64,000 nt of DNA. Source: Somniosus microcephalus (lineage: Eukaryota). The position numbers were made by a program, and so were the translations under genes. Positions 1 to 64,000 of this stretch are shown here, in pieces; within the stretch, counting starts at the first letter, position 1, and every line of letters starts with the position of its first letter. The notes beneath the pieces are model-generated. The model did no database searches and had not been told where the DNA came from. It saw only the letters and a list, made by a program, of their open reading frames with translations. The stretch is taken from contig CM126205.1 of assembly GCA_052327205.1 (NCBI GenBank), positions 280,984,001 through 281,048,000 of the forward strand. Reading direction: 5' to 3'.

Positions 1-7
1 AGGGAAG

Positions 8-101
8 CAGTCACTTAAGGTCATCGGCCTGAAACGTTAACTCTGTTTCTCTCGCCACAGATACTGCCTGACCTGTTGAGTATTTCCAGCATTTTCTGTT
101 T
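8..101 (+). mobile_element. Penelope-like pseudo-LTR fragment (same family as 3061-3160)
   Basis: Near match to 3070-3160 (tgaaacgttaactctgtttctctc..cacagat.ctgcctgacctg.tgagtatttccagcattttctg); hammerhead core truncated. Confidence 0.65.
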
Positions 102-218
102 GTTTGATGAAGTGCTTTTACAGTATTACGGTATGTTACTGATGGACAGACTGTAACTAGAAATCATTTCAATTTTACTCGAAATAGGGAGGAATACAAA
201 TCCTTAATATGTGGTATT

Positions 219-983
219 GGCCCAGAATTTGCCAGTCAACGAACGGCATCCAGCGTTAATTTGACTTGCCCTTGCCCGTTTAATCTCCATGATATTTTGC
301 GCTGCAAGTTGCTGTAAGTGGGAGAGGGAAATGCTGCAGCGCCCTCTACAGGGCACCTGGGATATGAGTGAACAGGGAAAGCAGCTGTGTATCTTCTTAA
401 CCAATCAGATTGAAGGAGTGTGTAATTAACAGTGCAGGGACTGAGAAAAAAGTGTAAGTTAGAATGGTGAATTCAATGTCAAATCAGGTACAGAAAGAGA
501 AATAAAGAGGGAAAGAAAGATGGGATTAAGAGAGAGGAAAAAGAGACAGAAAGAAAAAGTTAAAAAGGAGTCATTTTAATTTTTTTAATTAAATCTCCAA
601 CAATAATTAAAACCTGAAGGAATGAGACTCCACACCTGTTATTGTAAATTTTCAGTGCCAGAGAGGTTGACTGGCAGTAATTAACACTTGTCACGTCATT
701 AAAAGGGTACTTAGACTTGAAATGATCTGACTTAACTTTCTGTGGCGAGTTTACTTCGTATCTACAGTGCGAGAACAGGAACTTCACGCTGCCCAAGGCA
801 TTTGAGTGGGGAGCCAATTGGTGAAATGCCATTTTCGTGAAGCTAATGGCGGAACGGCGCATCTCCAACAGCAACTTTTCGATTTCCGCGTTTAATCGCG
901 CATCTACCCTCACCTGGCATTTGCGCATAAATAACGGTGAGCGCTATTAGCCTCACCATTATTTTGACAGCAAATTTTGGGTC
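219..983. mobile_element. Non-autonomous Harbinger-type MITE
   Basis: Terminal inverted repeats GGCCCAGAATTTGC / GCAAATTTTGGGTC; 3-bp TSD ATT (216-218, 984-986); homologous copy at 18153-18921. Confidence 0.8.
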
Positions 984-2126
984 ATTATTTAAAGTATGTT
1001 CAAGTGCTATAAAATCTTGCTCAACTAAGTATGAGGGAAGAATCTTTTGTGTTGGGAGGGGAGGGAGAATAGTCAAGACCCTCTGTAAATAATGGAACTT
1101 GGAGGTGTAGTAAGAACTTTTCAGAATCTCTCGTTGTCAAATTAAATACGATTATGTTACTGATGTAATACCTTTCATACTAGAGTTTTGTATAATTTAC
1201 TTCATAACCTAGGCAGGGTATAAGGCAATTGTTGCACTTATTTAACACTCATATTCTATACAGTTAATTTTTCAGCTAAGTTTATAACATGATTACCTTA
1301 GCTACAGATATTTTCCACAGTTATAAGTCAATCATAACATGCACATTTACTCTTATTGTCTAAGACAAATGAATTTAAGAAAGAAAAATACAAAGCTACA
1401 GATTTATGACATTCATAGAATTTCACATCTTGAAATTTAATCTCAGCTGTCTGGAAAACTTCCATAGGAATGCTAAGTAACCCAGATCTCTTAAGTTCCG
1501 GACCATTTTACTACTTGGTCATGTATTATAACAATGAACAAAAGTCTTCTTGTTTAAAAGCAGTGCTGATGATAAAACAATGAATCATTTCATAGTTAAC
1601 ATCCTATCTCAGGTTATTTATTTACCATCCTACCCTTTAGATGCAATAGAAGTGTTTTTTTTTAAATAAATATTTCATCTAACACAGTTTCTCCCCTGTG
1701 GGAAAAATGTCACCAATTTTTAAATTAGGTAGTTAAAACCTTTAACAAAAATAGAATCACAGAATTATACAGCGCAGAAGGACATCATGCCTTTGTTGGC
1801 TCTTTGGTGGAGCTATCCAATTAATCCCGCTACCTCGCTCTTTCCACATAACCCTGTAATTGTTTTCCCTTCAAGTATTTATTCAATTCTCTTTTGAATG
1901 TTACTATTGAATCTGTTTCCACCACCCTTTCAGGCAGTGCATTCCAGATCACAACAACTCGCTGTGTAAAAAAATGTTTTCTCATGGTGCCTCTGCTTCT
2001 TTTGCCAATCACCTTGAATCTGTGTCCTCTGGTTACTGACCCTTCTGCCACTGGAAACAGTTTCTCATTATTTACTCTTATCAAAATCCTTCATGATTTT
2101 GAAAACCTCTATCAAACCTCCTCTTA

Positions 2127-3160
2127 GCCCTCTCTCCCGGAACCACGATAGGGTTCCCCTTGTCCTCACCTTTCACCCCACGAGCCTCCACATTCAACGG
2201 ATCATCCTTCACCATTTCCGCCACCTCCAGCGCGATCCCACCACCAAACACATCTTCCCCTCACCTCCCCTTTCAGCATTCCGAAGGGACCGCTCCCTCC
2301 GCGACACCCTAGTCCACTCCTCTATCACCCCCAATACCCCTTCCCCTTAGCCCAGCACCTTCCCATGCAAGCGCAGGAGATGCAACACATGCCTTTTTAC
2401 CTCCACCGTTCCCACTGTCCAGGGCCCCAAACACTCCTTCCAGGTGAAACAGCGATTTACTTGTACTTCTTGCAATTTAGTATACTGTATTCGTTGCTCA
2501 TGATGCGGTTTCCTCTACATTGGGGAGACCAAACGCAGATTGGGTGACCGCTTTGCGGAACACCTCCGTTCAGTCCGTAAGGGTGACCCCGAGCTTCCGG
2601 TTGCCTGTCACTTTAATTCTCCGCTCCACTCCCACTCCGACCTCACCCTCTTACACTGTTCCAATGAAGCTCAACGTAAGCTCGAGGAACAGCACCTCAT
2701 CTTTCCATTAGGCACTTTACAGACTTCTGGACTCAACATAGAGTTCAACAATTTCAGACCATAACCTCTGTCCCTATCCTTTTTTTCCATTAATTTTATT
2801 ATTTATTTATTTATTTATTTATTTATTCTCTCTCCCACATGGCAGCTGTCTTTCATTCTGCCAGTGCCATTTACACTTCATCTAGAGCCATCTTTTGTTT
2901 CTTAACTTGTCCCATTACCATCTCCTTTTGCCTTGCACCATCTCTTAATCTCTCCTGCCTTCCATCCTATCACAGACCTTCCCTTTTGTTCTTTCCTCCC
3001 CTCTCCCCTTTCCCTGCCCCTGCACTTGCTTAAAAACCTGTTCGATCTCCAACTTTTTCCAGTTTTGACAAAGGGTCACCAACTTGAAACGTTAACTCTG
3101 TTTCTCTCTCCACAGATGCTGCCTGACCTGCTGAGTATTTCCAGCATTTTCTGTTTTTAT
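2127..3160 (+). mobile_element. Penelope-like element, 5'-truncated (GIY-YIG endonuclease end plus pLTR)
   Basis: RVPLVLTFHP..., VYCIRC..LYIGETKRRLGDRFAEH GIY-YIG motif with stop codons; TSD TCCTCTTA (2119-2126, 3161-3168). Confidence 0.85.
3061..3097 (+). ncRNA. Degenerate minimal hammerhead ribozyme in the pLTR (probably inactive)
   Basis: AGTT-ttgacaa-agggtcaccaactt-GAAACGTT-AACT: stem I AGTT/AACT and palindromic stem III AACGTT retained, but core CTGAYGA is mutated to TTGACAA. Confidence 0.5.
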
Positions 3161-4141
3161 TCCTCTTAACCTTTTCTGCTCTAAGGAGAACAACTCCAGT
3201 TTCTCCAGCCTCTCCACATAACTGAAGTCCCTCATCCCTGGTACCATTCTAATAAATCTCTTCTGCACCCTTTCCAAGGTCTTGACATCCTTCCTAAAGT
3301 GTGGTGGCCAGAATTGAACATAATACTCCAGCTGAGGTCTAACTAGTGTTTTACAAAGGTTTAGCATCACTTCCTTGCTTTTTAGCAGTCAAATGGAAAA
3401 GAAAGATTAGCAACCTTGTCCTTGTTCTTATAAGAAACATTGTCCACACACTAGTGGGAAAAATCACTTTGCAGCACTGGCTGGAAAAAAATCACAAAGG
3501 AGCAATTTTCCTTTAAGATGTTTAGTGCTGTACTAATGTCATGGAGCTGAAAAAGTCTCAAGTGATGCTTCCCACTCAGGCAATATATAAGAGCAGACCC
3601 CACCCTGGAACATCTGTCTGTTTTTGCCTTAAGGAATTTTCTGGGGTGGGGGGGGAAATCCATTATTTGTAATCCTGAGGCCTGTGGGGCAGCCAGCTGA
3701 AAACAGGACATAGAAGATTAGAAGATGCTCCTTAGAAGTAAAAAGAAGACCCTGTAAGGTAGGTAATTTTCTTCACACTACTAGAGATTGACCAAGTAGT
3801 AGGAGCAGGCTGGTGCTAGTGGGAATCAGACTTCAACAGCCAGGGCGGACCTGCTACATGATGGAGGGGATTTTAACTCGGGTGCGGGATGGTGTCGTGT
3901 TATCCGAATTTCGTGTTTCCCACACGAATCTAAATGGATGTGGGAGATTGAGGCAATTTTAACTTAATTGGCCAATTGATTTCCAACGTGTGGGAAGCCT
4001 TTGCAAATGGGTTTTTCATGACTGAAAGTCCCCTCCGATGACATCATAATTGCTGCTGCATTTAAGGTCCACAGCAAGCCTTGCTTCTTCTGCAGACTGC
4101 TAAGCCAATTGACTTTGCAGTGTGAGGGAGCTGCAGCAAAT

Positions 4142-6108
4142 ATGACAAGCGGGAGGGCCAGATCAGCTCCTCGCTTTGACGAGGTGGCACTGCAGGCATT
4201 AGTGGATGGGGCTAGGGCCAACAGGGAGGTGCTCTTCCTTTCATCAGGGAGGAAGAGGCCTCCAACTCAGACCAAGGCAGTGTGGGTGCAGGTGGCTGAG
4301 GAGGTCAACTCCTTGGGAGTCACCCGCAGAACCTGGATACAGTGCAGGAAAAGATTTCATGACCTTCAGTGCACTGGAAAAGTGAGTATGAATTTCCCAT
4401 CACCCTCAATCTGATCCACATTGCCTTTCCTCACCAGCACTCAGCTTTAGCAATCTCTTCCTCCACATCCCACTTGACACTCACATCCATGCACTCTTAC
4501 CCATTCCCTCTCTCTCTCTGCTCACATTCACATAACTATGCCACCATGCAGCCCTCACACTCCCTATCACTCTGATGCTTTGAACACAACTGACAACACA
4601 CAGGGAGGGCCCTTGGTCTTGCAACCTCACTCCATCTTTGTCTCCTTCTAAGTATCTATGCTATGCAATCTCTACACTCACTCCTTCATTCTCACTCAAC
4701 CTCCACTTGTCTCCTTCATTGCAGGAAAAGAGAGCGAGCCAGGACAGGAGGAGGGACAGCCTCAATAGCCCACCTGACCCCCTGGGAGGAGGCCGTCCTG
4801 GAAATTATGGGAATAGAGGATGATTCGCGCATGGGGGACGGACAGACGGGTGTAACACAGCAAACTGGTGACAGAAAAGTTTCCCATCTCTCTCTTTGGC
4901 ATTGCATGAGTCACTGATAATGATTGTGAAGCTGTAATAGATGGACTTATGAGCATCTGCAAAAAGCTATCTGCATGCAGCCTTTGCATCACATCTCTGA
5001 CTCTTTCCTTTACTCCCCCACAGGACCACCACAAGCATCCATCCCCCCTAGCCAGGAAGAAGAGGCTGAGCAGCCAGACTCCTCAGAGGAAGCTGCAACC
5101 TCTGAGGGCGCAGCGTCACCAAAATTCAGCGCACCCAGCACCAGCGCAGACACTCCCACCTCGGTGGGACTTTCGGGACATAGAGTAGTGTTGTCAACTG
5201 GTGTATCACAGCTCTCAAGTGAGCATCAGCAAATTGTGGAGACAGGAACAGCAGTGGAGAGTCCTAGTTGGAGGGCACAGGACTCTGCCAGCTTGGCTTA
5301 GCAGCATGTCGACCCTCTGCCTCTGGGTCCATCCATAAGATCAGAGGTGATGGAACTCCAGGCACAGATGCAGGAGTCTCTGGCAGGTTTTGTCTCAAGG
5401 GTCACTGCGAGTGTGGAGCGAATGGAGGAGTCCATAGCAAACATGAGCAGAGCCTTTGTGGAGTCATTGGCGCATGAACGCATCACCACGGAAAGGATGG
5501 CTACCTCCGTGGTAAGGCTGGCTACCGTAGAGAGGATGGCTACGGCAGAGGAGAGGATGGCTACGGCCATGGAGGAGCTTAGTTGCCAGGGTATGGAAAA
5601 CATGGTCATTGTTCAGAATAGAATGACATCTCTTGAGGAGCGATGGGCATCTATTGAACAGAGAAGCCAGACCTTCATGGGAGTCCTTCGGAGTAGGACT
5701 GCCATTGCAGATACGGGTCCCCATGGCCCCCCTGATGTGCAGCAAGGTGCTCTCCAGCCACTTGCAGGTGCTGAGGGGGACCTGACCCATAAGAGGGAGG
5801 CTGGTGACAGATCTCAAGGAAGTGGGTACTCCTCTCCAAGCGCTCTCACTTCCATGCCACTGCAGAGCCCTCGGTCAGAGCCCCACCGGAGTCCACACCC
5901 AAGTGAGATAGACGTCTCAACCCCTGCACAGCCGCAGGAGCAGCAGACTGTTGACGAGCCCTCACAGGCTCGCAACCCCAGAGGACGCCCGCCAAAGGTG
6001 TTGAGACAGGAGCAGCAGGAAAGTGAGCAAGGGGCCTCCACATCCGCTGAAGCCACAGGGGAGGCACCACGTAGGAGCACGCGTAAGAGGAAAATTCTGC
6101 ACAAATAG
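4142..6108 (+). pseudogene. Harbinger Myb/SANT-like DNA-binding protein gene (exons approx. 4142-4381, 4725-4867, 5024-6108), disabled
   Basis: APRFDEVAL..W..VAEEVNS....RTWIQCRKRFHDL trihelix; GT/AG sites; frameshifting deletion at the start of exon 2; in-frame TAG at 5299-5301. Confidence 0.8.
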
Positions 6109-6365
6109 TCACAAGGGTAGTCACTTAGGTGCAATTTTTTGTTTATTGTAAAAATGCCATCACATCGTCACTGAACATAAAAATTCTGATGGCAAATGTT
6201 GCAGTTGTGGCATCTGTCATTTCGCTATTGGGACTTCCACATTGAGGCCTTAGGAATACTTGCAACTGTCAGTATGGTGGTCAGAGAGATAGGAATCCTC
6301 TGGTTCTTGGCCATTGTCAAAGCTCTGGTAAGAAGCAGTGAGGTAAAAGTGTTTGATTGACTAGG

Positions 6366-7595
6366 CTAAGCAAATCTGGCCAGGATGAGTGCGTTCCTTG
6401 CATCCCGGGCAGCAATGTTCTCGCGTAATGCTGCCGCTGGTTGATGGGCCTCTGCAGGATGTTCGTTTTTGCACTCCTCCTCCTCCTCCTCATCTGAGGA
6501 GGATATGTGAGGAGCCAGTTGGTCCTCAGGAATCTGCAAGCTACGACGCTGTGCCATGTTATGAAGTGCACAGCAAACGACGACGATTCTGGAGACCCTG
6601 GCTGCTGAGTACTGTAGGGCTCCACCTGATCTATCCAGGCATCTGAAGCGCATCTTCAGCAAACCGATAGTATGCTCGATAATGGATCTGGTGGAAATGT
6701 GGCTGGAGTTGTAGCGCTCCTCAGCTTCATTGGCTGGCCTCCTCAACGGCGTCATTAGCCATGTCCTCAGGGGATAGCCCTTATCTCCAAGTAGCCATCC
6801 GTTAAGTTGGTCTGGTGGACTGAATAGCGGAGGCACACTAGACTGGCGCAGTATGAAGGAGTCATGGCAACTGCCAGAGTACATGGCACAAACATGCAAA
6901 ATTTCCTTCTTGTGGTCACACACCAGCTGAACGTTGAGGGAGTGGAAGCCCTTGCTGTTGACAAAAATACCTGGATTGCGATGGGGTGCCCTAAGGGCCA
7001 CATGTGTGCAGTCAACAACGCCCTGCACCCTTGGAAAGCCTGCCAGATTAGCTAATCCAACCGCTCACGCCGTGACACTTGCTCGATCCTTGGTGAAATG
7101 GATGTGATTGTGCGCGAGGGCAAAGAGGGCAATGGTTACCTGCATGATGCAAGTGTGTGCGGATGCCTGGGAGATGCCGCTGATGTTTGCTACTGATCCC
7201 TGGAATGAGCCTGAGGCAAAAAAGTTGATTGCGGTGGTGACTTTGATGGTCACTGGTAATGCTTGTCCACCTGGTCCTCTGGGCAGCAGGTCTTGCTGTA
7301 GCATTGCGCAGATGTCAGTCACTACCTCTCGCGAAAGTCGGAGCCGCCTTTGGCACTGCTGCTCAGACATGTTGAGGTAGCTGACCCTGCGTCTGTAGAC
7401 CCTGTTTGGGGGGTATCTCCTGTGCCGACGGGCTACCAGGCACTGGCCCCTTCTGGCCTGTGCAGCTTCAGGTGGGTGAGCAGCAGCCTGGTGCTCCTGC
7501 TGCTGCTGCAGCTGTTGTTCCTGGTTCTGCTGCTGCCGCGGCTGGTGCTCGAGCTCCTCTAATGCCCAGATGGGAAGGAAATAAATGGCTCCCAT
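6366..7595 (-). pseudogene. Harbinger DDE transposase (HARBI1-family), single nonsense codon at 7065-7067
   Basis: [23 protein letters not shown] motifs; ORFs 7065-7595 and 6366-7028 are in one frame, separated only by a TGA (likely CGA decay); poly-Q N-terminus. Confidence 0.9.
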
Positions 7596-8246
7596 GCTTC
7601 TGGTATATGCCTCCGTTGAGGAGGCACTGAGTGAAGGTGGCGAGAGGTGTTTCCCAGGAGGTCACACTGGAGATGGGTGCGAGGCTCCAACCTTCCACAG
7701 GTGTGGTTAAGCCTTCTAAAAGTTGCCCCAGACCTGAGACCACTAAGTCCTGCCACCTGCAAATCATGGCTGATCAAATCTCCTCTTTAATGGTTGACCT
7801 GCAGTTGATAGTCAGCAATCCAATAGTGCTCCCGCCAGGTTTCACATTCATGTTTCTCACCAGGCGTGTTTCATGTGGGAAAAGGGTTAAATTCGCAAGG
7901 GCCTTTCAAAATAGGATTATACAGGCCATTTAGTGGTTGTTAAGGGCCTTAACGACCAGTCCCGCCAGTTGGAAGCGGGACGGAGCTGGGACCATCAGAC
8001 ACGACTGAGTTAAAATTGTTCGGAGTCGGGAACCAGGCCAGGGGGTGGGGGGGTCCCGCCCACCAGTTTTTGCGATTTTAAACCCCCGCACGCCTCCAAG
8101 CCCACCTCCACAGGTCAATGAAAATCGAGGCCGATGTGTCTTCAATGGCACCTTACTTTAATGTGGAGATGCCGGTATTGGACTGGGGTGGACAAATGTA
8201 GGAGGTCACACAACACCAGGTTATAGTCCAACAGCTTTATTTGAAA

Positions 8247-8283
8247 TCACAAGCTTTCGGAGTGCTGCTCCTTCGTCAGGTGA
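8247..8283 (-). ncRNA. Minimal type I hammerhead ribozyme (inverted pLTR copy)
   Basis: Minus strand TCAC-CTGACGA-A-GGAG-cagca-CTCC-GAAAGCTT-GTGA: intact core, stems I and II, palindromic stem III. Confidence 0.75.
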
Positions 8284-9696
8284 AGTGAAGAGAAGCATAC
8301 AGGCTACAGGCACCGCATATATGTCCACCCCAGTCCAACACTGGCATCTCCACATCATGGCTACTATCGACACCACAAACTGCCGGCTCAAAGTGGAGAG
8401 GATCTCCAAGAAGATCGCGCATGTAGACACAGACATCAAGTTTCTACAGAGATGCAAGAAAGCAGACAAGATCCCGAAAGGACTACAGATCACGAACCCA
8501 CTCAAATCGACCTACAACACAGACTACGCTGAGAGACTTTGCCGTCGTACCTCTCGCACACTCCTCAACCATCTCGTACACCAGCTCTACAGCAGACGCC
8601 GCAACCTCGAAACCAAGATAGAATCCATGTTCTCAGCTTGTGCTCAGGACACAGCAGACCAGCTATGAGACACCGCCAAGCAGACGAGGCAACGGAACTA
8701 CACTGCCTACATGCACACCAAGAACAGGAAGCTTGAGAAACTCGGCATCACCACCAGCAGCAACCAAGCCTCCCCCGGTACCACGGCTGGAACCACAGGG
8801 AAGTCCATCGTCAACTTGTCCAACCACACCCTTCAACCAGACGAAATCGAAGTTCTCAGCCGAGGGCTCAATTTCTGCCCCACCACCAAAATGGACCCCA
8901 TCGGCCTCGCGGCAGACACAAAGGAATTCATCAGGAGAATGAGGCTCCGGGAATTCTTCCACAAATCCCAAGATGTCAGCAGCGAACCCAATGAGACAAT
9001 CAATGATCCGGAACAGCAGACAGAGGGATCCGCGGTGCAGCAACCGAAGAAGAAACAGTCAAATTGGACCCCTCCGGAGGGCCGCTGCCCTAAGCTTGAC
9101 ATGTATGCTCAAGCTGTCAGGAGATGCATCAACGCCAGATTCATCAGCCGCACTCACAAGGCAGACCAGAATGTCACCCAAGCACAATGCAACGCCATCC
9201 ACGCTCTCAAGACCAACCGCACCATCGTCATCAAATCAGCAGACAAAGGAGGAGCCATCATCACACAGAACAGAATGGACTATTGCAAAGAAGCATACCG
9301 ACAATTGGAAAACCAGGAACATTACAGACAGTTACCTGCAGATCCGACCAAAGAACACACCCGCCAACTCAACAGACTGATCAAGACCTTCGATCCAGAC
9401 CTTCAGAGCATCCTACGCACTCTCATCCCACGTACTCCACGCGTGGGAGACTTCTACTGCCTCCCAAAGATACAGAAAGCCAACACACCCGGACGTCCTA
9501 TCGTATCAGGCAACGGAACCCTGTGTGAGAACCTCTCTGGATACATCGAGGGCATCCTGAAACCCATCGTACAGGGAACCCCCAGCTTCTGTCGCGACAC
9601 TACAGACTTCTTACAGAAACTCAGCACCCACGGACCAGTTGAACCAGGAACACTCCTCGCCATGATGGACGTCTCAGCACTCTGACCAGTATCCCC

Positions 9697-12600
9697 TGAT
9701 ATGCCTATCAATTAGTCCAATAAAAGGCGACGAGTTAAGAACGTAACTGAAGGTTTTTATTGGCTAAATAACAGAGCCCACCCTCGTGGGTGATCCGATC
9801 CAACAGGGAGGAATACTAGCCAGTCAGCTACCTTTATACCTGGGCAGGTAATGGGCGGAGTCGGAGGTGGTCAGCCCAGGTATAACAGTGCGACAAGAGG
9901 CGACCTCGTGTAGTGATGTGACAGTGAGAACAGTGAGAACAATATACAGTGATAACTATAACAGTGGTTTACCACATTCACCCCTTGTTTAGATTAGAGT
10001 CCGGCGGGGTGAAGTGTATTACCAGCTCTGGTATGTCAGTCTGTTCAGAGGCTTCGTTAGCCTCTCCGATCGTCGCAGCGGCGGTGTTACATTATCCGGT
10101 GTTAAAGCTGGTGTCTGCGTAGTCGGCAAAGGCTCGTGGGGTTCCGGCATGCCGTCTACCTCGGCTGGACTCGGGGGGTTGGGAGGGGGGGGTGAGGGTG
10201 CGAGGTCTCGTAAGGAGACAGTGTCCTCCCGTCCGTCTGGGTAAGCCACATAGGCGTACTGGGGGTTGGCGTGCAGGAGGTTCACCTTCTCGACCAGGGG
10301 GTCCGTTTTATGGGCCCTCACGTGCTTTCGCAGCAAGACGGGTCCCGGAGAGGTCAGCCAGGTTGGTAGGGTGGTTCCCGTAGTCGACTTCCTGGGGAAG
10401 ACAAACATTCGAGCATGGGGGGTGGTGTTAATGGCAGTGCAAAGTAGTGACCGGATGGAGTGCAGCGCAATCGGGAGGACCTCTTGCCAGCGGGAGGTTG
10501 GGAGGCCCTTAGACTTTAAGGCTAAGAGGGTGGCCTTCCATACCGTCGCGTTCTCTCTTTCCACCTGGCCGTTCCCTCGGGGGTTGTAGCTGGTGGTCCT
10601 GCTTGCTGCAATACCCCTCTCCAATAGGAACTGACGGAGTTCCTCGCTCATGAAGGAGGCGCCCCGGTCACTATGTATATAGTTCGGGAACCCGAACAAG
10701 GCGAAGAGTTTGTTCAGGCATTTAATGACCGTGTTACTGGTCATGTCTGGGCAGGGGAAGGCAAAGGGGAAACGGGAGTACTCATCAACGATGTTGAGGA
10801 AGTACACATTACGGTCGGATGACGGTAGGGGCCCCTTGAAGTCGATGCTCAGACGCTCGAAGGGGCGGGTGGCCTCGATCAGGCTTGCTCTGTCCGGCTT
10901 ATAGAAGTGCGGTTTGCACTCAGCACAGATCTGGCAGTTCCTGGTCATGGTCCTGACCTCCTCGATGGAGTATGGCAGGTTGCGGGCCTTAATGAAATGG
11001 TAGAGTCTGGTGACTCCGGGGTGGCAGAGGTCATTGTGGAGGGTCTGAAGTCTATCACTTTGCGCGCTGGCGCATGTAATGCGTGAAAGAGCATCAGGGG
11101 GGTCGTTCAGTTTACCGGGCCGGTACAAGATCTCATAATCATAGGTGGAAAGCTCGATTCTCCACCTCAAGATTTTGTCGTTCTTGATCTTGCCCCTCAG
11201 CTTGTTATTAAACATGAAGGCAACCGAGCGTTGGTCGGTGAGGAGGGTAAATCGTTTGCCTGCCAAGTAGTGCCTCCAGCGCCGTACTGCCTCCACAATT
11301 GCCTGGGCTTCCTTCTCGACCGACGAGTGTCGGGTCTCGGGGCCCTGTAGGGTCCTTGAGAAGAAGGCTACCGGCCTACCCTCCTGGTTAAGGGTAGCGG
11401 CTAGGGCGAAGTCGGATGCATCGCTCTCCACTTGGAAGGGGATTGACTCATCCACTGCGTGCATTGTGGCCTTGGCTATGTCTCCCTTAATGAGGGAGAA
11501 GGCCGCGCACGCCTCTTCCGTGAGGGGGAAGGATGTGGTTTTCAGGAGGGGTCTGGCTTTGTCCGCATAATTGGGTACCCATTGGGCATAGTAGGCGAAA
11601 AGCCCCAGGGTTCTCCTAAGTGCTTTTGGACAGTGGGGGAGGGGTAGCTCCATGAGGGGGCGCATTCTTTCGGGGTCGGGGCCGATGACTCCGTTCTCTA
11701 CTACACAGCCAAGGATGGCAAGGCGCGCTGTGTTAAACACGCATTTCTCCTTATTGTAGGTGAGGTTCAGCCGTTGGGCCGTACGGAGGAATTTCTCCAG
11801 ATTCATGTCATGGTCCTGCCGGTTGCGGCCGCAGATGGTGACGTTATCGAGATAGGGGAAAGTGGCCTGTAGTCCGTTCTGGTCAACCATCCGGTCCATC
11901 TCGCGTTGGAAAACCGAGACCCCGTTGGTGACACCAAAGGGGACCCTAAGGAATTGGTAGAGGCGGCCATTCGCCTCGAAGGCGGTGTACTGGCTGTCCT
12001 CCGGGCTGATGGGGAGTTGGTGGTAGGCCGACTTGAGGTCGATGGTCGAGAATACGCGGTATTGTGCAATCTCATTGACCATGTCCGATATGCGGGGGAG
12101 GGGGTATGCGTCCAGCTGGGTGTATCTGTTTATGGTCTGGCTGTAGACGATAACCAGGCGATTTTTGTCGCCGGTCTTGACTACCACCACCTGGGCACGC
12201 CAGGGGCTGCTGCTCCCCTCAATAATGCCCTCTTTCAGGAGTCGCTGCACCTCAGAGCTAATGAAGGCTCTGTCCCCAGCGCTGTACCGCCTGCTCTTAG
12301 TAGCGACAGGTTTGCAGTCGGGGGTGAGGTTAGCGAACAGGGAAGGTGGCGGTACCTTGAGGGTGGATAGGCTGCAGGTGTTACGCGGTGGGCGGTTTAA
12401 CTTTCGCTGGTTGTCGACTGTGAGTGGGGGGAGGGGTCCACCGTATGCTAGGGTATCAATTAGTCCAATAAAAGGCGACGAGTTAAGAACGTAACTGAAG
12501 GTTTTTATTGGCTAAATAACAGAGCCCACCCTCGTGGGTGATCCGATCCAACAGGGAGGAATACTAGCCAGTCAGCTACCTTTATACCTGGGCAGGTAAT

Positions 12601-12724
12601 GGGCGGAGTCGGAGGTGGTCAGCCCAGGTATAACAGTGCGACAAGAGGCGACCTCGTGTAGTGATGTGACAGTGAGAACAGTGAGAACAATATACAGTGA
12701 TAACTATAACAGTGGTTTACCACA
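9697..12724 (-). mobile_element. Gypsy LTR retrotransposon, gag-protease deleted (same family as 41744-46427)
   Basis: TG...CA ends; TSD TCCCC (9692-9696, 12725-12729); 3' LTR 9697-9976; 5' LTR remnant 12454-12724; PPT at 9977-9989. Confidence 0.93.
10019..12453 (-). pseudogene. Gypsy pol remnant (RT-RNase H-integrase), open but lacking gag and protease
   Basis: 743-aa ORF with FSTIDLKSAYHQ, YLDN, ESDAS, HHCC zinc finger and DDE; fused to the LTR at approx. 12454. Confidence 0.88.
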
Positions 12725-14070
12725 TCCCCCACGATGACGGCATCACTGCGACAGCCTCAGTACTCAACACCAACAACAGCCAATCTCCAGACGCCATCCT
12801 ACAACTCATCCACTTCATCCTTGACCACAATGTCTTCACCTTCGACAACCAGTTCTTTACCCAAACACACGGAACAGCCATGGGGACCAAATTCGCTCCC
12901 CAATATGCCAACATCTTCATGTACAACTTCGAGCAAGACTTCTTCTCTGCACAGGACCTCCAACCAACGCTATACACCAGATACATCGACGACATTTTCT
13001 TCCTATGGACCCACGGCGAAGAATCACTGAAAAGACTACACGATGACATCAACAAGTTCCATCCCACCATCAAACTCACCATGGACTACTCCTCAGAATC
13101 GGTTTCATTCTTGGACACACGAATCTCCATCAAAGACGGACACCTCAGCACTTCACTCTACCGCAAGCCCACGGACAACCTCACGATGCTCCACTTCTCC
13201 AGCTTCCACCCTAACCACATTAAAGAAGGCATCCCCTATGGACAAGCCCTGCGAATACATAGGATCTGCTCAGATGAGGATTAAGGCAATGGACACCTAC
13301 AGACGCTGAAAGACGCCCTCGTAAGAACGGGATATGACGCTCGACTCGTCGATCGACAGTTCCGACGGGCCACAGCGAAAAATCGCATAGACCTCCTCAG
13401 AAGACAAACACGGGACACAACCAACAGAGTACCCTTCGTCGTCCAGTACTTCCCCGGAGCGGAGAAACTACGCCATGTTCTGCGCAGCCTTCAACATGTC
13501 ATCGACAACGACGAACACCTCGCTAAGGCCATCCCCATGCCTCCACTACTCGCCTTCAAACAGCCGCCTAACCTGAAACAGACCATCGTTTGCAGCAAAT
13601 TACCCAGCTTTCAGGAGAACAGCGACCACGTCACCACACAACCCTGCCACGGCAACCTCTGCAAGACATGCCAGATCATCAACACAGATACCATCATCAC
13701 ACGTGAGGACACCACCCACCAGGTACATGGTACATACTCATGTGACTCGGCCAACGTTGTCTACCTCATACGTTGCAGAAAAGGGTGCCCCGGAGCATGG
13801 TACATTGGCGAGACAATGCAGACACTGCGACAACGGATGAACGGACGCCGCACAACAATCGCCAAGCAGGAGTGTTCCCTCCAAGTCGGGGAACACTTCA
13901 GCAGTCAAGGACATTCAGCCTCCGATCTTCGGGTAAGCATTCTCCAAGGCGGCCTTCGAGACACACGACAACGCAAAATCGTCGAGCAGAAACTGATAGC
14001 CAAGTTCTGCACTCATGAGGACGGCCTCAACCGGGATCTTGGGTTCATGTCACGCTACATGTACCCCCAC

Positions 14071-14216
14071 CTGACGTAGAGTCATCCAGACTCGAGTCGT
14101 CGTTGGCTTGTTCTCTCTGCACAGATGCGGCCGGACCTGCTGTAATTTCCAGCAAAGTTTTTTGGTTTTTTTTCTGTTTTTCATACAGACCCCAGCATCT
14201 GCAACATTTGACCCCT
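14071..14216 (+). mobile_element. Short pLTR-only Penelope derivative with a decayed hammerhead motif
   Basis: Starts CTGACGtAGAGTC-atcca-GACTCGA; body resembles 3100-3160 and the complement of 30826-30917; imperfect TSD TGTACCCCCAC/TGTGACCCCAC (14060-14070, 14217-14227). Confidence 0.65.
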
Positions 14217-14405
14217 TGTGACCCCACCTCATTGTTCTTTGATGTAATGTTTTCCTGGCTGACCTGTTTGGACACCATTCACACCTTTGATTGCTGTGAT
14301 TATCTCTCTGCTGAGGTGTGATAAAGGGCAGTTAGAAAGATTACCTGTAATCATCTGGCAGTTTTCTCTGACTATATATGCTGTGCCTGTATGCTTCTCT
14401 TCACT

Positions 14406-14442
14406 TCACCTGACGAAGGAGCAGCGCTCCGAAAGCTTGTGA
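14406..14442 (+). ncRNA. Minimal type I hammerhead ribozyme in the 3' pLTR
   Basis: TCAC-CTGACGA-A-GGAGC-agc-GCTCC-GAAAGCTT-GTGA; predicted cleavage after CUU (14438); AATAAA at 14448. Confidence 0.8.
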
Positions 14443-14689
14443 TTTCAAATAAAGCTGTTGGACTATAACCTGGTGTTGTGTGACTTCCTACCTTACTTTA
14501 AAGAGTAATATTACTAAATCTATGTGAATCACTTTTTGTAACAACCCTATATATATTGCCTATCAACCTTTGTCAGCAGTGCAAAGGAACCAGCCATGGA
14601 GTATGTGAAAATGTCCTCTATTAACCCTTGAGTTTTCCACCTAGAAGATAGCAGTGTAGTATACATTGTAAATCAGAAGAAATGTGTAC

Positions 14690-16075
14690 TGAAACTGCTC
14701 ACCCATCATAAAACACACCCTCAACCCTTCTGCTCTCCAACTATCATCACAACTCCAACTTCCCTTTCCTCTCTAAGGTTCTCCAACACTTCCATGCCAC
14801 TCATCTCTGCACCCACCTCTCCTACCAATCGCTGCTTAATTCCCTTGAATGTTGTGCTCTACAGCATTGAAAGTCACTAATGATATTGTGCTCCCCAATA
14901 CAGTTTTCCATGCCATTCTACTCCATCATCCCTTTCTCTCCACCTCTATGGCACTGCACTCACTCGATTCCACTCCTACCTGAATTAATGTAGACAGCAC
15001 ATCACTTAGAATGGCTTCTCCTTTCATGCCCAAATAATCACCTCTGGAATGCTGCAAGGTTTCACCCTTGGCTTGTGAACTTTTACCGCGGCACCATAGA
15101 GAGTGTCTTGACGAGTGGTTTCAATGTGTGGTATGGTAACACCACTGCACAGAACAAGAAAGCCATCCAGAGAGTTGTGAATACAGCAGAAAAGATCATC
15201 GGGTGTGCACTTCCGTCCATCGAGGAGATCTTCCAGACCAGGTGCCGGAACAAGGCCCGCTCCATCATCCAGGACCCCAATCACCCTGGGCACAAACTGT
15301 TCTCCCTCCTGCGGTCCGGACGTCGGTACCGCAGCATCCGAACCAGGACCAGCAGGTTTAAGAACAGTTTCTATCCACAGGCAGTGCACCTACTGAACTG
15401 CTAATCGCACTGCCCCATATATTATAGTTATATGTTTATGTAAATATATATATTATATTCATATTACCATATATTTATCATATTACATTACTATTATTTC
15501 CAGTGGTAATTGAGGCTTTTTTGTACTATTCATCATATCCTGCAACTTGGACTGTTATTGCTATACTTTTTGCTTATTTGCTTATTGTTTTTATTTATAC
15601 TTGTTTTTATTTTTTTGCTTTTATATTATATGCTTGTATTGTGGGAGTGAGTGGGGAGTAAGCATTCTATTGTACTAGTTACATATGGCAATAAAATGAT
15701 CTTGAATCTTGAATCTTACTCCTCATCTATACGTTGCCACTCATTATCACTAACCTTAGCGTCAGCTTCTCTATTTAAGCTAACACTATCCAGCTTTCTG
15801 TAGCTCAATGTTGTCAGATTGAAACCATCTTGTTCAACCCTCACCAGAAACATTCCATGTTAGCCCTTCATCAGAAATCCTGTCCTAATTTCTCACTCAG
15901 GCTGGGTGTGCAACCTCAATGTCCTGTTCATCGTGAGCTGAGCTTCACATGACCCATTCAGTCCATCACCAGAGATATCTGCTTCCACCTCTAAAATATT
16001 GCCCAGATTTGTCCCTACCTCACTGCTACCAAAACACTCATCCATGCCTTGGTTACCTTCACGTTTGACTTGTTA
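14690..16075 (+). mobile_element. Old degraded L2 LINE fragment, interrupted by Rex1
   Basis: Decayed L2 RT-like segments (ctccaacttccctttcctctctaagg; cactcatccatgccttggttacc, as in the younger L2 at 28990); boundaries approximate. Confidence 0.55.
15075..15717 (+). mobile_element. Rex1/Babar LINE 3' end
   Basis: NFYRGTIESVLT..VWYGN...HPGHKLFSLLRSGRRYRSIRTRTSRFKNSFYPQAV (ORF 15075-15404); AT-rich 3' UTR, AATAAA, (CTTGAAT)n tail. Confidence 0.85.
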
Positions 16076-16207
16076 GAGTCCCGTGCTGAACCCTACAAAG
16101 AAACCAACTTATTCAGAAATCTGAAACTCAAATCCCATTCATTTCTAAATGATGCACAGCCAAGATTCATTTTCTTGCACGCCTATAATGAATCCCTGCC
16201 TTAAATC

Positions 16208-16790
16208 AGAAGAGAAATTTGACTTGTGCCCAATATGGACAGCTAATCGGCGGAGCAATTGCTTCATGCATTGGTGCGTTTCAGCCTAAGCCCGAACCAA
16301 ATTCACAACCGGGCCTCATTTGAATGGCAGCAGTGAACTACGGGTGTCAAACAAGCATCCTGATTCAATTTGCTGTTTGGGGCCTGATGAATTTTGTACT
16401 GGCTCCAATGCCAAGCCAGTCCACTGTTAGGTCTTGGCCTGGAGTCAAAGGCAAAGGCGGGGGGGGGGGGGGGGCGGAACTATATTTGTAGAACGAGGAG
16501 AACTCCTGCTCCTTCTGGTTTCATAAAAATGTAACTTTGAAAGAGTATTGTGGCCGTTTTTTGAGTGGCCTCCAGTGGACCCTTTGTACCTGAATTTTGC
16601 ATTGGGGTCCTACAACTGACCCTGTAGGACCCGAATTTGGACAGAAGAGGAACCTACCCCTGTTTCAGACAGGCAAGCTGCTCGCCTTTGGCATCAATAG
16701 GGAAGCTGAGGTGCTTTTCACTGATTGCCAACTTCTGGTCGTCTGTTTTTCAGGTGCAAAATGGACGGCTATGAGTTGAATTTCTCCCCT
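16208..16790. mobile_element. Probable old Harbinger-type MITE
   Basis: Degenerate TIRs AGAAGAGAAATTTGACT / AGTTGAATTTCTCCCCT; flanks ATC/ATT. Confidence 0.35.
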
Positions 16791-16807
16791 ATTGATTATA
16801 ATATCTT

Positions 16808-17270
16808 TGTCAGCCAGTGGCTCACTTGGTAGCACCCTCACCTCTGAGTCAGATGGTTGTGGGTTCAAGTCCCACTCCAGACACTTGAGCACAAAAATCT
16901 AGGCTGACATACCAGTGTAGTATTGAGGGAGTGCTGCAATGTCGGAGATGCCATCTTTCGGATGAGATGTTAAACTGACTGCCCTCTCAGGTGGATGTAA
17001 AAGATCCTATGGCACTATTTTGAAGAAGAGCAGGGGAGTTATTCCTGGTATCGTAGCCAATATTTATCCCTCAATAAACATCACTAAAACAGATTTATCT
17101 GGTCATTATCACATTGCCATTTGTGGGAGCTTGCTGTAGGCAAATTGGCTGCCATGTTTCCTACATTACAACAGTGACTACACTTCAAAAAGTACTTCAT
17201 TGACTGTAAAGCGCTTTGAGATGTATGGTGGTTGTGAAAGGCACTATATAAATGCAAGTCTTCTCTTTCT
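16808..17270 (+). mobile_element. tRNA-derived DeuSINE (SacSINE1-like)
   Basis: A box TGGCTCACTTGG, B box GGTTCAAGTCC, Deu-domain-like core (gatgagatgttaaac...aagatcctatggcact...), L2-like tail gtaaagcgctttg...ctatataaatgcaag. Confidence 0.85.
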
Positions 17271-18152
17271 TTTTTTCTCTTTTTCAAATCCCTCCACAGC
17301 CTTGCTTCACCCTACTTCTGCAATCCCCTTCAGCTTTACAGCCTTGGTCACTGCCTCTGCTCTTCCTCCTCTCTCCCTCTTTCCACTCCACTATCAGTTA
17401 TTTCAGGTTCACAATCTGGTATTCTCTTCCCAAACTCCTCTGCTTTGCCACATTCCCCCATCATTAAAACCTACCTCATTGCTCCAACAACATATCCCTA
17501 CACAGGCTCAAGCCCAACCACACCTCCCTGCCCCCACCACCCCACTCCCACCCCACAACTCTGTAAAGCATCTTGAGGTATTTTCACCAAGTTCAAAATA
17601 CCACATAAGTGCAAGATTTGTTGTTATATGTCAGTCTCCAGACTATACCACTGTATGATCTGCAAAAGGAGGATCAAAAGGACCCTCTTGAACTTTTCCC
17701 TCAGAATGACTCCCAAGGTCTAAAATTAGTCTGAAAGTGCCGCTTAATGACAAAAATAAGAACAAGAAATTGCTGTTAGTAATTCCAAATGCAAACCCAT
17801 ATCCTATTACATTATGGTACAGCACATTGACACACATAAAATAGAGAACAATGTTTATATGTAACTGAAAATACTTAACTTATAACACATAAAAGGCAAT
17901 CTGCAATTTTCATCTTTTTACATGGCTATAACCTGTTACGTTATTTATCTCCAAAATCATGTTGTAAAAAACAAAAACAATACTTATATGACTCATTTCA
18001 TCCATCAACATTACAAATGTGCTAAAAACATTATCTTCCCCCTCTCAAGTATTCATTGCACTGCTGTGAAATTAGAAATAGTCCTTGTCGTTCTGGCTGA
18101 TTTGAATCAGGATAAACTGAAACTGTTTTAAATAAGTCATACTTGCAACAAT

Positions 18153-18921
18153 GGGCCAAATTTTGTTGTCGCAGGGCGCCTGCCATTAGTTAGACTTGCC
18201 CTTGCATGTTTAGGTTTTTCAATTTTTTACAGCAAGATGCTGAAAGTGCGAGCTGATAACAACGCAGTGAGGGAAACCGGGCATCTGGGATCTGTATGAT
18301 GGGGGAAGCAACTGTGTATCAGATTCAAGGATTCTGAAATTAACAGCACAAGTGTAAGAGCCATAAGGACTGAGAAAGAAATGTAAATTAGAGTGGATGC
18401 ATTTAATGTCAAATCAGGTACAGAAAGAGAAATAAAGATAGGGAAAGAAAAATTGGATTGAGAGAAAAAAGAGACAGATGGGAAAAGTAAAAAAAAGTTT
18501 TAATTTTAAATTTGACATATTTAAAATGCCCAACAACAATTAAAACCCGAAGGAATGAGACTCCACACTTATAATAGTTAATTTTCAATGCCAAGTTGAT
18601 TGGCAGTAATTAACACTTATCACTTCGTTAAAAGGGTGCTTATACTGGAATGGACAAGACTTGACTTTCTGTTGAGAGTTTAGTTTGTATCTACCACACA
18701 AATACAGCAATTTCACGCCATTCAATGCAGTTCAATGGTGAGCCAGACAGTGAGATGCCGTTTTCACAAAGCTAACAGTGGAGCAGCGCAACTCGGACAG
18801 CAACTTTTGGATATTTGAGTTTAACTCATCTGGCCCTCACCTGAAGTTGCTGTACCATTTGCGCATAAATAACGGTGAGCGCCATTAGCCTCACTGTTAT
18901 TTCGACAGGAAAATCTGGGTC
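18153..18921. mobile_element. Harbinger-type MITE, same family as 219-983
   Basis: TIRs GGGCCAAATTTT / AAAATCTGGGTC; flanks AAT/ATT; long internal similarity to 219-983. Confidence 0.8.
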
Positions 18922-20232
18922 ATTATGTTTTCCCTGAACAATTTTTGTAATGTTGAGAAAATATGAATATTATGGACGATCCTTGTCATATTGGCTAGTT
19001 TGAATTGAAAAAAGCACTAACTTTAAGTATATCATAAAACATTGGACATAATAAACTTAAAAGAACCAATATTTTTCATCTAGATTTACTTTAGATCTAC
19101 ACCTAATTATTTGTAACTGGGATGGATATTGGAAATCTGTATTTGCAAAGTATTGTACTTGCTTTTGGCTTCTAATTAAAAGTACAAAATATAACTTAAC
19201 ACAGTGTGCCATTTATCACAGGTTTTATATATGTACTGTAGTGTCCTGAAACACTAGACAATTGTTCAAGTCTTGTTCTATTTCATCAAGCAACATTGAC
19301 CAGCTAGTACCACATGCTTCAGAAAGGGAGGGGTGTGGAAGAGAGAGATAAGCAGAGTTTCGTTGAGGTTAACTTGGTTCGAAGGTGACAAGCCTGGGAA
19401 AGGGAGATTGCAAATAAATGTATTCTATGTGGCAGACACAGGTACACAATACCCGAGGCATGCAGGTTCACAGTATTACAGGATGCAGTTGTTGATTGCC
19501 CAACCAACCTGGCTTAATAATGAGACCTGGAGAGGTAAACTTGTCACTGAAAGCTGGGATCCTTTCCACTTGGCTCCAGATAACCATGCAAGGCAACAGA
19601 TAGGGTGGCCCTAGCTGGACAAACTGAAGGAAGCTTACCAATGTTCTGTGCTGCTAAGATGTGTGGGTTTAACTGGTTAAACTGCAGCATTATTAAGCAT
19701 ACACTGGGGTTTCCTTAAGCCTTGGCTCTTGCCAATCTGCACTTAAGTGCTCTGGATTTGGTAATTGTAGCGTGTTCCTATGGGAAGAAAGTGCATATTC
19801 TATTTCAGGCAAATGAAAACTCGACTTTCTGGATTTCTCAGTTGTTTGAATTGGAAACAATTAAACACTTGGGCCTAGAAATTCAGTATCGCCACGTTTG
19901 GAGCGCTACAGCCGGGCGTTCGCTAAATTTAGCACCCGGCGCAACTTAGCACCACCTCCGTCGAAATTGAGTTGCATCGCCCCAAGATGTTGCTGCTGTG
20001 CTAAAGAAGGCGGTGCACGACTATCATAAGGCTCTAACCCGGCGAGCCGAGGCGCTACCACTGAGGGCAGGTGCAGCGCAGGTGCGGCGAGTTATCGATT
20101 GCAGGCAGACACGCTGGCACCGGTCTGCTCTTAAAGGGGGAGGGTCGATTTGGTTTGCAGCCACGCCCTGCACACTGGAGCCCTGATTCTAAGCCTGGAC
20201 AGACCTGCTTCGACAACTCTACGCCCACAACC

Positions 20233-22300
20233 ATGGAGAAGGCTACGGAGCGAGCGCAGCGCTTCAGTGAGAGTGCCCTGAAGGTCCTGGTTGGCGCAGT
20301 GGAGCGCAGGCGACCTATCCACTTTCCTGACAGTGGCAGGAGGCCGCTGCCCAATGAATATAGAAAAGCTTGGAGGGAGGTGGCACACAGAGTGACCTCC
20401 AGCAGCATGGTCCCCAGGACACCAACGCAATGTAGAAAGAAGTTCAACGACCTCACTCGGGTTGTCAGGGTGAGTACCCTTTCCAGTATCCTCTTCATCC
20501 CTGCATGTGCACCTCACTTTATGGCCAAAGGGTCCTGAAAGCCCCAATGCCCAGCCCTCATCCAACACCTATGGGAATCTCATGAAAATCACATGCACAA
20601 TCACCACTTTACACACTGTCAGGGCTATTCGACCATGGGAGGCAGTGCAGACAAGATGAGGGCTTGACACTGTCAGGGCTATTCGACCATGGGAGGCAGT
20701 GCAGGCAAGATCAGGGCTTGACACTGTCAGGGCTAATCGACCATGGGAGGCAATGCAGGCAAGATCAGGGCTTGATACTGTCAGGGCTATTTGACCATGG
20801 GAGGCAGTGCAGGCAAGATCAGGGCTTGACACTGTCAGGGTTAATCGACCATGGGAGGCAGTGCAGGCAAGATCAGGGCTTCACACTGTACTCAGAGCCC
20901 GTCCTTTCTCTTGCAGGGCAAGCTGGCCCACAATAGGAGGCAGCAGCAACGGACCGGGGGAGGCCATGCTGAACTTAAAGATCTCAGCGACCTGGAGCAG
21001 TGAGTGGAGCGGTTCATGGCAGGCCGGCTGATTGGCCTCGTCGCCACTGGAGATGTCGACCCCGTTCTGGACAGCAATGGTAAGGTCATCACCTTTTTGA
21101 CCTCCCTCTTTCCACTTGTGCCTCACACCAGCATCCTTTGCCACTCTCGAACCAATGCAGTGCATAGCAGCACTCATGCCTCCCTTGCTGCCGCCCTGTC
21201 CTCACTCTAAAGCAACTCTTGTGCCTCCCTGCTTTCAGATGCTGATTCGCCAGGTGAGGAGGCGGGCCCTCAAGCTGGCACTGTGAGTGAATCGGAAGGC
21301 GAGGAGGAGGAAGAGGAAACCGGACCATCAGTGCCACCCTCAGCCGAGGCAGCCCATGGCCATGATGGGGACACGTCTTCCCTGGAGGGGAGCAGGGGGT
21401 AAGGGTCTGATGACGGTGAAGCTCCGGGGCCCAGCGGGCTGCAGCAACGCGGGGGGGAGGGGTAGGGAAGCTCGGCGGCCTTCTCCCGGGAGGCTGAGTG
21501 CGGCCTCCAGTCCTGCTACAGTGAGCGCAGAGGAGGTGCGGCTCCTTGGTGAAATGGGCGCCCAGGCTGAGCGCAGGCACATTGAGCTCATGGCTGCAGT
21601 GGCAAGGATGCCTGACTCCATAGAGTCACTGGCAAGGAGTGTACAGGAATTCAGGGCAGCACAGGCCAGGAGTCAGCAGGACGTCGCTGCATCACAGGCC
21701 AGGAGTCTGCAGGACTTCGGGGCAGCACAGGCCAGGAGTCAGCAGGACGTCGCTGCATCACATGAGGCTTCCAGCCAAGTGCTTAGTCGTGCCATGCAGT
21801 CACTGGCTGGTCTGATGCAGACACAGATGAGGGCCACACGAGCACTAACTGCTGCCACCCTCGCTGGATCGGCCAGGAATCGCCGGGGCTCTTGCCGCGC
21901 CACAGCAGGCCTGCAGTCTGTGCTTCAGCAGATTGCTGCGCATGCTTCAGTGCTGCCCCGTGCAAGTGCCAGTGTCTCGTCTGACCAGGGAGTGCCTGTG
22001 CTCTGTCAGGTTGACAGCATTCCTGCTGCCAACACTGTCACTCCTCCACTGCAGCTGCCACCACCCGTAGGACAGACTGCTGCCGCCCAAGCAGAGTTGG
22101 AGCAGTCAGCAGCCGGGCCCTCCAGGCCCAGAGCTGGTCCAGGTCATCCCCCAAGGGCATCTGCCGACTCACTATCTGACCCTCAGCAGCCTTCCCCCAG
22201 CCTTGCTGCAGCCACTGGGGTCCCATTGCGGAGGAGCTGCAGGGCAGGAAGGGGCCAACCACGTAAGCGAGGCAGATCACCCTCACAGGCCGAAAAGTAG
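20233..22300 (+). pseudogene. Harbinger Myb/SANT-like gene (exons 20233-20469, 20917-21079, 21239-22300), disabled
   Basis: RAQRFSESAL...WREVA..VTSSSMVPRTPTQCRKKFNDL; GTGAGT/GTAAGG donors; TGA at 21001, TAA at 21400, frameshift in the G run near 21451. Confidence 0.82.
20613..20889 (+). repeat. 54-bp minisatellite, 5 copies, in Myb-gene intron 1
   Basis: Unit acactgtcagggctattcgaccatgggaggcagtgcaggcaagatcagggcttg at 20613, 20667, 20721, 20775, 20829. Confidence 0.95.
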
Positions 22301-22314
22301 GAGGTGTGGCAAAA

Positions 22315-22437
22315 TGTTATGTTTGTTTTTCTGAAGGCCAAGGATGTTGTGTTTGTTTTTTCGGAAGGCCGAGGATGTTGTGTTTGTTTTTCTGAAGGCC
22401 GAGGATGTTGTTTTAGTTTTTTATGAAGGCCGAGGAT
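22315..22437 (+). repeat. Approx. 30-bp tandem repeat, 4 copies, between the convergent Harbinger genes
   Basis: Unit tgttgtgtttgtttttctgaaggccgagga; a single related unit in H3 near 37930-37955. Confidence 0.85.
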
Positions 22438-22698
22438 CATGGTCATTTTTGTTTTACTGTTTTGTTCATTGTCTCCAGGTTGTGAGAGCCAGTTATGTGT
22501 CTGACTGTTTTTTGGGGGGTTTCTCTGTATTTGTTTGTCATGCCAGATGGGCCCAGAGTTTGTTAAATAAAAAATTGTCTTTATTCAGATTGTGCATGCT
22601 TACACTTTGGACTATTTGTTGCCTTGACCACCTCAGGGTTTGCGGAGCGGCTCCATTCATGTTCTTTCAATGGCACAAGCCATTCCCTGAGAGGGGGC

Positions 22699-23368
22699 CT
22701 AGAACCGACTTGCAATAAGCCGCCAACGGACGGCCCTTGCACTTTGTGCCTCCCTCCCGTCTTGGTGCTCCTCCTCCTCCTCTGGTGGTGCTCCAATGTC
22801 TGCTGGCAGTGGCTGAGTCCTGAGGATAGCCAGGTTGTGCAGCATGCAGCACACTACAACGAAATAGGAGACTCGCTCAGGCGAGTACTGTAAGGCTCCC
22901 CCGGAATGGTCCAGACAGCGGAACCGTTGCTTCAGCACGCCGATCGTGTGCTCAATGATGTTCCTGGTCGCTTGATGGCTGTCATTGTATCGTTCTTCAG
23001 CAGGGGTGGTGGGCACACGGAGCGGGGTCATCAGCCAGGTGCACAAAGGATAGCCCTTGTCCCCGAGAAGCCAGCCTCCTGGGTGAGCCGGGGCTTCAAA
23101 AATGTCTGCCACAGAAGTCTGGCGCAGGATGAAGGCGTCGTGGCTGCTGCCTGGAAAGCGGGCATTGACAGCTAGTATGAGCTGCCTGTGGTCACACACC
23201 AACTGCACGTTGCGGTAATCCTCGGCATTCTCTAGAGGCGCCCGCAAAGCCACATGTGTGCAGTCACTGGCACCCTGGACCATGGGGAAGCCCGCTATTC
23301 TTGCAAATCCCATTGCATGCTCTTGCTGCTTGTCCAGGGTCATGGGGAAGGAAATTTACTGACGTCTC
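22699..23368 (-). pseudogene. Harbinger transposase C-terminal part (copy A), cut by the Gypsy LTR
   Basis: GASDCTHV, GDKGYPL, NIIEHTIG; lacks RKGFHSLN relative to H3. Confidence 0.88.
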
Positions 23369-26300
23369 TGTGATAAATCCAGAGAGTGGAACAAGGGACT
23401 CAAAGAGGCTAGATGTTAGAATTAACACGAGTACTTTATTTACAACTGGGAAACACATTTACAGACAGTCTGCATCAGCCTCCTGGCATTCCACCTTGTG
23501 CCGACCTATACAGGAAGCAAACCTCTGACCTTAGCAGCAGCATTGGCTACAGCACCACCTGGTGGATAACCTTAATCATAACATCCCAGATTACTATATC
23601 CCTCCCCCCTTAAGATTTCAGTATGAATTTCTTAACAAACAACCATTCCTGAGGGTCACATAAGGAGTCTCCATTCATCATGTTCCATACTTGACGAATC
23701 TAACAGTTCAGTATCAATCTCTCTGGTGGCTTGCAAGTCCTTCGTGAATGTCTAATAGTAAAGTCCCTGCTTGTTTGTGGTGAAGCCACCAGCTGCTCCT
23801 GAGCAGTGCTCAGAGTATCTGACTCTGCAATGATGGTTTCCTCTTGACGGATAGGTTCCTGTGGAATTATCTCTGTCCCTGGTGGTGGCACCACAGATGC
23901 ACTTGGATAACTGGGGGCAACCCTGTCTTCAGTCATTGCATCTGGAACCTTCATTTCAATTTCCCCTTGTCTGGGAAGTATCTGATGTAAATGTCTGCGT
24001 ACTACCCTACCATCTCCCAACATGACCTAGTATGATACTGGACCTGTCATTGAGTCTATGAAGCCAGGAATCCACTTTGGTCTATAACTGAAATTCCTGG
24101 TAAGGATCGCATCTCCTTCTCCAAAACTTCGGCTCTTTGTTCTTTTGTCATGGTTCTCTTTTTGTTTGTTTTGTCTGTTTTCCATTTTCCTTTTTAGGTC
24201 TGGGTGGACAAGGTCAAGAGTGGAGCGTAGTCTACGACCTAATAACATCTCAGCAGGAGAGAGCCTGTGGTGGATTGAGGTGTTATTCTATAGCTGAACA
24301 GAACCCGTGACACTTTGGCTGCTAAACTCCCTTCTGCACTTTTTTTCATCATCTCCTTAAATGTTTGTACGGCTCTCCATTCGAGGACGGATGATATGGA
24401 GCTGAGGTCACCTGCACTATGCCATTTTTTCTCAAGAACTCTTTAGTCTCTGTACTCAAAAAACAAGTGGCATTGTCATTCACCACGATCTCCGGTAGCC
24501 CTTGATTACTGAAGCTCCGACGCAGGCAGTCTATAGTAGTAGTGGCGGATGCAGAATTTACAGGATAAACATCCATCCATTTGGAATGTGTATCAATGAT
24601 TATGAGGAACATCTTCCCCATGAATGGACCCACATAATCTAAGTGCAATCTTCTCCATGGTTTATCCGGCCACTCCCAGGGGTGGAGAGGAGCTGCTGCT
24701 GGTGCCTTCCAGTGTTCCTGACAAGTGCTGCATGTCTTGACTAGATTTTCTATCTCCTCATCTAGCTTTGGCCACCACAAGTAACTCCTAGCCAAGGCTT
24801 TCATACGCGAGACCCCAGGATGACACTGATGTAGTTGCTCTAGGATAGACTGTTGTGCTGGCTGTGGAATAATCACTCGTGCTCCCCACAACATGCAACC
24901 ATCCTGCACACTCAGTTCTGTTTTCCTGACACTGTAGAGTGTGAAGTCAGCCCCTTCCGGATGCTGTGGCCATCCCCTCACCATATATTCTCGAACTCTA
25001 GACAGTACTGGATCTTTACCTGTCCATGTTCTTACTTGCTCTGCACTCACAAGTGCCGTGTCAATGTCCTCCAACACCAAAACTCTGTCCTCTGGAGCTG
25101 CACGGATAGGTGTGCCTGGCAGTGGAAGACAGCTCAAGGCATCTGCGTTCCCATGGTACTTGCCCGCCTTGTAGAAGATGACATACTCATATGCCCTCAA
25201 CGTCCGGGGTGACAACATCTGTGGAACTGCTTTCATTTCGTTGAAAAGAGAGAGAAGAGGTTTATGATCGGTGCATATGGTGAACTTCCTGCCATATATG
25301 TACTTGTGGAACCTCTGTAACCCAAACATTACTGCTACCCCCTCTTTGTCTAACTGGGAATCGCTTTTTTCCGCAGGTGTTAAGAGTTCGGGACATAAAC
25401 CCTATTGGTCTTTCAGTTCCATCTTCCATGCAGTGTGAAAGAACTGCCCCCACCCCGTAAGGTGAAGCGTCACAAGAGAGAATGATGTCTTTCTCTGCAT
25501 TGTAGTGAACCAGCACATCCGACGACAGCATCAGTTTCTTGGACTGTTCGAATGAAACAACCTGCTCCTCTCCCCACTGCCACTGTGTCTCCTTGCGCAA
25601 TAGTTTGTGAAGAGGTGCTAACACAGTTGACAAGTTTGGTAAAAACCTGTTATAATAGTTCAGCAGTCCCAGGTAAGCTTTTAACTCAGCCACATTTGTA
25701 GGAGCAGGGGCGTCCTGCAGTGCTTGTACCTTCTCCTTGACTGGATGGAGCCCGGTGGCGTCCACTCTGTGTCCCAGGAACACTGCCTCATTCCCCAGGA
25801 AAGTGCACTTACTCCTCTTGAGCCGGAACCCTGCCCTCTCCAATCTCTGTAGTACCTCTCTCAGAGTGCTCAGATGCTCCTGGTCGGTTCTTCCCGTCAC
25901 CAGAATGTCATCCAGATAGATGGAAACATGTGGAATCCCTTGCAGTACACCTTCGATTGTCCTCTGGAAGATAGCTGGACTAGATGAGGCACCAAACGGT
26001 AAGCGGTTATATGTAAACAAGCCCTTGTGTGTATTTATGATGACATACTTCTTTGATTCGTCATCCAGTGTAATCTGCAAGTAGGCATGACTCATATCCA
26101 ACTTTGTGAATTTCTTTCCTCCAGCCAGGTTTGCAAAGAGATCCTCTGTTTTGGGAATAGGATACTGCTCTAGTTTGGACACCCGATTGACAGTCAATTT
26201 ATAGTCTCCACAGAGTCTTACCGAATTGTCCGGTTTAAAACAGGTACTATGGGAGCTGCCCATTCCGAACATTTCACCAGCTCCAGTATGTTCTCTCTCA

Positions 26301-27037
26301 ATAGACGGTGAAGCTCAGCCGCTACCTTTGGCTTCATGGCATAAGGCACAGGTCGTTGTTTAAAAAACCTTGGCGGTGCCTCCTTGTCTACATAAATCTT
26401 AGCTGGGGGGCCATTAAATGTGCCAAGTTCCTCCTTGAACACACTCTCATGTTCACTCAACACTTCTTGCAAAGTCAACTGTTTGCCTGCATCTATTTGA
26501 TGTACTGCTCCCCAGTCTAATTTAAGTTATTTTATCCAGCCCCGACCTAACAGGTTTGGTCCGGTACCCGATACTATAACTACAGTAGCTGTTCCACGGT
26601 GTCCCTGTGTTGCACAGTTACCTTAGCTGTACCTAATGTCGCTACTCATTCACCTGTATATGTTTTAAGATGCAGGGAGCAAGGCTTTAACTCTGGAACT
26701 TTTGCACGGTTGCACAATTTTGAGTACTCTGCCTTGTTCATTATGGTCACGCCGCACCCTGTATCCACTTCAAAGTTCACCTTAGAGTCATTTACTGTCA
26801 GTTGCAATGTGATAGGGGCCACTTTTGGAATGTTCTCTAACATGCTATACATTATGAACATGTGCTCTTCTCCCTCAGCTTCCCCGCTGATGTGGTGTGC
26901 TCCATGTTTTTTCACTTCTCTCCCTTGGTTTTGCTGTCCTCCCCCTTTTGGTTTGGATTCCTCCACAGGTGATTTCGCCCTGCAAGCTCATTTTATGTGT
27001 CCTTGTTTCCCACACTTGTAGCACTTTTCCTCCAGAA
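23369..27037 (-). mobile_element. Gypsy LTR retrotransposon of Mag type, decayed and 5'-truncated
   Basis: 3' LTR 23369-23598; PPT 23599-23610; fragments CYKCGKQGH, FEVDTG, RLCGDYKLTVN, YLDD, CDASPYG, integrase HPGVSRMK; frameshifts; no 5' LTR. Confidence 0.88.
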
Positions 27038-27673
27038 GCTGGCAGTGGCTGAGTCCTGAGAATAGCCAGGTTGTGCAGCATGCAGCACACTACAACGAAA
27101 TGGGAGACTCGCTCAGGCGAGTACTGAAGGGCTCCCCGGAATGGTCCAGACAGCGGAACCGTTGCTTTAGCACACCGCTATTCTTGCAAATCCCATTGCG
27201 CGCTCCTGCTGCTTGTCCAGGGTCATGGGGTAGGAAATGTACTGATGTCTCCTTTTGAAGAGGGCATTTGTGACTTGGCGGATGCAGCAATGCACCGCGA
27301 ACTGGGAGACATTGGCAATGTCCCCAATAGCGGATTGGAAGGAGCCGGTGGCATCGAAGTTGAGAGCCACTGTCACCTTCACTACCACCGACAGAGACGT
27401 CCTGCTTCTCAGCTGAGGCTGCAGATTTCTCTGAAGCAGGTGGCAGATCTCAGTGACCACCTCCCTTCTGAATCGAAGCCTCCGAATGCACTGCTCCTCA
27501 GACATGTTGAGGTAGGAAAAGTGCTGGCGGTATACCCTGGGAGGGTAAGGCCTCCTGTGCCGACGCCTGTTGGCCCTTCTCCGTCTGGCCATGATTGGCA
27601 CTTTCTCTCGGCGTCTCTGAGCCCTTTCAATGCAATGCAGAAACCCAACGTTTCCACCCATTGCAGCCCCCAT
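27038..27673 (-). pseudogene. Harbinger transposase (copy B): N-terminus plus internally deleted C-terminal piece
   Basis: MGAAMGG...RPYPPRVYR...SEEQCIRRLRF; 27038-27177 repeats 22802-22941 and 27178-27251 repeats 23295-23368, with substitutions. Confidence 0.85.
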
Positions 27674-28989
27674 TATATGTGGCCACTCAAGGCTATGGCA
27701 CTGAAAAATCAATCCAACTGCAAAGCTCTGGCCTGAAGCCAGAAGTACCTGTGCGAGCGCTGAGTCAAAGCAGAAAGCTCTCTCCCTTTGTCTCTTTCCA
27801 AATCTCTCTCTCACGCAGAAGGAGTGGTTCAAAATGGCTACCACAAAGAATGCAGAAAGTGTCCCCTTTAAATAGCGCCCCCCCAGTCCCACAGCGACTG
27901 GGAACCGTTCCACTCAACCAGTCGCTGCGAGCGCCAGGCGGAAAGGGGGGCACCACTGAAGTTCCGGTTCGGGGCGTACCAAGGGCGTTGCACCATGAAA
28001 TGACGTCAGGATCTGCGCGCGCAGCTGAGCGGGCGTTGCGGTTTTGCGCCGCCGCTAAATCTTCACTCAAGTTCGCGAGAGGCGCAGATCGCGCTGCGCC
28101 CAGGCGCTAGCCACTTCGCGCCCCACTTATCGCCCTCTTAAGGTGCTAACGGCTGGCGCTACCAACTGAATTTCTAGGCCATGGGTTTTTATGTCTATCT
28201 GATCAAAAAGACCAAGCAACATGAAATAAACATTGAAAAAGATTCAGACTATCAAGGTACATGTCTAATTTAATTTTAATTGGATTAGCCTTTTGGTTGG
28301 GTGCCTATTATGCGGCTGCTAATTTCCCTATATTAGCAATGAACATTGAATGCGATTCAGAAGTTGTCTGTTACAGGTACAGTTGTCAAATATATATTTA
28401 CTAGCAGAATGTCTGTGGCATTTGCTCATGGTAAGTTAAATCATAGGATGTTTTATAACAAGCATATTATACCATGTTTCCATAGTGCAGCTGTGTTTAC
28501 CTTAGCCAGTTCCTTCAAGGCTACAACATATAATTACTGCAAATAGGCAAAATTTGAGGAAAACTGCTTTTGCTGAGTGAAGTATGCACTCATAATTTTG
28601 CCATACTTAGCTCACAGAGTAACTCACCTCTCAAGATTAGAACACTGAATTGATTGCATTAACACTAGATTGATAACTGAATTCAATTGCTGCACATCTG
28701 GAAATAAATGCCATACTGTGATTATTCCTCTTTTGGTTTAGAATAATAGTGCAAAACTATGTTAATCGCACATGAACTCATGATGAGATTATTCCAATCA
28801 TTACAGGTGTTACAAAATATTATTTTTTACTGTCTATTTAAGAAATTTGTTTACTACTAGGCACAATTTTCATGTTACACTAAACAATTCTCATGATGTG
28901 AATGATGTAACAATTTTAGTACGCTGAAATTAGTTTAATGTTTTTCCTTGAATACTACACTTTTCCTTATTATACATTAACAGACATAT

Positions 28990-29581
28990 GCCTTTGTTAC
29001 CTCTAGACTTGACTATTCTAATGCACTCCTGGCTGGCCTCCTACATTCTACCCTACATAAACTTGAGGTAATCCAAAACTTGGCTGCCCGTGTCCTAACT
29101 CGCACCAAGTCCCATTCGCCCATCTCCTCTGTGCTCGCTGACCTACACTGGCTCCTGGTTAAGCAGCACATCGATTTCAAAATTCTCATCCTTGTTTTCA
29201 AATCCCTCCACGGCCTCGCCCCTCCCTATCTCTGTAATCTCCGTCAACCCCACAACCCCCCGAGATATCTGCACTCCTCTAATTCTGCCCTTTTGAGCAT
29301 CCCTGATTATAATTGCTCAACTTTTGGTGGCTGTGCTTTCTGTTGCCTAGGCCCTAAGCTCTGGAATTCCCGGCCTAAACCTCTCCGCCTCGCTACCTCT
29401 CTTTCCTCCTTTAAGACGCTCCTTAAAACCTACCTCTTTGACCAAGCTTTTGGTCACCTGCCCTAATTTATCCTTATGTGGCTCGGTGTCAAATTCTTTG
29501 TCTTATAATACTCCTCTGCAGTGCCTTGGGACGTTTTACTACGTTAAAGGCACTATATAAATACAAGTTGTTGTTGTTGTT
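28990..29581 (+). mobile_element. L2 LINE 3' end
   Basis: VTSRLDYSNALLAGL...LHWLLVKQHIDFKIL...APPYL...FKTLLKTYLF; tail ctatataaatacaa(GTT)n. Confidence 0.88.
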
Positions 29582-30825
29582 ATTAGCCCACATTGTGTGG
29601 TGTGGTTAAATAGACAATTTGATTTCAACTCCTTATATTAACTAAATATCACCCCACGTGTGAATGCACACACATTCAGCGAGCCAACAGAGACACAATG
29701 AGCTAAATTAACTCTTTCTGTGCTGTAAAATTCTATGATTTCACAAAAAAAGTGGAAAGAATGAATGAGTGAGTAGCAAAATAACATTATCTTAGTTTGG
29801 AAGGAAAATTAAATGCAAGAACAAATTAAGACAAGACTAGGAGGAAAAGAAAGAGTAATAAAAATAATGTGGTCACAAATAATTTGCTAATTTGCTTTAT
29901 AAATTGGGTGATGTGTGTCTTTCATTAAACCTACTGAGATCTTGCAAACAGTATTGAAGCAACCCTTAACCAAATCACTGTTTGGATTTGTGGTGCCTGA
30001 GTAAAAGATTCATTGAAGTCAAGAATCATTTGTGAGTTCCTCCCCTAAACCCTTTCTCATGCATCAATGTTTTTTGTTAAGGTTTGCATAGTCTTCAAAA
30101 TCCTCTGTTAATTTGTATCACAATGATCTGCCCACTTGCTATTAATCTTTTCAGAATTTTGTACAAGTTTTCCTAAATTAGGTCATTGTTATTCTTATGC
30201 ACAACACTAATTCTAAATAAAAACTACAAAAGGATAGATGATCCTTGTCAGACTGGCATGCAAAAAACTGTCTGCATTTGATTCACTAGATTCTTAACTA
30301 GCTATCTATATTACAAAGTATAGTGTTGCTCCCAAACATACTTCTGGCAATGGATTGTTCAAAAAAGGAATTGAACTGTTATCTCAAATCTATAAACTTA
30401 TCAGCAGCTTTTCAGATTTCTGATAAGTGTATTGAATGCAGGAGACATAATAAGCATAAAAGGTATTTTTTTAGTTCAACTTAATAGGTGTACTGTATTT
30501 CTACAGTGAAAAAGTAATAAAAAATTCTGTTACTTTTTCATTAAACTTTAATCCTTTGCAATTGTGCATGTATTCCAAGGGTCACACAATAATATGTATA
30601 CAAAATTTAAATACTACAGAAGTTTTAATTTTGTTTTGACTACTGTTAAGAAAACCAGAAGAGCTAAATATGAAGTTAGTTTGGTGTTGACATGACAGCT
30701 TAATGAATATGCTGTGGCTTGGCTCACTTTACAACAACATACACTTATATAGCAACTTTAGCAGACTAAAATGTCCCAAGGTACTTCAAAAGGCAGAAAA
30801 TAACTGGAGACCAAGAAATTGAGGA

Positions 30826-30917
30826 AAACAAAAGCAAAATACTGTAGATGCTGGAAATCTGAAATAAAAACAGAAAATGCTGGAAATACTCAGCCAGTCA
30901 GGCAATATCTGTGGAAA
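30826..30917 (-). mobile_element. Penelope pLTR fragment
   Basis: Reverse complement of the 3105-3161 pLTR sequence plus its continuation. Confidence 0.6.
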
Positions 30918-31287
30918 GACGAAAGGGAAGTTCTGCTACAACTGTACAGGATATTGGTGAGACTACACCTTGAGTACTGTGTACAGTTTTGGTCTCCTTA
31001 TTTAAGGAAGGATATACTTGCATTGGAGGCAGTTCAGAGACGATTCACTAGGTTAATTCCAGAGATGAGGGGTTTGACTTATGAGGAAAGGTTGAGCAAG
31101 CTGGGCCTATACTCATTGGAATTTAGAAGAATGAGAGGTGATCTTATTGAAACATATAAGATACTGAGAGGGCACGACAAGTTGATGCAGAGAGGATGTT
31201 TACCCTCGTGGGGAAATCTAGAACGTGGGGGCACAGTTTTAGAATAAAGGGTCGCCCTTATAGAACTGAGATGAGGAGGAATTTCTC
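30918..31287 (+). mobile_element. CR1 LINE fragment
   Basis: EVLLQLYRILVRLHLEYCVQFWSPYLRKD...RRMRGDLIETYK. Confidence 0.85.
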
Positions 31288-32009
31288 AAGTGTTCCAGGT
31301 GTGGGTGCAAGATATTTGGAGTGGAACTCAATGGGGAGGCTTGTCCCCTTTCATGGCGATGACACTGGAATAGCTGGGTATGGCATGATGACATTAGGCG
31401 TCCCACAATGCAGCACTTACACATCAGTTGACATCAACACCCTTAATGAATCAAGCATACATTGGACGCTAGGATTAAGTCCTGGCTGAAGTGGGCCCTG
31501 CAGTTTTTATAGTGTTGGTTTTCTTGTGGCAATCAGATGCAGATTGGTCAATTGCCACTTTTTATAGTATAATATTTAAATTCTGGGCCTTTGGGGACTT
31601 CTTTAAACTTCATTTGACATGCTACCTCATAGACTATGACAAGGCACTGTGGTGATTTTCTTCCACCTTCCTGGCCCAGTCAGGCTGGATGCCATAATTG
31701 TGCCAAAATGGCATGATCACTTGCCCAACATATGTAAATTCACTGATGCCAGGATTTCAGATAGGGGTCAACATCAGAACCAGACAGAGAGAAGTCCCAG
31801 GGAACTACCTGGAGTTTCAGGGTTCATATCTATGAATAGTAATATAGAAGTTTAATCCCATGCATTTACCAACTATTTTGTATTAGTTTAAAATTGCTCA
31901 GCTCTAAATCACTTTGCCCTAATTCTATTGTGGTGATTAAATGGACCAATTGAAGACGTTCACAAAACAACAAATGATGCAATTTTTCATTTCTTGGTTC
32001 ACTACTTAC

Positions 32010-32169
32010 CTAAATTCAAGCCCTGGATGAGAAGTCCCTGTGATAGTACAAATGCAAGGCTTTGAGTTAAACTGCGAGATGACAAGTTGTAGCTTAATTT
32101 GAGCTGTAGCACGATCAGAGGGTGTGTATGTGACAACAATCTCAACTTGTCCATTAGCTGGTATTATTC
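32010..32169 (-). CDS. cfap221: Internal coding exon of cilia- and flagella-associated protein 221 (PCDP1), 160 bp, phase 1 to 2
   Basis: cccacAG|...|GTAAGT; encodes (G)IIPANGQVEIVVTYTPSDRATAQIKLQLVISQFNSKPCICTITGTSHPGLEF, recognised as CFAP221 (GIIPANG...TAQIK.QL.ISQFNS.P); phase matches exon 48818-48921. Confidence 0.88.
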
Positions 32170-32247
32170 CTGTGGGTCAAACAAAATCCAATCATCAAAC
32201 ATTTACATTTATAAAAATGTTACATGACTTACAATAGGTATGATATT

Positions 32248-32589
32248 GGCAGGAATTTTCTGGGGCGTTCTCCCCATAACCTTTGATAGATGCATAAACA
32301 GTGTTTCTGCCGGTCTTCTGTCGAAGTTATGGTGGCCGATTGGGTGAATCCCTAGGAAATTCCCGGTGAAACAGTATACTACCATCCTCTCACAAAAGAC
32401 ATCCACCAGGTTCACTAAGTTTTTAAAACATTTGTGCTCTAAGCGGTCATGGCATGACACCTCAGTAACAGGAGGAACACTAAAACATAACAGGAAATGA
32501 TAAAGGAACTCCAGGCCAAACAAGATCATGAAGAAGTGCAAGGGGTGAGCCATGGGGAGCTTTGTCTGTGCAGGCAGAAAATTCTTTTA
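32248..32589. mobile_element. Probable Harbinger-type MITE
   Basis: ATT|GGCAGGAATTTTCTG ... CAGAAAATTCTTTTA; degenerate right end. Confidence 0.45.
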
Positions 32590-32626
32590 AAAAATGAGAA
32601 AATCTATAGCTTTAGTACATTGACAC

Positions 32627-34205
32627 GGGTGACAGCCGTGGCTCAGTTGGTAGCACCCCCCTTGCCACTGAGTTGAAGCCCATGGAATAAAAGGGACAGT
32701 GGCAGTATGGATACGAAATTGGCTAAGTGACAGGAAACAGAGAGTAGTGGTGAATGGTTGTTTTTCGGACTGGAGGACAGTATACAGTGGTGTTCCCCAG
32801 GGGTTGGTTCTAGGACCACTGTTTTTCTTGATATATATTAATGACTTGGACGTGGGTGTACAGGGCACAATTTCAAAATTTGCAGATGACACAAAACTTA
32901 GAAGTATAGTGAACAGTGAGGAGGAGAGTGATAGACTTTAGGAAGACATAGACAGGCTGGCGAAATGGGCGGACACATGGCAGATGAAATTTAATGCAGA
33001 AAAGTGCGAAGTGATACATTTTGGTAGAAAGAATGAGGAGAGGACATATAAACTAAATGGTATAATCCTAAAGGGGGTGCACGAACAGAGAGACCTAGGG
33101 GTATGTGTGCACAAATCGTTGAAGGTGGCAGGACAGGTTGAGAAAGCAGTTAAAAATGCTTACAGGATCCTGGGCTTCATAAATAGAGGTATAGAGTACA
33201 AAAGTGTGGAAATTATGATGAACCTGTATAAAACACTGGTTCGGCCCCAACTGGAGTATTGTGTCCAATTCTGGGCACCACACTTTAGGAAGGATGTGAA
33301 GGCCTTAGAGAAGGTGCAGAAAAGATTTATGAGAATGATTCTAGGAATGAGGGACTTCAGTTACGTTGATAGACTGGAGAAGCTGGGGTTGTTCTCCTTG
33401 GAGCAGAGAAGATTGAGAGGAGATTTGATAGAGGTGTTCAAAATCATGAGGGGTCTGGACAGAGTAGATAGAGAGAAACTGTTCCCATTGGCAGAAGGGT
33501 CGAGAACCAGAGGACACAGATTTAAGGTGATTGGCAAAAGAACCAAAGGCAACGTAAGAAAAAACTTTTTAGGCAGCGAGTGGTTAAGATCTGGGACGCG
33601 CTGCCTGAAAGGGTGGTGAAGGCAGACTCAATTTTATCTTTTAAAAGGGAGTTGGATAAGTATCTGAAGCAAAAAAATTTGCAGGGCTACAGGGAAAGGG
33701 CAGGGGAGTGGGACTAGCTGAGAGTCGGCACGGACTTGAGGGGCCAAATGGCCTTCTTCCGTGCTGTAACCATTCTATGATTCTATCCTATGAGTCAGAA
33801 GGTTGTGAGTTCAAGTCCCATTCCAGAGACTTGAGCACAAAAATCTAGCTTGCCATTTCAGTGCAGTACTGAGGGAGTGTTGCAATGTCAGAGGTGCCAT
33901 CTTTCAGAGGAAACGTTAACCCGAGGCCCCATCTGCTCTCTCATGTCGACGTAAAAGATCCCATGGCAATATTCTGAAGAAGAGCAGGGGAGTTATCCCC
34001 GGTGTCCTGACCAATATTTATCCCTCAATCAACAGCACTAAAAACAGATTATCTGGTCATTATCACATTGCTGTTTGTGGGAGTTGGCTGCCGCGTTTCC
34101 TACATTACAACAGTAACTATACTTCAAAAAGTACTTAATTGGCTGTAAAGTGCTTTGGGACGTCCGGTGGTTGTGAAAGACGCTATATAAATGCAACTTT
34201 TTCTC
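32627..34205 (+). mobile_element. DeuSINE (SacSINE1-like) split by CR1 between its A and B boxes (32627-32673, 33787-34205)
   Basis: Same family as 16808-17270; degenerate TSD ccactgagt/cctatgagt. Confidence 0.85.
32674..33786 (+). mobile_element. CR1 LINE, 5'-truncated
   Basis: SGVPQGLVLGP, SKFADDTKL, LVRPQLEYCVQFW; (TTCTATGA)n tail. Confidence 0.92.
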
Positions 34206-34334
34206 TCTTTATTGATGATTTCTCATTCATTTAACCTTTAAATATGAAATACCAAATTACCACGAAAATTGGCAGTGTGATTCTGAGGATCTGTATCTAC
34301 AGGTCAGCTTGCTGTAGGTACACTTAGCTATGAA

Positions 34335-35215
34335 TTGATGTGAATCAGATATGATTTGAAGTCTGTTGAAAGGGAAGGAGACCTGGCTGTTATAGTGCAT
34401 GAGTGTCTAAAGGTTCACGGCCAGTACCGAGAGGCTATAGCAAAAGCAAATAAGAATATTAGGATTTATAGCTAGGACGATTCAATATAAAACAAAATGC
34501 ACCATAATGACCTTAGTTAGGCCCCATCTAGAATATTGTGTCTAGTTCATGTTGCCTCATATATAGAGATATAGAGGTCCTGGAAAAGGTTTGGAGCAGG
34601 GCTACTACATTGATATCTATTTTAAAAACACTCTAGTTTTAAAACACTTTCACAGTAGGCTCAGGAATCTGGGTCTTTAGTCTATAAAAGCATAGACTTT
34701 GAGGAGCCTTGATTGAAGTATTTAAAACGATGACAAGACTGTGTACAATTGGTTAGATTATTTGAATTAGATAGGGAGAATGAGGGGACATGTGTACAAG
34801 CTATGTAAGCATAGAACTATGCTAGTTGTCAGGAGGTTTTACTTTTCCAAGAGGATCTTTGACCTTTGGAGTAGGTTGCCGACTCTTGAAGTGGAGGCAG
34901 ATTCACAGCAAACATTCAAAAGAGAGCTGGATGAGTTCCTGGAGGAGGCTGATATCAATGCATACAATGTTGGACGGGATATTGGATAACAAACTGTTAT
35001 CTCCTGGAACTTGTTTTCGATCACCTTTGGGGGTCGGAGAAGAATTTTCCAGAATTCCTTTTTCCCTGAAATGCCCTAGGGTTTTCTTATCTTTTTTTTT
35101 GCCTCTCACAGGACATTACATGGCTGTTGCTGGGTGGGGGTCATGTTGCCTGATTGCAACATAGCAGAATGGGGCAGACTTGATGGACCAGATGGTTTTT
35201 CTCGTATGTTTGTAT
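34335..35215 (+). mobile_element. Old degraded CR1-clade LINE 3' part
   Basis: Decayed ORF2 C-terminus (MRGHVYKL...FYFSKRIFDLWSRLP); boundaries approximate. Confidence 0.65.
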
Positions 35216-36059
35216 GACATGAAAGATCACTTGTTATTGTAAACCTATTTTATTGTATTGTATACGCAGTATTTCTGGTGGCTGAAATTAAATGAAGGAA
35301 GCAAATCTGAAAAGGTAAAATTAAATAGTATTGTATCCTCCTATATTTCAAATGTCTACATTTATATCAGAAATATTTAGGATTCCCTAAAATTATTCTG
35401 TATAATTTGTAAATATATAAATTTAAAATGAAGCAACAAGTAATTACAATTTGTTGAAAGGTGTGTATGTGACCTAGTATAGAACAGTATATTAGGTCAA
35501 CTTTGTGCATGATTTAATAAAAGTTCCTACGGAATTTTATATGGCTGGTTTAGTGCTCTAACAATAATTTATTGACTTGAATGGTTATTTGCATGCTTAC
35601 TCCCAGGGACCTGGGAGTTAATGTGCATAGGTCCCTGAAGGTGGTGAGACATATTGAGAGAGTGGTTAGCAAAGCATATGGGATCTTGTGCTTCATAAAT
35701 AGAGGTATTGGGGAAAAATTCAGTATCACCCCATTTGGGGCGCAATTATCGGCCGGGCGCAAAGTTTAGCGCCTGGTGCTAATTATCGCCTCCGACGGCA
35801 AACTTGGCTTTTATCGCCCCTGGAGGTGATTGGAGCGCTAAATCAGGCGCTACTCACCTCTCTTAAGGCGCTACGACCGAGGTGCGAGGCACTACCTCAG
35901 AGGGCGGGCGCAGCACAGGTGCTGCCAGTTAGTGATTGAACACAGACACACTGGCGCCGGTCAGTTCTTAAAGGGGAGGGTCGATCTTGCTCTGCAGCCA
36001 CACCCTGCTCATTGGAGCCTTGAATCTCGGCCTATGGCTAAATCTAGCAGCCAAACACT

Positions 36060-37910
36060 ATGGAGAGGGCCAGGGGGCGAGCACAGCACTTCTGCAAGCA
36101 GGCCTTGGAGGTTCTGGTTGCCGCGGTGGAGCGCAAAAGATCCACTCTGTACCCAGAGAGTGGCAGGAGGCCTTTGCCACGCGAGTATAGAAGAGTGTGG
36201 AGGGAGGTGGCTCAGAGAGTCACCTCAAGCAGCATGGTGCCTAGGACCAATCTGCAATGTAGGAAAAAGTTCAACGACGGGTCGTCAGGGTGAGTGCCTT
36301 TTGTTCAAAACCTCTCCATCCCTCCATCTCAACCTCACTTTATGGCCAGAGGGTCTTAAAAGCCCCAATGCCCAACACTCATCCAACACCTATGGCCCTT
36401 TCATCAAACACACATGCACATTCCACACTTTGCATACAGTAAGGGCTATTCAACTATGGGAGGCATTTCAGGCAAGGCCATGGCTGCATACAGTAAGGGC
36501 TATTCAACTATGGGAGGCATTTCAGGCAAGGCCATGGCTGCATACAGTAAGGGCTATTCAACTATGGGAGGCATTTCAGGCAAGAATATGGCTGTATATT
36601 TACTCAGACGCCGTCCTTTTCCTTGCAGGCCAAGCTGTCTCATAATAGGAGACAGCAGCAACGGACCGGTGGAGGGCGGCCTCAGCTGCAACCCCTCAGC
36701 GAGCTTGAGGAGCGCGTCCACAGGATTGTGGCAAGCCGGGTGATTGGTGCTGTCGCCACTGGAGACGCCGACCCCGTTCTGGACAGCAATGGTAAGGTCA
36801 TCACCTTTTTGTCCTCTCTCCTTCCACTTGTTCCTCACAACTCCAGCCTTTGACACTTTCAATCCAAATCACTAAATCACTGCACTCATGCCTCCCTTGC
36901 TGCCACCCTGTCCTCATGCTAAAGCCACTCTTGTACCTCCCTGCTTTCAGATGGTGATTCACCAGCTGAGGAGACGGGCCCTCAAGCTGCCAGTGGGAGT
37001 GAAGCTGAAGGCGAGGAGGAAGAGGAAGCCGGAGCATCAGCGCCACCCTCTCCCGAGGTAGCCCATGCCCACACTGGGAACACACCTTCCCTGGAGGGGA
37101 GATGGGGGTGAAGCTCCCGGACCCAGCGGGCTGCAGCAACGCGATGGGGGTAGGGAAGCTCGGGGGCCTTCGCCCCGGAGGGAGAGTATGCCATCAAGTC
37201 CTGCTGCACTGGACGCAGAGGAGGAGCAGGTCCTCGCTGAAATGAGCGCCCAGGCGGAGCAAAGGCACACTGAGCTCATGGCTGCAGTGGCAAGGGTGCC
37301 CGAAGCCATTGAATTACTGGCAAGGAGTGTGGAGCACTTCACTGTAGCACAGGCAGATGCCACGCAAATGTTTCATGCTGCAATTCAGTCACTGGTTGCC
37401 ATGACCCCATCTCTGACTGCTCTCATGCAGACTCAGATTGAGGCCACGTGAGCACTGACTGCTGCCATTGTCGCTGGTTCGGACACATTTCCCCGGGGCT
37501 CTCACCGTGCCGCAGCAGGCCAGCAATCTGTGCTCCAGCAGATTGCTCCGGATGCTGAAGTGCTGCCCCGTGGGAGTGCCAGTGTGTCGGTCGAGCAGGG
37601 ACGTGCTGTCCTCTCTCAAGATGACAGCATTCCTGCTGCCACCACTGTCACTTCTCTACTGCACTTGCCACCGCCTGTAGGACAGGCTGCTGCCGCCCAT
37701 GCAGAGTTGGTGCAGTCTGCAGCTGGGCCCTCCAGGCTCAGAGCTGGTCGAGGCCGTCCTTCAAGGGCATCTGCAGTCTCAGGTTGTGACAATCAGCAGC
37801 CTTCCACCAGCCTTGCTGCAGCCACTGGGGTCCCATTACGGAGGAGCATCAGGGTGGGAAGGGGGGAATTTCGCAAGGGAAGCAGATCACCCTCGATGGG
37901 AAAAAAGTAG
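36060..37910 (+). pseudogene. Harbinger Myb/SANT-like gene (exons 36060-36289, 36629-36791, 36951-37910), disabled
   Basis: Collinear with the H2 gene; 7-bp deletion near 36278; further frameshifts and a stop in exon 3. Confidence 0.8.
36434..36595 (+). repeat. 54-bp minisatellite, 3 copies, in Myb-gene intron 1
   Basis: Unit atacagtaagggctattcaactatgggaggcatttcaggcaaggccatggctgc at 36434, 36488, 36542. Confidence 0.95.
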
Positions 37911-38221
37911 GAGGTGTGACAAAAAGTTGTTCATTGTTTTATTAAAGGCCGAGGTTCGTGCTCAAATTTTTTTAACTGCTTTGGACATTGTCTCCAGGTT
38001 GTGAGAGCCAGTAATGTTAATGACTGTTTTATTTTGTGTTTCTTTCTATTAGTTTGTCCTGTGGAAATCAGTCACACAGAGTTTGTAAAATAAATAAGTT
38101 TCTGTATTCAAAATGTACATGTTTGGTCTTTGCAATCATTGTTGCCTTGACCGGCTTAGGGGATGCGGGATGATTTCATTCAGGTTGTTTGAATGGCAGA
38201 AGCCATTTCCTCAGAAGGGGC

Positions 38222-39382
38222 CTAGAAGCAACTTGCTATGAGCTTTTGATGGACGGCCCTTCCACTTTGTACATTGTGTGCCTCCCTCCCGTCTTGGTGC
38301 TGCTGATGATCATCCTCCTCATCTTCCTCCTCCTCTTCCTCTTCCTCCTCTGGTGGTGCTCCAATGTCTGGTGGCATTGGCTGGGTCCTGAGGATTGCAA
38401 GGTTATGCAGCATGCAGCACACAACAACGAAGTGGAAGACTCGCTCAGGCGAGTACTGCAGGGCTCCTCCAGAATGGTCCAGACAGCGGAACCGTTGCTT
38501 GAGCACGCCGATTGTGTGCTCAACGATGTTCCTGGTAGCTTGATGGCTCTTGTTGTATCGCAGCTCAGCAGGGGTGTTGGGCGAACGGAGCGGTGTCATC
38601 AGCCAGGTGCACAGTGGATATCCCTTGTCCCCGAGAAGCCAACCACCTGGGTGATGCGGTGCCTGGAAAAGGTCTGCCACAGAAGTCTGGCGCAGGATGA
38701 CGGCATCGTGGCTGCTGCCAGGAAAGTGGGCATTGACAGCGAGTATCAGCTGTCTGTGGTCACAGACCAACTGAACGTTTAAGGAATGGAAGCCCTTTCG
38801 GTTGTGGAAATCCTCGGCATTCTCTTGCGGCGCACGCAAAGCCACATGCGTGCAGTCAATGGCGCCCTGCACCATGGGGAAGCCCGCTATCATCGCAAAG
38901 CCCATTGCGCGCTCTTGCTGCTTGTCCAGGGTCATGGGGAAAGAGATGTACTCTCGTCTCCTTTTAAAGAGGGTATTTGTGACCTGACGGATGCAGCAAT
39001 GCACCATGAACTGGGAGATATTGGCGATGTCCCCAGTAGCTGATTGAAATGAGCCGGTGGCATAAAAGTTGAGAGCTACTGTTATCTTCACTGCAACCGA
39101 CAGAGACATCCTGCTCCTCAGTTGAGGCTGCAGATCTGGCTGAAGCAGGTGACAGAGCTCCGTGACCACCTCCTTGCTGAAGCGCAGCCTTCGCAAACAC
39201 TGCTCCTCAGACATATTAATGTAGGAGAACTGTTGGTGAAAAACCCTGGGAGGGTAAGGTCTCCTGTACAGAGGCCTGTTGGCCCTCCTCCATCTGGCCA
39301 TGATTGCCACTCTCTCTCTGCATCTCTGTGCTCTCCGAATGTGATGGAGAAGGACAATGTCCCCATCCATTGCAGCCCCCAT
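38222..39382 (-). CDS. Harbinger DDE transposase, uninterrupted ORF (386 aa from MGAAM)
   Basis: [56 protein letters not shown]; ATG position shared with H2. Confidence 0.9.
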   Translation of the reverse strand: MGAAMDGDIVLLHHIRRAQRCRERVAIMARWRRANRPLYRRPYPPRVFHQQFSYINMSEEQCLRRLRFSKEVVTELCHLLQPDLQPQLRSRMSLSVAVKITVALNFYATGSFQSATGDIANISQFMVHCCIRQVTNTLFKRRREYISFPMTLDKQQERAMGFAMIAGFPMVQGAIDCTHVALRAPQENAEDFHNRKGFHSLNVQLVCDHRQLILAVNAHFPGSSHDAVILRQTSVADLFQAPHHPGGWLLGDKGYPLCTWLMTPLRSPNTPAELRYNKSHQATRNIVEHTIGVLKQRFRCLDHSGGALQYSPERVFHFVVVCCMLHNLAILRTQPMPPDIGAPPEEEEEEEEEDEEDDHQQHQDGREAHNVQSGRAVHQKLIASCF

Positions 39383-39617
39383 AGTATCTAGGCAATCAAA
39401 GTTATGAAGGTCGAAAACCAAAGTACCTGCAAAGTTATGGTCAGACGCCAAAACTACCTCAGACAGCGTTGACTCAATGCAGAAGTCTCTCTTTCTCTCT
39501 CTCAAAATCTCTCTCTCTCAGAACGAGTGGTGCAAAAATGGCTACCACACAAAAGCCAGGAAGAGGCCCCCTTTAAATAGCGCCACCCCCCCCCCCCCAG
39601 CCCCACAGTGACTGGGA

Positions 39618-41228
39618 AACATACAAGATAGGAGCAGAAGTAGGCCATTCGGCCCTTCGAGCCTGCTCCGCCATTCAATGAGATCATGGCTGATCATTCA
39701 AATTCAGTACCCTGTCCCTGCCTTCTCTCCATATCCCTTGATCCCTTTAGCCTTAAGAAATATATCCAACTCTTTCTTGAATACATTTAATGAACTGGCC
39801 TCCACCGCCCTCTGTGGCAGAGAATTCCACAGGTTCACCACTCTCTGGGTGAAGAAATTCCTCCTCATTTCAGTCCTAAATGTCCTACCCCTTATCCTTA
39901 GACTATGACCCCTGGTTCTGGACTCCCTGACCATCGGGAACATCCTTCCAGCATCTAGTCTGTCCAGGCCTGACAGAATTTTATAGGTTTCGATGAGATC
40001 CCCTCTCAATCTTCTAAACTCCAGTGAGTATAAGCCCAATCGACACAATCTCTCCTCATACGTCATTCCTGCCATCCCAGGTATCAGCCTGGTGAATCTT
40101 TGCTGCACTCCTTCCATGGCAAGAACGTCCTTCCTCAGGTAAGGCGACCAAAACTGCACACAATACTCAAGGTGCGGTCTCACCAAGGCCCTGTACAACT
40201 GTAGCAAGACATCCTTGTTCCTGTACTCGAACCCTCTTGCTACGAAGGCCAACATACCATTTGCATTCTTAACCGCCTGCTGCACCTGCATGCTTACCTT
40301 CAGCGACTGGTGCACAAGAACACCCAGGTCTCTTTGCACTTCCCCTTCTCCCAATCTATTGCCATTCAAATAATAATGTGCCTTCCTGTTTTTGCCACCA
40401 AAGTGGATAACCTCATATTTATCCACATTATAGTGCATTTGCCATGTTTCTGCCCAATCACCTAACCTGTCCAAATCGTACTGGAGTTTCATGACACCCT
40501 CCTCGCAGCATACCCTCCCACCCAGCTTTGTGTCGTCTGCAAATTTGGAGATATTACATCCAGTTCCCTCGTCCAGATCATTAATATATATTGTGAACAG
40601 CTGGGGTCCTAGGACCAATCCTTGCGGTACCCCACTAGTCACTGCCTGCTACTTGGAAAACGACCCGTTTATTCCAACTCTTTGCTTTCTGTCCGCCAAC
40701 CAGTTCTCTATCCAAGTCAATACCTTGCCCCCAATCCCATGTGCCTTAATTTTGCACGCTAATCTCTTATGCGGGATCTTATCGAAAGCCTTCTGAAAGT
40801 CCAAATACACCACACCCACTGGTTCTCCCTTATCTATTTTACCAGTTACATCCTCAAAAAATTCCAGTAGATTAGTCAAGCATGATTTACCTTTTGTAAA
40901 TCCATGTTGACTTTGTCCGATCCTGTCACTGCTTTCCAAGTGCTCTGCTATTACATCTTTTATAATGGACTCTAGCATTTTCCCCACTACCGATGTCAGG
41001 CTTACCGGTCTATAATTCCCCGCTTTTTCTCTGCCACCTTTTTTGAATAGTGGGGTAACATTAGCTACCTTCCAATCCATGGGTACTGTTCCAGAGTCTA
41101 TCGAGTTCTGGAAGATGACCAGCAATGCATCTACTATTTCTAGGGCCACTTCCTTAAGTACCCTGGGATGTAGATTATCAGGCCCTGGGGATTTATCGGC
41201 CTTCAGTCCCATCAATTTTCCTAACACC
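39618..41228 (-). mobile_element. CR1 LINE, 5'-truncated, inserted in the H3 subterminal region
   Basis: KSPGPDNLHPRVLKE...NYRPVSLTS...SKFADDTKL; one stop; same subfamily as 46800-48560. Confidence 0.92.
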
Positions 41229-41743
41229 AGGCAGAAAGGAGGGGGGCGCCACTCAATTTCCATCCTGGGGTGTCACAAGGGCATTGCACTCTCGAATGAC
41301 GTCAAGATCTGCGTGCGCAGGAGATCGGGCGGTATTGTTTAGCGCCGCCGCAAAATGTCCGGTCAATTTCGCGAGAAGCACAGATATCGCCACGCCCGGG
41401 CGCTAGTTGCGTTGCGCCCCATTAGCGCCCTCTTAAGGCGCTAACGGGAGGTGCAAACCAGCTGAATTTTCCCCCCATTGAGTACAAAAGTAGAGAGGTT
41501 ATGCTGAACCTTTATAAAGCGCTGGTTAGGTCACAACTGGAGTATTGCGTCCAGTTCTGGTCACCACACTTTAGGAAGGATGTGAAGGCACTTGAGAGGG
41601 TGCAGAGGAGATTTACCAGAATGGTTCCGGGGATGGGGGATCTTAGCTACAAGGACAGGTTGGAGAAGCTGGATTTGTTTTCATTGGAGCAAAGGAGGTT
41701 GAGGGGTGATTTGATAGAGGTGTACAAGATTATGACGGGTTTA

Positions 41744-44700
41744 TTATGCCTATCAATTCATCCAATGAAAAGCGACGAGTTAAGAAAGTAACTATAGGTT
41801 TTTATTGGCTAAATAACAGAGCCCACCCTCGTGGGTGATCGGATCCAACAAGGAGGAATACCAGCCAGTCGACCACCTTTATACCTGGGCAGGTAGGTGG
41901 AGCCATGGGCGGAGTCAGCAGTGGTCAACCCAGGTATAACAGCGTGACAAGAGGCGACCTCGTATAGTGATACAACAGTGTGAACAGTGATAACCATAGA
42001 GTAACGATATAACAGTGATAACTATAGTGTAACGATAGTGAACGACAAAAGTGGTTTACCACATTCACCCCTTGTTTAGATTTGAGTCCGGCGGGGTGAT
42101 GTGTACTACCAGTTCTGGTATGTCAGTCTGTCCGGAGGCCTCGTAAGCCTTTCCGATCGTCGCAGCGGCGGTGTTGCATTCTCCGGTGGTGATGCTGGTG
42201 TCTGCGTGGTCGGCGAGGGCTCGTGGGGTTCCGGCATGCCGTCTACCTGAGCTGGAATCGGGGGGGGGGGGGGTGGGGGGGGTGAAGGTGGTGTCTCCGG
42301 AATGCTCGAGGGTGCGAGGTCTCGCAAGGAGACTGTGTCCTCCCGCCCGTCTGGGTATGCCACATAGGCGTACTGAGGGTTGGCGTGCAGGAGGTTCACC
42401 CTCTCGACCAGGGGGTCCGTTTTATGGGCCCTCACGTGCTTTCGCAGCAGGACGGACCCCGGAGAGGTCAGCCAGGTTGGTAGTGTGGTTCCCGTAGTCG
42501 ACTTCCTGGGGAAAACAAACATTCGTTCATGGGGGGTGGCGTTAATGGCAGTGCAGAGTAGTGACCGGATGGAATGCAGCGCTGCCGGGAGGACTTCCTG
42601 CCAGCGGGAGGTTGGGAGGCCCTTAGACTTTAAGGCTAAGAGGACGGCCTTCCATACAGTCGCGTTCTCTCTTTCCACCTGGCCGTTCCCTCGAGGGTTG
42701 TAGCTGGTGGTCCTGCTTGCAGCAATACCTCTTGCTAGTAGGAACTGGCGGAGTTCCTCGCTCATGACGGAGGAGCCCCGGTCACTATGTATATAGTTTG
42801 GGAACCCGAACAAGGCGAAGAGGTCGTTCAGGCATTTAATGACCGTGGTACTGGTCATGTCTGGGCAGGGGAAGGCGAAGGGGAAGCGGGAGTACTCATC
42901 AACAATGTTGAGGAAGTACACATTACGGTCAGAGGACAGGAGGGGCCCCTTAAAATCGATGCTCAAGCGCTCGAAGGGGCGGGTGGCCTTGATCAGGCTT
43001 GCTCTGTCCGGCCTAAAGAAATGCGGTTTGCACTCGGCACAGGTCTGGCAGTTCCTGGTCATGGTCCTGACCTCCTCGATGGAGTAGGGCAGGTTGCGGG
43101 CCTGAATGAAGTGGTAAAGTCTGGTGACTCCGGGGTGGCAGAGGTCGTTGTGGAGGGTCTGAAGTCTATCAATTTGCGCGTTGGCGCATGTAATTCGTGA
43201 TAGAGCATCAGGGGGTTCGTTCAGCTTACCTGGCCGGTACAAGATATCATAATCATAGGTGGAGAGTTCGATTCTCCACCTCAAGATCTTGTCGTTCTTG
43301 ATTTTACCCCTCAGCTTGTTATTAAACATAAAAGCGACCGAACGCTGGTCGGTGAGGAGGGTAAATCGTTTGCCTGCCAGGTAGTGCCTCCAGCATCGTA
43401 CAGCCTCCACAATCGCCTGGGCCTCCTTCTCGACCGACGAGTGTCGGATCTCAGGGCCCTGTAGGGTCCTTGAGAAGAAGGCCACCGGTCTCCCCTCCTG
43501 GTTAAGGGTAGCGGCTAGGGCGAAGTCGGATGCATCGCTCTCCACTTGGAAGGGGATGGACTCATCCACCGCGTGCATTGTGGCCTTAGCAATGTCTCCC
43601 TTAATGAGGGAGAAGGCAGCGCATGCTTCCTCCGTAAGGGGGAAGGATGTGGACTTCATGAGGGGTCTGGCTTTGTCCGCATAATTGGGCACCCATTGGG
43701 CATAGTAGGCGAAGAGCCCCAGGGTTCTCTTCAGCGCCTTTGGGCAGTGGGGGAGGGGTAACTCCATGAGGGGGCGCATTCTTTCGGGGTCGGGGCCGAT
43801 GAGTCCGTCCTCTACTACGCAGCCGAGGATGGCAAGGCGTGAGGTGTTAAACACACATTTCTCCTTATTGTAGGTGAGGTTCAGCCGTTGGGCCGTACGG
43901 AGGAATCTCTCTAGATTAACATCATGGTCCTGCCGGTCGCGGCCGCAGATGGTGACGTTATCTAGATAGGGGAACGTGGCGTGCAGCCCATTCTGGTCAA
44001 CCATCCGGTCCATCTCCCTTTGGAAGACCGAAACCCCGTTGGTGACGCCGAAGGGAACCCTAAGGAAGTGGTAGAGGCGGCCATTCGCCTCGAAGGCGGT
44101 ATACTGGCGGTCCTCAGGGCGGATAGGGAGTTGGTGGTAGGCCGACTTAAGGTCGATGGTAGAGAATACTCGGTATTGTGCAATCTGATTGACCATATCA
44201 GATATGCGGGGAAGGGGGTATGCGTCCAGCTGGGTGTACCGGTTTATGGTCTGGCTGTAGTCGATGACCAGGCGGTTTTTATTGCCGGTCTTAACGACCA
44301 CGACCTGGGCACGCCAGGGGCTGCTCTTCCCCTCAATGATGCCCTCCTTCAGGAGACGCTGCACCTCAGAGCTAATGAAGGCTCTGTCCCCGGCGCTGTA
44401 CCGCCTGCTCTTGGTAGCGACGGGTTTGCAGTCGGGGGTGAGGTTAGCGAACAGGGAAGGTCGCGGGACCTTGAGGGTGGATAGGCCGCAGGTGTTACGC
44501 GGTGGGCGGTTTAAAGGCTGCTGGTTGTCGACTGTGAGTGGGGGGAGGGGTCCGCCGTATGCTAGAGTGACGCTTTGGAGGTGGGATTGGAAGTCCAGCC
44601 CTAGTAGGACGGCAGCGCAGAGCTGGGGGAGGACGAGGAGTTTAAAATTTTTATACTCCGTGCCCTTAACCGACAGGGTCACGACACAGTAGCCGCTGAT

Positions 44701-46427
44701 GTCTGTGGCGTGGGACCTCGATGCCATCGAGATCCGGTTGCGCGTTGGCCGGACAGTGAGGGAGGTGTGGCTCACCGTGTCTGGGTGGATGAAACTCTCC
44801 GTGCTTCCGCTGTCGAACAGGCAGGTCGTGGCGCGGCCGTTTACTTTGATGTCCATCATGGACTTGGACAGGTGGTGCGGGCGGGCTTGGTCCAGTGTGA
44901 CGGAGGCTAGTGTGTGGCTCAGCGAGCTGCTGTAGTCTGCGGGTGAGGCGGTGGTCGAGTCCGGAGGCGAAGTGGCGGTCGAGCGTGGAGGGTGAAATGG
45001 CAGCGCCCACGAGGTTGGACAAAATGGCGGAGAAGATGGCTGCCCCCACAACTCACATGAGGCACTGCTGGTGTCGGTTGCCTGGATCAAAGATGGCCGC
45101 CCCCATGACTCACACGTGGGGATACTGGCATCTGTGGCCTTGATGGAAGATGGCCGCCCCCACAACTCGCATGAGGCACTGCTGGCCTCTTTTGATCTCT
45201 GTTGGCCTCTGCAGGCCTTAGCAAAGTGGCCTTTCTTCAGGCAGCTTGAGCACGTCGCGTTTCTCGCTGGGCAGCGCGCCCTAGTATGTTTCGCCTGGCC
45301 GCAGAAGAAGCAGCCAGCGGCCCGATCGCGGGGGTCCGAAGTCGCAGCCGGTACCGGGGGTGGCGGTCCCGATCGGGTCCGGGATGCCGACGCAGAGGTA
45401 GGTCCCAGGGGCGGCGCTGCGAGGGGTATCGCAGTCGGGGTCGGTCCCGAGTCCCAGGGTCGCAAATTACTGTACCTGGAGTACGCCTCGAGGTCCCGAT
45501 GGGCCACTTCTAGGGAGCGAGCGAGGGCTGCAGCTGTGTTCAGGTCAAGGTCCTTTGCTTCAAGAGGTCTTTGCCGTGTGTAGTCGGACCGCAGGCCTTT
45601 CACGAAGGCATCGCGGACATTATCTTCAGTATTTTCTGCCGCTGATACCGCTTTAAAGTCACAGTCCCTGCCGAGTGCTTGTAGCGCCCGTAAAAATTCA
45701 TCTACCGACTCTCCTGGCTGTTGCGGGCGGGATCTTAGGAGGTGTCTGGCAAACATGGAGTTTACCGGGCTCCGGTACTGTTGTTTCAGCAGGTTGATGG
45801 CGGCTTCGTATGTTTTAAGGTCCCGGATGAGTGCGAATACTTTAGGGCTCACTTGGGCGGTCAGAACCCTTAGCATGGATTTCTGAGGCACGCCGGATTC
45901 TCCCAGGTAGGATTCGAAACAGCTCAGCCAGTGTTCGAAGTCGAGGGCTGAGTTTGCTGCCTGTGGGTTTAGATCCAGGTACGGTGGTCGGAGGGCTCGC
46001 AGCCAGGCTGGCTGCTGTGGCTGTTGTAGCTGGGCGTCTGGCTGGTCGCTTGGCTGGTCGTTTGACTGCTCAAGTGTCGACATTTTAAAATTTAGCCAAT
46101 AAAATTGATATACCTATCAATTCATCCAATGAGAAGCGACGAGTTAAGAAAGTAACTATAGGTTTTTATTGGCTAAATAACAGAGCCCACCCTCGTGGGT
46201 GATCGGATCCAACAAGGAGGAATACCAGCCAGTCGACCACCTTTATACCTGGGCAGGTAGGTGGAGCCATGGGCGGAGTCAGCAGTGGTCAGCCCAGGTA
46301 TAACAGCGTGACAAGAGGCGACCTCGTATAGTGATACAACAGTGTGAACAGTGATAACCATAGAGTAACGATATAACAGTGATAACTATAGTGTAACGAT
46401 AGTGAACGACAAAAGTGGTTTACCACA
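41744..46427 (-). mobile_element. Full-length young Gypsy LTR retrotransposon
   Basis: 5' LTR 46106-46427 (TG..CA); 3' LTR approx. 41745-42063, about 3 substitutions between LTRs; PPT 42064-42076; left junction has lost the terminal bases and the TSD. Confidence 0.95.
42106..46083 (-). CDS. Single-frame Gag-Pol polyprotein, 1325 aa, intact
   Basis: Two zinc knuckles (CFFCGQAKHTRARC, CSSCLKKGHFAKAC), protease LFDSGS, RT (IDLKSAYHQ, YLDN), RNase H (ESDAS), integrase HHCC and DDE, in Gypsy order. Confidence 0.95.
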   Translation of the reverse strand: MSTLEQSNDQPSDQPDAQLQQPQQPAWLRALRPPYLDLNPQAANSALDFEHWLSCFESYLGESGVPQKSMLRVLTAQVSPKVFALIRDLKTYEAAINLLKQQYRSPVNSMFARHLLRSRPQQPGESVDEFLRALQALGRDCDFKAVSAAENTEDNVRDAFVKGLRSDYTRQRPLEAKDLDLNTAAALARSLEVAHRDLEAYSRYSNLRPWDSGPTPTAIPLAAPPLGPTSASASRTRSGPPPPVPAATSDPRDRAAGCFFCGQAKHTRARCPARNATCSSCLKKGHFAKACRGQQRSKEASSASCELWGRPSSIKATDASIPTCESWGRPSLIQATDTSSASCELWGQPSSPPFCPTSWALPFHPPRSTATSPPDSTTASPADYSSSLSHTLASVTLDQARPHHLSKSMMDIKVNGRATTCLFDSGSTESFIHPDTVSHTSLTVRPTRNRISMASRSHATDISGYCVVTLSVKGTEYKNFKLLVLPQLCAAVLLGLDFQSHLQSVTLAYGGPLPPLTVDNQQPLNRPPRNTCGLSTLKVPRPSLFANLTPDCKPVATKSRRYSAGDRAFISSEVQRLLKEGIIEGKSSPWRAQVVVVKTGNKNRLVIDYSQTINRYTQLDAYPLPRISDMVNQIAQYRVFSTIDLKSAYHQLPIRPEDRQYTAFEANGRLYHFLRVPFGVTNGVSVFQREMDRMVDQNGLHATFPYLDNVTICGRDRQDHDVNLERFLRTAQRLNLTYNKEKCVFNTSRLAILGCVVEDGLIGPDPERMRPLMELPLPHCPKALKRTLGLFAYYAQWVPNYADKARPLMKSTSFPLTEEACAAFSLIKGDIAKATMHAVDESIPFQVESDASDFALAATLNQEGRPVAFFSRTLQGPEIRHSSVEKEAQAIVEAVRCWRHYLAGKRFTLLTDQRSVAFMFNNKLRGKIKNDKILRWRIELSTYDYDILYRPGKLNEPPDALSRITCANAQIDRLQTLHNDLCHPGVTRLYHFIQARNLPYSIEEVRTMTRNCQTCAECKPHFFRPDRASLIKATRPFERLSIDFKGPLLSSDRNVYFLNIVDEYSRFPFAFPCPDMTSTTVIKCLNDLFALFGFPNYIHSDRGSSVMSEELRQFLLARGIAASRTTSYNPRGNGQVERENATVWKAVLLALKSKGLPTSRWQEVLPAALHSIRSLLCTAINATPHERMFVFPRKSTTGTTLPTWLTSPGSVLLRKHVRAHKTDPLVERVNLLHANPQYAYVAYPDGREDTVSLRDLAPSSIPETPPSPPPPPPPPIPAQVDGMPEPHEPSPTTQTPASPPENATPPLRRSERLTRPPDRLTYQNW

Positions 46428-46799
46428 GATAGGCTAGAAGGGGAAAGGCTGTTCCCACTAGTTGATGGTACAAGGACTAGGGGACACAGATTTGGGTTTT
46501 GGGCAAGAGATACAGGGGGGACGTGAGGAAAAACTTTCTTACGCAGCGAGTGGTGAGGACCTGGAACTCGCTGCCGACAGAAGTGGTGGAAGCGGAGACG
46601 CTCAATGTTTTCAAGGGGAGATTGGATAGGCACTTGAGGGAAATAAACTTGCACGGCTACTGGGATAGAGCGGGGGACTGGGACTGATTGGATTGCTCTA
46701 CAGAGAGCCGGCATGGACTCGATGGGCCGAATGGCCTCCTTCTGTGCCGTTATGACTCTATGACTTTCTTTCTTCCTTGTTTTAACATTTGTTTTAACT

Positions 46800-48560
46800 T
46801 AAAAGTTTTTATAGATATATGAAGAGAAAAAGATTGGTGAAGTCAAGCGTAGGTCCCTTGCAGTCAGAATCAAGGGAATTTATAATGGGGAACAAAGAAA
46901 TGGCAGACCTATTAAATACATACTTTGGTTCTGTCTTCACAAAGGAGGACACAAATAACCTCCCAGAGGTGTCGGGAACATAGGGTCTAATGAGAGGGAG
47001 GAACTGAAAGAAATCAGTATTTGTAGGGAAATGGTGTTAGGGAAATTGACAGGATTGAAGGCCGATAAATCCCCAGGGCCTGATAATCTACATCCTAGGG
47101 TACTTAAGGAAGTGGCCCTAGAAATAGCAGATGCATTACTGGTCATCTTCCAAAATTCGATAGACTCTGGAACAGTTCCCATGGATTGGAGGGTAGCTAA
47201 TGTTACCCCACTATTCAAAAAAGGTGGTAGAGAGAAAACGGGGAATTATAGACCGGTAAGCTTGACATCGGTAGTGGGGAAAATGCTAGAGTCCATTATA
47301 AAAGATGTAATAGCAGAGCACTTGGAAAACAGTGACAGGATCGGACAAAGTCAACATGGATTTACAAAAGGTAAATCGTGCTTAACTAATCTACTGGAAT
47401 TTTTTGAGGATGTAACTGGTAGAATAGATAAGGGAGAACCAGTGGATGTGGTGTATTTGGACTTTCCAAAGGCTTTCGATAAGGTCCCGCATAAGAGATT
47501 AGCGTGTAAAGTTAAGGCACATGGGATTGGGGGCAAGGTACTGACTTGGATAGAGAATTGGTTGGCAGACATGAAGCAAAGAGTTGGAATAAACGGGTCT
47601 TTTTCTGAGTGGCAGGCAGTGACTAGTGGGTTACCGCAGGGATCGGTCCTAGGACCCCAGCTATTCACAATATATATAAATGATCTAGACGAGGGAACTA
47701 GATGTAATATCTCCAAGTTTGCAGAAGACACAGAGCTGGGTGGGCGTGTGTGCTGTGAGAAGGATGCCGAGAAACTCCAGTATGATTTGGACAGGTTGGG
47801 TGATTGGGCAGAAGCATGGCAGATGCAGTATAATGTGGATAAATGCGAGGTTATCCACTTTGGTGGCAAAAACAGGAAGGCAGATTATCTGAATGGAATA
47901 GATTGGGAGAAGGGGAAGTGCAATGAGACCTGGGTGTCCTTGTGCACCAGTCGCTGAAGGTAAGCATGCAGGTGCAGCAGGCGGTTAAGAAGGCAAATGG
48001 TATGTTGGCCTTCGTAGCGAGAGGGTTCGAGTACAGGATCAACGATGTCTTGCTGCAGTTGTACAGGGCCTTGGTGAGACCACATCTTGAGTATTGTGTG
48101 CAGTTTTGGTCGCCTTATCTGAGGAAGGATGTTCTTGCCATGGAGGGAGTGCAGCGAAGATTCACCAGACTGATACCTGGGATGGCAGGAATGACGTATG
48201 AGGAGAGATTGGGTCGATTGGGCTTATACTCGCTGGAGTTTAGAAGAATGAGAGGGGTCACAGTCTAAGGATAAGGGGTAAGCCATTTAGGAAAGAGATG
48301 AGGAGGAATTACTTCACCCAGAGAGTGGTGAACCTGTGGCATTCTCTACCACAGAAGGCAGTGGAGGCCAATTCATTAAATATTTTCAAGAAGGAGTTAG
48401 ATGTATTTCTTAAGGCTAAAGGGATCAAGGGATATGGGGAGAAGGCATGGACAGGGTACTGAATTTGGATGATCAGCCGTGATCTCATTGAATGGCGGAG
48501 CAGGCTCGAGGGGCCGAATGGCCTACTCCTGCTCCTATCTTCTATGTTTCTATGTTTCTA
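46800..48560 (+). mobile_element. CR1 LINE, 5'-truncated, with an internal deletion near 48257
   Basis: 308-aa and 108-aa ORF2 pieces; (TTCTATGT)n tail ending 48560. Confidence 0.92.
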
Positions 48561-48817
48561 AAACAATGCTGAGCATATTCAGAGAAAATAAGGACTAAAA
48601 AATTATACATTATTTTATTAAGATTTTTTTAACTGAAGGAAGAAGAACTCCAAATCTAGGGCTTCAACAATAGTTTTAACTCATTTTCTAGCCAGTATAA
48701 GATAACCATGTTTACCTAGTTTGGTGTAAATGTAATGTTTGAGTACAGCGGGGAAACAGTTCAACAATAATCACTAGTATAAAATGTTAATATAGTATTG
48801 AAAGTTCTCCTACACAC

Positions 48818-48921
48818 CTGCTGTTGGCTGCATTGTGAATGCATGATGAAGTTGTAGAAAAGTCAACTGGAACTCAAAATCAACTGGACAGCTGCATCGC
48901 AAAGGGATGATGGTGTTCTTG
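48818..48921 (-). CDS. cfap221: Internal coding exon of CFAP221, 104 bp, phase 2 to 1
   Basis: tttacAG|...CAG|GTGTGT; encodes KNTIIPLRCSCPVDFEFQLTFLQLHHAFTMQPTA(G), matching CFAP221 IPLQCSCPVDFEF; splices in frame to 32169. Confidence 0.88.
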
Positions 48922-49271
48922 CTGTAAAGTTTGGAAAAATAATACCATTAACATTTGTGGTAAAATACAGAGCATGTTATACAAGTAAGGCAAGCTAATA
49001 GATCAATCACCATAGTCATCTGATACAAAGATTATTCAGAATTATAAAATAAGTTCAAAATACAAGTAGATTCAGCTAAACTAGCAGTAGCATAGGATCC
49101 TTCAAATTTGCTACACCTATTATTTACAATGTGCTACTTATAAAGATACAAAAACTATTCAATTTGTATTTTAAAAAAAGACAAACTTCACTGGGACGCA
49201 CCTCCGCTCACTGTATTTTGATAGTTATAGAAATACCCTCACCCATCTTATGTAAAAGTTAAGATTCAGCA

Positions 49272-49543
49272 TTCAAGAAGGAGTTAGATATATTTCTTAA
49301 GGCTAAAGGGATCAAGGGATATGGGGGGAAGGCAGGGACAGGGTACTGAATTTGGATGATCAGCCATGATCTCATTGAATGGCAGAGCAGGCTCGAGGGG
49401 CCGAATGGCCTACTCCTGCTCCTATCTTCTATGTTTCTATGTTTCTAAAACAATGCTGAACATATTTAGAGAAAATAAGGACTAAAAAATTATACATTAT
49501 TTTATTAAGATTTTTTTTAACTGAAGGAAGAAGAACACCAAAT
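49272..49543 (+). repeat. Approx. 270-bp direct duplicate of 48385-48655 (CR1 tail plus about 95 bp of unique flank)
   Basis: Direct comparison shows only scattered substitutions. Confidence 0.92.
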
Positions 49544-49744
49544 GCAGGACAAAATATCTGGAAGATAAAGTTGAAAGGGAAGAACAGTTAAGGAAGATCA
49601 AGAGAAAGAAGTAAGAGTTCAAAGGAGGAGTTCCACATCAGGATATTTTCAGAAAACAAATGTTAGTTATTAAGAATTATAATTAAGATTCTTTTGTTTT
49701 TTTCTGTCCACCTTGGTATTACTAAGGGTACTGGTTTAGAGTTA

Positions 49745-52300
49745 GTAGCCTGAAATTTCTGTTTGGATCTGCCCAATTCGCAGGTATAAATTGGCAGACC
49801 CGACCTGAAAACTGGATGAAGTTCTGTGACGTTGGATCTTTGTCTATTTTTTTTTGCCAGTCTCATTTTCACTGTCATTTCCAGCAGCTACATGTAGCGC
49901 CAACCCATTTTGGGCGGTTCCATGCAAATGAAGTGAAAATGATGCCATGCTGTCATGCACCTCACTTCAGTCTTATTAGAGCAGTTTCACTTCCTGACCT
50001 ATTTAAACGGGTGTTGAGGATTGCTTGGTGCTGAGCACAAGATACAAGAGAATCCAAACATTGATTGAATCAGTTTAAAAATTATTTGTGCCTCATTTTT
50101 GCTTCAGCCAATTACTTTACCAGTCGCCTTTGTACCATTTGCTGTGGGGCTGGTGTTTATTCCCTGAACTTTTAGGCCGAGGACAAATTCCTCTGTATTG
50201 TAGCTTTCTTAAAGAGAATGAGGGTCAATTGAGGGATGCCAGGCTGATCAAGCAGCGCTGCAGGTGTATGGCACCCACCTGCCAGTACCACCACAACAGA
50301 ATATATAGACAGAGGCACACATACCTGAATTTGTCAGAGGAACAATTTCTGTGGAGGCTTTGCTTTACCAAGAAAGCCATCATTGAGTTATAAGATATGC
50401 TCAACTCCGTTCAGAAGGCATTCCCTTGACTAGCATGTCTGGCCAATGCATTAGCAGTTCTGTATACAACTTTTCCCTTCCCTCCAAGACTATGCCATCA
50501 TCCACAACTCTGTGCACAACTCACACAGCTTCCATTCATTCCATACCTGCCCAAGAACAATTATCTGCACACAGACAAAATTAGTGCAAATATAATTTTA
50601 ATGTGAAGCCATATTATACGTGTGCCTAGTGTTTGCTTTTATGGTGCTCCTCCTTTGTCAGTGCGTGATGTGTATATTCTTAAACCTAGTCTTGTGCTTT
50701 TCCTAGGTGCCTAATCATTGGCAGCAGTGTGCAAGTGGGTGGCTGCTGAGTTGCAATAGTATCTTCCTGGGACTGAATTTGCCCTCATCTCTGTCAACCA
50801 AATCTAAAAATGGATCTGCTGCAGGTCGTATCTCCTGTGTTGCTGCATGGACAGGCTGGCCCTATGAAAGAAAGACTTGCATTTATATAGTGCCTTTTAC
50901 AACCACCGGACACCTCAAATCGCTTTACAGTCAAGTACTTCTTTTGAAGTGCAGTCACTGTTGTAATGTAGGTAAACGCAGCAGCCAATTTCCACACAAG
51001 GTCCCACAAAGAGCAATGTGATAATGACCAGATAATCTGTTTTTGTTATGTTGGTTGAGGGATAAGTATTGGCTAGGACACCAGGGATAACTCCCCTGCT
51101 CTTCTTCGAAATAGTGCCATGGGATCTTTTACATCCATCTGAGATGGACAGACGGGGCCTCGGTTTAACGTCTCATCTGAAAGATGGCACCTCCAACAGT
51201 GTAGCACTCCCTCAGCACTGCACTGGAGTGTCAGCGTAGCTTAATGTACTCAAGTACCTGGAGTGGGACTTGAACCCACAACCTTCTGACTCAGAGGCGA
51301 GTGTGCTACCAACTGAGCCACAGCTGACACTTTAATACATACTATATTCCTTTTATACCTCCCATGTAGCTTGTGGGAGAGCCCTCATGTGCTGCCATCT
51401 AGAGGAGCTGTATCATCATCCACGTCCATTCCTGCCATGCTACAAGTCCTGTGTACTGGATCAGCAAGGCCACAGATTTGCAGGAAAGTTGACCTAATAG
51501 TACCAGTGAGATCAGTGAAGCCCTACCTCATGGTTGTCTGTAACTTCTCACCAAGCGTGTTGAAGCTAGAAGAGCCATCCCTCTCCAATCTTACACCCCA
51601 TCTCTATGGCAACTGTTGGAGCATCCATGAAAAAAGCAGTCTGCTTTGAGGGCCTCTGGCATGGCAGCCTCTGCTGCAGATGTCCCTGGAGCTGCTACAA
51701 ACTCCGTGGTGGGCTGTATTCTGATGTAGTCCCTAATTCATGCATCAATGCTTGATGCTTTGCCAGTATTGTTCTTTTAAAAGCAGGAATTATGAAATGT
51801 GGATCCCTATGTTATTTAGCAGAGAGGCAATACATACTGGTCAGCAATGTCTTTCTACTCATGTCACCAGCAGTTGCTCCTGCTCTGTGTGTCTGTCACT
51901 GCATTCTTCTCTGGCTTAATCTAATCCCCCAGAATAGATAACTCAAAGATGTTGTGTGCTTTTAGGTGCTGGCAGCACCAGATGCAATAGATCTGTGTCT
52001 TCTTCCTCTGGCACATTTCAAGGAGCAAGAGGATGAGAGGATAGAAAGGCTTCCTGAGCAGTGACATAGGGGAACATTCATGATAAGAGGGGTGTTCATG
52101 ATATGGTTTATTACAAGTTAATTTGGTGTACAATAGGAAGAGAAGTAGAATTTCATCATGAACCTGCAGCTGCCATATGCCCTCCGACTTTCCCATCTCT
52201 GATATCCTCAATGGCCTCCCAGGATTTGGAGTCCTTACTCCTCTTAGGGGGTGAGGTTAGATGTTTGGGGGGCTGCCACCTCCTCCAGTTCTCTTTCAGC
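49745..52300. mobile_element. Old degraded Harbinger remnant
   Basis: TIR-like AGCCTGAAATTT; transposase N-terminal relic RIYRQRHTYLNLSEEQFLWRLCFTKKAIIEL (+, to 50393); right boundary uncertain. Confidence 0.5.
50866..51330 (-). mobile_element. DeuSINE (SacSINE1-like), full length
   Basis: Reverse complement of the 16808-17270 family. Confidence 0.88.
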
Positions 52301-52344
52301 TGTTGTGGACAAAATACCAATGATACAAGGGAACCTAAAAATCA

Positions 52345-52670
52345 TTAGCATGGTGAATAGGGGGGTGCCTATGGATGTTGTCCATATGGACTTCCCAAAG
52401 GCATTTGATAAAGTTCCACACAACAGATTATTAGCAAAAGCACACAGAATTGGAGGTAATCTTGTGACTTGGGTTGGTAATTAGTTGTGAGGTCAGGGTT
52501 AGAGAGCAGCATTAAAGAGAACATTCTCCGATTGGCAGGATGAAACAAGCAGTATAACCCAGAGATCTGCACTGAGGCCTCAGCTTTTCACTATATATAT
52601 CAATGATTTGGATGAAGGAATTGGGTTGTATATCTAAGTTTTCAGGTGACACTAAGAGGCACAGTAAGTT
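52345..52670 (+). mobile_element. Degraded CR1 RT fragment
   Basis: PMDVVHMDFPKAFDKVPHNRLL. Confidence 0.7.
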
Positions 52671-54104
52671 TTTAAGTGTATGTCTTTATTATCTGTAGTA
52701 ATGCTACAATAATATTAAAATCTGTTGAGAATTAACTTTTTTATTGGTGTCATGACTGCGAGAAAAAATGTTGATGTCTGGTCCAAAAATAATAGCATCA
52801 TTACCTAAATGATTAATATAGGATTTGTTGGAATACGCAAGAAATAATCTTTCCAAGAAATTTCTAAAGTTCATTCCAAACCAAACATAAATTATTGTAT
52901 GACAGTAATAGAAAAACCATAACTTGTGCATTAAATTTCTCTATGAGGCTAGTAATCCTATTGAAACAGAATTAGCTGGCATGTAATGCACTTTATGAAG
53001 CGTTTTTAATTAAATTGACTTCAGAGTTATCTTCCTTATTATCTGTGCATTGTTCCACATCTTCTTCCACCACTCTTTTGACAGAAACAAGTAAGATAAT
53101 TTTCCACGGGTTGCTGTATACCGAAGAATTATTAGAAAACTGGATATTTATTTGCTTAGCACCTAAAATTGCATTGTTCACATAAATAAAAGAAAAACTT
53201 GCATTTATATTGCACTTTTTAAAATGTTGTGTCTACACAAGAACTGTCAGGTTCAATATCACTGATCTCTCCAGTAAGCAGATGCTACATCTCTTATGAT
53301 CAGGAGTTTACCTTCACTGCCAACAATCTAGCATGACCCAGGTATATGACCCAGATAACAATTAAAATACCTTGTTATGTGTATTTGATACTATAATCTC
53401 AAATATGCCTCCATGTGCATTTTTCAAATTTTCCAAAAGGCGACTTATTCATGCATTAGTGAAATGAAGCTGAATGTAACAAAACAATTTGTTTTGTTAC
53501 CATTGTTAAGTGAGTGTACAGAATAACATCTAAAGTAATTCTCGCTTCACTTTGACTCCTCATAGCATTAAAAATAACAAAAAAATGCCACACTGTCCCG
53601 GTTAGCGGGCAAAATTAACTTTTCTGACCAAGGTTTCTGCTGTAACTAGTTGGCTGTCTTAAGGAAACCATTAGCCTATCTGTCTCTCTCAGCAGTCCTT
53701 CTAGAACTGTCTTGTAGGCAATGTTTCTGCCCTTTGTTCCTATTGGGACAGGAAATCAGCAGCTTGACGTCTGACCCTCTCCATGGCCAGGGGTTAGCAA
53801 GTAGGACTGTCAATTAAACTGGCTGCTGCCCCTCTAGATGCGGGTCCCAGCCAGACAACCTAATGCTGTGTAAGCATAAATTCAGTCCCTCCCGCCATAT
53901 TCATGTGTGAATGTCAACTGGACTTATTGGCATGTAACAATGACCCTCCTCTATTAACTTTATGGGGCGCTCATTAACATACCTATCTCCTCTTTGTTTC
54001 AATGGCTTCAACCTGCTTTCTTTCGTCAAGATAAAAGAAAGGATACTGTATCCTTGGGATTAACCCTTAAAATCCTGAAACTGCTTTCATATTAAAAACA
54101 TGTT

Positions 54105-54785
54105 GTCCTGGAATTTGTGGTCTTGATTACGGCAAACAGGCAGCGTTCGCCATCATTTCATCTTTGAAATTGACCGCAAATTCAGGATTTAGCGCAGGCG
54201 CAGCCTAATGCAGAAATCCTGAAGTTGCGGTCTGTCATTGAACGCTCCTCCACAGGCTGCGCTATTTCCCCCCCACCCCCTCCCGAGCCGGCAATCAGTG
54301 TAATCTCTCAAATCATGGAAACTGACAAAAACTTCAGCTCTTCCGCGGTAATTATGCTGTTAAATGCCCCATTAAAAATTAGACCCTTTTGGATTAGGTG
54401 TATTGACAGCGTATTGACTGCTAAACAAAGGTTATGGCCCTGAAAAACTAATTTTGATCATCTTTATTTCAGATTTGCTTTGTCCCCATGTGAGAGCCCC
54501 AATCTTTGTTTTACTCTCTAATATTTTTAAAAAGTTAGAATTTTAAGAGCTTACCCACTTCCTGGTACGTTGTCTGTGAAAATCCTGCATTTTAATTGGC
54601 TGCTTAGACAGCTTGTTGACGTCACAGCAGCTCTTTGCTGGGAATCCCCATTAACTTCTGTTGATTTCAATTACACATTGGAAAAGCCATAATAATCGCC
54701 ACAGAGATCGCGAGATCTTTGTGTGAAGCTTACTTCGGGCCAGCGGCGAACACCTTTTCTTCGCTGCTGACTGCAAATTCCAGTC
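54105..54785. mobile_element. Probable Harbinger-type MITE
   Basis: TIRs GTCCTGGAATTTGTGGTC / GACTGCAAATTCCAGTC; flanks GTT/ATT. Confidence 0.5.
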
Positions 54786-54819
54786 ATTATAGCTCAAACC
54801 AAAATTCCTTCTAGGCCAA

Positions 54820-55247
54820 GTAAACAACATGCCCTAACTATGAGAAGCACTTTCCACATTCTCAAAATATCCCAAATATATCACAGCCAAAGAATTACAT
54901 TTGTTTTTGAATTGTAGTTACTGTTGTTTTTATAGGCAAACTTGGCAGCCACTTTTCACATAACAAAGTCCCACAAACACCAATGAGATGAATGACCATT
55001 AATTTGTTTGGTGGTGTTGGTTGGAGAATGAATGTTGTCCAGGACACCAGGATACATGTTCTTCTTCAAAAAATTGCCATGGGACCTTTTACTTCCACTT
55101 GAATAGGCAGTTTAATGTCTCAGCCAAAAGACAGCACCTCCAGCAATGCAGTACTGCACTGAAGCGTCATCCTAGATTATGTGCTCAAAGTCTCTGGAAT
55201 GGGACTTAAACCCACAACCTTCTAATTCAAACTTAAGAGTGCGACCA
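54820..55247 (-). mobile_element. Old degraded DeuSINE
   Basis: Recognisable gggacttaaacccacaaccttct, tgccatgggacctttta, ttggcagcca segments. Confidence 0.65.
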
Positions 55248-55585
55248 GAGTGTGTTGCCAGCATGAAAGTATTTTGACATTCCTCAAGAGATGTTGCTTT
55301 GTAACAGGATTTCTAAATACTCCAAGGTGCTATCTTTTCAAACAACTAATCCTGGCTGGGCTCAGGGGAAGCATTTAATGGAAACAACTTGCTGTCATGT
55401 AGGGAGACTCCCCAAGTCAAGAACCCAAAGGCAGATCTCTGGTACCAAAGAAAGCCTCAGTGTCAGGTCTCCCCTACATAGGCGAGGCAGGGCAGTGACA
55501 GTGGGGACAATACCAGCTCCAATTCTCTTTCATTGTGTTTTTTATCTTTTTGTATTTCACCCCTTTCTTTTCTGTAGGCAATGAC

Positions 55586-55840
55586 TCAAGCAGGTGTACA
55601 ATAACATGGGCGCTGAATGCCCTCTGATCCCTTTCCTAAATGGCCATTCCTCATGTGTGAGCCTAGATAGTGAGTGTCCTCATCAACACATACGTACATA
55701 TACCTTTCGGTAACAATGTGGACAATTATAACACCCCCACTACCATTCCAGCTGAGACCAGTTAACTCAGCGCAAAGTGGGGATCGAAGCTGTATTGATC
55801 CAGTTCCATGTGGAGCAGTGAATTTACACACTCAGACATT
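55586..55840 (-). mobile_element. Possible old SINE of another family
   Basis: Minus strand has a B-box-like ttcgatcccc followed by a repeat-like body; family not identified. Confidence 0.3.
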
Positions 55841-57055
55841 TTGAGGCTCTGGAATAAACTGCTGATTCAGTAGTTTGTATAAGTGAATTAATCAACTAAG
55901 TCATGCTACAATAAACTCCTGGCATCCCATTTTCTCTACTTGATAGCACACATTTGGATTTAGAAATGATAGGTTAGATTTTCATTGATTGCAATGGAAA
56001 TTAAAATCAGGCAGTTTCTGTAATGGGTGGCCAATCCTCAAAGAAAGTTTTACACCTGGGCGCAAAGTTGAAAATCTATGACGGTTTCTCCAGGAGAGGT
56101 GGTTATTAAACAGAACTCAAGAAAAAATCTACGAAAATATCTATTCTCTAAATAAAGAAAATACTCATTTGTCAGATTGTCACTATGCTAAGCTGTAATT
56201 TTAAACAAAGTAATGAATACTTCAGTCCTGCAACACTATTTTTCAGTAAGCAGCACTCATCAAAGCAAAGTTCACATCTGCATTTGGAGTTCCACGAGTA
56301 TAAAACTGATATATTTTCTGCTTTTGTTAAAATGATTGTTAATCAATTCCTGTTCTTCCAAAGTACTTAAAGTGAGATGATCAGGCTAAACTTTGGTGTT
56401 TCCCATTGCGTACAATAATACAGCACATTGAAATTATTATTAACACCTTAAATGTGTCCAGTTGGGAGTCAGTAGAAGTAATGCTCGAGTTACACCTTTC
56501 CAGCATCTCACCAGCAACATAATAGTCTAAACAACGATAGGAGATATTCAGACAGGTGTATTGTATTTAAAACACAAGCAGAAATGTTTAAGCTGCATTT
56601 GCGTATTGGATTTCATAACTAGGCAAAGATGGTTGATGCAGCTGTGGAAAGAAGGATGACTGCTTGACTCACCAGGGGGTCACAACGGCAAAGGCTGGCA
56701 GTCAAAAAGCATAAGAACTCATCAAAAGTGTGAACTCATTGGGCATAACCTTCTGCACAAGGAAGATGGCCAGTAAGAAGCTTAATACATGAATTAGGGC
56801 AAAAATGTAAACTTATATGAATACAATAATGACATCAGCAAGTTTTGTAAGGCTAAATATGTCAAGGTGCTCCGGCAGTAAGTAACAATTGAAACATTCA
56901 GGTCATGGAGGTGATACAGAGAAGAAGCACAAGAATGATTCCCAGAAGTTTGAATTAGGAGGAAGGACTGGAGAAACTGGGGGATATAATTTTGAGGACT
57001 CTCACCCAGCGGAAATGGGATGGTATTACCCCGAAAATGGCTCGAAGAACGTACC

Positions 57056-57675
57056 ATAAGAACATAAGAAATAGGAGTAGGAGTAGGCCATACAGCCCCT
57101 CAAACCTCCTCCACCTTTCCATAAGTCCATGGCTGACCTTCGGCGTCAACTCCACCGTCCCACCCGTTCCCCATATCCCTTGATTCCTCTAAAGTCCAAA
57201 AATCTATCTATCTCAACCTTGAATATACTCAATGACTGAGCCTCCACAGCCCTCTGTGGTAGAGAATTCCAAAAATTTACAACCCTCTGAGTGAAGAATT
57301 TCCTCCTCATCTCAGTCTTAAATGGTCGACCCCCTATCCTGAGACTATGACCCCTACTTCTAGGCCCTCCAACCAGGGAAACAACCTCTCAGCGTCCACC
57401 CTCAAAATTCCCTTCAGAAACTTATATGTTTCAATGAGATCATCTCTCATTCTTCTAAACTCCAGAGAGTATAGGCCAATTCTACTCAATCTCTCATCAT
57501 AGGACAACCCTCTCATCGCAGGAATCAATCTAGTGATCCTTCGTTGCACCACCTCCAAGGCAAATATATCCTTCCTTAGATAAGGAGACCAAAACTATAC
57601 TCCAGGTTTGGTCTCACCAAAGCCCAATACAATTGTAGCAAGACTTCCTTACTCTTGCAATAATAGCCAACATGC
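57056..57675 (-). mobile_element. CR1 LINE 3' part
   Basis: EVVQRRITRLIP...RRMRDDLIETYK; (TTCTTATG)n tail at 57056. Confidence 0.88.
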
Positions 57676-58542
57676 ACTGGTATTAATCTTCCAGAATTCC
57701 CTAGATTCTAGAACAGTCCCCAAGGATTGGAAGGTAGCAAACATAACCCCGCTATTTAAGAAAGGAAGAAGAGAAAAATGGGGAACTATAGGTCAGTTAG
57801 CCTGATTTCAGTAGTAGGCAAAATGCTAGAATCTATTATTAGGGACGTGGTAACAGGGCACTTAGAAAATCATAACATGATTAGGCAGAGTCAACATACT
57901 TTTATGAAAGGGAAATCGTGTTTGACAATCTGTTAAGAGTTTTTTGAAGATGTAACTAGTAGGATGGATAAGGGGGAACCAGTGGATGTAGTGTATATGG
58001 ATTTTCAAAAAGTATTCGATAAGGTGCCACGCAAGAGGTTATTACACAAAATTAGGGCTCATGGTATTGGGGGTAATATATTCGCATGGATTGATGATTG
58101 GTTAATAGACAGAAAACAGAGAGTAGGAATAAACAGGGCTTTTTCAGGTTGGCAGGCTGTAACTAGCGGGGTACCGCAAGGATCAGTGCTTGGGCCTCGG
58201 TTCTGGACATTTTACATGCAGATAGCACCCTCTGGTGGTAGCTATTGTATAGCAGTGATGTTCTGGACTGATGAGCCATTTTATATGCAGATAGCACCCT
58301 CTGGTGGTGGTTATCGTGTTAGCAGTTTGTATGAAGCAGAGGTCATTTGACCTTTCTACCTTTCTTCCTGTGAGAGGTCATTTGACCTCTCTACCTTTCT
58401 TCCTGTGTGACTCAGGAAGCAGAATCCCAGGAAGTAGAATTCCAGGAAGAACCTGACTTGAGTAATGGAGAATCTGCCATGAGGTGTTCCATTCACAATC
58501 CAATGTAATCTGATTTCATATGTTAGGCCAAGCGCAATATCT

Positions 58543-58767
58543 GTGAGTATCTTTGTTTGTTAGCATAATAGCAACGTTGTCAGAGTAGTATTTTGATAAC
58601 ACTATGTTTATAAAAGGTTAATATTTGATAGTTACAGAAGTTAGTCCAAATGTTAGTTAGTTATACAATTAATCTATTCTACTGTTGTAAATATGTTTAT
58701 ATCTTATGTAATATCGAATGTATAGTACTCAGTTTATGTACAAAACATACTTTGTCTTTGTTTACAG
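58543..58767 (+). other. Predicted 225-bp GT-AG intron inside the BEL LTR (second copy 63576-63800)
   Basis: Consensus donor GTGAGT, AT-rich body, pyrimidine tract ctttgtctttgtttacAG. Confidence 0.65.
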
Positions 58768-58887
58768 TTTCACAAATTTGTTCAAGTAAAGCTTCAAAAC
58801 AGCAAACGGCTTCACGAGGAATTACTTTGAATAAGTGTTTAACTTGCTGGATAACTAGATAGGAGCACATCTAGTGCGGCCAGTAAA

Positions 58888-58938
58888 GTGAAAAGATAAA
58901 GTGAAAAGATATCAGTGAAAAGATAAAGTGAAAAGATA
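58888..58938 (+). repeat. Four tandem copies of GTGAAAAGATA at the primer-binding-site position of the BEL element
   Basis: Copies start at 58888, 58901, 58915, 58928. Confidence 0.92.
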
Positions 58939-59022
58939 GCAATACGGCTAGCTGTGAAGAGCGGAGCAGGAGGAACCCAGTGTAAGCCTTAACCTCGTAG
59001 AGCACACCTACCTCACATCAAC

Positions 59023-62000
59023 ATGTCAGAAGATAATAACGAAAATGCTTTGCAGCGAGGAGAAGACCCTAAATGGGCAGACGAAACTGTAGAAGGTGAC
59101 AATCGGTCTATAAGCTCCGGTTACGTCAGATCGCAAGCTGGTTCACGGTCATCAGGTGGTTCTAGAGTAAGCGTGACCATCGCCAGAGCACGGGCTAAGC
59201 TAGTGGCAGCTCAAGCCAGAGCTGCGCATGCGAACAGTGAAATAGAGATAAAAGTAAGACAGGCCCGTCTCCAAGCTGAATTCCAAGCCGAACAGGCCCG
59301 ACTCCAAGCTGAATCACAAGCCGAACAGGCCCGACTCCAAGCCGAACAGCCCCGACTCCAAGCTGAATTCGAAGCCGAACAGGTCAGTCACCAAGTTGAA
59401 CGCCAGGCTGAACAGGCCCGTCACCAAGTTGAACGCCAGGCTGAACAGGCCCATCTCCAAGCCACATTAGACGCGCTGCAGCAACAAAAAGAGATAGATA
59501 CTGCATTAGCCGAGACACAAGTATTTGAGGCAATTTTGGAGGGAGCTGATCCCGAGACAGCTTACAAACCTTTAATTCCCATTTCGTGGCAGAGTCCACG
59601 ACAGCGTACCATAGATTACGTGAGCGACCATGCCGACATACAGTTTACAGGAGAAAGGGATGGAGGCCCACACATCTCTACAGACGCAAGCACTTCGTAT
59701 AACATGCCCCAAGTTGCCAACCAAGGTCAAAGTAGACAGCGTGCCTCAAGCCGCAGAGTCTCCCCTAGCAGAACGGAAGACACGGTGCAGAGGAATAGGA
59801 CGCTGAATAGAGAAAGTCAGAGGCAAATCCCCTCTCGGTTCCTTGAGACCCCCAACAGAGCCCCTAGCCAAGGCAACCCTGGCACAGGTCCCAGCACCTA
59901 CGACCTTGCCAAATACCTTGCACGCACCCAGCTGGTGACTTCGGGGTTAATTAAGTTTGATGACAGGCCGGAGAATTATCGGGCTTGGAAGTTCTGCTTC
60001 CACAATGCCATATCGAGCTTAGACCTGTCGGCAGGAGAAGAGCTCGGCCTCCTTATCAAATGGCTAGGCCTGCAGGATAAAAGCGGCCAATGTGGGACAG
60101 CTGCCAGAGGGGTTGAAGAAGGCTTGGGTGAGGCTGGAAGAAAGCTACGGCTCGCCCGAAGCCATTGAAAGGGCTCTCTTTGACAGGTTGGAGAACTTTC
60201 CGAGGTTGACGAGTAAGGAACCCCAGAAGCTCCGCGACCTTGGAGATCTGCTGTCGGAACTCGAAGCCGCAAAGCAGGACAGCTACCTACCCGGTCTATT
60301 GTACTTAGACACTTCCAGAGGAGTAAGTCCCATCATTGAGAAGCTTCCATTTAACCTGCAGGAGAAGTGGATAACGTTTGGATCAAAGTTCAAGCTAAAG
60401 CACAACGTGGCGTTCCCACCATTCTCTGCGTTCGTTAAATTCATCCGTAAAGAAGCCAAAGCCAGGAACGACCCCAGCTTCAACTTCTTCTCCTCCCACC
60501 CAGCACTTGCCAGAAGAGACAAGTTCGACAGACATGGAAGGACACCAATATCTGTCCACAAAATGCAAGTGTCCTCAACTGAGCACACAAAGATTCAGAA
60601 GAAAACTGAGGATATGAGCAAACAATGCCCTATCCACAACAAGCCTCATCCTTTAAAGAAGTGCAGAGGCTTCAGGGAGATGTCCCTGGAAGATCGGAAA
60701 CAATACCTCAAAGAGAACTCTATATGTTTCAAGTGCTGCTCTTCCACGAGCCATCTCGCCAAGAACTGCAAGGTAGATGCAAAATGCACTGAATGTGAAA
60801 GTGATCGGCACATTTCAGCACTCCACCCAGGCCCAGCTCCTTGGAAGTCAGAGTCGCCTCCTCCCGCCTCAGAGCACGGCGGGGAGAGTGAGGGAGCTGC
60901 TGGTCCGGAGATTACATCCAAGTGCACCGAGGTGTGTGGAGAAGGAGTGAGCGCAAGAGCATGCTCCAAGATACGCTTCGTTAATGTGTACCCTGCAGGA
61001 TGTCGCCAGGAATCTGAAAAGATGTATGCCATACTAGATGAATAAAGCAATCGTTCTCTAGCAAGATCCGAGTTCTTCAACATCTTCAAGGTCAAAGGAA
61101 GTCCGTCGCCTTACACGCTGAAGACGTGTGCTGGACTTTCAGAGACAGCCGGCAGGAGGGCCTGCGGTTACGTTGTTGAGTCAGCTGACGGGAAGATTAG
61201 TCTCCCCCTTCCTACACTCATCAAATGTAATCAAGTCCCTGACAACCGTTCTGAGATTCCCACTCCGAATGCAGCTCGTCATCACCGTCATCTGAGATGC
61301 ATTGCAGACGAGATCCCACCTCTTGATCCAGATGCAAGCATACTTCTGTTGTTGGGAAGAGACATCCTGAGGGTACATAAGATAAGGGAAGAGATCAACG
61401 GTCCACATGACGCCCCTTTCGCCCAAAGGCTAGACCTCGGCTGGGTCGTTGTTGGAGATGTGTGCCTCAAGGGCGCTCACAAGTCATCTCAGGTGAGCAC
61501 ACTCAGGACTTCCATCTTGGAGAATGGTCGTCCAAGCTACCTTACCCCATGCAGTAATCAGATCCAAGTGACAGAGAAGTTCAGTCATACGGCTCAGCCT
61601 CAGAAAACCCCAGCGCTGATCTCCGCAGACAGCACACAGATGATGCTCACTGGAGAGAACCCGGGTCAGTCAGTCTTCTGTCGCACTGCCAACGACCACA
61701 AACTTGCTCCATCGATCGACGACATGAGGTTCCTCCAGATTATGGACAATGAGGTCTCTCGTGACAGCTCTAACAGCTGGGTTGCACCCTTACCCTTCCG
61801 GAACCCCAGACAACGGCTGCCGAACAACAGGGGGTATGCCTATAATCGTCTTAACTCACTCCGTCGCACACTGGAGAAGAAGCCAGAGATGAAAGCGCAC
61901 TTCCTAGAATTTGTCAAGAAAATGCTTGTCAACGATCATGCAGAGATCGCTCCGCCACTCCAGGAAGGCCAAGAGTGTTGGTACCTCCCTTCCTTCGGAG

Positions 62001-63189
62001 TCTATCACCCCAAAAAGCCGGAACAGATCCGCGTGGTGTTTGACTCCAGTGCACCATATCAGGGAGTCTCTCTCAATGATGTACTCCTCACAGGGCCCGA
62101 TCTTAACAACAGCCTCTTGGGAGTGCTCATGAGATTCAGGAAAGAGCCCGTCGCCATCACTGCCGATATCCAGCACATGTTTCATTGCTTCGTGGTGAGA
62201 GAAGACCACAGAGACTTCCTTCGCTTCCTGTGGAATCGGGACAATGACCCCAATAGAGACATTGTGGACTACAGAATGCGTGTCCATGTCTTTGGGAATA
62301 GCCCATCCCCTGCTGTCGCCATATACGGACTAAGGAGGGCTGCCAAGGAAGACGACGACTTTGGCAGTGATGTGAGAGGGTTCATCGAACGAGAGTTCTA
62401 TGTCGACGACGCACTGAAGTCATTCCCGACCGAAGCAGAGGCCATCGGTACCCTCGGACGAGCCCAGGAACTACTTGCACTATCCAACCTCAGGCTGCAT
62501 AAGATAGCCTCTAACAGACCAGCAGTGATGGAGGCATTCCCCCCTGAAGATCGTGCTAAGGACGTCAAGGACCTAGACCTCTTCACTGATGACCTCCCCC
62601 TACAGCGTAGCCTAGGGGTGTCGTGGAACATAGCAACAGACACGTTCACGTTCCAAGTCTTAGACGTCAAGAAACCCTTCACACGTAGAGGAGTGCTCTC
62701 TACAGTCAACAGCCTATACGACCCTCTCGGCTTCTTAGCCCCTGTCACAATACAAGGCAGGCTGCTCCTCAGGGAACTCTCCACACGCGCTGAAGAGTGG
62801 GATTCACCTCTCCCTGAAGAGATGGAAGCAGAGTGGGACAGATGGAGAGACTCACTCCAAGACTTACAGGAGATCCGAATACCTCACTGCTATTCATCTT
62901 TCTCTCCCTTAAATACCCAATTCAAAGAGCTTTGTGTCTTTGCAGACGCATCCGCTAAGGCCATTGCAAGTGTGGCTTATCTGAAGGTCACCACTCAAGA
63001 TGGACAAAGCAAAATTGGCTTCGTCTTTGATAGAGGCAAGTTGGCGCCCCAGCCAGACCTCACCATACCCAAATTGGAACTGCGCGTAGCAGAACGCAGG
63101 CTACGGAAGCTGCATCCTATCGTCGACACCAACGGACTGTCTCTGAGATGGTTCTTCTTTTGTCGCCAGAGGACTCTAGTGACAAGTAG
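59023..63189 (+). pseudogene. BEL gag-pol, disrupted
   Basis: KFDDRPENY; triple Cys-His array (CPIH..H....C, CFKC....H....C, CTEC...H...LH); protease YAILDE*S; WYLPSFGVYHPKKP..IRVVFDSSA; FYVDD; VFADAS; TIPKLEL; frameshift near 60070; TAA at 61043; integrase reduced to fragments. Confidence 0.9.
59260..59461 (+). repeat. Approx. 33-bp coding repeat (EQARLQAE...) in BEL gag
   Basis: About six imperfect units gccgaacaggcccgactccaagctgaa... Confidence 0.85.
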
Positions 63190-64000
63190 AGTTCGGACTA
63201 TGTGGAGTCGTTAACGACCCCAGACGGGGAGTGTTCTGGACATTTTACATGCAGATAGCACCCTCTGGTGGTAGCTATTGTATAGCAGTGATGTTCTGGA
63301 CTGATGAACCATTTTATATGCAGATAGCACCCTCTGGTGGTGGTTATCGTGTTAACAGTTTGTATGAAGCAGAAGTCATTTGACCTTTCTACCTTTCTTC
63401 TTGTGAGAGGTCATTTGACCTCTCTACCTTTCTTCCTGTGTGACTCAGGAAGCAGAATCCCAGGAAGTAGAATTCCAGGAAGAACCTGACTTGAGTAATG
63501 GAGAATCTGCCATGAGGGGTTCCATTCACAATCCAATGTAATCTGATTTCATATGTTAGGCCAAGCGCAATATCTGTGAGTATCTTTGTTTGTTAGCATA
63601 ATAGCAACATTGTCAGAGTAGTATTTTGATAACACTATGTTTATAAAAGGTTAATATTTGATAGTTACAGAAGTTAGTCCAAATGTTAGTTAGTTATACA
63701 ATTAATCTATTCTACTGTTGTAAATATGTTTATATCTTATGTAATATCGAATGTATAGTACTCAGTTTATGTACAAAACATACTTTGTCTTTGTTTACAG
63801 TTTCACAAATTTGTTCAAGTAAAGCTTCAAAACAGCAAACGGCTTCACGAGGAATTACTTTGAATAAGTGTTTAACTTGCTGGATAACTAGATAGGAGCA
63901 CATCTAGCGCGGCCAGTACAGCCTCAGCTATTTTCAATCTATATTAGCGACTTAGATGAAGGGACTGAATGTAACATATCCAAGTTTGCTGATGATACAA

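Follow-up and report, generated by a model that had tools for sequence, protein, structure and literature searches.

In the available portions of the literature, Tf1 is the element for which self-priming of reverse transcription has been demonstrated; predictions cover its chromovirus kin and one plant Copia lineage. In the Tf1/sushi pattern, as given in the accessible text of bioRxiv 10.1101/2022.12.06.519325 and PMC4600332, the primer is the mRNA's 5' end. Self-priming was also predicted from sequence for the lineages Tcn1 (Gypsy) and TAR (Copia) in the accessible text of PMC6317226, which carries no primer-end evidence; both are plant lineages, the former a chromovirus and the latter a Copia element.

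The window analyzed here, 64,000 nucleotides of the Somniosus microcephalus genome (GCA_052327205.1, contig CM126205.1, 280,984,001 to 281,048,000), contains a Gypsy element whose features are listed in Table 1. A Pfam scan of its ORF product gave the Ty3/Gypsy domain order (protease, RT, RNase H, integrase) and no match to a chromodomain; the protein also has two zinc knuckles. The element bears TG...CA LTRs, a polypurine tract and a short target duplication, the last being judged from the sister copy (GGGGA) and from the 5-bp duplications of the read-through insertions described below, with the right junction of the window copy itself lost. The two LTRs differ at 3 of 319 shared positions. 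A similarity search of the 6.4-Gb genome gave 1,579 candidate copies, and the best 40, which were scored, are 99-100% alike. Named homologues in Hypanus, Scyliorhinus and Narcine show 80-83% RT-RH identity. No relative turned up in viral contigs, and a protein atlas search returned generic Gag clusters.

Table 1. Features of the self-complementary Gypsy element and of its sister copy in the window.
Feature	Position	Strand	Basis or remark
Gypsy element with a single ORF	41745-46427	minus	Sequence and Pfam
5' LTR, 322 nt, TG...CA	46106-46427	minus	Sequence comparison
TATA box TATAAA	46242-46247	minus	Sequence
Putative transcription start and 5' end of the primer RNA	46215-46217, best 46216	minus	Pile-up of read-through ends 30-31 nt behind the TATA box; not RACE
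Putative self-primer, ~53 nt (38 nt unpaired with the PBS plus 15-nt arm)	46164-46216	minus
Primer arm in R	46164-46178	minus	AATAAA inside at 46170-46165; covaries with the PBS
ACCTAT, adjoining the putative primer 3' end	46158-46163	minus	May pair with ATAGGT at 46117-46112 (second helix, presumed cut site)
Imperfect second PBS copy inside U5 of both LTRs	46120-46135	minus
One-base spacer A between LTR end and PBS	46105	minus	Opposite the unpaired purine
PBS, self-complementary type, TTTTATTGGCTAAAT	46090-46104	minus	No TGG start
gag-pol single ORF, 1325 aa, PR-RT-RH-IN	42106-46083	minus
RT active-site motif YLDN (residues 706-709), replacing YxDD	43957-43968	minus
Polypurine tract ahead of the 3' LTR	42064-42077	minus	Sequence
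3' LTR	41745-42063	minus	Final 3 nt and target duplication lost; small junction deletion
Sister-subfamily copy, 5-bp target duplication GGGGA	9697-12724	minus	U5 end, PBS, gag and protease deleted

On the minus strand, the 5' LTR is followed by A (46105), the primer-binding site (PBS) TTTTATTGGCTAAAT (46104-46090), TTTAAA and the ATG at 46083. An earlier note on this DNA had reported 22 nt between LTR and start codon, no TGG-type PBS, and a PBS 15-mer pairing perfectly with an LTR segment that carries AATAAA about 63 nt past a TATAAA. The sequence bears this out in every point, with the 15-mer being the exact reverse complement of 46178-46164, the TATAAA lying at 46247-46242 and the AATAAA in the arm being the sole AATAAA/ATTAAA hexamer of the LTR. 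Judged from its letters, the PBS is not of the kind found in tRNA-primed Gypsy elements, which starts with TGG and is complementary to a tRNA 3' end. It is complementary to the element's own LTR, as in the Tf1/sushi group. An Rfam scan gave no family at threshold and just two sub-threshold matches. The note had further described the LTR 15-mer as conserved in the sister copy at 9697-12724; the 15-mer is kept there, but the 5' LTR is truncated inside U5 and fused to the region of residue 506, and since the PBS is gone this copy cannot test the pairing.

Only two other perfect inverted repeats of at least 13 nt within 420 nt occur in the window, both at 8161-8355, where arms of 13 and 17 nt lie in another repeat, presumably Penelope-like. 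The window also holds a BEL/Pao element (58200-63921, plus strand) with LTRs of ~690 nt that are 98.8% alike; the bases after its 5' LTR consist of repeated AGTGAAAAGATA units, and in the unspliced LTR nothing as long as 9 nt is complementary to them. A distant Gypsy fragment (24349-26272, minus strand) has 29% RT identity, and no LTR pair was found for it within 19000-32000.

The PBS and the LTR arm covary. In four related groups of the genome, the two middle letters of the PBS are GG, GA, AG or AA and the LTR arm matches accordingly. A genome search with the exact junction pattern returned 7,954 copies of the family group, including 3,858 with A replacing the second PBS G. In the first 30 of these A-for-G copies, the arm has the matching T in 27, is damaged in one and keeps C in two, while among 30 copies picked irrespective of PBS spelling (9 overlapping with the former set) 27 pair perfectly. 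For the AA spelling, the arm was predicted in advance and was present in 19 of 20 fetched copies. Diverged Gag queries retrieved two further families, whose pairing spans 13-15 nt and uses other letters. The copies of top similarity were too uniform (99-100% alike) to be used for covariation; both arms are perfect in 22 of the 24 listed.

The analysis was extended to a clade sample of 102 loci, comprising 77 metagenome loci with a usable gag start (of 80 found by Gag alignment), 24 shark loci and the window copy. Clustering of the first 60 Gag residues at 80% identity gave 33 clusters, and the best member of each was scored for pairing of 11-19 nt with at most one mismatch. Pairing was found in 23 of the 33 clusters, 20 of them metagenomic, with different letters; some clusters are close kin, so that the independent count is nearer 20. 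The remaining 10 clusters have fewer than 11 pairs, several being without an intact 5' end and two reaching 9-10 nt. When the PBS of one cluster was set against the LTR of another, 11 nt or more matched in 3 of 506 swapped pairs. Relatives with the pairing occur in sharks and in marine metagenomes, and at one locus (L091) a change found in both LTRs is compensated in the PBS. The compensatory changes that the earlier note had suggested looking for among family members are present.

The geometry of the pairing is equally constant. The spacer is A and the base after the arm is a purine (A or G) each in 22 of the 23 pairing clusters. Of 24 representatives, 19 can form a helix of at least 4 bp that begins right where the arm ends, a number to be compared with an expected 6.2; set against the three-duplex 'pretzel' leader of the Tf1/sushi group, this comparison covered the helix next to the arm. 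From these sequence comparisons, the conserved feature is a duplex ending one base from the LTR end, as a primer would require.

We propose the following mechanism for this element. Transcription would start ~31 nt behind the TATA box, and the arm, at nucleotides 39-53 of the transcript, would fold onto the PBS; the sequence pairing is established and the RNA fold is predicted. A cut directly after the arm (AATAAAA), between 46164 and 46163, at the unpaired purine where the second helix begins, would release a 5' piece of ~53 nt. By analogy with Tf1, the cutter is probably the element's own RNase H. Held by its last 15 nt alone, this piece would prime minus-strand DNA synthesis and stay joined to the minus strand, so that the plus strand would copy it and remake the PBS from LTR letters, keeping the pair matched. 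In the accessible text of PMC11042837, Tf1 cDNA is likewise reported to retain the primer often, copied into its 3' end. A plus strand running into the unpaired 38 nt would fail to jump at the PBS and land elsewhere, giving an inverted read-through insertion. That the element primes itself in some form appears very probable. The scheme as a whole, with own-RNA priming, a ~53-nt 5' piece, a cut after the arm, a remade PBS and misjumped read-throughs, is likely, and the primer itself is probably an RNA of ~53 nt paired by its last 15 nt.

Such read-through insertions exist. In two of 30 sister-subfamily copies, the PBS runs straight on into an inverted copy of the LTR stretch that lies upstream of the arm, and this inverted junction pattern occurs at 335 places in the genome, i.e. 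~4% of the 7,954 family junctions. The pattern demands five exact extra bases and misses shorter or mutated cases, so that the figure of 335 is incomplete. Among the 90 places examined, 66 follow a whole LTR with upstream flanking DNA, 4 follow a 3' LTR and 20 are without a whole LTR. Removal of one damaged and two duplicate loci from the 66 left 63 for scoring. The inverted stretch measures 20 nt in 1 case, 21-49 nt in 34, 50-52 nt in 5, 53-54 nt in 12, 55-60 nt in none and more in 11. The stop rate per base is 2.6% at 21-49 nt, 32% at 53-54 nt and 0.6% at 55-200 nt (binomial p 3e-10). Counting fifty-three bases back from the arm end leads to 46216. This position is 31 nt past the point at which TATAAA begins, a distance at which RNA polymerase II would be expected to initiate. 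As the TATA box stands 30-31 nt ahead of this edge at 53-54 nt, the primer probably corresponds to the first ~53 nt of the transcript. The earlier view that the transcript probably does not begin with the pairing segment gains support, with the putative start lying 38 nt upstream of it.

The onward jumps of the 52 short cases land in gag or pol (31), at the U5 end (9), on the opposite strand (3) or could not be placed (9), and the landing sites differ. Insertions that landed at the U5 end have a perfect 5-bp target duplication in 8 of 10 cases (two of the 10 being duplicates of each other), and the other two match at 4 of 5 bases, which argues that these molecules were formed before integration. 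In two related families, the read-through pattern gave 3 and 1 matches, while the junctions there, counted over three PBS spellings, number 2,784. As these four matches all end elsewhere than at a start site, the 53-nt primer is supported in one family group only.

Several other products were seen. Mini-insertions consisting of an LTR, the PBS, a partial inverted leader and a second U5 end (L244, L246, L252, L253, L257, L297, L301, L306 and L307) bear target duplications and could pass for solo LTRs. A deletion derivative present at two or more places (L187, L188) has the PBS and 2-3 inverted bases followed by the late pol region. The 20 places without a whole LTR include inversions of the loop between the arms, that is, of the R end and U5 (L324; L239 and similar cases among L231-L320). 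A smaller second pile of ends at 41 nt (L232, L233, L240, L254 and L257) lies beside a leader hairpin at 46201-46188, a possible pause site. In 10 of the 14 inversions ending at 52-54 nt the next letter is C, the outcome to be expected from copying of a cap (p 0.04); the landing site could also account for the majority of these C's, and this observation was not relied on.

If the primer were a short RNA of ~15 nt cut on both sides, the 53-nt form would be a failed minority that leaves fossils. This would suit the ~96% of family junctions that are normal and the great rarity of read-throughs in the two related families, and a 38-nt plus-strand overhang should indeed impede the second jump. We nevertheless consider a short primer unlikely, since the 35 ends at 20-49 nt are scattered whereas a sharp pile stands at the start site. 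Moreover, a second cut is without sequence support, and normal copies record no primer length either way.

The 11 of 63 insertions that pass the putative start run into U3, and several of them reach the inverted polypurine tract and integrase (L258, L270, L290 and L291). Such long cases need fold-back, template switching or a 3'-end template. The last would be at hand if the primer were the arm in the 3' copy of R, from the tail of the element's own RNA or of a co-packaged RNA, trimmed to AATAAAA; copying of a 3'-end primer would give just such passages through U3. This origin seems even less likely than a short primer, because 52 of the 63 inversions end at or before the putative start and none at 55-60 nt, and because a 3' R serving as primer would use up the acceptor of the first jump. 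Plus-strand fold-back or template switching could also account for the long class. Read-throughs could further be formed by a plus strand that ends in the PBS, re-anneals to R of a second RNA and runs to its 5' end. This route maps the same start site, but under it the insertions give no proof of a covalent primer. If the ~53-nt primer is correct, the misjumped insertions amount to primer extension carried out by nature, from which start site and primer can be mapped with no work on RNA, and read-through insertions would offer a general route to primer identity and start sites from assemblies alone.

Further evidence for copying of the primer comes from the sister subfamily, for which 888 junctions were found. 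The LTR letter is C in 30 of 30 copies examined. Of the 25 copies that include a gag start, 16 carry G in the PBS, which matches, and 9 carry A, which does not. Three gag haplotypes were distinguished and each includes copies of either kind, which argues against a single inherited mutation, as this would track one lineage. Such a split is as expected if primer-derived and template-derived strands are repeatedly sorted. Sister-subfamily read-through copies have G in 12 of 12 cases (Fisher p 0.018), and no mismatch at this site was seen in 76 readable read-through copies (14 were unreadable). A similar split of PBS letters was observed in a metagenome family group (L084). The suggestion in the earlier note that the stem supplies a self-primer is therefore well supported by covariation, inverted read-throughs and lineage-independent PBS switching.

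The earlier note had also suggested that the stem could mask the poly(A) signal in the 5' LTR alone, its partner being absent after the 3' LTR. Masking is possible in the window family: in the fold predicted from the putative start to the ATG, the 15 pairs form with probabilities of 0.56-1.0 and AATAAA is buried (z of -2.9 for a similar fold). The partner is not wholly absent after the 3' LTR, as the imperfect U5 copy (46135-46120) pairs with the AATAAA segment in the 3' LTR fold. This second copy comes closer to a perfect match in the sister subfamily and is able to form pairs with the AATAAA arm in the 5' and the 3' LTR alike. Across the clade, masking is not a conserved function; the paired segment contains AATAAA in 4 clusters, ATTAAA in 9 and neither in 10 of 23, two of the 10 having a hexamer downstream. 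Masking is at most secondary in the clade and likely a side benefit in the window family.

It is very unlikely that the stem serves to hide the signal while a tRNA fragment or another host RNA primes. The AATAAA does lie fully within the stem, with a pairing probability of 0.83-1.0 over its six bases, and a canonical hexamer is found in the arm of 13 clusters. The PBS, however, lacks a TGG start and a match to any Rfam family at threshold, and its letters vary by family and even by subfamily in step with the LTR, which a fixed host RNA could not match. The arm has no canonical signal in 10 clusters, and the stem end is always one base from the LTR end, a position relevant to priming and not to masking. 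Chance, or a by-product of palindrome correction at the DNA level, hardly deserves consideration although loop inversions between the arms exist, because none of 20,000 dinucleotide shuffles of the LTR matched the 22 post-LTR bases over 12 nt or more (longest match 11 nt or less), position and geometry are fixed across clusters, and the read-through insertions have fresh target duplications.

RNA data from two runs of a related organism were also considered. Gag depth at 45908-45941 was 433:37 and 353:111 for first-mate-plus versus first-mate-minus reads, a ratio that would indicate sense transcription provided that the libraries were made by the common stranded protocol. Among the rows listed for these two runs there was no pile of read ends at the putative start, and no start, cut or poly(A) site was resolved. 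In one run six molecules stop at 46089, and in the other 68 start at 46208; these are either too small a number or without explanation. A dip in depth over the PBS was set aside as a signal, as contigs dip nearby too.

In an unrooted RT-RH tree of 33 rows with three groups, a long branch (99/98) sets apart the window element together with its relatives from sharks and metagenomes. Another clade (100/98) is made up of five chromodomain elements from the same genome, with ~31% RT-RH identity to the window element. The comparison with Tf1/sushi that the earlier note had called for thus gave no grouping with chromoviruses, these five elements standing in for a group that the tree represents by same-genome members, without Tf1 or sushi; it is compatible with one or two origins of self-priming. 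Two rows labelled chromo (L355, L358) are neighboring clade elements, and topology alone was used. The single ORF and two zinc knuckles presumably resemble those of Mag-type elements. In the accessible text of PMC6238403 and PMC3587641, no PBS data were found for the Mag (C-clade/SURL) or Cigr-1 clades. Head-to-tail tandem arrays of clade elements with a spacing of ~4.2-4.5 kb were observed at C20:55183260-55200598 of the same genome and at L012 and L160-L161; tandem arrays are likewise described for Tf1/Tf2.

The RT motif YxDN is found in 22 of 26 proteins (P0001-P0026) and in nearly all clade loci, whereas chromoviruses have YLDD. In a PDB search, Ty3 RT was the best match. According to the accessible text of PMC5371799, the same change in Ty3 RT keeps polymerase activity in vitro, lowers processivity and is lethal for transposition. 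The YxDN family still has many copies that are 99% alike, and a mobile YxDN clade bears on the role of the second aspartate of RT. A tie between YxDN and the priming mode is speculation.

No account of priming in this clade or of its YLDN motif was found in a literature search that had subscription journals and Repbase Reports outside its coverage. Repbase entries sometimes note self-primed animal Gypsy families, and a brief prior mention there is quite possible.

We regard the chances as evenly balanced for the broadest reading, in which a widespread animal Gypsy clade outside the chromoviruses makes one cut after the poly(A) hexamer to free a capped leader of ~53 nt that primes through its last 15 nt, while the 5' poly(A) signal is concealed by the stem, every cycle rewrites the PBS from the LTR and the YxDN RT, with a change that is lethal to transposition in Ty3, may be tied to this mode. 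An abundant non-chromovirus animal clade with an internal arm would widen the self-priming mechanism, and it would presumably escape silencing by host tRNA fragments.

The poly(A) hairpin of HIV-1 is a local stem present in both LTRs; in the window Gypsy the arm pairs chiefly with the PBS, and conservation of the hexamer does not extend through the clade. Four of eight chromodomain loci of the same genome also have a short self-complementary PBS. These sushi-like elements (L358, L359, L361 and L362) likewise carry it one base after the LTR end, but they differ from the window Gypsy in forming their own clade and in having an arm of 9-11 nt on a mid-LTR GCTCAGT motif, which we take to be initiator-like, and no AATAAA. 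Two styles of self-priming are thus seen within one host genome. With Tf1 and Tf2 of Schizosaccharomyces pombe, Tj1 of S. japonicus and the Tf1/sushi chromoviruses, the window element would share a PBS complementary to its own LTR, a primer cut from the transcript, an extra helix by the duplex and a primer copied to the cDNA 3' end, as these features are given in the accessible text of bioRxiv 10.1101/2022.12.06.519325, PMC4600332, PMC5341516 and PMC11042837. In contrast to that group, it has no chromodomain and bears YLDN rather than the YLDD of the same-genome chromodomain elements, and its mRNA would not begin with the paired segment, the putative start lying upstream of the arm. Taken together, these comparisons suggest that the window Gypsy works like Tf1 and yet, by its lack of a chromodomain, its RT placement and the position of its primer, falls outside the Tf1/sushi group.

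Follow-up and report, generated by a model that had tools for sequence, protein, structure and literature searches.

Introduction

Self-priming of reverse transcription is described for Tf1, in which the first 11 bases pair with the PBS (primer-binding site) and an RNase H cut between base 11 and base 12 makes the primer (PMC7175516). It has been given for the Tf1/sushi group as well as for Tcn1 and TAR (PMC6317226). In contrast, the ICTV profile of the Belpaoviridae describes a PBS of 18 nt that is complementary to tRNA-Arg or tRNA-Gly (PMC8742986). A search of the full-text literature (with Repbase, Dfam, GyDB and subscription journals outside its scope) found no report of self-priming in BEL/Pao elements, nor of any intron-split primer. 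The terms PBS and tRNA have no occurrences in PMC554778, PMC3118150 and PMC6238403, and the accessible parts of PMC4600332, PMC10886601 and PMC3601003 say nothing on BEL priming. Self-priming in fish BEL families may already be mentioned in Repbase; self-priming would then be less new, and the point about the intron would be unaffected.

Here we describe a BEL/Pao retrotransposon in a 64-kb window (the whole stretch of DNA that was analysed) whose PBS matches the splice junction of an intron within its own LTR. We consider it probable that a BEL/Pao clade self-primes minus-strand DNA in the manner of Tf1, and that the primer is split by a conserved spliceosomal intron in many of its families.

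Anatomy and Kinship of the Element

The element at 58199-63920 (Table 1) has the structural marks of BEL/Pao, namely 689-nt LTRs, a 3' LTR of the form TG...CA, a 5-bp duplication and a polypurine tract (PPT). Two of the nine differences between the LTRs affect their ends: the 5' copy starts with G and ends with AA, where the 3' copy has T and CA. Pol is of the Pao type (PF05380, E 7.8e-35), and the gag-pol of this copy is interrupted by a frame change near 60068-60168 and a stop at 61043-61045. PF05380, PF00665 and PF18701 are all present in full-length relatives (62-76% identity), and relatives of the element carry DUF5641 and an integrase. The named protein relatives (62-74% identity) belong mostly to fishes, plus amphibians and a sea star. 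The family is large in the 6.4-Gb genome, with 3900 first-look candidates, 40 of them scored. A scan of IMG/VR (query P0003) gave no match.

Table 1. Coordinates of the features of the element within the window.
Feature	Position (strand)	Remarks
Target-site duplication, 5 bp	left copy 58194..58198 (+), right copy 63921-63925	flanks the LTRs
5' LTR, 689 nt	58199..58887 (+)	9 differences from 3' LTR
Putative self-primer, exon-1 half	58537..58542 (+)	5-6 nt pair with PBS positions 7-12
LTR intron, GT-AG, 225 nt	58543..58767 (+)	junction reads 58542 to 58768; precise genomic loss
Putative self-primer, exon-2 half	58768..58773 (+)	C58773 opposite first base past the LTR
Predicted cut site	58773/58774 (+)	by analogy with Tf1
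Candidate poly(A) signal variant AGTAAA	58785..58790 (+)	11 nt past primer end; putative
PBS units, four in tandem (13, 14, 13 nt and distal unit)	58888..58938 (+)	without TGG-type tRNA PBS
Broken gag-pol	58993..63214 (+)	ends past the Pao Peptidase_A17 region; integrase match absent
PPT, purine-rich tract	63222..63231 (+)	precedes 3' LTR; read from sequence
3' LTR	63232..63920 (+)	intron retained at 63576-63800

Within the gag region, 33-nt tandem repeats (59226-59498) encode an A/E/Q-rich stretch. The element is inserted in a LINE-like repeat (57444-58198 and 63921-64000), presumably CR1, which is 75-78% like 40003-40155 and 47397-47677. The window also holds a gypsy-type element on the minus strand (41745-46427) with a 1335-aa frame containing protease, RT, RNase H and integrase, and a second, rearranged copy of that gypsy family, likewise on the minus strand (9700-12725), is 89% identical to it over 2.8 kb. 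The sequence after the 5' LTR of the former has a 15-nt contiguous LTR complement covering an AATAAA hexamer, which is a candidate for a second self-primer or for a poly(A)-occluding helix.

The PBS Matches a Splice Junction of Its Own LTR

An initial annotation of this DNA had placed the end of the 5' LTR at 58887, directly followed by a PBS that is not of the TGG type, and our analysis agrees. It had counted two PBS copies; there are four units, starting at 58888, 58901, 58915 and 58928, and each begins GTGAAAAGATA. The donor at 58543 and the acceptor at 58767 that it had proposed were recovered, with the match split at the GT and AG. Joined across this 225-nt intron, the exons are the reverse complement of the PBS over 11 nt (5+6) for units 1, 3 and 4 and over 12 nt for unit 2, as had been claimed for the first (11/11) and second (12/12) copies. 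The terminal C of the primer lies at offset 0, also as proposed. The unspliced LTR had been said to contain no contiguous match, and the longest contiguous complement to the PBS found in it is 6 nt. Retention of the intron by both LTRs (58543-58767 and 63576-63800) was likewise correctly described. A feature of Tf1/sushi self-priming, a PBS complementary to about 11 nt of the element's own LTR RNA, is present here after splicing, over 11-12 nt.

When all pairs of the 57 GT and 54 AG sites in the LTR were tried, the 58543/58767 pair gave the best match (11 nt, offset 0). At least 11 nt was reached by 1 of 300 random internal 25-mers in a loose search, and by 0 of 200 GT-starting 25-mers under a strict splice consensus. 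ARAGORN found 0 tRNA genes in the 64-kb window. Rfam models searched over 58150-59100 gave no match over the PBS and two sub-threshold miRNA matches elsewhere in that region.

The LTR Intron Is Spliced and Has Been Lost Precisely

The LTR intron is spliced at the 58543/58767 borders, as precise loss from genomic copies and junction reads show. The exact 20-nt junction motif occurs at 191 genomic sites and the donor-side motif at 1966, while controls gave 0; the intron is retained at about 91% of the family's LTR motif sites, and about 9% carry the primer sequence contiguously. Every one of the 30 copies collected by similarity has retained the intron, at a length of 218-225 nt. Among the first 100 junction sites listed, 51 have a same-strand partner less than 25 kb away, and 20 intronless 5' LTRs taken from such pairs have an unchanged PBS type. 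Many of the intronless LTR pairs lie about 3.8-4.1 kb apart, against 5.0 kb in the 58199-63920 copy, suggesting internally deleted non-autonomous subfamilies.

In a tree of the exon columns, intronless copies interleave with intron-bearing ones near L017, L023, L024 and L028, a pattern that speaks for precise loss of the intron on more than one occasion. The 29 intron-bearing rows of this tree (L026 was left out) were picked by their likeness to the window copy, so a single cluster of intronless copies cannot be called a clade.

Reads spanning the junction, for which the initial annotation had proposed a search, were found in RNA run X8: six reads from three starts skip from 58542 to 58768, in RNA from an organism that may not be the host and with intronless genomic copies as a possible source. 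These reads reach at least 32 nt on each side, and their first mate is always on the minus strand, which in most stranded libraries corresponds to sense RNA. Run X7 gave 0 junction reads. The contig runs X5 and X2 contained no junction, which does not amount to absence, as contigs drop rare variants. RNA reads also show that LTR transcripts are abundant and extend into the flanks. Because the junction reads may stem from intronless copies, the genomic losses are the stronger evidence of splicing.

A primer that depends on splicing, as initially proposed, holds for the intron-bearing copies and not in general. The intron is dispensable for the mechanism, since the primer sequence is contiguous at about 9% of the LTR sites of this family and in at least six related families among the metagenome loci; only in intron-bearing copies is the primer limited to spliced RNA.

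Covariation of the PBS and the Junction in Related Families

A metagenome scan for related loci was performed, and the best 80 of 218 were analysed; a 5' LTR end was identified in 50 of these and none in 30. The PBS for tRNA-Arg or tRNA-Gly that the ICTV profile leads one to expect was not seen, with a TGG-type site at 0 of the 50 identified LTR ends (best 80 of 218 loci). Within the same set of 50, 27 loci have a match of 10-17 nt that is split at a canonical donor and acceptor (in L092 with one G-U pair), and nine have a contiguous match of 10-15 nt. The remaining 14 comprise one locus (L072) that matches only with a 1-nt bulge, six with a match on the acceptor side only, six with too little LTR, and L094, in which no match between PBS and junction was found. 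Of the acceptor-side loci, L091 and L143 come without the donor region and L135 has one substitution, while L069, L128 and L140 include the upstream DNA, yet no matching canonical donor was found there. These last three loci, L072 with its bulge, the matchless L094 and the pair L106/L111, whose split match is only 10 nt long, count against self-priming. Free G-U pairing produces spurious longer matches at non-canonical donors, and G-U was allowed only for L092. For L111, the canonical donor with its 10-nt match was preferred to a weak donor that yields a split match of 16 nt.

Split matches are found in 16 families including that of the element described here, which share less than 90% and down to 44% identity in the RT region. 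The first 10 nt of the PBS take 11 different sequences among the 16, in which only the leading GT is invariant, and the other eight positions vary in step with the junction. The introns measure 90-727 nt, the acceptor always lies 6-9 nt ahead of the primer end, and in all but one of the 16 families (15 of 16) the helix sits at offset 0 relative to the LTR end. In a per-family null, which covered only families already found positive, 0 of 187-200 GT-starting control 25-mers reached the observed score in any of the 16. Across 15 families, the PBS matches its own junction over a mean of 11.5 nt versus 4.1 nt for foreign junctions (L092 scores low here owing to its G-U pair), and only 2 of 210 foreign pairs reached 11 nt, both between two related families. 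A one-pair compensatory change separates L084 from L117. The covariation of junction and PBS that had been put forward as a check is seen in 16 families and in the further locus L117. In L117, L119, L128 and L135, a second strong donor-like site (GAG/GTAAG) is present about 35-45 nt past the PBS start.

Some relatives do without the intron. A second BEL family of the same genome, at 41% RT identity, has a contiguous 10-nt match that starts 3 nt past the LTR. This family (L061-L066) is young, with LTR pairs 98.8-99.8% identical and frames of more than 2000 aa. In the tree built from RT, L114, a family with a contiguous match, falls with support 100 inside a split clade, and further branches also carry contiguous families; the tree is midpoint-rooted, so that gain versus loss of the intron has no set direction in it.

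Leader Geometry and Transcript Start

Primer end and LTR end are 78-200 nt apart in 21 of 22 representatives. In the same proportion (21/22) a poly(A)-type hexamer falls between the two, an arrangement that one would expect if the copied repeat began at the primer end. The predicted probability that primer and PBS pair is about 1.0 in spliced RNA versus 0.10-0.36 in unspliced RNA, for four assumed starts. In Tf1/sushi self-priming, a stem-loop in U5 (U5-IR) is said to help.

Among 40 5' LTRs, the PBS has one to four units. At position 12, 58 of the 74 non-distal units carry T, and 35 of the 38 distal units, as well as both single units, carry G. A T at this position pairs with A58537 and extends the match to 12 nt; no unit reaches 13 nt. 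The T fits copying of a 12-nt primer in plus-strand synthesis followed by faulty strand transfer, and a single inherited mutation retained for stronger pairing explains it too. The former reading implies a start merely 6 nt ahead of the donor, while the junction reads extend at least 32 nt. More generally, if transcription began at the first paired base, as in Tf1, exon 1 would be just 3-10 nt long, which is unusual and counts against self-priming.

Inspection by eye of the 60 nt ahead of the primer showed no conserved TATA box. A YAG, often behind a pyrimidine-rich tract, stands 8-16 nt ahead of the donor in L075, L084, L092, L100, L103, L104 and L109, and at 58524-58527 in the window; it could mark a transcription start or a micro-exon. 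The PBS match of L103 and L109 starts exactly after this upstream AG. In the scanned region of L084, L096 and L103 there is a single strict donor.

Proposed Mechanism and Alternative Explanations

By analogy with Tf1, we infer transcription start, cleavage and priming as follows. Transcription would start in the 5' LTR upstream of the donor, and splicing would remove the LTR intron, as it is seen to do. The junction is predicted to pair with the PBS over 10-17 nt, the terminal AC opposite the GT after the LTR, in keeping with the observed complementarity and covariation; as judged from the sequences, the geometry is that of a primer, with the helix ending at the first internal base. The RNA would be cut right after the AC, probably by the RNase H of the element, and the new 3' end extended. 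Strong-stop DNA would copy only about 114 nt, from the cut to the LTR end, and the upstream part of both new LTRs would come from the 3' LTR, mostly unspliced. As strong-stop DNA would start downstream of the junction, the spliced junction would not be inherited from the 5' end. Splicing favours cap-proximal donors, and the exon that the 3' donor closes is several kilobases long, so that the 3' copy would mostly escape splicing. Inheritance of the intron through the 3' LTR would fit 91% retention with occasional loss: a spliced 3' copy would give intronless progeny with a contiguous primer, and intronless LTRs are indeed present in the genome.

The junction RNA could instead prime in trans, supplied by a spliced 3' LTR, by solo-LTR transcripts or by the intronless minority, and the genomic RNA need not then be spliced. 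Unequal splicing of two identical LTRs would no longer be required, and both the intron kept at 91% of motif sites and the abundant LTR transcripts running into the flanks would suit such a supply. However, folding in cis is strongly favoured once the RNA is spliced, the spacing of primer and PBS in 21 of 22 representatives is what a fold-back would need, and Tf1, as described in PMC7175516, works in cis. We regard priming in trans as unlikely. It is quite improbable that the duplex is a structural RNA element controlling packaging, translation or poly(A) addition while a host RNA such as a tRNA half does the priming. We infer the role of the junction RNA as primer, and tRNA priming is what the ICTV profile gives for the family (PMC8742986), which leaves some room for this explanation; but in 15 of 16 families the helix stops precisely at the first base beyond the LTR, Rfam models searched over 58150-59100 give no match over the PBS, and a fixed host RNA would not follow a PBS that varies with the junction at eight of its first 10 positions.

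It is very unlikely that the end formed by polyadenylation cleavage of the same RNA in its 3' LTR serves as the primer, as in 21 of 22 representatives the poly(A) hexamer is found downstream of the primer end, and use of a spliced 3' LTR would erase the intron in every round, against a retention of 91%. Chance complementarity in A/T-rich sequence, which an A-rich PBS and T-rich acceptors might invite, hardly merits belief: it is refuted by covariation, and the nulls with random and GT-starting 25-mers, the cross-family control and the compensatory changes all speak against it.

Under Tf1-style self-priming, the intron could act as a functional gate through which two identical LTRs act differently: the cap-proximal 5' copy would be spliced and become the primer, and the unspliced 3' copy would be unable to pair and would escape RNase H. 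We hold this tentatively, at somewhat less than an even chance. If true, splicing would license reverse transcription, and the gate would explain why the position of the intron is kept across families down to 44% identity despite repeated loss. Alternatively, the intron may be a passenger retained for expression.

Significance and Comparison with Known Systems

If the proposed mechanism is true, a reverse-transcription primer is made by the spliceosome. This would conflict with the tRNA-primed ICTV description of BEL/Pao for a clade with protein relatives in fishes, amphibians and a sea star. A split primer could also account for LTR elements that have been scored as lacking a PBS, because searches for contiguous matches miss it. 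With 191 versus 1966 sites in one genome, the family provides a natural system for intron loss via reverse transcription, and it makes it possible to test whether identical sequences at either end of one RNA are spliced differently.

Among the closest likenesses is that to Tf1/sushi elements, including Tf1 and Tf2 of Schizosaccharomyces pombe, which are described as self-primed, with no tRNA PBS and with LTR RNA that is complementary to the PBS over about 11 nt (PMC7175516, PMC4600332). Those elements are Ty3/gypsy chromoviruses, whereas the Pol described here is of the Pao type, and an intron splits the putative primer in 16 BEL/Pao families. For Tf1, RNase H cleavage and a primer at the very 5' end of the RNA are described; for the BEL/Pao clade, cleavage is proposed by analogy, and a 5'-terminal primer is one possibility. 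The clade shares LTRs, a PPT and a gag-pol with Pao Peptidase_A17 with the Belpaoviridae of the ICTV, and differs in the tRNA PBS that the profile gives for them (PMC8742986). The plant elements Tcn1 (gypsy) and TAR (copia) are similar in that a self-primer was predicted from complementarity between LTR and PBS; they were found as contiguous blastn matches of at least 10 nt, a method that would miss a split primer (PMC6317226). In the fungal Helenus/copia elements, the PBS likewise fits the spliced form of the primer RNA, but that primer is reported to consist of halves of an intron-containing host tRNA (PMC10886601), and not of the element's own spliceosomal junction.
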